From assembly GCA_051294375.1 (NCBI GenBank), contig CM119263.1, positions 6,487,645 to 6,551,644 on the forward strand: DNA of 64,000 bases, in the 5' to 3' direction. The first letter of the stretch is position 1, and each line of letters begins with the position of its first letter. Both the position numbers and the translations under genes were made by a program. The notes under the pieces were generated by a model that did no database searches, was not told the origin of the DNA, and worked only from the letters and a program-made list of their open reading frames with translations. Shown here piece by piece: positions 1 through 64,000 of this stretch. The DNA is from Paraspadella gotoi. Taxonomy: Eukaryota > Animalia > Chaetognatha.

Positions 1-171
1 ATCGAGCGAGTTGCATTATGATGGATGAAAGGCGCGCCTACTCTCAGCATCAAAGAAATTTTGATTCCATCGCCAGTTGCGCCTGACTCTGAAAAAAAAA
101 ATAAGGAAAAAGACAAATATAAAAAGCGAGGGAGTGAGGTTTTGGGGGTGAGGCGGCCTCCATTTCTCTAG

Positions 172-215
<44 letters not shown>

Positions 216-955
216 TTCCCCTCCCCTTCCTCACTCTTCTTATAATTCATTCGTGTCGCGCGATGTTTGCTCTTAACGCTTTGTTTTTCGTCGTCAACGT
301 CACGTTATTTTACTGCACGTCACAACGCCGCCACGGCGTGACTCCACGACGCTCGACATCCATTCGCCACCGGCGACGTCGCAAAAGCATTTCAACAAAA
401 AAGAAAAAGAAAAAATACAAAAAAAAACGTTTTTTTGTCATCGCGGATATTAAAAAAGTATGGACGACAAAAGGCTATTTTCGAGTACATAAGTTTTTTG
501 TAATTATACTCCGTTCAAACAAAATAACGGGGATACGTCATGAATTATTCCTCTCTCCTTTCTTGATCGACTGGGAATAAATTTGTCAGACGATAAACGG
601 AAAATATGGGTGTCGCGCCTCTCGCGCTTTAGGAAATTTGTCGAGGGATGAACAGGAAATATGTGCTCGTGTCAAACGCTCTTTTAATAAATTCATACGT
701 CGTAGAAAGAATACGTGGTAAAAAAAGGGAGAGAGATTCTCTTTAATTTGGTCGATTTGGTGGCGGGGAGAGTATAGCGTTGGGAGGGGGGGAGGCGTTG
801 GTTTGTAATGCGTGTGAAAGTTGCCGTTGGTCGAACATTGGAACACAATGGAAATAATGGAAGTGAGAAGGAGGGGATTTGAGAGATGAATGGAATCATA
901 AAGGAATAAGAAAAGGGTCGATGTAGGATATTGGAAGAGGAGAGACCGAGAGTTT

Positions 956-1010
<55 letters not shown>

Positions 1011-1593
1011 CCACGAAGAATGGATTGGAAAAATTGAAAGCTCGGCTAATTACCGAGAAGGGAAATACGAGGGGAGGGGGGGGGGCCGGGGCAGAGAGAG
1101 AGAAAAATGTTGCCCCCTCCAAGACTCGAGAGGAGAAAAAATATACAAAAGAACCGTAAAGAGAAGAAAAAAGCAGAAACTCGACTACTCGACTCCATTT
1201 CTTCGATTTCTATGCGAAAAAATGTGGAAAAATGATATGGAAACGAAAAAGAAAAAAAAAAAAAATTTGGTCGTAGGGCGGACCAGCCTGAAATTTTGTC
1301 TCAAACCTGTGTTTTAAAAATTCCAGAGGTGAGCAAAGTTTCAGGTGTGTTCGACCTCGGCGATTTCCTCGGCGATTTTCTCTCGTCTCAGCGCCCCGAA
1401 TCTCGCGTGAACATTAAATTGTAAATATATTTTTTGTTGTTTTTTTTTCGGTAATCGTATATGATGAAAGTCTACAAAATTAATTTGGGCGTAAAAAGTG
1501 CATTATTCAGTCGTATTATTGATTAAGATCTTTATTCAAAATTTTCTTTTTCTCTGGCTCTATTTTTTTTATCACTCTTTTTTGTATCCGCAG

Positions 1594-3635
1594 GGAAAAA
1601 GATCCTCCGACGCCGACAAAATACATCAAGAAATGGGTCTTTGACCGGAAGAGCGAACGGCTCGATCTATTCCTGGACTCCTTCTTCAATGGCAAGTACC
1701 TCCATTACCTTTTTCTTTTTTCGTCCATTTTCATCCAGTTAAATTGTTAGAATAATATTATAACCATTTTGAGGAACGAACGCTCGTAAATTTTGCTTTT
1801 TCTGTCCGATTGTTTTTCTACTTAAAGTGATCCAAAACATAACAGATTATCGTTGTTGTCTCCGTTGCCATGTGTTTCTCAATGTCCCTATTTCCCCTCT
1901 TCTCCTTCTATTTTGCCTTATCCGGTATCGCTACAGTTCTCCTTTTGCCGATATCTCACGCATTTTGCCCTCATGTCTCTTTCTCTATCTCTCCTTCTCG
2001 CCGCGTATTTTTCACTTTAATGCCGCGTCTCTTTCCCTCTCGCCTTTTTTTCTCTTCTCGCCGTCACTCTCTCTCTCTCTCACCGCGTGTTCCTCCACTC
2101 CATGGTCCCTCATTCTCTCTCCCTATGACATAGAGAGATGGGCTATGTTTTTTAACTTTCACGTCGTGTGACCTCTTTCGTCGTCTCTGCGGCATGACAG
2201 CCCACGCGTCTGGCGTGCAACGTTGCTCTGCGGCCCGGGTACACGCTCCTCCACGCCTCGCCGATTCCCGCTTCATCTTCTTTAATACTATTTACGCCTC
2301 GGTTGCTTTTAGCGTTTTCCACCTTCGAAGCCTCGCCGCTCGTCTCTTTCCCTCGCTCCTATCTTCTCTCTCCGCTTTCCTATATTTTTTCTTTCTCTTT
2401 CGTTCTCCTCAATCTCCCCCGTTTTCGTTCTCCTCTCTGCCCTTTCGTTCTCCTCTTATTCCCGATTCTCAATTATCCTTTTACTCAACCGTTGTACGGC
2501 ACTTACCAATTTTTTTCTCTCCTACTATTCCCCTCTGTCAAACGTTGGTCTCATCCCCCGTAATTTTCTCTGCTCCTTCTCGCGTATCCACGTTACAGAG
2601 TCTCTCTCTCTTTTTCTCTCTCTCTCTCTCTCGCACATCTGTTGGAGCATGTCCCTTAACTCGTTTCTTTTGTGTTCTACCTTCATTCATCACATGCGAT
2701 TCTAGCGTCCGCGCTGCCTGGCCGGAGCATACGTACGCCGACGCTATGCAAATGCGGGAATACTTAGCTTAAAAGTCCCCCATGAAAAAAAATGAGGCAA
2801 AAAAATTAAAAAGAAGAAAAAAATTGTGACAATGGTCTCTCTCTCCCCTCTCTGCTCGCGGTGAGCGTGAAAGCGGTAACCGACGCTCCCCTACTCTTTT
2901 AGACTAATAAATACGGTCTTTTTTTCCCGCGGACTCTCGTCCCAGCTCTCGCTTTCGATTGCTTGTCACATGTGATGGAGACCAATATAACCCTTTTGTG
3001 AACAACGGATCCGTTGTTTAAGCCAATGTGCTGTACTATCCGACGCACGTATCAGGAACATTCAGTCAGATACGTAACCCCACTGGTGCATATTTGTAAT
3101 AATCATTAATGGCAAAAGTTAAAAAGTTCACAGATGAGCTTTCAATTCCTTATATTGAAACTATTTTCAATATTGGTTGTTTTTTTTTTCGCTCATTTTG
3201 CATAAAGGAGAGTGACCCGTTTTTCTCTATTTGTGGAAACTCGACCCCATTTTTTGTTAGTCCTGGTGGTGGTTGATCACAGCCGAGGCTGATGTGGCCC
3301 TTTTTGCCATCTGGAAATCCGACCTATCGTTTTTTTCCAACTCCTTTTTTAGAGAGAGAGAGGGAAAAAAAGGAAAGAAAAACTGTCACTCGCCCGCCGG
3401 TTCGATGGCCGGGCACGGACGAGAGAGAGATTCTTTTATGCCTTGTCCGCTCTCGGCGTAGTTCGATGAAAAGGAAATCGCGAGCCTTTTAACCAACGGA
3501 CCGACCTTTCCAGTTTCCTCGAACCTATATTTTTTTTGTGAGTCGCCCCTCTGCCCCTTCTCTCTTGCCGCGTCGATGACATTAGAGATAAGGAATCTCT
3601 CTCTCTCTCTTGGTTCTCCGCCGTCGTCGCTTCCA

Positions 3636-3693
<58 letters not shown>

Positions 3694-5055
3694 CAGCTAA
3701 ACCGTGGTCCTCTCTTTTCCTCTTCGAGTTAAGATCTTTATCTCTTTATTCCTTCCTCCCCCCTCCGCTTTGCCACCCTCGCCCCTCCCACCGCGTTTTC
3801 CGCATCTCGATCGTCGTGAGGGAAATTTCCTCTCTTTCGGGTCTTGTCGACGCCGGGATTTTGTAATGGCGGAGTAAATGGATGATGGGCGTAAACAAAG
3901 GCCTTGACGTCTTTGGCAGGAAACAGGGTGAGGAGATTTTTTTTTCCGGACGGGCGCGCTTTGGTTGGCGAGGCGTGGGCGTTGACGGGAAGGTGGGGGG
4001 TGTGGATGGGGAATAATCGATAAAGGAGGGTGAAATAGGGACTCGAAATGGGGCCGGCGGCGCCACTCCCCCCCGACGTCATCAAACCGGCGCGCTCAGA
4101 AGGGAGAACGTAACTGGATTTGGGCGCGCGACACTTGATGCAGACGTGACGCGCTTTGGGAAGGCTTAGATCGAAAGGACCCCGAAATTTTTTGACGAAT
4201 AAAAAGCGCGAAAATATGGACGGTTTCCAACTGGTGCCTCTTTCCGTTTTAGAGGCCCCGCCAGCTTTCATTTCCCAATATCAATCTGAGATTCGTGAAT
4301 TTTTAGTTTCCTCACCCCCTTTTTTTGTCTTTGTTGTCGCCTCGGCTCATGCAAATATCGACCCGTCTGGCTCGGGAAGCCTTGAATCCAAAATGGGGGG
4401 GGGGAAATTCAAAGACAAAGCGTTTAATATTTATTAGATCTCGAGCGTGGTTAGCATATTGTTTTCTGGAACTGTATTTAAAATGAAATAATTCGGTTCT
4501 TTTTTGTGTCTGTCTGAAAAGTTTCTCTTCGAGGCTGCCATTCGCTAATCCTGTTAGCGTTTTCGCCGGGCAAAAGCAAATTTCGTTCACTCCGTGCTAT
4601 AACGAGTTTTTTCGGTTTAAGATGACTTTAATTAAGCTCTCACTTTCCTTTTCTTAAGTTAAGCACAGGAAAAGACTTACAAAAAAAAATACATTTACAT
4701 AATATATATCTTTTGCCTATTTTTTTTATTTTCTCTCAACATGAGATTTTTAACATCTTCCCCTTCCTTCTTGCATGCCTCCTTTTCTCCCGCATCCACC
4801 TCCTCTCAGCCTAAAAGCGAAAATATGTTTTTGGTCTCGCAGAGACGGGAATCCATTATCTGGCGATAGCGGACGCCACCTTCAATTCCGGACGCCCACG
4901 GAAAGATGAGATCAGGGAGCGACATTACGAGGTTGACGCGTGGTGGACCCGCTGCTTGGAGTGGGGCGTCGACAATGGGTGGTCCTCGGGAACCTGTCAA
5001 ACTCTTAACACCACCACCATACGGTCTGCTCATTGCAGGTAAGAGAGTGCCTTTT

Positions 5056-5124
<69 letters not shown>

Positions 5125-8100
5125 TTACCTCCTCCCCTCTTCGTTCTCTCGCCCAGCTTAGAGAGCCGATCCGACATAATGGAATTCATGAAAATATTCA
5201 TTGTTTTCTTCCTCGTTAATTCATCCGTGAATAACGATCGTCACGGAGAATATTTTTTTCAATTTTTTCCCCCCCTATCTATAAATAAAAAAGATTCCTG
5301 TCGCGCTCTTTCGATTAAAAAAGGTTCCCTTCCGTCTTTTTTCCTTTCAGTATCGGTCAGAGTTATAAACGTTATACTCTTTAATGGATAAATTAAAATA
5401 AAAAAGGTTTAGCGATTATAGACCGTCCATCCCCCGGCTTCGTACGATCGTTTTTTGCGATCAACGGAGCGATAATCTTGTCAAACAACCTTCCTTGTTC
5501 TCGCTATCAATTTCCACACATTTCCCATCTATGGTCACGTCCCCGCCATATCCATTCCTCCGTGCCCGTTACCCATGAGCTTTCTTATCTATCGATCTCT
5601 ATCTTCCCCTTTCCCTCCTTTTCCCTCTCTCTCCCTCAGCATTTTATCTTTCTTATTACACCCTCATTCCTCCCTATTCGATCGTCCAAGTGCTGTTCGC
5701 ATGTAATCTGACCAAACAACTTTTCTCATTTTTCCTCTTTTGTAATGAATTTGGTACAAGCAAATAAATATAGTGGTTTAAGCCTTAAATTAAGGCCATT
5801 ATCACTCTTACAAGATAATGACATAACAGAATATCTGGTTTCTCTATGAATGAAGTGGTATAATATTTCAACGAATGTTTCAATTGTATAAAAGAACCAC
5901 TCCCTTTATTACGATCCGTGTAAAAAAAATGAGGGCACTCTTAAATCTTAGATTACGCGCGTTCCATGTATATATTTAAAAAAAATTTAAATGGTAAATA
6001 TAGATTTAAAAAAAAAAGAATTTAAATGTGTAAGTTAAAAGAAAATCAGTCCAGCTATTCAAGAGCTACAGCCCCCGGAAAAAAAAATGGGGAGAATAAA
6101 CTATTTTTGAAAATCTGCAGAAAACATATGATGGCATTCAGCCTTAATTTTTAGGCGTTGTATTCATGCATCTTAATAAATTAGGAAATGTGGATTTTTG
6201 GAAGAATAATCCATACGAGTAAGCTAAAAAAAATTGGGTCAAGTCATTTAAGAGCTATAATACCCTAAACACAAGAAGTTAAATATATATTAATTTTATT
6301 TCCTTCTAAATAATTTTCATAATAAAGGAATCTAATAAAATTTATATGCGTAATGTTTTAGGGCATCCTCTTTTTTTTTTTTTTTTTGCACTTTATGAAA
6401 TTGGTAATATGGATATTCAATCGTTTGGCCGCTCTATTTCTTTTCGCCGTGGCCTCGAGCTCGTCAGTCTTTTCACTTCCCTTATTTTATTTTATCCGAA
6501 TTACCACCTCGCAAATTTTTTTTTTTTTCTATAACATTTTTTTTCCTGCCTTCTCTTGTCAATGTTCGCTAGTCGGCCTTGCCCAGCCGCCTCTTATCTA
6601 TTCATCTTCTCTTCCTCGTCTAACCGCTCCCGCTTTTTCCATCTCTCGTATGAAAATCGCCCGGCTGCTTATCTGTCGTATTGAACTTTTCTCTTTCTCC
6701 CTTCTTCTCCCTCCTCTAACTGCGAACAACTATTCAATTTACATACCGTCTATCATTTTCTCCTTCTCCGTCTTGTCCTATGAGTTTGTATTTTTGTGCT
6801 GATTCATCTCTGCCCGTCGTCGGAGTAGAACGTATCCTAAGTCCTCACCCCGGATCATCCCATTCACCATACCCGGGCTTTTCCCTTTATCGTTCGAATC
6901 GATTCTCCGTTGTTACACTAATGAAAAGGATTCTTATGTTTCTCTCTCTCTCTCCCCTTTCCTCCCTACCTCTCCCCCAGATGCGAACGCCCCTCGTCGG
7001 TGTACGGCTCGTCCTCTCTACCCGTACGCGTGCTGCGCGACGACGTCGTCTCTCTCGACGTCAACGTCTTCTTCCCGACGTCGAACCACGCCATCCCCGC
7101 CGCCCTCTCCCTCCTCCTCTTCGTCGCCCTCTTCGTCTTCGCCTTCGCCTGGCGCGCCGACGTCGCCGACGACGTCAAAACCCAAGTTATTTACTTGCCG
7201 GTGAGGCGAGACGGGGAGGATGGGGGGGGAAGTGGGTAAGAGGTGCTGGAGGGTGGTGGGCGATTATTAGACGTGAGGCCCCGCCGTTTCGAAGGTTCAT
7301 GAGGCGAAATGAGTTGTAAGCGAAAAGATTTAAAATGTCTAAAGATGAAGAAGCAGAGGCGAAAGAGAAATGTATCTGACGAGAAAGTCGATGGCGATAA
7401 TAAAACCCAGAAACATAAAAAGTAAGGGAGCGTAAGTGGTGATTGGAAACCGTCGATAAAGATCTTTAATTAACGGAAATCATTCTTTTACCATCGCCTC
7501 TCCTCTCTCTGCTTAGGACAACGATCCCTCGCACCTCCAAGCCTATCAGATCACGGTGGAGACGGGGTTTCGCCGCGGCGCCGGCACCACCTCCCGCGTC
7601 TCGATCGTGCTGCACGGCGCGGACGGCATGTCGGAGACGCGCGAGCTCGTCGCCTTCCATTCGGGCGCCGCCAGCGCGCGCCATCCCGAAGCCAAGGCTT
7701 ACCAGCGCGTGATTCGGCAGAGCGCGCGGCGGCTCTTCGCGCGCAACTCGAGGGACACATTCGTTATCACGTGAGTCGGAGAGAGAGAGAGAGAGTGAGT
7801 GAGATAGAGGTGGAGAGAGAGTGAGTGGAGCCTGGTGGCGTGGGGAAAGTGGTCGGAAATTGAAGCTAAAAAAAGGTGATTAGATTCGTCGAGATGGATG
7901 CGTCGAGAGCCGCGTTCGTCGGCCGGGAGGGTATAATTCCTTCTCCGTGTCGGGGTCTCGGCGAGGCCATTCTTATTCACCGCTCGCTCTTGCAGTTTTT
8001 TTTTTATTCTTTTTCTTTTGTAATGGCTTTCTTCTCTCATTCGTCCATATAGGTTTTTTTTTCTCTTTCTATATGTGCGCGAGTGTGTCGCCGTTAGGAT

Positions 8101-8318
8101 TTCTTTTTTCTCACTTCGCCATCTCCCGAGTTTTTTTTTCCTTCTACGATTTTTATTTTTATCTTCTCGGCTTCACCTTCGTTCCACAGATTTTAACCCC
8201 GAACATAATTTTCTCTCTCTCGGCGTACGGCGTCATTTTTTTTATTCCTGTAGTTTCTTATCCTCTTGTTCATCTTTTCAAGATTTGAAAAGATTAAGCA
8301 AGGGAGGAAGTGAAGTAA

Positions 8319-8367
<49 letters not shown>

Positions 8368-11300
8368 TTAAACTCACGGGCTTCGACACCGGAAATTTGT
8401 TCGTTCTCATGCGCCGCGTTAGCGCTTTGTGATTCTCGTTGGGTTTCGCAATTTCTGCCAGAATGAATTAGTCATAGAAAAAATTTGCCGCGAGACAAAT
8501 AAGCTTCGTCGTCTCAACGAAAAAAGAAGAAAAAAGTAGGAGTGAATGGAACCGCTCTAACGCTCTCTCTCTTTTTTAACAGTTTATAGTTTGAACACGA
8601 ATTGGTCGAATTGGTCCACCTTATCTATCCTGTCATCCGACTCCCCCTCCCCCTTTTTCCCTGCTTGAAATTTTTTCCTCTTTTTCGACTGGGAAATTGG
8701 AATGCCCAGATAGATCTGGGTTTGATGGATCTATGCCAATGGATTCTTTTGATCTGGGGGATGTTAGTGACAGATGGAATTGAATATCAGTTCCTTTAGG
8801 ATTTCCCTCTTTTCGCTCCTCGGAATTCAACCCCCCCCTTCCACAAGTACGTGGATCGAATTCTTTTTTTCAAAATCTTTTCCGATTTTTAGATTTTTAT
8901 TGAGCGGAAGCTGGAAAAACCACAAAATCTCTCCTTGCTTGGCAGTCTTCTTTTTATCTTTCACTATTTTTTGTACGTAATTTTTTTTTCTCATGGGCCT
9001 TGAAATTAAATAGAATATTCCTATAATTTTAAACAACTTATTCTTATGAGTTTTAAGCAGTCGGGCTACGCTTTCTATAGAGCGGAAGCGTCTCTTAAAA
9101 GTAAAATCGTCCTTGAGAACGTTTTTATTATCGAGAATGAAATGATAAAACCGTTGGAGAGTGTCCCGCCTTCAATCTTTGATTTCCCACAGGAATACGG
9201 GCTGATTAGTTTCTCTTCTGCCCTTTAATTTGATTAGTTGCGCCGCCACCTGCTATGGATACGAATTGGAGAGAAAAATAGGGGGGAGCACCATTGTCGG
9301 CATTGTCGCAGTAAGACGGCAATGACGATTGCGTCCTCGTTAATTGATATTTATTATTTCGCGCTTTCCTCCAATCAAAAAAAGGGGGCGTCCAACGCAG
9401 AATTAAGAAACGAACAAAGCGATACCGTCCTTGTTTTCGATTTTCTTTCGCCACTAATAATGAGTTTCTACAGAAAAAACCTTTTTGCCCCCAACAAAGC
9501 CATTTTCTTGTTTGGAAGAAAGGGGGGAGGGGGGAAAAGCGAAAATGGTAGAGGAGGGTCGGCGTCTTTCCGACTCAATTCCTTTTCGCTCGAGCGAACT
9601 TTCTTGTGTTGGGGAGCGAATGAAGGGGTCGCCTGGGCGCGCTCCCTCGCTTGAGAGAACCGTAATTAAGTTTGGCAATTACCATCTTTAGGATTTAAAA
9701 TTGTCGTTCGACTTTTATGGCATTATATTGATTGACAGCCCACGAAAAGCTGAACAGAAAACGCTATTTATGTAAATCTGAAAAAAAAAGTTTTTGTTAA
9801 AAAAAAGACTGTTAAAAACAGTTAAGAATTAGTCAAAGTAATTTCAAAATGTTTCTTCCCACCCTCCCATATTCCATACAGCGTGCCAAAATCCCTGGGA
9901 CCAATATGGAAAGTTCAAGTATGGCACGACAACTCTGGAGCTTCGCCCTCGTGGTTCCTGTCCAGAATCGTCGTCGAGGATCTCACACTTCGGAGGACGA
10001 CGACGACGACGACAAGGACAACGACGACCTTCGTCGCCGACAAGTGGTTCGCCGTTGAGGAGGACGACGGAAAGGTGGAGCGAGAGATACTCGCCGCGGA
10101 GGGCCCCATCGACAAGAGGCTCGTCTTTAAGGCCAAATGTAAGAAATACGGAATGTTTGAGCAATTTGAGACAAATGAGTTAATTTATTAAAGAATTACG
10201 TAATAATAAGCGAGGAAATCTTTGAACCACGTTAATGATTATTAATTCACGTTATCTTTGTACTATGAACGATATTTTAAAACAACTCGAGACTCGAAAA
10301 ATTTCCTGTAGCGCGACTCGATAGAAATTCCTCGCCCTCATCCTCATTCTTCCCGCGTTTCGATTCTTCAGTTTGTCAATACTTGACCGACTTTCACCTC
10401 TGGGCTTCGATCGTGACGCGACCCTCCTATTCCCGGTTCACGCGTTGCCAGAGATGCGCCGTCTGCCTCGCTCTCTTGCTCGGCTACATGGCCCTCTCCG
10501 CTTTCTGGTGCTTTTATCGGGTAAGATGGCGATCGTCGCCGGACTGAGACCCACAAATTTCCAAAGAAAGCGCATTTCTGGTTTTTTTTTTTCTTCCCTC
10601 GGCTTTTTCTTTTCTTATTCCCGATATTTTGGAATTTCTCTTTGGTCCCCGATGCTCCTTTTTTTCGCCTGGAAAAATTTGCCCCATTTTCACTTTACTT
10701 CCCTTTTTTTCACTTTCCCCATGTCCCTAATTCTATTTCTCCGTCCAACCAGGAGGAAGAGTACCGCGGCGAGTTGGCGTTGCTTGACGTCTCGTGGCGG
10801 ACGGTGGCGGTGGGGTCTTTCGCCTCGCTCTCGCTCTTCGTCTTTCAACTCTTGGTCGTCGCCATTTTTCGACGAAGCAAAGTGAGAACCTTGAAAATTT
10901 TTAGTAGTTATATTTATATATGACGACGAATCCTACATCTTGCATCACGCCACGCCACAGTTTTTCCTTTAAAAATGAAAGAGAGAGCAATTCTTCTTTA
11001 ATCCCCCCTCATTATTTAGTGGATGAAGGCTTTTTTTCGATTATCGCTTAGAATCCCCTCCATCGATTCCTCTCCCGCGGAACAACGACCCTCTCGTTAT
11101 TAAGCCCTCTAACCTCCCCCCCTCTCCTGCCCCCAACTCTCCGAGGAAAACTATTTGTAGAGATTTTTCCCTCTTGCTTTAACGACCTCGCAAAGTCGCT
11201 TTCGATTTTAGTGACGTCTGTTTCCTCGCCAATCTCCCCCCCTCCCCCTTGTCGACCTTTGCACTTATTTTCTTCGGTTCCCTCCTCGTCCCTTACCATT

Positions 11301-11519
11301 TCGCTACGTTCTCTCTCTCACTCTCTCACACACATATCTTTTAGGTAAAGCGCTACCATGCGACCTCCGGCCCGTCGCCTCTTCGAAGAGTGGACCCAAG
11401 ATTGCCCACTTCCACCAGGTAATCCTATTTGTCGTTGCCGACAATTTTTTTCCCCATTTTTTTAAGCGTCGTCCCCGTCAGAAGGAAAAAGGCAGAAAGA
11501 GAAAAGAGGGAAGGGGGAG

Positions 11520-11551
<32 letters not shown>

Positions 11552-14500
11552 AAGAAGGAGAAGCCTTAATTGCGTCCGCGCCCAATTATTTCGACTGCGT
11601 TAGAAAAAGGGCTCAGACGACGTTTGTCTGCGCACATGCCGGGAAAGTGCGCGCGCGAGGAGAGAGAGAGAGAGAGAGAGAAGAGAGAGAGAGATTGTGT
11701 GTGATGGCGTGACGTAGGAAAAAGTTAGAAGCCAAAGAAAAGAAGCGAGAGTGAGCATGGATGGCGTTGGGGGGGGAGGGGGTGAGTGCGACGTTTTTCA
11801 AATTCAATTAGCCGCGTCGCTTCTTACTCGACTTGTATCGCTTCCTTCTCCTTTCTTATCTCCTCCCTTATTTCTTCCTCTCTTCTCCTTTTCCTTTCTT
11901 CTCTTCTCTTCCTTTCGCTCTCGGTTTCTGTTTTATCGGATTTTCTCAATTAGAACCGAGTTTTATTTGTTCGTAATGAATTTTTTATTCTTTCCTGTAT
12001 TGGCTCATTTTTACAAACTAAAAACAAAAAACCGATTTAGCCATATTTTTTAGTGCCACATTTTTAAAAATCGTTAGTTTTTCACCCTTTTTTTATTTAA
12101 TCTCCTCAAACGTTTATTTAATTATTCCTTTAGCGTCGCCACGGCCGCCAGCTCGGGAGAAGTCGACGACGACGACGACAGATCCTCTCGACTCGGTAAT
12201 CGGAGCGTCGACGGTCTAGTTGGCGGCGACGCCCCTGGCGACACGCAACTCATCGCGTATTCCGTCTTCGAGCAGGTGCGCCCTTCTTTACTAACTCCCC
12301 CTCTACCCCCCCCCCCCATTTTCCGCCCTTCTTTCCGGCCGATTTTCTCCTCTTTGACTTCGGTCATGAGCAGAATCATTAGTTTAGGATCCAACCATCC
12401 GTAACTTTTTTTTTATCCTTTTTCCTTTGCCCAATTTTTCTTTTACTTCGTCCCTTTTTTCTCATTTCCTTTTTCCCCCCTTGCCCATCTTTATTTTCCC
12501 CTATCCGCTTTCTCGCTTTCTCTCTCTCACACACGGTGATCAGACCCTTCAAACGTGGCAAACGCTCCAAGAATGGGCTCAGAGGGCGTGGGCCAAGCAC
12601 TATCCCCACCACGTCGACCCCGACGGCCGCGAGGTGGCGCAAGTTGTTAAACAAGTCGTGGGTCGCGGGCGGGTGAGAACCGAGGAGCCGACCCTCGGCC
12701 CGGAGACGGCTTTTTTTCCCCGCCCCCCCAAGTTTCCGGGGCCTGAAGATTACCCCTTCTCTGGTCATCCCCTGGAGCCGGAAATAACCGACATCGCGTT
12801 CCCCAGTCTGCGACCGAGCGCCGGTCTGCTGCCCTCTTCGGCGTCAATGGTGACAGCCCGTCCACCCCACTCATCCCCGCCGTCTGCCCGCGCCGATCGG
12901 CGGCGCCTCTTCCTTCCGCCCCAATGGCGCTGGGTGGCGTGGTTTCTCTGCGTCGCCGCTTCCGTCGCCGCCGCCTTTTTCACGGTCTCTCTCGGCGTTA
13001 AGTTTGGGCGGCGACGAGCTACGATTTGGCTTCAAGCCGTCTACTTCGCCTTCGTTCAGGTGAGCGAGTTACTCGTTTCGTGTATTTGGTTTTATTTTCG
13101 AGGTACAGTACCGATATTTATTCTTTTTATTTTAAATAAATATAAGAGGCATGTGTTTTTTTCCACACGAGTGTAATTTCAGCTCTCCGATCTTATGAAA
13201 TCTATAATTGTTTCCCTTTCTTTTTGGCTTTATGTAAAATTTGTACGACCAATATAAAATTATCCTTTCAATTAATAAATAAGTTATCTTGCCCATGACT
13301 ATGGAAAGTCTTTGGTGGTTTGAGGTCTCCATCATCACTCTTACAAGATGATGACATAGCAGGTCCCAGAAAGCTTTCAATCAAGACTCTGTCACAATTT
13401 CGTTTATAAACTGGCTTCAATGAAGTGGTATAATATTTCAAAGAATGTTTCATTTGTATGAAAAGACCACTCCCTTATATTGTTAAATGTCAGCTTTGAA
13501 CGCTTAACGTTTGAGTCTCTCCGTTTTATTATGCTCGTTTAGCCACGGCGCCATCGCTCGACCCCATTTTTTTTCCACTGCGCGCGCTCGATTTTTCACG
13601 ACAGCCTCGGTCCCGCCTCGGCGTTGGAGGCGGCGGCGAATTGAGAAGGCGTTTTAAGCTCGGCGACTTTGGTGAAAATGATTCGGCGATTATGCGGAAT
13701 GGAGCCTCGTTATCCGGGTCTCGAGACCGCGGGAGAGTGGGGGGGGGTTTCTGGGCTGAGAACGCAAGCCTTCGATTTCAATTCGTTGTGAGCCCTGTTG
13801 AAACTGGCGGAAGAACTTCTATTTGGGTACAACTTCTTGACTCTGAAGTGAGCTGGGAGGATCGAAATTGTCAGCTTTGATACTGAGCAAGTATGTTTAA
13901 TTATTTTCGAAGATGAATCTACAATAAAAATGTTCGTAAATATCGAAATTAATGTGGCCCTTCTAGCGAGCCATCGTATAGACTATAGAATCGAACCGAC
14001 CAGGCGGGCGAGACCGTGACGATATAAATTTTCGTCGGATGCTACGGCAGGCGGTGATTTAACCTTTTCCCCCCTTTCTTCCATAATGTTTTGGCCTTAG
14101 AAATCTCGGATACAAATTACCGCCTTCCTTCATATCCTGAAAGGAAGAGAACTGCTTTCATCGCGAAAATATGTACGCATATTTGACCCCTTCCACAATT
14201 TAAAAGCCCTTAAACTTTCCTCCGTATTTTCGTTTATAAGCACTGGTATCGTGCGATCCCAGAAGCATGAATAAAATTTTGAGAACGGGATTTCTCTTAA
14301 CCCAAAATTTGGATTTGGAAAGAAATATTGAGATATTAAAATAACAATATCGCTGTCTAATAATGAATGTTTTTTTTTCACAATATTGTTGATAGGCTAT
14401 ATAAAATAACATTTTGCATACTTTTATTATTTTTTTTTTTTCGTAATTTATAAATGAATATATGGTTGATTTTGACGTTCCTTCTTTCTCGTTTTCTCCT

Positions 14501-17500
14501 CTTTCAGTCGGTGTTTATCATCCACCCGCTAATGGTGTTGTTGATGTCTTTGGCGGCGGCGTGTCGTCCGGGCGACGAAGAGGACGTCTTCGATTTTCAC
14601 GACGACGGATTCATCGAATGTGAGACAGAGACCGAATTCGCCGGCGACGACCCCGACGAGATTCACCGGTGAGTGAGTGTCACCACTACCACTCTAAAAA
14701 GAGAGAGGGGGAGGGGAAGGGGCTGGAGTGTAAAAAGAGACGTAGAAAAGACGGAGAGAATCCATGACGAAGGCAGAGATTCTGACACTGGAGAGAAGGA
14801 AGGCCGGAAAGAAAATCGATACAAAAATTTCTTCTCTTATTTGGGATAATTTTTCTTTCTCTCGGTCTACAAATGTTCCTAGGACTTTTTACTTCAGTCT
14901 ACTATTTTCTCTTTCATGTCACGGGAAGGGATTTCTCGTTTTAAGTTGAGAAGAACGAGAGAAGTTTTCTCGTAAGTTGATTTAAACAAGAGATAAGAGC
15001 CTATTATGGTAATTGGCTCAATGCGCTCATGTTTCGGACTAAAAAGGAGGAAAGTGTTGGAGCGGGAAACGAGAGAAGAATATTCATGAAGCTTTATCTT
15101 ATTGGAAAGCCTTTCTTGGCGTCTTATCTCGGGGGCCAAGCGAAATTTGCCAATAAAGGCGGGGCTCCTCTTGGGCTAAGCAAGTCGCGTATCGCTCCTC
15201 GGCACAGATTTTTAATTTATTTGAATTTTCCTAGGAAAAAATGAAGGTTTGGTACATTTTGAAAACGAAAGTTATAAATATTTTTATAAATGTGACATGG
15301 GCGACTGATAAAATGTGTCAAATGCATATTCGTTAGGTTTTTGGGCTTAATGGAAATGAATTATGAAAGACATACATTTTTTGCGAGTTATTAAATTGCA
15401 TATTGTCTCTTTATCAGTAAAACCATGTCGCAATCATAAGTTTTCATACAGTACTTGAATATTGTATAAGCCAAAATTGAAACTTATTATCGTCGCAAGC
15501 GACGATTTTGGGACGATAGTCAAAATAAACATCGTTGTCGGCGTTCCAAATAACTACGCTTTTTTATAAATGTGTGTAATTGAATGAAGTTGAAAATTTA
15601 GATATAGCTTATCATCAAGGTCTTTCAAAATCGATAATTATTTGCTAATGATTCTTATATTTGTTAGCTAAAACATTTTAAATAAAAATTAATACGCTTA
15701 CAATTCTTCATTTATATGTCCTCTTTTTCCTCTCTTTTGTCTCTCTGATTCGTCCAAAAACGAGTTGAGCTCTGCAGCGGCTGGAGCTGAGAGTTACGCG
15801 TCTCTTTCTCCCTCTCTTTTCTTCCTTTGTTTTACTTCTAATTTTTTTTTGTATATTAAGCCGAGTTTGCTAGGTATAAAACTTAGTTTCCCTGTAGAAA
15901 ATTTGATTTTTTTAGTATCAAGGTTTGCCAGATTTTTGATATGCGATTGCGACGGATCCTTATGATTTTAAGATTTTTTTTCTAGTATGTATTCGTGATT
16001 AAAAATGATTAATTAAATGGTGGAATAATTTGTGGCCCAGCGACGCAGCCATGGAAAAAGCGTGAGTTGCTGCGAGTTTGTTATCCGAATGAGAGATTCT
16101 CGGTCCTCGCACTGAGCAGGGCATGCGTCGGGGAAATGGTAATGGTTTCGCGGCTTCGAGCCCGAAGTCGGAAAAAAGAAAAATTGACAGCGACAGAAGA
16201 AAGCGCAGGGAAGGGAAAAAATGGGGGAGTAGCGGCGGGATATGGACGAAAAAATGGTGGGAGGAGAAAGAGAAAGAAAAGATAATTGAATTTTCCTAAA
16301 CCAAACAAATTTCCTCGTTGGTTCTCGGTCGGCTTCCCCGCGGGCACCAAATACCCATTTGCAAAACACGGACGTCTTCATTTTCTCCTTAAATCTGAAG
16401 AGGAAAAAAAATCATTAAATGCGAATTCCTCTTGACTGAGCGTTATTCCCATTTTTCTCTCTTTTTCTTGTGTTGGCTTCGCGAGAGGTTTAATGATTTA
16501 TTTTTGGTCCCCCAAGTCCTTCTTTTTTTTCCCCCTTTTTAAAGCGGCCCCTTTAAGTCTCGAACACAACTAAAAACTTCACAAACCGTTCATTTCTTAT
16601 CCTTTTTTCCGTTCGGCTTCGACCCATGAGTCGTGGAACGCTATTCTCATCTACCCTCTCGCTTCCTTCTTTTCCTTCATTTCAGAGAACAAAACAAAAC
16701 AATCTTAGTTTCCTTTTTCGCCCCTCCCGAGTTTTTCTTTTTTCCATTCATTCCTTTTCTTTCTTCCAAAGTCGGAAGAAAGAACAGGGAGAGGAGAGAC
16801 GTGCTATCGTTGGAATCGTGACAATCGTGACAATTCGTATTTGGAGAGCGTTCATCCAAGATTTCTTCTCTTCCATCCCCTTTTTTTTTTTTTTTGCAGA
16901 GAGAGAGGTTCTCGAAAAGATCCCAATTACCCCGGCGCCATCTTCTATTTGTACACGTCTGAAGAGGAAGTGGCGCGCGGGTTGGCCGCCCGTCAGAGGT
17001 CGCGCCACCTGCGCTTCGCGCGCCCGCCCGCCGAGCGTCACCTCATCCGCGCCCGGGAGACGACGATGAAAGAAAAGACGGTGGCGGCGCTGCTGCTTGA
17101 GTTCGTCGTCTACGTCATCGTCCTCGCCGTGTTGGCGCTGATGGCGTTTGGCGGCCACCAAGGGTGAGAGACTTTTATAATTAGTAAAAGTAATATATTT
17201 ATATATTATATATATAATACGTATATTTATTTCTAAACGTGTTGATTTGACGTTGAGACACTATACTACACTCGACAATTGTTAGTTTGTGTCAAAGTCA
17301 ATATAATTAAAACAATATTTCGTCACATTAAATTATCTATGATTTTTTTTAACACCTAATGTAGCCCTGGAATTAAAAGAGATTGGGGATGGATACTGGA
17401 TAGTGCCTCACAAAAAAAACTAATCAAGAATAAAAGCGGTGATTTTGTGTGGCGCGTTATCCAATTGCCGTCTGCGACGTAAACGTTAAGCGTGAATTGA

Positions 17501-18952
17501 TGGTCGAATTCGGAAAAACGAATTACGTTGCGCGCGATTTGCTCTTAGAGATTTCCTTTTCCCTTTACCCTACTTTTTTGTTGCCTTAATTCTGTTTTAT
17601 TTAACCTTTCTCTTTTATTCCCTCAAAAATTGTTCATTCTTAGTATTTTTTTTTATTTCTCAACACTGTCGTTTGTATAGTATTTTTACTGTATATCTTG
17701 ATTAATTTCTTGGTACATTCCATTTTTAAATAACAAGTATCATTCTCCTCCATTTCAATCTCGCTTAACCATCTGACATTTTCCTCTTCTCAGCAACTCC
17801 ATCTTTGGTCTCCAACGAGCATCGCGTTCGGCCTTCGTCGATTCTCCGTCGACGCCTTTCTCCGGCGTCTCTTCCGTTGCCAGTTGGTGGGATTGGGCGG
17901 AGGGAGACTTTCTCGACGCCATGTTCGGAGACTCTGGGGGAGGAGGTGGAGGAGTCGACGAAGACAGCAGACTTTGGGTTCTCGGGGGAAACGCCTTCGT
18001 CGTCGGCGACGTCGTCATGAAACAATCCCGGATTTCACTCGAATTCTGCCCAACGGGTGAGCCAAGTCGTGTTTTGTTGGAATTAAACTTGTATCCGCGA
18101 GCATCAAATATTGTTCGGTCTTGTTCAAAATATTCTCATCCTTTTCATCCCCAAAAATAGGTCACGTGATCATTCCCGGTTTGAGGGACGCAAAAACGAT
18201 CTGCAATCCCGCGTACTCGCCGGCCTCTTCTTCCTCTTCTTCATCTTCTTCTTCCGCGCGACTGGCTTCGCCGCGATTTAATCTCGAGGCCTTCCTCCCC
18301 TTCGGCCCTAACCTCACTTGGACCTTTTCGGACCGGCACCGCGACTGGAGCTCCTCAAGGGTCAGTGGATGATGGGTCTGGCTAACGTTTTTTTTTTTCG
18401 GGGGTTGGGAGGGGAAGGGGTGTTAGGAACGAAAGGATGAAACGGAGGGGGCCGGGAATCTCATTAAAAAGAGGGTGAGAGGAAAAGCAAAAAACGGTTC
18501 ACGTTTAAATCCGTCATTCAGGGAATTCACGGGCTTTACTCGGAAGGCGGCTACATCTTCCAGTTTCCTCGTTCCTCGACGGATGCCAGACGCGAGCTGA
18601 AGCATTTACGAGATTCCCGATGGATCGACAGACAGGTGATTCGGGTTTTCTCTTTCTCTCTCTCTCCCTTTTTCTCTCTCTCGCCAGTTTCCCCTACGCC
18701 CTCCACTATTTCCGTCGCCGCCACTCGCAAAGTTGGCAACGTTTGAAAAATTGAAATTCCCTCTTTTTTTTCGCGGATCGAGCGCGAAAAACGAGCCGCG
18801 CGTGCGGGTGAAAGCGAACACGGAATTAGAACCGAGAGCAAAGAGAGAGAGGGAGAGAGGGAAGCGAGAGAGAGGTGAATTATTTCACCCATTTCTTTCT
18901 ACTCCCACAAACTTTCCCCCTNNNNNNNNNNNNNNNNNNNNNNNNNCTCGAA

Positions 18953-19027
<75 letters not shown>

Positions 19028-19351
19028 TTCCTCTTCATTTCCCCTACCTCTTTCGTTCCTAATCTCATTCATTTTGCTCTTCCTTTCTTCTTCCTTTCTT
19101 CTTCCTTTCTCAATTCCCCTCAAGCGACTTTCGACTTTGGCCATGCTCGTCCTCTTTCCCACATTTTCTCCCACCGATCAGTTTCCTCCTTTCCTTGATA
19201 ACTATCACCCTCCCCACCCCCCCCCCTCCGCCTTTCCAGACTCGCGCCGTCTCCGTGTTCTTCACTCTCTTCTCGCCGGCGTCGAACCTTTTCACGTCGG
19301 TGTCTCTCTTGACGGAGACTCCGCCGTCGGGGGGCGTCTTCGTTCGTCCGA

Positions 19352-19397
<46 letters not shown>

Positions 19398-19533
19398 AAG
19401 AATATAGAAATGAATTCTCTGCCTTCGACGCCAAGGACGTCGTCCAGTCTGTGCCTCTTCCCCCCCCCTTCGGAGCCGCCAAAGGCCTTGATCGAAAATC
19501 GTTAAAAAAATGAGAATTTTATGCGACGTGATG

Positions 19534-19601
<68 letters not shown>

Positions 19602-19903
19602 AATCCTTTTGGAATATCAAGTCCAGTTCCCCGGCTTGGCGACCTCGCAACGGTCGGAGAATGTTAATAATCGTCGAATCGTGAAAGGCATTGCAGAGGC
19701 GGTGTAGCGCGAAGAGAGAAGGAAGAGAGGGTAAAGTCTGCTAAGAACTTCTTAGTGCTTTCCCCTTCCTTCTCCCCCTCCGCCTTTCCAGACTCGCGCC
19801 GTCTCCGTGTTCTTCACTCTCTTCTCGCCGGCGTCGAACCTTTTCACGTCGGTGTCTCTCTTGACGGAGACTCCGCCGTCGGGGGGCGTCTTCGTTCGTC
19901 CGA

Positions 19904-19954
<51 letters not shown>

Positions 19955-20134
19955 AATAGAAATGAATTCTCTGCCTTCGACGCCAAGGACGTCGTCCAGT
20001 CTGTGCCTCTTCCCCCCCCCCTTCGGAGCCGCCAAAGGCCTTGATCGAAAATCGTTAAAAAAATGAGAATTTTATGCGACGTGATGGAGAGAGAGAGAGA
20101 GAGGAGAGAAGAGAGAGAGAGAGAGAAGAGAGAG

Positions 20135-20169
<35 letters not shown>

Positions 20170-22126
20170 CTTTTGGAATATCAAGTCCAGTTCCCCGGCT
20201 TGGCGACCTCGCAACGGTCGGAGAATGTTAATAATCGTCGAATCGTGAAAGGCATTGCAGAGGCGGTGTAGCGCGAAGAGAGAAGGAAGAGAGGGTAAAG
20301 TCTGCTAAGAACTTCTTAGTGCTTTCCCCTTCCTTCTGAAAAGTTTGTCCTTTTCACTCACAATTACTTTCCTCGACGAAGTACGTTGACTTTATCTTCA
20401 ACTCTTTTCCCGTAGTGTCTCCTCGACGACCCTCTTCCGTTACGTGACGCCCTGGGACTCAGTTCGTCTCGTTCTCGAAATCTTTTTTCTCTTTCTCTTC
20501 CTCTCGCTCGCCGTTTCTGAAATCCACGCTGCAACTGGGCTGGGGCCCCAGGTAATCGATCGACGTGGGAAGGGTTGGGGTACTGGGATCAATACTATAA
20601 AAGAGAAAGTCACACTGGGATGTAGTTTGATGTTGTCCACCCTCATCGAGCATGGGTGAAGTCGGCGCCTTTCGACCCAGTGTAAAAAAAAATCCCTTAT
20701 TGGCAATAATCATGGGGCGAAAAAATATAAAAAGCCATGGAGTTAATGCAGCGCGCGGGTAGACGGCGACGACGGTTCATTCTCACGCACTCACGCTTGA
20801 ATAATCTAACGTGGCGGGATTAGCCCGCTTGAAGTTTCTCTCTACGCTCCCCTTTTTCTTCCCCATCCTATATCCTCCCATCTCCTCTCCATTTCAATTA
20901 CTCCTCATCTCCACGCAGAGACAATACTTTTGTTTGCCTTTTATTTCGGCGATAAACAACCCATTCGGAACCATTTTTCAAGACTCGAGTAATTAAAGAA
21001 TTTCGGCACTCTGCCATCTCGCGTCTCTCCCTCTCTCTCTTTTTCTTTTCCATTCTCTCGAGTTTTTTCTGTTAAAAAAAAGGAAAAAAAAAACTTTCGG
21101 AGAGAAAGCAAAAAGCATCAACAAACGCCTGAAACACTGGCGGGCCGGCGGCGCTTTCTTTTTTTTTTTTTCTGCCGCCTGTGCGCCAGTTTACGCGCGC
21201 CCTTGTCGTCTGGAGAAATTGATCGTATTCTCTCTCGCATCTGTCAGCCTCGTTTGTCACGCTGGAAGGCATAAGTAGAGTCTGCAAATTAATCCTTTTG
21301 TTAGAAAATTGAAAAGGCTTTATTCATATCGGCGGCGCTAATACCCGACCCTCGTTTCTTTCTCTCCTTATGTCTCTACGTCTGTCCGGGTCTCAATTCA
21401 TTTCTAAACGGATTTTTTAATCCGCTCCTCGGTGCACCCCCCTTTCCCATTTCCAGGCCTACTTCCGGTCCGCATGCCACGCTGCGCGCTTGGCGTTTGT
21501 GCTGCTCTGCGGCGCGTATCAGGTCTGCCTCGTTTATCGATTTTTCGAAGCGGAATTCATCATCGAAGAGTTGAGGGCGACGCATTACGACGCCTACGTG
21601 GATGTCAGCTACGTCGCCTTTTGGGACGAGGTAATAAAAAATGGCGTCTCTCTCGAGCGCTCGTCTTTTTTCTCTCTTCTCCTCGACGCTCATCCTCTGC
21701 CCTTTTTTTTACATTCGGGATGTCTGTCGCTTTGTCATTCTGAGTTTTTCTGTTTTTTCTTCAATCCTTTCGACCGATTACTTATTTAACTCTAAACTTT
21801 TTTAACGTCTTTTTCGTGCGCGCAATTATTAATTTTTTTTTTTTTTTTTTGGTGTGGATATCTTTTACCCTTTCTTCATCCGACAAACCATTATTGTCTT
21901 TCGGTTTTTCATATCCGCAGAATTTTAAATTTTATTATCTTTATTCTCCAAGTCTTTCCATTCCAATTCTTAACCTTATCTTCCAATCGACGCGTTCCCT
22001 TTTTCAATTCCCCATCCGATGTCTTCTTGTGAGTAATTATTCTGCTCGCCTTCACTTCTCGAGGCAATCATCCCTTTTTTCCATCGCCTCTTTCTTTCTT
22101 TCTCTCTCTCTCTCTCTCTCTCTCTT

Positions 22127-22185
<59 letters not shown>

Positions 22186-25009
22186 GCCTTTTCTTTTCCA
22201 TCTCTCTTTTCTTCCACCACTCCAACTCTCTCTTCCGATACCATGACTTTAAATAATATTTGATTAAAACCTGTACATATGCAAAAAAAAAACCAACTTT
22301 TTAAAGTACAGTATTGTAAAGTAATTTGATGTTTTATTTCCCCCTTCTCTCTCCCTTCCCCCTACCCTCTACTCGACTCCCCCTCTTGGCAGGTGCTCTC
22401 CTCACTGCTGGGGATGCTCCTCTTCCTCTTCCTCCTACAATCACTTCGCCTGCTGCGCTTCTTGCGCGGCTTAACCCGCGTGACTCGAGCCCTCTCTCGG
22501 TCAACGCGGGACGTGGCGTCGATGGCTTTGGCGTTTGTTGGCGTCATCGTCGTCTTCGCAGCACTGGGTCTTCTACTCTTCTCGTCCGACGCCAACTTCG
22601 CTACATTCAGCGCCGCCTGCGGGTCCTTGGCGAGCGCCCTGGCGGGATTATACAGTCTAAAAGATATCGGGTATTTGGGATGTTTATCTTTGTTTTTCCT
22701 CGACGAATTCCCCTAACGTCTTCGTTTTCTCGCAGAACCCTTAAAGCTGATGTTTTCTACTTCGCCTTCCTCGTCGTTTCCTTCGGCGTCGTTTTTGCTT
22801 TTGGAGCCGCAATCTTGTCCAAGCATTTGCGCCGCGAGGCGCGTCGGCACCGACGCCGGATGGAGCGCCGATTAAAGAACGGCGTCGGCACCACTGCGGC
22901 GCCAGACAACGCGTGGGGAAAGGCTCTCGGCGCCCGGGACATCGCCAACATCGCTTGGTCAAAGTTCTTGGTTTGGGCGGGATTTCGTCCGGCGCCGGAA
23001 TGGGATAAACCGATGGAAGGGCTGTCAGCGGTGAGTGCTCGGAAAAATAATTCAGATTATAACCGACTTATTCGTTATCAAATAAAAATATTTTCCGTCT
23101 CTTTTGACCCACTGTTTTCCACAGGAATTCATTCTCGCGGAATTCGAATTCCAAATCGACGAGTTGCTGCAAAAACTCGATTCCATCTCGGGCGCGGTTC
23201 CACCGTGTTCGGCGCCCCCTTTACCCTCGGCATCGATTGTCAAGCCTAATACGGAACCGCCGTTGGCGCCGACCCACGGCGTCCACCCGAATCTCGAACA
23301 CCGCCTCAATCGCATCGAGGACGATTTCTCGAAGAACGACGCCGACTGGGCGAAGCTGATAGATTTGGGAACCTTCGGGGTGGAGGACCCTGAAGAGAGA
23401 CAGGAGAAGGTAGGATTCGGCAGCTGGGATGGGTGGGAGTTTCCAGAGGTTGTTGCGAATGTATTTCGACGTTTAAATCTATTCGTCATTGTGCCAGGAA
23501 CTGCGCGCCGCTCTGGAAATGGAAATCTTTCGCCAGCTGCAGTTGGCGCCGCCCGAAGACGATTCAACGTTGATCGTGGCGGCGCTTGAAAAAGGCGTTG
23601 ATTCGTCGACAACGGCGCCGCGAAACGAAGCCGACGGTGATCAGTTGCTGCAGCTGTTGGGCCTCGATCCGGAGGGCGCCAACTCTGCCGCCGCAACTGA
23701 AATCCTTCTCGCCAACTTCTCCAACTCGATGCAGCGCGAGCAAGACCTTTTGGCGGATCCATTTCGGGCCGAAGGAAACGGGGTAAGTTTATAAAAGTGG
23801 CTCCAATGTGTCCTACTTTGTTTAAAATATTCAGAATAAAATTTTTCATTTAATTATTTTTAACATATTTTTTCATCAAACGCTTACGCTCAACTCATTC
23901 TACACCGAGGTTCTCGTTATTTTCCAGATATTCCACGTAATGAACGACATCCCTTACCATCCTCCGAACGCTGTCGACGACGGCGACGACGTCGAAGTGG
24001 ACATTCCTTACCACGGACCCTCGAGCGGCGATCAGGATTCGTTGCAGTCGGACGAAATCTCCATTCCCGACTGGACCACGCCTCCTCCTCCCCCGCGGAG
24101 CAACCGGGCGAGAAAGAGAACCAAGGAATCCAAGATTCTCGTGAGTGACTCTAAACAACATCTTATAATATTAGTCAATAATGTTTTTGGAATAACCTTG
24201 CGTTTGTTTTCAGGACGATCTTTCTTACTCCTACCACTCCGCGGGTGGAGACGCCCCTTACCTTTCCGGCGGGGATGACATTCCTTATTATCCTCCATTG
24301 GAATCCGGCGTCGACGATTCGGTCGAAGTCACCGTTGAGATTCCGGGTCATCTACTCGACGATGAGGAAGAAGAGGAAGAAGAAGAGGGGGCGGAGTCGA
24401 AGGACTTTGCCAAGGTGAGTTCGTGACTTTCGCATCGACGTTTCGATTTCAACCAATCATCCTCTTTTCCCTTTCAAAACTCCCAGGTGAACATGGCGTA
24501 TTTCGGCGATCACGGTTCGCCTCCTCCGCTGCCCAAGTCCTCCCGCTCGTTCGCGGCCGACTCCGCCGTCAGCGCGGCGGCGAGACTGCCATCCGGCGCA
24601 GCGGAGAGGCCGAAGGCGGCGCCGAAGTCAAAATCACAAGAACGAGATTCGTTTTTGGACGAAACTGCCTCCGCTCGCAGCCGGTAAAGAAATTGGAGGA
24701 TATCCATTGTTAATATATGTAGTAGTTTCGTTGTTTCATCCGTTGTTTTGTTTCCTCGTTTGTTTCGTTGTTTGTCTTTCTTCATCAGCGTCTCTCCTTT
24801 ATCTCAGCGGAACGAAGCGCGGAGAGACCCGCCCCCTTGGTAGACGCCTCCACAAGACGCGTTCGCGCGGCAAGGGCAAGTTTTTGTCTGCGCGGTCGGA
24901 GGACGAGGAATTGGAGGCACCGACGTCGAGGCCACGCCCACATGCCGGAAACCACAACCTCGCCTTCAACCCGACCAGCGATGCCGAAGACGGAGAAACC
25001 AAATGTTGA
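1594..25009 (+). CDS. Polycystin-1-like (PKD1/PKD1L/REJ family) protein, 5'-truncated by the window edge; GAIN/GPS, TM1, PLAT/LH2, further TMs, polycystin cation-channel domain and long cytoplasmic tail
   Basis: Phase-consistent exons: 1594-1691, 4843-5038, 6981-7200, 7517-7770, 9882-10138, 10372-10520, 10753-10881, 11345-11418, 12134-12275, 12544-13059, 14508-14668, 16900-17163, 17794-18056, 18161-18360, 18522-18635, 19240-19352 (or its duplicate 19792-19904), 20416-20551, 21457-21630, 22393-22670, 22736-23030, 23125-23409, 23498-23782, 23928-24140, 24214-24414, 24487-24683, 24808-25009 (TGA). Motifs: GPS CLEW..GWSSGTC..HCRC; PLAT YQITVETGFRRGAGTTSRV and VWHDNSGASPSWFL..FVADKWFAVEEDDG; HLWASIVTRPSYSRFTRCQR; YSEGGY..WIDRQTRAVSVFFTLFSPASNLF; S4-like LRLLRFLR. 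Confidence 0.92.
5801..5910. repeat. Dispersed repeat fragment, copy 1 (homologous to 13334-13481)
   Basis: The blocks atcactcttacaagat(a/g)atgacata and aatgaagtggtataatatttcaa(c/a)gaatgtttca(a/t)ttgtat...accactccctt occur in two different PKD1-like introns. Confidence 0.75.
7517..10138 (+). other. PLAT/LH2 domain of the PKD1-like gene (two exons)
   Basis: YQITVETGFRRGAGTTSRVSIVLHG...LFARNSRDTFVIT|VPKSLGPIWKVQVWHDNSGASPSWFLSRIVVEDL...FVADKWFAVEEDDGKVER matches the polycystin PLAT consensus. Confidence 0.93.
13334..13481. repeat. Dispersed repeat fragment, copy 2 (homologous to 5801-5910)
   Basis: Same two conserved blocks as 5801-5910, with a longer spacer between them. Confidence 0.75.
18955..19025. 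repeat. (CT)n/(AG)n microsatellite, representative of dozens across the window
   Basis: Similar tracts at ~174-211, 961-1008, 3636-3689, 5066-5120, 8322-8362, 22100-22180, 29600-29800, 30220-30280, 32312-32380, 35184-35260, 35510-35605 and 36993-37092. Confidence 0.95.
19222..20337 (+). repeat. Direct tandem duplication of ~550 bp including one 113-nt PKD1-like exon
   Basis: 19222-19773 and 19774-20337 are near identical and differ mainly in (AG)n tract lengths. Both contain the exon TRAVSVFFTLFSPASNLFTSVSLLTETPPSGGVFVRP with intact splice sites. Confidence 0.93.
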
Positions 25010-28000
25010 AACCTTTTTCTTTCGGTTTTTCCGAAACAAGATTTTTCGACTCATTTTAGTACTACCTTATACTTATATACTCAAGATTTTGTATTTGCTC
25101 TTTTTGTTTCCTGTATTTTCCGACAAGTCGACTAGCAATAATATGAATTTACATTGTTTACTTAATGTTAGCCTTTTACGTTATTCTTGCCGTGCAATAC
25201 GAGATATAATCTCGTTTAACGAACATGATCGTATTTTTTTTTTAAATCTCACTGTTATTGTTGTTTCGCGAATGGATCAAATGTTCGTTCGTTTCAAACA
25301 AATCTGCATGTTTCTGTTGATGAGAAAAGCGCAAAAAGGCCGAAGTCGTCGGCCATTAAACCTTTTTACTCGATTCACTGCACAAAATCTGTTTCGCCTT
25401 TGATCGCATTACCAATCGGTCGAGTCTCTTCTGCCCATTTGACCAAAATCTCTCCGTTCTCGTCTTTCCAATGATGAAAAAAAAAATGACAACGTTAAAT
25501 TCTGTTAATATTGTTAATATTAACAATAATATTAATAACCTTGTTAATATTAATCACAAAATCAGTAGAGGACATCGAAACCTAATACTCAGTAACTTTA
25601 CTACGTAATACTCTTATTTTTATCCAATTGCGGAAGTTTCTCGACCGAGGAGTGATTCACTGCTCAATCCTTGACAATTTCATATTTTGTTTTGTTTTTC
25701 TATTGCAATAGAAGTCTATACTTTTAAATGTTTCGATGAGTTAATTGATTGGGGATTTTACGTAGGTTAATTAGAAGACATCATGTTTGCTCAAAGCTCA
25801 TATTGAAATGAAAATCAGTTTTCCCCTATTATGTTTAACTGAGATGTAACTAGTATCATGCAATCAAAGTATATGTAATTAGTTTTTTTCGTACGTTCAA
25901 TCGCCGGGAGGCGATGCTGTTGCATCCTCCACAACCCGTCAATGTCGTCGTTTGTCGCGCCCCCGGCGATTCCCCTGCGACCGAACTAAGACTAAGAGGA
26001 CATGCGACTGACGAATATCGAGCTCTTAAATTTTAATACCGATCGACATTTGAAAAACAAAAGGTCATCGATTAGTTAATGCGGTCGTGTATTAAAGCGA
26101 CGTAAGATCGTCTACAGTGACGGAAACAGTCGTCCCGAGTTCTATCATCCAAATCTATAATGGTAGAAAACTGAATGTCATGAAAAAAATCTACTAGGAA
26201 AATGGTACAGTTCGTCTCGTGTAGATAAAAATTTAAAGGTAGTAGAAACACGTTGAAGGAACAAGTTGAAATCGGAAGAGAACGTTGAGTCAAATGTATA
26301 AAGAGCTCGGAGGTCTGGCTTTTGTGTCCGGCGTTCGACCAAGCGAAACCAATTCTTGAGGTGACACGAGAATTTCGACTCCCAAAAATCGATGCCGCAT
26401 TTTCTTTCTCCTTTCCCTTTTTTTTTTGGCGATCCGATTTCGAAATAAACTTTTTTTCTAAAAGTCCACCTCGACTTTCTACATCAAAATGACACGACAA
26501 TTTGACTCTCAAGAAATCGTGTCCATATTCTTCCCGCTTCGTTTCGAATTTCTTTGAACCAAACCAAAAACAGCTTTTTTTTCGCGGCAAAAAAACTTTT
26601 TTTTCGTGAGCGAATTTTCATATTGAAAAATTTTCGACGAGAAAATATATATGTTTGGATGGATATGAAATTTTGATTTGGAAGCGGAATATATAATTCC
26701 TTTGTGAAATACGAGGATATGCAAACTTGCATGAAACTAAAAATGAAAGTCAAATGATTAGGTCCTGTAATCTCTAAGAAAAAGGGTTAAATTAAGGAAT
26801 TATGAATAAAAAGCTACAAATACGTTAGGCTCTTTAAAACAAAAAATTGGGCATCTTATAAAGTTATATGAATTAAAGAGTTGAAAAATAGGGAAAGTAT
26901 ATAAAATAAAAATAGTAAACGCTGTAAAAGCGAAACTGAGGAAGCGGGGGAAAAAAAAGGAGGAATGCAAAGGCTGGAAACGCAATGCGCCACGCCCCCT
27001 TTTCGAGGAGAAGGTCAAAAGGCACCAACAATTTCTTTTTATCGCCGAATGGAAAGAGAGGACCTCCATTCACAGCGAAAGCCTTCTCTCCCAAATGGAA
27101 ATCCTCGCCTCCCCTTTTTCTTTCCTTCTTTTCTTTCCTTCTTTTTTCTTTTTTTTTCAATTTTCACTTCTTTTCTTCGGTTTTTTATTTTCTCTGCGAC
27201 AAACGCCCCAAAATGCCCCAAAATGCCTCCCTTTCTCTCTCTTGGACGTCGGATTTGGTCGCGTGCGCACTGAACGCAGCGGTGCTTGCCAGTGCGTGCG
27301 CGCGCTCGTTCGGACTGGCTCGCAGTTTGCGAGTTAATGGCCGATGAGTACGAGCAAGCTTTGGAAGGGGGAAATGGCCACTGGGTATGCGTCAATCTTA
27401 GAGTCTAACGCGAATGTCGTGGTCTGTTTGTCTTTGGGTCAGTTTTCGCGGGGATTTTTCTCTTTTTTTGCACGAAAGTGCAGAGTTAATGGGGACGTGG
27501 CGGCTGCGGCGGAAGCGGCTGCGGCGGAAGGGATTGAATACGGGTCCGTCGGAGAGCCGGCCTTGGGGGCGTGGCCACTGATGGTCGTTCGCGATTCGAC
27601 CTTCGACCAAGCGGACGACCACGATAACGACCAACGTTTAAGTTTAAATAATCTCATCTCTATTTATTGTAAATCACTTTATTGTAAATCCCTTAACACC
27701 TGAAATTGTAAATTTTTTCTTTTTTTTCATTTTTTTTTCTATATAACTTTCCTACTAGGAGGATTTGTATTTACTTTCTCTACTATGAGCATTTTCCCTT
27801 TACTTTCTTTAGGAATTTTCTCTTCTGTCTTTACCCACTCGATCTTCACTTGCATCGCTTAATACAAAATAGCAAATTTTTTCCTGTTTTAGTCTTAAAA
27901 AACGAGAAAGCTTTTTGTAAGACAAAGGAACATTCAAAATTTTAATTTTTTTTATCTTAAATCTTTTTTTTATAATTTTTAATAAGTATTTTTTTATTAT

Positions 28001-29598
28001 TTTATTTTATTTTATTCTATTTCTTATTTTATGTCTTGATCAAAGAATTTTAATCATATATCATATACAACACAAAAGTAATATTATTTTGATTTATAAA
28101 ATATTTTTGTAAGTACCAAATGTACGCAGTAACAGTTCAGTTTAAGCCCTTGAAAGTGATATACATGTATTGGCGCAGCCACTGGTTTATTTTTTGCTCA
28201 ATTTTTTTTATTTTCTGTTTCTGTCAAGATTATAAATGAAATAGAAAGTTATTAATATATTCAAAATATATTTGAAGTGTATGACCTAATCCAAATAAGC
28301 AGTTTATGTTTGGTTTCTGTGAGGCCAAAACTGAAAAGTGCTTCCACGTTTCATTAATAAAATCTTTCATCAAAGACGATAAATATTGTTGGCGAACCTT
28401 GTTATAGTGTTATAGTAAACAATGCTTTTTCCTTTTTTTTTTGTTTTGTTTTGTTTTTATTTTATTTGCCTGTTAAGGTATTTGTGCGTCAATCTGTATC
28501 ATTACTTTATATGGTTAAAAACATCTCATTTCCTCAATTTTGAACTTTTATTAAAGTGTTTTTAGTTCCTTTCTTTATTACTAGTTTCCTTTCAATTTTT
28601 TTGCCACATTTTTAGATTCCGTAACAATTTTTAATCATCCGTGTTCATAATGTGAAAAAAAAATTAGGCTCTAAAAGTTTTGTCTTTTTATTAATCCCAC
28701 GAGTTATTGAAATTCTATATTTTGGAATTGATCTCTTTTTGGTCTCAATATTTTCAATTGTCTTGGATCTTCGTTTCTTTCTAAGAGCCATGATTTCCAC
28801 AGTAATACTCATACCCACAGTACCCACACTGAACTTTTCATACCCATCTACCTTCCGTCCCCCGACGCCCTCGTGTGTACAAACGTTGGAATGAAATTTT
28901 ACGTTCGTCTCTCTGACGACAGCGACGCCGACGACGACCGAACGACGACGACCGAACTTTTCGATTTTCGCGACGAACGCTGATTTATAGTAGACAACAG
29001 ATGGCGTTAACGGCGCCGCGATGACGACGACGACGACGCCCTCGACGACGACGATTTCTACGTAAAGGAGAAGACGATTGTCGACGTCACTCAAACGAAA
29101 ACATCGGACAACAACAACAACGACGACGACGACGGTGACGTTAGATGGATCTCGAGTGCCGGAGATCTCGTCGAGGGCGATTGGGTGAGGTTTAGAGGGG
29201 AGGGAGTCCGTTAGGCTTCTCCCTGGAACCTTTTAGACCCTCGGAACTTTGCCTTGCCACATTAATTGATTTGCAAGATGGAGCTTCTCGGCTACAACGA
29301 CAACGACAACGACGACAGCAACGAATTTGACGACGAAGACGACATCTGTTTCGACTCAGCGGAATTTTCTTCGCATTTAATTCCCCTCAAAAACGCCGCC
29401 GCTGCCGCCGCCGCCCCTGACGCTCCTCCCCAGTTTTATCGTCCCTCTTCAGAGACTCGCAAAAACCGTGAAAAGCCAGAATCGCACCTGAGGCGGACCG
29501 ATGGGACTTGAGTGCGTTCTCTCTCTCTCCCTCTTCCTCCCTCCCTCTCTTTTTCTCTTTTTTTTTCTTTGTCTCTATTTTTTCTTTCTTTCCTTCTT

Positions 29599-29657
<59 letters not shown>

Positions 29658-29725
29658 TCTCCCTCCTCTCTTTTTCTCTTTTTTTTTCTTTGTCTCTATT
29701 TTTCTTTTTTCTTTCTTTTCTTTTT

Positions 29726-29757
<32 letters not shown>

Positions 29758-29770
29758 CTCTATCTCTGCT

Positions 29771-29802
<32 letters not shown>

Positions 29803-30224
29803 TCCCTCTCCCTTTGCCAAACCCTCTTTTCTTACGTCATTTCGTCTTCAGCCCAGCGACCAAAACAGTATTTCTCACTTTATTTTGGTCAAAGTTGATC
29901 TTTTATTGTTTACTCTTTCGCTCAGAGAGGGAGAATTGCGCAAACCAACGCAGGCTTGACTCATTGGTGACCAGCTCCGGGTCAACCACCTGAGGGCAAT
30001 CGGATCACGCCAAATTGTTCATCACACAGAGTCAGTGAGTCTGTGACTCACGGAACAATAAAGAGGAAAAATCACCTCGCTGCATCGAGGCACGCAAGGA
30101 GTCAGACCGGCCGTCCTTTTCACGAAGGTCGGTGAGACTCAGTTTGAGTGACGCGAAATCGGAAAAATGACGTAAATCAATCCTGAGATTTCTGTTTCGA
30201 CGAGAGTGACGAAATGTCGGAGAG

Positions 30225-30281
<57 letters not shown>

Positions 30282-31988
30282 GAAATAACTTTTCACTTAC
30301 ATTTTTCCTAGTTTTATGTCTTAACTAGATTCGAAGTCATATGTTATATTTGATAAGCTAATTCTGGACAAAGTACATTCCGATTCTGTCTCAGTTATTC
30401 ATAAAATCCGTCAATGATATGTACCTTTCGATGATATATCACAAATCCCCTGATGACATGACCGACGTCGCCATTTTCCGTCTTTCGTCAGGCGACTCAA
30501 CCGACGGGGAGCCTGATGAAAACCGAAGACGACGACGACAACGATGACCAAATTGTACTGGGGACCAACTTCGTTTTTCTCTTCCAACGCAAATTCGAGA
30601 TTTTATGTTTACAAAAAAAAAAAAAATTCATCTCTTTTTTTTTTTTTTTTTCGGGCGACAATTTTTGGGAACGAAGAATTTTCAAAGATTCACGCTGACA
30701 AATTTACAGTCTCTTCGCGTGAGAGAGGAAAAACTTGTTAAACGGAAAAAAAAAAAATTTTCTTTTAATTTATAAAATTTGGAAAAGATAAACCGAAAAC
30801 CATAAACAACGAATTTTGTCGGTTGTAAAAACATTCAACGTCTCCGGTTCATTTGGCGGGACTTCGAGGTCCCCGCCCACGACAACGACAACAACAACAT
30901 TCGTGAAAGGCCGTAAAGTTAAAGAAATAAAAATATATTAAAAAAAAATTTAAATAAACAAATAAAAAGCCTCGTTATTCTTCGAGCGGCTTTTTGGGCG
31001 TTGAAACTGGTGATGTTCGAACCCAGCGCTTCCGTCGTTTCAAAAATAATAATAATAAAAATAATTCTCACAACGGTTCGAAAACTGCTTTCATTTTCGG
31101 GGGTTTATTGGTTCGGCGGAAAATACGGTTTATGCTATTTTGTTCGGTTAAACATATTTTCGCGCTAAAAATTAAATTCGATTAAGAAAAACGCCAACGT
31201 TTAAGAAAATCCTTTTTTTATCCTCGAGATTTTATTTTAATTCGGAATTAATGAGAAACGGATTCGCTCTACTTCTCGACCTCGCCCAACGTGAGACGCC
31301 ATCTTTCTTCTCCGGAGTGAAATCGCGCGCCTCTCACGGCCAGCGCGCGAACTAAATGAAAACGATTCCAGCTAAACGCTACGAGCTAAAATCTTGGGGG
31401 TCGGTTGAACCTCGCAAAATATGATCTTTCATGCGGTCGAGTTTATTAAAAAAATTTTTTTCATACATAGATGGTGTAAATATGTTATTCTTGCTTCTAG
31501 GTGTGGACTGTGGAGCAAGGGGCCGTCCCGCGGGGTGGTTTAAGGGGCGGCCCCGAGAGGGACGAAACCCAGGGGTCTGGGGATTACTTTTTTAGACTTT
31601 AGGGATCACCCCGGGGGGTACTACAATTTACAACACTACAATGCTCCCCAAGTAGCAAACAAAGGGATTATAAACTTATTAACACCTTCGGATAGCTATT
31701 TTTTATTATTTATTATTTCTTTCGTTATTTTTGGTCTGTTACCGAAAAATTAAGGAAATGCTAGATAACGAACGGGATAAAGCGAAATCATGCAGACAAG
31801 AGAGAGTTATGTGAATAAAATTTAAGCAATCCAATTTAACAATTTTTGTACACTTGCATAATAATGAAGTAGGGAGAACTAAGAAAACAATCAATCTGAA
31901 CTTAAACTTAAACTACTACTTCCGCCAAAATTAAGAACGACAAGTAACAAAGATTGAAAAAAAAAACGTTCACTCTTTAGATCGACAG

Positions 31989-32019
<31 letters not shown>

Positions 32020-32301
32020 CCAGAAAAATGCGCTGAGTTATGGCGGAGGTAAAACAGTAAACGGTTGCGTGGACCCTCGCGCCCGCGTCACGCCTCCGCG
32101 CCTCTGCGTCACCCCCGCCCCCCGGCGTCAAGTCTCCACGCCCTATCCTTCTCCTGAAATTAAGGGGCAGACAGGGAGTGGGGGAGAAGGGCAGTGGGGG
32201 AGAGGGTTCCAACTCGTAAACTTCCCCTTAAAACTTTAAAGGGAGAAATAATATTCCTTTGAACTAAAAAAGAAGAAGAAAAAAAAGAAATTCTCTTTTT
32301 A

Positions 32302-32384
<83 letters not shown>

Positions 32385-33166
32385 TGAAATAATTAGGCGA
32401 ATTGGTTTATTTCTGGCTTCGGTGGCCGTGTCCCGCCTTTATCCATGACTTTCAAATGAAGGCCTTTTTAGGGACCCTATCTTTTATTCTCTGTCTCTCT
32501 CTCTCTTCATCTCTCTCTCTCTCTCTTTGATCCTTCCGGTCCGAGCGTCGTTTTATTTTTGATGGAAATCGACACAAATCGTCCTCAGCACCAGACGTTC
32601 GTGTCGGCCGCCGTCGGTACAGTAGGCGCGGCACACGCGAATCGTCTCAATCTTTGAAGTACCGTAAATCCGCCATATAAATCACGCGGTCACTAATTTT
32701 AACGCGCCGAGTTGTAGCCTCGCGTCAGAGTCGATTTTCGGTCACGAATTACTCGACGTAAAATGGTTAATTAGAATCGGAAATCAGCGTCCAATAAATG
32801 GAATGAGTCGGTTGATATTCGAATGATTAACGCGCAAAACTATCGACTAATCGGCATTAGTCCATTACCGATTCGAATCGGAACATTTTAACTTTCTTTA
32901 TCGCCGATAAAGCGCGAAAATAACGACGGTTGAGCATGACAATAAAATGACGCGATAAAAAAAAATTAAATAAATAAATAACTCGGGAACTAAATCGCAT
33001 AAAATTAATCCGCTTTTTGTTTTGTTGATTCCAGTCAAATCTCGAATCGCCTGCGGCCGACGACGACGACAAGAGCGACAGGAACGACGACGACGGCGAC
33101 GACGATAGAGACCATAGCTACGGCAACGACGACGCCGGGAACGCCTACCCATTCGCCGACGCCGCC

Positions 33167-50884
<17,718 letters not shown>

Positions 50885-53826
50885 TGCTTTTTGTGTTGTA
50901 GTTATTATTTACTCGTATTTGATGCACGTAAAAACAAGAGTTGTTTTGTACAGTATTTATTTTATTATTAAATAAGTTTTATTTTTGCTTTGGAACCGAG
51001 TCTTTTTTTCATACTATTTTGAAATTAGATAATTTAATTACATAAGTCTTGGCAAAAAAAAGTGACACTCTTCTCTATCATTTGTTTTCTTTCAAGCTGG
51101 TGGCGCTGCTAGTTTCAATCGAATCCAGAAAAATGACCAAACGGCAGAAAAATATTCAGTTAGAAATCAAGTTGGTGTGCGATTTTTAAATTTCCTAACT
51201 TTCGATAAAACTTTATTAAAAACTTTACAACTCCGTGGTTAAGATCGCCATGATGTTTATTTGCTCAGCTTCGAGTCGAAGGTGATCACGATGAGGATGA
51301 CCACGATGTCTGAATTTAGTTCCCGAGCAGACGCAACGTAGAAAGTATCGTTTTAACTTGCTAGCTATCCTTTATCCAAAAAAAAAAAAAGAAACCAAAG
51401 TATAAAGTGATTGGTCAATAGGTCATGTTATCAACTAAATAATGATGATTATGTCTTCTACAATAAAAGCACAAAAATTACAACCAGTAAGAATAACAAA
51501 ATATACAACAATCAGTGACTAAAACATAATACAACTATACATCTTTATGATTTAGTCTTGAAGCAAGATCCATTCGAGAAATCCACCTTGATTGATGAAA
51601 GAATGACAAGATTCCACTCATCACAGTTATTTTAACAGTATTCCCAGATTATTGAGAACTTCTTTCTTTGCTTTCCGCTTATAAAGGATGGCATCATTTT
51701 ATAAATGGTAAAGGTTCCACATTTCTATAGTTAATATTAAAATATCATGCTTTTTTTTAAAAATAGCGTTCAATTTTATCTATTATGAATGAACGTATTA
51801 CATTAATCTACTTTTGGCGGTTGCGGGCCATTAAAATGTCAAAAAAATATCGTGCAAAAAATATATGTTTTCTCATGTAGATTGTCAAATTCTTCCGAGA
51901 TTATAGCAACTATTGTTAAAAAAAAAAAAAAACATTTGTACATGACTAGATACCGACAGGTTGGATTACACGAATATAATATAAAAAGAGCCATAATACC
52001 GAGTGGCAATAAAAAATTAGTCCTATCGCAAAAAATAAAAAAAATTATTTCGCCATTTTTTGAGCATGATTGACAACTAACGCCGAGGTAGCACGTTTTA
52101 ATTTGCTCTTGTTAGTGCGTATTATGTTTACCATAAAAATGTCAAAGAAATCGAGCCTCAGAAATGATATACTTTGGGAATACTTTTCAATTTTAAAATC
52201 GTCACGCTAGTGACTAAAATGTTTTGAAAACAGCGTTGCGAAAAAAAAAGGGAATTATTGCCAAGGAACAGGCCGTGTAACGTGAAATCCATAACTGGAA
52301 TAATATACCGAAATGGGGATGACGATTATTATTACTTAAGAAAATAAAATGAGTTGGACAAAACAGCAGAATGATCTATGAAGAAGGTTGAATTGTTACA
52401 TCATGTAAGTGACAGGTGTTCTAAAAATAGAAAAGTAATATGCTAAAATTCTTAAATAAGAAAAAAAAAATGCTCTGTTGGGTTGTTTTTTTTTTTTTTA
52501 AACAATAAATGGAAGATAATTTGTGTAGAAAATACGGAAAGAAAATGATCTAGGATGGAGAAAAATAAGCATCTGATAAGACAAAGGTTAAATCTTTGTC
52601 GTCATAGACATCTAGCGGGAATTGGGGGAGGGGAGTCACGTCTAAACAGAGAAATTACGATCGCGCCATAGGGCTTTCCACTTTTATCGGAAGTAATTTC
52701 GCTTTTCGATATGTTCCAGAGTTTCGTTTCGATTACAAGCTGCTTGTGGTCTGGCCACAGTGACATTCGCTTTCAGTGACGTCGGTTAGAAGACAAACAT
52801 TTGATACGATATCGAGATTAAGCTCACATTACGGTGCATATTTCTGGTTTTTTGTTTTTTAAATTATGTAAGTTAAAAGTTATGCTTTGGTTTAGGTGAT
52901 TCGATTTTACAGGTGCTCAACACGAAAATAGTGACTGGGTATAAATCGTGTCGTTCGTTACTGTTTGGCGATTCTTTTACAACATAGTATACAAAAATAA
53001 GCACTTAAGTTCGACGAAGAGTAAAAAAATATGTATAAACGGAATACGTTCTAATTTTGACGGTAGGTATATGGGCATACAAAAATACTGCATCTTTTAA
53101 AACATTTCTTGGAGAATCTTTACTTTATTTTTTTGTCCCGCGGCAGAGCGAACCTGAAAAATCTTTTGATATCGAATTCTTTGGATTAGTTTTGAGGCGT
53201 CGCCATCATATTTTAAAGACAAGCGCGAAGGTTTTCCAACGGACGACTTTATAAGAAGCTTTTCTTTTCAATTGCCTGTGCGTGATTATTTCGGAAAAAT
53301 AATAATAGAATAAACCGCTTCTTTTTCTTAATTTCTTTTCATATTTGGCGAGGGGGATTTTTATCGCGGTAGGTTTCTTGTGAAACAAAAGTATCACATC
53401 GCGAGTAAAAGAGAGAGAGAAAGAAGATAGTCTTGATATTCTATCCCAGAAGGCAAGATAGAATGATGAGAGGCGAAGGGAGAATGTTTTGTATTTCCAA
53501 CAAGAACAGGAATGTTGCTCGGGAATGTTGCAGAGGTGAAATGCTTAGGTGAAGAAGACGTGCGCGCGCGGCTTTTTTCCGATTCGATTCTTTCAATTTA
53601 AAAAAATTATTATTTCTTTGGTTTTTTTGCTCTGAAATATTTTTGACCTTTATGCTTTCAATTTATAAAATTTAAGTCCCGTTCACCGTTCGTCTTAACG
53701 TTCGATTTTGCTCGAGTTTTATCGCGAAATTTACATTTTTTTTAAAAAAACGATAGCAACGCATCTCTGGTTGTTTAATACTCTGTCCCATGGACAGAAG
53801 GGCGTTGCTATTTTGTTCCGCACCGA

Positions 53827-55875
53827 TCAGACCGAAACGCCGCCGCCATCCCTCGAGTCCTTAAGAATGATGACGTTGCCCTCGTAACCTGTGGAACGGA
53901 AAAGACGAATCGACGTTGAGTCAAGTTCTTTGAACCCAAAAAGCTAAAAAAAAAAGAAGAGGATTGACGGTTGAACCGACTTACCAGGTCTCAATTGGTG
54001 AGGCTTGAGAATTGGAGTTGTCAGCGTGAGCCACCGTTCCTTCAAGGATCCTTCGGCGAATATCAGTTTGTAGACCAAAACAATTGGAATCATGACGACC
54101 GACATCAATGCCAAGCACCACCTGAGGATTCAATAGCAAGCGTTAAGGTCGTGAGCTGTGCAAATGGTGCAAAATGTGCATTAATAAAGCATAGAGCGAA
54201 TGTCGACTTATTTAACTTAGTTGGTAACTTAAGGTGGCACTTTGCAATCGTCGCCCGACAAAATGTTTTTGATAACTTTCTTTTTCTTTCTTTATTTTTT
54301 CCTTTGATCCTTTCCATCCCTTCCTGCTAAGACTCCTCCTCCCATTTTTTTCCTTACCCGATCGTAATTCCCCAGACTGGGTACTTGTATGTCCTGTTGT
54401 AGGTCAACGTTTCGTAGTTGGCCACAGTCATAATGAACATGATGCTTACAAAGAGTGGCGACGCAATCATCCACAAGTATTTCCAGACAATTCCAGGGCT
54501 GAAGCCGAACATGAAGGAAATGTCCTCCATGAATCGGTTAACGCCTGAAAGCAAAATAAAAAATTCGTTGTAGCGAACGGGATTAATTGTATTTTATCAT
54601 GCGATAACACTAATTTACTTTTACGACGCTAGAGTTTAAATCTTTAACGAGCCTTTTGTTTTTTTCCTTTTTTAACTCACCGTAAACGTAACAAATGGCC
54701 AGACACTCGGCCAGTGCAATGAGAAGGATGATTCGACTACCGGAATAGTAGTCGAACAGTTGGAACACGTACATTCCGCCCTGGATACCAAATATTTTAT
54801 TACATAATATAAAACATCAATTGAAAATAGAATTTAAATAAATCAAATCAAGAACGAAGTGAACTCACATTTGTGACCATGCTGAGTCCGATCAAGTAGG
54901 AGATGATGGCCGTGATCCCGATGAAGATTTCCCGTCTGTATCCTCCCTTTTTGCGGAAGAAATCGGGGAACAGGTCGACGACCGCCGTGACGAATCTGGC
55001 GAGGGAACAATCAATTGCAATCAGAAGCAAGCAAAATCAAAATCAAATGAAAGTAGTAAACAAAATAAAAACCAACTGAACAAAAGTGAAATAAAAAAAA
55101 AGCAAATTAAAAAATAAAGCGAAATTAAAATAAAACTAAAAAAGAGAAAGGTAAGTAAGCGAACTCTTGTTTTAACTCACCCTTCGACGCCGACGAATTC
55201 CGAGTCGAGGCCGAGCAGAAGAACCATGAAGAAGAAGAGGATCGCCCAGAGGGGCGAGAGGGGCATCTGCGCCACGGCTTTGGGGTAGGCGATGAAGGCC
55301 AAGCCGGGACCTGGGGGTAAGGGCGAGTAGAGAGGGGATCGAGGGAAAATGGATTTTAAAACCCAGTCACGTAAGAATGAAATAATAATGAAAATAATAA
55401 TATTGATTAATTGATTATAATATCGTCAAAACACTTAATTTAAGTAGAGAAAAAAATGCGAAACTGTACAATGTACAGTGTACATTTAGCAATTGTAATG
55501 TACCCGATTCGGCGACGTCTTTGACGGCCTTCCCGGCCTCTTTGGCCATGAAACCCAACACCATAAAAATGACGAAACCAGCGTAAAAACTGGTTCCGCT
55601 GTTTGTCAACGCGAACATGACTGAATCTCTGTGTTGAAAAAAATGGGGGAAAGGGAATTCGGGTGAGGGAGGTGAGGGGGAAAGGGGGGGGGAAATAGAA
55701 GAAATGAATGAAGGAGAGGGAGAAAGATAAGAGGGTGATGAGTAAGAGAAAGAGAAAAATATCGGGAAGGGAAAAGGATATGGAAGAAAAGGAAACGGAC
55801 AAGTCGGGATAGGAGATGGAAAAATTAATTAAGAACAATCATCGAACAATTAAACATCTTCTAACGGGGGACATC

Positions 55876-55934
<59 letters not shown>

Positions 55935-57078
55935 TGGAAAACTAAATTATTATTAAAGCCTATTAAAAGTATACATAAACTCGTAAAATAAGATTATTAT
56001 GAAAACTGTATTAGAAGATATGAGAAATTATCTAAACTGCTACAATATGTAAATGAGATTGAAGAACTTAATTTCATTTGTAATGAACCACAAATTATTC
56101 TGCTACTTCCATCATCTAGCAATAATCTCTCACATTTAACGTTTTGTCATCAATATTCACAGACAACGCATTTCCGTTCGCCGCTTCGATCGTCATCGTC
56201 CTCACCCATTATCACTTTCTTCCTTCAACCGCGAATCCAATATCGCACTTCCTTCCTGCCAATATTTGCAACCCCCCCTCTCTCTCTCTTTGACATCCAG
56301 AACTGTAAACCGACCTAAAAGAATTGTGGTGAAATTTGTTGTAGCTTCCCAACGCCGTCAATGTTCCAAGCGAAATGGAATAGGAGAAGAAAATTTGTGT
56401 CCCCGCGTCGACCCAGACCTTAGATCGGATCGGGAGGGGGGCGGCGGGTGGGCGAGGGGGATGCGGGGGGGGGGGAAAGTTGGCGGGGTTAAAGATTGCA
56501 TCACTAAATCGAAGAAATCAAAACGATTATAAGAGCAAGAAATAATATTAAAACTAAACTGACTAAAAAGAAAACAAGATTTAGAAGAAAAAAAATATTT
56601 AAACGAAATTTTGTGAGAATCAAATAAATTTAAGGTTGAACAAAAAATCATGGTTAAGTTATCGTCGTCGCCGCCGAAACTCACCTCCATGGTGGCCAGT
56701 TTGCTCCATTCGGGCATGAGGTAAGCCTCGATCCCGAGGATAGCGCCGTCTAGGGTCGCGCCGCGGATACAGAGAATCGTCATCAAGACGTAAGGGAAAG
56801 TCGCGGTGAAGTACATCACCTGACCAGGGTAAGGTACGGGGTGAAAAGAAGTGGGTTAATCTCCCGAGAACATAAAAAAAGATACCCACCTAATAAATTA
56901 CCTTTTTCGTCACTTAAACACTTAAAAATCAAGATACGGACTTACCTTTCCGGATGTCTTGATTCCCTTGCAGATGCAAAGATAGACGATGACCCAGGCG
57001 AGCAGAAGCGTGAGCGCCAAATCCCACTTGATGCCACCCGGATCTTCCAGGCCTTTGGAGATGCCAAGGATGTGTCGC
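53827..57078 (-). CDS. SLC6 Na+/Cl--dependent transporter (GABA/taurine/betaine/creatine subgroup); only the exons from the end of EL2/TM4 to the C-terminus are present
   Basis: Phase-consistent GT-AG exons: 57078-56946 ([44 protein letters not shown]), 56819-56685 ([10 protein letters not shown]), 56418-56315 ([27 protein letters not shown]), 55628-55504 ([13 protein letters not shown]), 55310-55181 ([23 protein letters not shown]), 54995-54869, 54780-54681 ([15 protein letters not shown]), 54544-54358, ~54121-53985, ~53888-53827 (TGA). No TM1-TM3 exons (GLGNVWRFPY etc.) were found in the window. Confidence 0.93.
55876..55931. repeat. (TTA)n microsatellite in an SLC6 intron
   Basis: Directly visible trinucleotide run. 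Confidence 0.95.
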
Positions 57079-57322
57079 CTTATTAAGGGAAGGTGGATAA
57101 GGGAAATTTGGGGGGAAAGATAAAAAATGAAATTTATTTAAATACGATGAAAGCAAGGATAATCTTGCCAAGCTAAAGCCTTTCATGTTAATTAAAATTT
57201 CAGCTAACCAAGAAAATAAAAATAGGTAATTTGTCTAAAAAACCTAGCTGGTGAATATCATCATAACCTAATTTATATTTAAATGAGTTTAAGTAAAAAT
57301 AAGGCAAGGAAAAACAATTTGA

Positions 57323-57328
57323 TTTATT
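57323..57328 (-). promoter_or_regulatory. Candidate polyadenylation signal (AATAAA) for the Xsc-like gene
   Basis: TTTATT on + (AATAAA on -) lies ~220 nt downstream of the Xsc stop codon, with a second at 57133-57138. The region is AT-rich, so chance occurrence is possible. Confidence 0.35.
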
Positions 57329-57546
57329 TTGGTTCATTTCCAAGATAGTTCGGCTTTAATTAACTCGTGTAATTTCTTCATCAATGTTCCCACGATATAT
57401 TGAAGTATGGAATCTAATGATTAGTTAACAAAATAAATTAGAAAACGCGATATCTTGACATCGGCTGCTCGGTCCAACGGTCGGTCGGTCGAACGGTCGG
57501 TCCGTAGATCCTCCAGCCGTCGGCTTCTTGGTCGGCCCCGCCCTTT

Positions 57547-58199
57547 TCACTTCAAGTCGGTCGGTTGCCCCGTCGACGATTCCTTCGACTCCGACAGAGA
57601 AGAATACTTCTGCAGCAGCCGCTTCGGCAGCTGCATGGCGTCGCGGCGGAAGGGATCTCCCAACTCTTTCGTCAACATCAACTCCAGAACCGTCGTTTTG
57701 CCCTCGCTCTGGTTCTTTATGGCCTGAAGAGAAATATAATTGAAATAGAGAATAAGTCTACCTCCTTCCCCTCTTGTAAATTCCTCACGACTCTTATTTC
57801 TAAAACTTACACTCCTTAGCAAAAACACCCCCCCCCCCGTGTCCCCCATTTCGATTTCCCCTTTTTGGTTTCCGACCAAATCTTCCAGGCAATTTTCTAT
57901 TCACTCGATCCATCATCAACCGGGTTTGGTGATGGGAGGGATATAAGGCATCAACGGAGACTCGATTGCGGATGTTATGGAACGGGAACAACAAGGCGAA
58001 ACCATTATAAAGATATGGGTGGTTCACAAAGTAGTGAAATGGTTTTAAAAGATTTTTAGATTGCTCTACGAGTAGAAAAGTAAAAAAGATCAGGAGAAGG
58101 AAAAGTTGCGTGAAAAGTAAATTCGGAGCGAAGAAATGGTGAAGTTTACGGTTGAACGAGTACGCGGAGGGGGTGGCAGGGGAGAGGAGAGAGAGAAGA

Positions 58200-58237
<38 letters not shown>

Positions 58238-61200
58238 AGAGAGAGATGACAGATAAAGGGAAGAGAGAAAGAGTGAGAAAGAGAGCGAAAACACAGAAAG
58301 AAACCAAGAAACCAATCGGATAAATTTTTTCAATGCTGAATGAATAACTAGTAAGAAAAGGAGAGAAACAATGAGCTATAGTAGGAAGAAAGAAAGAGAG
58401 GGAGAAAAATAAAAGATACGTACTAAGCTTAAGGGACAAAGAACTTTATTATTATTTTTCCCCCATCTTTTCCATCTTCTCTGATCAAGGAGATTTTTAA
58501 GAAAATAAAAGAATCGATTGAGCTATAAAAAAAATGGATTGAAAATAAATGAATCACCTTGACAACGGACAACCGTAATCAAATTAATACAAAAGCGAAG
58601 AACTCGGAAGCAATAAAACCATAAGGCAGAAAAAACAGGATTAACTGCGATTTGCAGGAGAGAAAAGTAAAGCGCAAACAATGGATGAGGACTTGGATGG
58701 CGAAAACCGATTCCGGAAATGGAAAAGAGAAAAAAGGAAAAGGGGAAAAAAAAGAAAGAAAAGCTGGGATAAAAAGGAGATGAGCGAAAGAGAAAATATG
58801 GAAGAGGAAAGGAGGGGGGGACAACATCCATAAGTCTCCCGAAAATAGGGTGAAGATAACTAAATTTGGCACGCTTGCACGCGCGAGAAAAAGAGAGAGA
58901 GAGAGAGAAGAAATCGCTCACACCGTTTATTCCATGTCATTCCTTCAACACCCAACCTAATTCCACGCCAGCGCTACTCCCCCACATCAGCCCCCAAGCT
59001 CGTCCCCACGCACGCGCACCTGTTTCAACGCGTCTCCCACTTGGTCTGCGTGCGTGCACGTGATTCCTTCGGCCGACATTGCGCGCGCAATCTCCGCGAA
59101 GCTGAACGTGTTGTTCAAGTTGCTGCCGACATATCTGAGGGAAGGTGAAGCGCGGGGGAGAGAGGTAGAGTCTTTGATAAAGGCTCAATCTCTTTTAAAA
59201 TATACAGGTTAAGTCTTCTTCTCCTGAAAATAACGGGATATTAGGCGGGGAAAGTGGATAAGATGGGGGAAAAGGATAACTTTGCAGAAAGTATGGAGAG
59301 ATACGATATATGAGGAAAAGGAAACGCGAGACAAAGAATATGTAGGACGTGAGAGAGGGAAGAAGAGAAAGAGAATTTAAAGCAAACAACTGGTTGGTGG
59401 GAAGAAATGATTAAAACAAGGGAAACAAGTCGCATGTCCATGGGGGGGAAGCGATCGACTGTCAAAGGTAAGTAAGCGAACTCTTGTTTTGAAACTGGAG
59501 CACAAAGTAATATAACCTCGTGTTGGGTAGTTGCGCCCTCAATTTCTAGAAGACAACACTAACGTCCCCATCCTAAACGGATAAATAATATTATATTTAA
59601 ATATTTAACCCCAGAAAGATTTTAACAAATAAATAAAGTCAGAAATAGTTATTTTTAAATCTAAAAAAATAAAGATAGTGAAAAGAGTAATTTTGCAACT
59701 TTCATAAACCCAGACAGAAAAATCTTACGAAAGCAAGTCTTATCGCTTTTTTTTTTACTACAAGTCCAAAGATCAAGATAATAATCGCAAGCACCTATTC
59801 TTTTTATTATCGACTTGAAATATGAAAAAAAAAAAAAAAAAAAAAAAATACGCACCTGTCTCCGAACCACAAGACTTGATTTTTCTTCTCCGCTCCCCAC
59901 TGCTGGTTGTGGAAGACCACGGCGGTCGTGGGGATCGATTCCCGGACGCAGGTGAGGACCTCGTTGAGGCTCATTCCCCACGCCCCGTCACCCACGTATC
60001 CGATCGCCGGCCTTGTTGGATTCAAGAGGCAAGGGTTAATTCAAAGTGGTCGAATAGGGCGCGACCCTAATCGGACGCAGCTCCACAACCTGTCGGGCGC
60101 GGCAACTTTAGCCCCCATGGCCGCGGGGAATGAGTATCCGCAATTGCCAAAGGTCATAGCGGCCAGCATGCCGGGTTGATTGAACCTCAAGTAGCTGTTG
60201 GCGACGGAGCAAACGTTGCCAATATCCGTGGCGACCATCGCGTCTCGGGGCATCGCTTTCTCCAGCTCGCGGAGAGCCACGCGGGGTTTGATCATGCCCA
60301 CTGGGGTTGGAGGACCCTGAGGGATAAAGAAAAAGGATCAAATGGAAATCGGGTCAGGTCAGAAAAACTCGTACCATACATAAGTATTGCATTCAACATG
60401 TTTTTTTGTATATTTTTTTTTATATCAGTGTTCTTTTGTTTGTCACCTCGTTCGCCATCGCGTCGAGCGTGGCCTCACTGGCGACGCGCTTCGTCTTCAA
60501 ATTCGCCATCCTCAATTCCTTGTTGGCCTCAGATGCCAGAAAGCCTTTGCCGCGTAGGAGGTGAAGGATCTCGGAGGCGGCCTTCTTTGCGTCGCCGTGG
60601 ACGCAAACGTCTGCCGATTTGGTCAGATTGAGGCGCTTGAAGTCGGCCTCCACCTTGGTTGAGCCAGAAGGGCGGTGAAGTTAAAGACCCGATTGCGACC
60701 TGGGACGACAATGGCAACAACAACAACGACAACCTGAATCAACTTGGCCGCCTTGGGCCAATAATCGATGCCGAACTGAGGATTCGTTCCGAAGGGGCTG
60801 AGCCTCGTTCCCAAGGCGACCACGACGTCGGCTTCTGAGATGATGTGCATGGCCCCTTGGTGACCCTGGTAGCCCAGTGGGCCGCACATGAGCGGGTGAT
60901 CGGCGGGGAAGGCGTCGTTGTGGAGATAGGTCACGCAAACAGGCATGGAGACGAATTCGGCCAGGGCCTGACCGGTAATTTATTTTTTAATATCGGCAGA
61001 CATTTAATAATGTATTATTTACATTTGAAAAACGTTGCCTTAGTTTCTCGTGCCATGGTTTGAGAAACAGTACCAGATGATAAAAAAAAAAAAAAAAAAA
61101 AACTGAAACAGCGTCATCTCATTTTCCAAACAAAATTTCATTTTAAAAAAACCTTGGCCTCTTCGATGGCGTCGCCCATAACAACGCCGCCGCCGCAGAG

Positions 61201-62108
61201 CAGCACGGGGTTCTTGGCAGCGGCGATGAGTTCGGCGGCGGCTGCCAAGGACGCCGGCCCGCCGGCGCCTTGCTCGACGATCTTCGGCGTGGGAATGACG
61301 AAAGAGTTTTGGCCGTAGAAATAATCGCGCGGGATGTTGAGCTGAGTTGGGCCCCGCTCGATCATAGCGCGGTCGAAGGCACGGGCCGTCAATTCGGCCA
61401 TGCGGGCCGGGTTGTTGACGTGAGCTTGGAATTTGGTGATTGTCTCGAAGACGGACAACTGATCCATCTCTTGGAAGCCGCCGTGACCTTTCGGAAAAAC
61501 GGGAATCGAAAAGGACTTGAAAAATTGAAAATTTTCCTAATTTTCTCCAACCTTTGGTCATCGTTCCGGCTTCGGGAGTGATGGCCACGACCGGGGAGTG
61601 GGCCCAGTAGGCCGCCGCCACCCCCGTCACGAAGTTTGAGATGCCGGGTCCGTTTTGGGCGATGGCGACGCCGTGTTTGCCGCAGACGCGCGAGTAACCG
61701 TCGGCCATGTGGACCGCGTTCTGTTCGTGCTGGACCGAGAGAAATCGAATCCCGGCGGCCGGAAATAAATCGAGAGCGTCCATATAGGCGGAGCCGACGA
61801 TTCCGAAGACGTCCTTGACTTTGAGGAGAAATAACGAGAGGGAATGTTGTCAATTTAATGTCCCCTAAGAGGGAGCAAGCAATCATCAAGCAATTGAGCA
61901 AACCTCCGTGAGCAACGAGAGTTTCGACGAAAGCTTCGCTGTTGCTCATCATTTCCGGCTTCGCCACCGGCGCCTCATTTTCCGGCGCCAGTTCCGCGCG
62001 AACGGCTTCCGGCGTCGAGGAGACGCTCCTGGCGCCGACGCGTCGCGCAGCAGACGCCGCGGAAGCCGCCGGGGAGCGGGAGAGAAATTTGCACACAGTC
62101 GATGTCAT
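57547..62108 (-). CDS. xsc: Sulfoacetaldehyde acetyltransferase-like ThDP-dependent enzyme (Xsc), 9 exons, 640 aa, with a putative N-terminal mitochondrial targeting peptide
   Basis: Exons 62108-61904, 61818-61552, 61487-61153, 60967-60734, 60653-60447, 60316-60090, 60011-59856, 59134-59020, 57723-57547 sum to 1923 nt with no internal stop, and all introns are GT-AG. Xsc-type motifs: [76 protein letters not shown], ThDP motif [27 protein letters not shown], and C-terminal ELGDPFRRDA. Confidence 0.9.
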
Positions 62109-64000
62109 TTTGTTTATTGAAAAAACTATAAATATTAATAATTAAAATTTGAACCAGATCGCGAAAACCAGAGCAGGAGGAATGAAAACTGGCTCGAAGT
62201 TTTCGTCGTGATTAAAAATCGAAAATGAAAACGATTAAAGGAAGGATGCGGAGGGATGCGGTGACCAGTAATCGATCAATTTATTTGTCAATATTTACCT
62301 CATTATAAATTATTTTCAAATCATTAATAATAATATTAACTGTTTTTTTAAATGAAAATAAAATTAAAAGATTTTTCTATTATAGGATTATTAAGGATTT
62401 ATAAAGATTTTATAAGGGTACAACGACCCACAAAAAAAAACTACTTCAACTTTGAACTTTTGCCGAATGAAAAAAGGTAAACCGGTTTATTCCGGTTCGA
62501 AAACTTTAGTTTTCACTCACGCGACTCTTGCGCGAAAAAAAAAAAAAAAAAAATAGGAAAGCGATCGAAAATTAAAATGGAAATAAAGTGAGGGGGGCGG
62601 AACCTCGGCGCCATTTTAACGCCGGTTGTCTCGTTTGAATTTCATAAACCGACCTTGGTTGTCGGAAGTTTGCTGCGATGGCTGCTCTCGTTAGAAAGTT
62701 CAACCTGATTCTTAGATAAGCTGCTTCGTTACCTAACCTTACCCTACTCATCACTACCTTACCGCCATTTTAGTTTCTTATTTGACTTAGTTGACGTAGT
62801 TGACGTAGCTGACTTTCGACAAGCCGAAAGATTTCTGTTACATAACTTCAATTTAAATGCGGTTTATATAGCGCGAATTTGGGAGCAATATCTTCAAAGC
62901 TGATTCGAAAAAAAATTTGCTCCAAATTATTTTGCATAAATCTAGCTCGGGATTTCCTAATTGCCTTCATCGGAAAAAGCTTTTTGCATAACTTTAGCTG
63001 TGGCGGTTAATTATCCTGCACTTGAAACTTCTCAATCGATTATCGGACGTAATCGACAGACTTCAAAATATGCGCTACTAGAAATTTTCATAATGATAAA
63101 AAGGTGCTGATTCATTTCGTTGTTTACGAAACGGCCAATACCTGGGTTTTCGATTTGGCACTCTGATCAAAAAACAAACAAAAGAATAACTTGGGGTGAA
63201 AAAAAAAAGGAAAGTAGAACGGAGAAAAAAAGGTTTTAAGAAATGAGAGGGAGGAAAAATAAAGAAACGGAGGAAGAAGAAGAAAGGTAAAAACGAAGAA
63301 GAGGGGGGGCATAAAAAAGGATGAGGAAGGGAAAAAAAATCAGAAAAAGAGTTAGCAGAAGTTAAGCAAAAAATATGAGAAAAAGAAGCAAAAGAAAGTG
63401 TAAAAAGGAAGAGGTGAACGCGACAAAAAGAAAAAGGCGGAAAGGAAAATGGAAATAAAAACAAAGTAAAACATTTGGGAAAACATTTTGATAATGATTA
63501 CAATGTAAATCACTCGAGCTTTTGCGACTCAATAAATTATTTCTGATGCAAAANNNNNNNNNNAATCACTCGAGCTTTTGCGACGCAATAAACTATTTCT
63601 GATGCAAAACAAATCTGGAATCGGGGATTGAAAGAGAAATCGCTAGTATTGGTTGAAGATAAGAAACAGACCCAAACTTTGCATTCTGCACGTATTCTTT
63701 GATCTTATGTTTTATCAGTTGAACCGGTTATATAGGTTTTATATAACTTTAATTTTAAAGAACTCCTTCGTCCTTTTCCACTTCAAATGTCACGATTCTT
63801 CAAAAATTTAACAAGGTTTACAAAAGATATCGTAGGAAAAAAAAGCTAAGGAAAAGACAATTCAATAATAGGCTTTAAAGAAAAAAGTTGCAAACTTAAT
63901 TTCTTTTTTTTTCTATTTTTCCCTCTCGTCATCGTCATTAGATGGTGATAACTATTTTTTTTTAGAAAGGGAGGGGAGAGAGAAAAGAGGGAGTGAGAAA

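Follow-up and report, generated by a model that had tools for sequence, protein, structure and literature searches.

Does the intron-containing gene in this stretch of DNA (64,000 nucleotides, here called the window) encode a sulfoacetaldehyde acetyltransferase (Xsc) of bacterial type, how old is it in its lineage and what might it do? A sequence-only reading had proposed a homologue of the bacterial enzyme as a candidate for horizontal acquisition and domestication. Its complete reading frame of 640 codons with eight GT-AG introns was re-derived exactly. The coding sequence of 1923 nt gives 640 amino acids and a stop, with no internal stops, and the introns of 85, 64, 185, 80, 130, 78, 721 and 1296 nt have GT..AG ends in 8 of 8 cases, with phases of 1, 1, 0, 0, 0, 2, 2 and 0 from the first to the eighth. 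The six motifs quoted in that reading were all located in the protein, at positions 75, 90, 138, 207, 530 and 602.

Table 1. Features of the xsc gene and of the transporter gene around it, with positions in the window
Feature	Position	Strand	Basis
xsc gene, 9 exons, 8 GT-AG introns, ThDP enzyme of 640 aa	57547..62108	-	gene model, family profiles, splicing
N-terminal extension of 53 codons, predicted mitochondrial presequence	61950..62108	-	composition only, no dedicated predictor
xsc exon 1: N-terminal extension and first 15 core residues	61904..62108	-	gene model
xsc exon 2: pyrimidine-binding domain, presumed catalytic Glu100 of the HEQ motif	61552..61818	-	TIGR03457 145 bits; E100 invariant in 45 rows
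xsc exon 3	61153..61487	-	TIGR03457 145.3 bits vs <=60 for non-Xsc models
xsc exon 4	60734..60967	-	TIGR03457 123.9 bits; one X2 contig inside the exon
xsc exon 5	60447..60653	-	TIGR03457 32.1 bits; matched by two Xsc models only
xsc exon 6	60090..60316	-	TIGR03457 95.9 bits; one X2 contig inside the exon
xsc exon 7: presumed ThDP/Mg-binding motif G499-D-G-A ... N527	59856..60011	-	profile match; exon 7-8 joint in X2 record 9
xsc exon 8	59020..59134	-	profile match; joint with exon 9 in X1 and X2
xsc exon 9: stop codon and C-terminal Xsc motif (602-611)	57547..57723	-	profile match; 9/10 motif residues identical in all 49 Xsc rows
Two polyadenylation-signal-like hexamers (57360, 57328), where the xsc mRNA probably ends	57323..57360	-	sequence match only
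SLC6 transporter gene (CT1-like, GAT group), 3' part with nine or more exons, last boundary approximate, starting at Pfam SNF position 161	53830..57078	-	
Apparent SLC6 intron enclosing the whole of xsc	57079..64000	-	6.4 kb or longer, measured to the N gap 63554-63563

Gene structure and family

Splicing was directly observed for introns 7 and 8 of the eight. Contigs of the public runs X1 and X2, which belong to two studies and whose RNA label is our guess, lack intron 8 (a skip of 1296 nt), and record 9 of X2 joins exons 7, 8 and 9, so intron 7 is removed as well. The fraction of sampled words of 59800-62200 present in X1 is 0.61, for an exons-only expectation of 0.60-0.64, and the runs X3 and X4 contain almost none of the words. 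Exons 1-3 are covered by no contig among the records, which are filtered, and this gap therefore carries no weight. Contig depth in X1 is about 1150 in exon 8 and about 6 in intron 7, which is not a measure of expression. Two low-depth, non-canonical joints (57722-57859 and 58305-60398) were discarded as repeat or graph artefacts.

The GC content of the xsc exons is 0.56-0.64 and that of the introns 0.28-0.53. Nearby genes encode an SLC6/SNF transporter, a kelch protein and a protein with a PLAT domain. GC3 is 0.77 in xsc, 0.69 in SLC6 and 0.81 in the kelch exon, and the RSCU of xsc correlates with these two at 0.61 and 0.84. With canonical introns removed in contigs of two studies and a codon use like that of its neighbours, the gene is truly nuclear and spliced, and the earlier argument against bacterial contamination stands. 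There is hardly any doubt that the gene is real and expressed.

All eight in-frame core exons (exons 2-9) have two Xsc models, TIGR03457 and PRK07525, as their best profile matches in a comparison run per exon. On TIGR03457 they cover positions 19-104, 106-215, 218-294, 296-359, 380-447, 450-498, 501-537 and 540-579. Successive and nearly contiguous segments of this kind are not expected by chance. Their scores total about 694 bits for a cut-off of 676.4, as a rough sum over exons and not as a score of the spliced protein. The cut-off is passed by all 16 full-length eukaryote-side relatives that we selected for scoring (777-876 bits), and cluster P0001, 83.5% identical to the window protein, scores 841.8 bits. 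The scored eukaryote-side relatives reach at most 367 of the required 538 bits on the AHAS model TIGR00118. On exon 2 the Xsc models score 145-155 bits versus 82 for AHAS and 54 for HACL, and the HACL model scores 20 bits on exon 7.

Across 45 eukaryotic and bacterial Xsc rows 120 positions are invariant. E100, which we take to be the catalytic glutamate, is invariant in these rows and present in the window protein together with G499-D-G-A...N527, presumably the ThDP/Mg motif. A structure model of the Rhopilema protein (pLDDT 71) gave generic ThDP-fold matches only, with a TM of ~0.7. The window protein branches among bacterial rows above the Xsc cut-off, within the Xsc radiation. The window gene almost certainly belongs to the Xsc family; the earlier assignment to Xsc rather than to AHAS, ILVBL or HACL1 is upheld by the exon profiles, and the bacterial ancestry by the position of the eukaryotic clade among proteobacterial Xsc rows.

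N-terminal extension and host gene

The Xsc core is preceded by an extension that the sequence-only reading had not described. It is rich in Arg, Ser, Leu and Ala and poor in acidic residues, with its first acidic residue at 34, and Arg27 stands 2-3 residues before a Ser-Ser site, a putative cleavage site by a motif pattern of our own. Residues 2-21 of 119 eukaryote-side extensions contain 13.5% Arg, 14% Ser, 11.8% Leu and 1.1% Asp+Glu, and they are free of acidic residues in 102 of the 119 versus 12 of 72 bacterial extensions. A simple charge-based presequence rule is positive in 105 of the 119, but also in 41 of the 72 bacterial ones. The presequence-like extension is a trait of the whole eukaryotic Xsc clade, and by this composition the Xsc of the window is very likely mitochondrial.

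A contig of X1 passes the acceptor at 57078 into an in-frame upstream SLC6 exon located outside the window, and no SLC6 N-terminal motifs were found in 57079-64000. Because X1 joins 57078 to an exon absent from the window, xsc lies within an apparent intron of the SLC6 gene, both genes being on the minus strand. The sequence-only reading had not noted how xsc lies with respect to SLC6. Record 2 of X1 continues from xsc exon 9 into an SLC6 exon. Because of the polyadenylation-like signals at 57360 and 57328, we take it to be an overlap in the assembly graph that involves intronic RNA; the alternative is that xsc transcripts read through into the SLC6 exons downstream.

The SLC6 gene was compared exon by exon with solved vertebrate and fly structures only, and not by a tree. 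CT1 is the best match in 3 of 6 exons and a member of the GAT group in 5 of 6; one exon matches GlyT1 best. As a linked importer, the neighbour is CT1-like within the GAT group and not of a bacterial importer type; CT1 also carries creatine. According to PMC3849432, invertebrate taurine transporters are CT1 orthologues. Judged by these exon matches, the host gene is likely a taurine transporter.

Relatives, function and origin

Close relatives of the window Xsc occur in jellyfish, ctenophores, an apusomonad, amoebozoans, Provora, diplonemids and stramenopiles, with six named carriers from genome projects (Rhopilema, Clytia, Mnemiopsis, Pleurobrachia, Thecamonas and Ectocarpus). Identity to the window protein is 84% for the clusters P0001 and P0002, 64-72% for the eukaryotic groups and 64-65% for the best bacteria. 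In a 51-row LG+C20 tree all 29 eukaryote-side rows are on one side of a 100/99 branch, although 12 of the 29 were classed as eukaryotic from their place in the tree and their N-terminus, a partly circular assignment. The window gene forms its own subclade with P0001 and P0002 (100/100). The stem of the eukaryotic clade is long (0.21), its backbone is poorly supported and star-like, and the amoebozoan rows do not group. FastTree runs gave no clean eukaryotic clade when long outgroup rows were included, and their root is distrusted, with long-branch warnings. GT-AG introns were also found in xsc at other eukaryotic genomic loci (L131-133, L164, L165), and a scan for dinoflagellate spliced leaders flagged 0 of 78 metagenome loci. 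A Phyllostaurus label within the animal clade and a Symbiodinium label next to Paraphysomonas are maybe contamination, and both were left out of the breadth evidence.

It is highly probable that the window Xsc shares its origin with that of other eukaryotes, and the gene is likely old rather than recently transferred. The gene would have been acquired once and early from proteobacteria, possibly from the mitochondrial ancestor, and then lost many times. Bilaterian, sponge, anthozoan, fungal and plant names are absent from the three top-120 lists of relatives, and vertical descent therefore requires many losses. Among the marks of a mitochondrial-endosymbiont origin, monophyly and supergroup breadth are present, and an alphaproteobacterial sister depends on a long branch: Roseobacter/Rhizobiales-type Xsc (P0312, L096, L101) groups next to the eukaryotic clade with support of 99/87, possibly as an artefact. 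Actinobacterial rows fall within the beta/gamma Xsc group. The donor of the eukaryotic Xsc is blurred, because bacterial xsc moves between phyla.

The patchy spread could instead reflect eukaryote-to-eukaryote transfers after one early entry, rather than descent from the last common ancestor, with the gene of the window received separately from another eukaryote such as protist prey. The best trees place the window clade outside the ctenophore/medusozoan clade (99/99), as do all free trees, and a dinoflagellate-containing cluster joins the diplonemids at 100/98. Of 4 intron positions at other eukaryotic xsc loci, 0 match the eight of the window, named bilaterian carriers are lacking in the three lists, and a location within another gene's intron is compatible with later insertion. 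However, monophyly with ctenophores and medusozoans is allowed in an AU test on a 30-row LG+F+G4 set (delta lnL 7.2, p-AU 0.43), the star-like backbone is compatible with an old radiation, and there is no supported donor, the best-supported sister of the window clade having only 84/80. We consider such transfers unlikely.

The reading that we prefer, at a probability of about 0.68, is that the gene is a member of an old, eukaryote-wide Xsc clade, and that its protein, by prediction, enters mitochondria and there likely cleaves sulfoacetaldehyde, likely from taurine, to sulfite and acetyl phosphate. Taken separately, it is quite probable that the window protein performs the Xsc reaction, and taurine is, with less assurance, the probable main source of sulfoacetaldehyde. 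Following the established chemistry of Xsc, ThDP activated by Glu100 would add to sulfoacetaldehyde, sulfite would then be eliminated to leave an acetyl-ThDP intermediate, and phosphate would cleave this to acetyl phosphate. The CT1-lineage SLC6 protein whose intron encloses xsc would import taurine, and a mitochondrial class III aminotransferase would turn it into sulfoacetaldehyde. Sulfite oxidase would hand the electrons of sulfite to cytochrome c, and acetyl phosphate would pass to acetate or acetyl-CoA via some further enzyme. Pta and AckA are not known from animals, which leaves unexplained where acetyl phosphate would go. Three bacterial loci were examined for such partners: a close alphaproteobacterial xsc gene (L035) adjoins an omega-aminotransferase, a MocR-type regulator and acetate kinase, xsc of L034 adjoins pta, and L003 is without such neighbours.

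The organism may itself desulfonate taurine, which is made more plausible by the presequence and the SLC6 context. A wider proposal is tentative and, taken as a whole, rather doubtful: that Xsc entered with the alphaproteobacterial mitochondrial ancestor, still works in the mitochondria of numerous protists of the sea and animals of the plankton, which would thus burn taurine for carbon, nitrogen and sulfite electrons without bacteria, and is nested here in the gene of a taurine transporter, the two genes forming a cluster for uptake and cleavage.

It is improbable that the protein is a mitochondrial derivative of Xsc whose substrate or acceptor has shifted, using sulfoacetaldehyde from isethionate, sulfoacetate or dietary sulfolipid, another 2-substituted acetaldehyde, or a non-phosphate acceptor. 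The long stem of the clade would suit such a shift, as would the fact that no partner enzymes of Xsc are known in animals, and the PDB copy searched held no Xsc structure (best match 210 bits, 30% identity) for a comparison of substrate-binding residues. But the 64-65% identity to bacterial Xsc, the relatives' scores far above the equivalog cut-off, the presence of just three clade-specific alignment columns and an enclosing gene from the taurine-transporter lineage all speak against it.

A recent bacterial transfer into this lineage, followed by intron gain, is very improbable and largely refuted. An acquisition and domestication in the organism's own lineage is not supported, since the relatives span many eukaryotes in one clade (100/99) and sister positions to the sampled alpha- and beta/gammaproteobacterial Xsc are rejected. 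That reading had itself named a broad distribution across eukaryotes as an argument against recent transfer, and the gene is found in many eukaryotic groups. Nesting in a bacterial clade and restriction to one lineage, the marks of a recent bacteria-to-animal transfer, are not seen. Sister placements of the window clade to the sampled beta/gamma rows (p-AU 1.3e-4) and alpha rows (p-AU 4e-7) are rejected; both hypotheses were scored from fast searches only, and their deficit of 138-147 lnL is far larger than the 3-12 units that full searches gained for others. No sequences above ~68% identity were found in 80 GTDB loci and 401 alphaproteobacterial genomes, the eukaryotic relatives are closer than the bacterial ones, and the presequence is common to the whole clade. 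In favour of such a transfer, the intron positions of the window are unique so far, a placement outside all other eukaryotes, adjoining bacteria, is allowed (p-AU 0.20), and an unsampled bacterial donor is conceivable. The chance of a eukaryotic AHAS, ILVBL or HACL1 homologue, a contaminant or a mis-assembly is negligible: the ThDP fold is common to AHAS, HACL and glyoxylate carboligase, but Xsc models outscore AHAS and HACL models on each core exon, which refutes such an identity, the spliced contigs and the codon use speak against a contaminant, and 57079 to 63553 is free of N gaps.

Meaning and comparison with known systems

Reviews (PMC13436972, PMC10356861) attribute the final C-S cleavage by Xsc of taurine, isethionate and related sulfonates to bacteria. 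Some members of the eukaryotic clade are already labelled by NCBI, with automatic pipeline labels. Our literature search found no description of this clade, no paper on the Rhopilema, Clytia or Thecamonas entries and no assay of any eukaryotic Xsc member. If the preferred reading is true, a presequence-bearing Xsc in ctenophores, jellyfish, amoebae, diplonemids and other plankton would be a eukaryotic sink in the marine sulfonate cycle, and xsc reads in plankton metatranscriptomes could not simply be counted as bacterial. It also raises the biochemical question of how acetyl phosphate would be used in an animal mitochondrion. The function is accessible to direct test, the gene being present in Clytia and Mnemiopsis, which are tractable laboratory animals.

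Bacterial Xsc (EC 2.3.3.15; TIGR03457, PRK07525), known from beta- and gammaproteobacteria, actinobacteria and some alphaproteobacteria, is 58-65% identical to the window protein in its core. Like it, the window protein retains the presumed catalytic Glu, the ThDP motif and the C-terminal motif. Unlike it, the window gene is nuclear, has eight introns and a presequence-like extension, belongs to a separate eukaryotic clade and is without pta, ackA, tpa or tauR among its identified neighbours. Roseobacter/Rhizobiales-type Xsc, which we take to be 'subgroup 3', belongs to the family with just ~45-48% identity. AHAS, ILVBL, HACL1 and glyoxylate carboligase appear to have the same three-domain fold, going by the Rhopilema model (TM ~0.7), but are at most 30% identical and score far under their cut-offs. 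Invertebrate CT1-lineage taurine transporters, as presented in PMC3849432, are the known system closest to the host SLC6 gene, a GAT-group member with CT1 as its commonest best match in an exon comparison based on structures only. The entries XP_065063844.1 (Rhopilema esculentum), XP_066916507.1 (Clytia hemisphaerica) and XP_013752668.1 (Thecamonas trahens) are in the same clade as the window protein, with 57-69% identity and an N-terminal extension, whereas the window gene stands in its own subclade with P0001 and P0002.

Gene structure and family of xsc

The xsc gene encodes a member of the sulfoacetaldehyde acetyltransferase (Xsc) family in nine minus-strand exons with 640 codons plus a stop, separated by eight introns with GT-AG ends. 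Re-deriving it from these exons returned the codon count and the intron lengths of the sequence-only reading. Searched exon by exon, exons 2-9 match successive segments of the Xsc profile TIGR03457 in order. Intron 8 is absent from contigs of two public runs from two studies (X1 and X2, presumed RNA), and exons 7, 8 and 9 are joined in one contig of such runs. Between 59800 and 62200, 0.61 of the sampled words were found in X1, with 0.60-0.64 expected for exons only, which indirectly supports that introns 1-6 are removed too. Codon use is similar to that of the adjoining genes, and the genes nearby are an SLC6 transporter gene, a kelch gene and a PLAT-domain gene. The transporter belongs to the GAT group, which, going by PMC3849432, suggests that the host is an animal.

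Features of the window
Positions	Strand	Feature
6900-23900	+	Polycystin-like gene with PLAT domain
19300-19600 and 19700-20050		Within the polycystin-like gene; resemble a local duplication
39700-50900	+	BTB/kelch-type gene, followed by the two open frames below
45121-48735	+	Low-complexity open frame, 1204 codons
49163-50884	+	Open frame, 573 codons
53830-57078	-	3' part of SLC6 gene, from 57078 downward, beginning at model position 161; 5' third not in window
57079-64000		Apparent SLC6 intron
57547-62108	-	xsc
59509-59707		Short dispersed repeat in xsc intron 7, matched by many variant X1 contigs
63500-63620		Copies of about 50 bases, with two differences, flank a 10-N gap; suggests unmerged haplotype overlap

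The two Xsc models (TIGR03457 and PRK07525) rank first in all eight core exons, and the TIGR03457 exon scores add up, as a rough sum, to about 694 bits, above the cut-off of 676.4. All 16 full-length relatives picked by us pass this cut-off, and the AHAS model gives them at most 367 of 538 bits where listed. Comparing the models on exons and relatives in this way bears out the proposed assignment to Xsc rather than AHAS, ILVBL or HACL1. The protein retains Glu100, the C-terminal motif and G499-D-G-A...N527, and 120 positions are invariant over 45 aligned rows. A search of a PDB copy found no close relative (best score 210 bits), and the predicted model of the Rhopilema protein has 30% identity to PDB folds.

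The core is preceded by 53 residues, in which the first acidic residue is at position 34 and an Arg closely precedes a Ser-Ser site. In 119 extensions from proteins grouping with eukaryotes, residues 2-21 show an abundance of Arg, Ser, Leu and Ala, and acids make up 1.1%; this stretch has no acidic residue in 102 of the 119, compared with 12 of 72 in bacteria. The two sets are less clearly separated by a cruder rule based on charge (105 of 119 versus 41 of 72). Such richness with few acids is a hallmark of mitochondrial presequences, and by composition the extension of the window Xsc and of the eukaryotic clade is predicted to be one.

Relatives and age of acquisition

Judged by sequence, the nearest relatives of the window Xsc among the matches listed are non-bacterial: two clusters (84% identity), Dracoamoeba (70%), Rhopilema (69%), Ancoracysta (67%), Clytia (66%) and Mnemiopsis (64%). 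Named carriers among these matches are the animals Rhopilema, Clytia, Mnemiopsis and Pleurobrachia, and Thecamonas, Dracoamoeba, Copromyxa, Rhizamoeba, Ancoracysta, Artemidia, Lacrimia, Paraphysomonas and Ectocarpus, with a fragment in Tripos; several records are transcriptomes, which can contain prey sequences, and for six carriers the source is a genome project. Names of bilaterians, sponges, anthozoans, fungi or plants were not seen in three lists, each giving the best 120 of about 8000 scored candidates that mostly lack a species name; this means unseen rather than absent. This spread across animals and many protists, with the best bacteria of the reference set at 64-65%, speaks against a recent horizontal acquisition. 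Three distinct eukaryotic metagenome loci carry xsc with GT-AG introns at four positions, none of which coincides with an intron of the window xsc.

Matches with an E-value of 1e-120 or lower occur in 48 of 401 alphaproteobacterial genomes. Identity to the Rhopilema protein is 60-68% for 13 near-full-length ones and 45-48% for most of the rest.

Some relatives stand apart. P0316 and P0320 lie on short contigs and represent another Xsc-like type, divergent at about 42% identity, whose N-termini resemble presequences; it may be a second eukaryotic lineage. Of the two, P0316 alone scores above the PRK07525 cut-off. P0168 of Pleurobrachia bachei scores very highly and has 1108 residues, about twice the normal length, reflecting either a tandem duplication or gene models that were merged. 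P0269, P0195, P0212 and P0215 form a subclade within the ctenophore/medusozoan clade whose sole name is an acantharian transcriptome, probably a planktonic animal group under a contaminated label.

The main tree (51 rows, 577 columns, LG+C20) used a subset of 418 full-length candidates plus later additions, excluding the long rows P0316, P0319 and P0320. One clade holds all 29 eukaryote-side rows (support 100/99), with an unresolved backbone inside; 14 rows are species-named, by their own or a cluster member's name, two come from eukaryote collections, one is the window and 12 were assigned by grouping. Its sister is a long-branched alphaproteobacterial type (99/87), and other alphaproteobacterial rows are basal. 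FastTree runs including long outgroups did not recover a clean eukaryotic clade. In AU tests on 30 rows, the window clade (window xsc with clusters P0001 and P0002) as sister to the sampled beta/gamma rows (p 1.3e-4) or alpha rows (p 4e-7) was rejected; joining it to ctenophores and medusozoans (p 0.43) or placing it outside all other eukaryotes (p 0.20) was allowed. As phylogenetic evidence, the tree and AU tests exclude a recent transfer from any sampled bacterial group into this lineage and favour a single old entry into eukaryotes. This lineage may have received the gene by vertical descent within eukaryotes or by eukaryote-to-eukaryote transfer.

Host gene and proposed pathway

An X1 contig leaves the window precisely at acceptor 57078 into an upstream exon continuing the SLC6 frame, which is absent from the 64 kb, and no SLC6 N-terminal motif was found within 57079-64000 (a single partial match lies at 40567). 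Therefore xsc appears to be situated in a same-strand SLC6 intron of at least 6.4 kb; alternatively, the SLC6 piece may be a partial duplicate of an SLC6 gene located elsewhere. By SLC6 exon, the best solved-structure match is CT1 in three of six and the taurine, betaine and GlyT1 transporters in one each. Bivalve taurine transporters with tested function are placed in the CT1 lineage in the part of Kinjo et al. consulted (PMC3849432), and the host is likely a taurine-transporter gene. Chance adjacency of xsc and a GAT-group SLC6 is unlikely, because genomes presumably have few GAT-group genes; a functional tie, drawn post hoc, is suggestive.

Bacterial Xsc is described, in the excerpts used, as a ThDP enzyme that releases sulfite and acetyl phosphate from sulfoacetaldehyde (PMC13436972). 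Transamination of taurine supplies it, and Pta and the oxidation of sulfite act after it (PMC10356861). Among alphaproteobacterial loci, the close relative L035 has an aminotransferase, a MocR-type regulator and acetate kinase as neighbours, and L034 has pta. A similar open frame lies upstream of bacterial xsc in L041 (1094-2182) and L020 (2007-2951), resembling, by eye, a CobS-type ATPase. The window Xsc is likely to perform the same cleavage in the mitochondrial matrix, fed by taurine that would be imported by the host-gene product, and the sulfite would go to sulfite oxidase. The weakest link is the step consuming acetyl phosphate.

The proteins of Rhopilema, Clytia and Thecamonas are annotated at NCBI as Xsc or Xsc-like, and in the portion seen of PMC5012681 the term appears once, in a table of transcript counts for a eukaryote-size plankton fraction. 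We found no description of eukaryotic or mitochondrial Xsc in the full-text literature, most subscription journals and supplements (mitochondrial proteome, HGT tables) being outside its scope, nor in the available parts of PMC9294388, PMC11293860, PMC13474568 and PMC5942844. The window xsc belongs to an apparently undescribed eukaryotic Xsc clade with predicted presequences. Its placement within a likely taurine-transporter gene is unusual. Desulfonation in eukaryotes has a precedent, through different chemistry, in the taurine dioxygenases of fungi.
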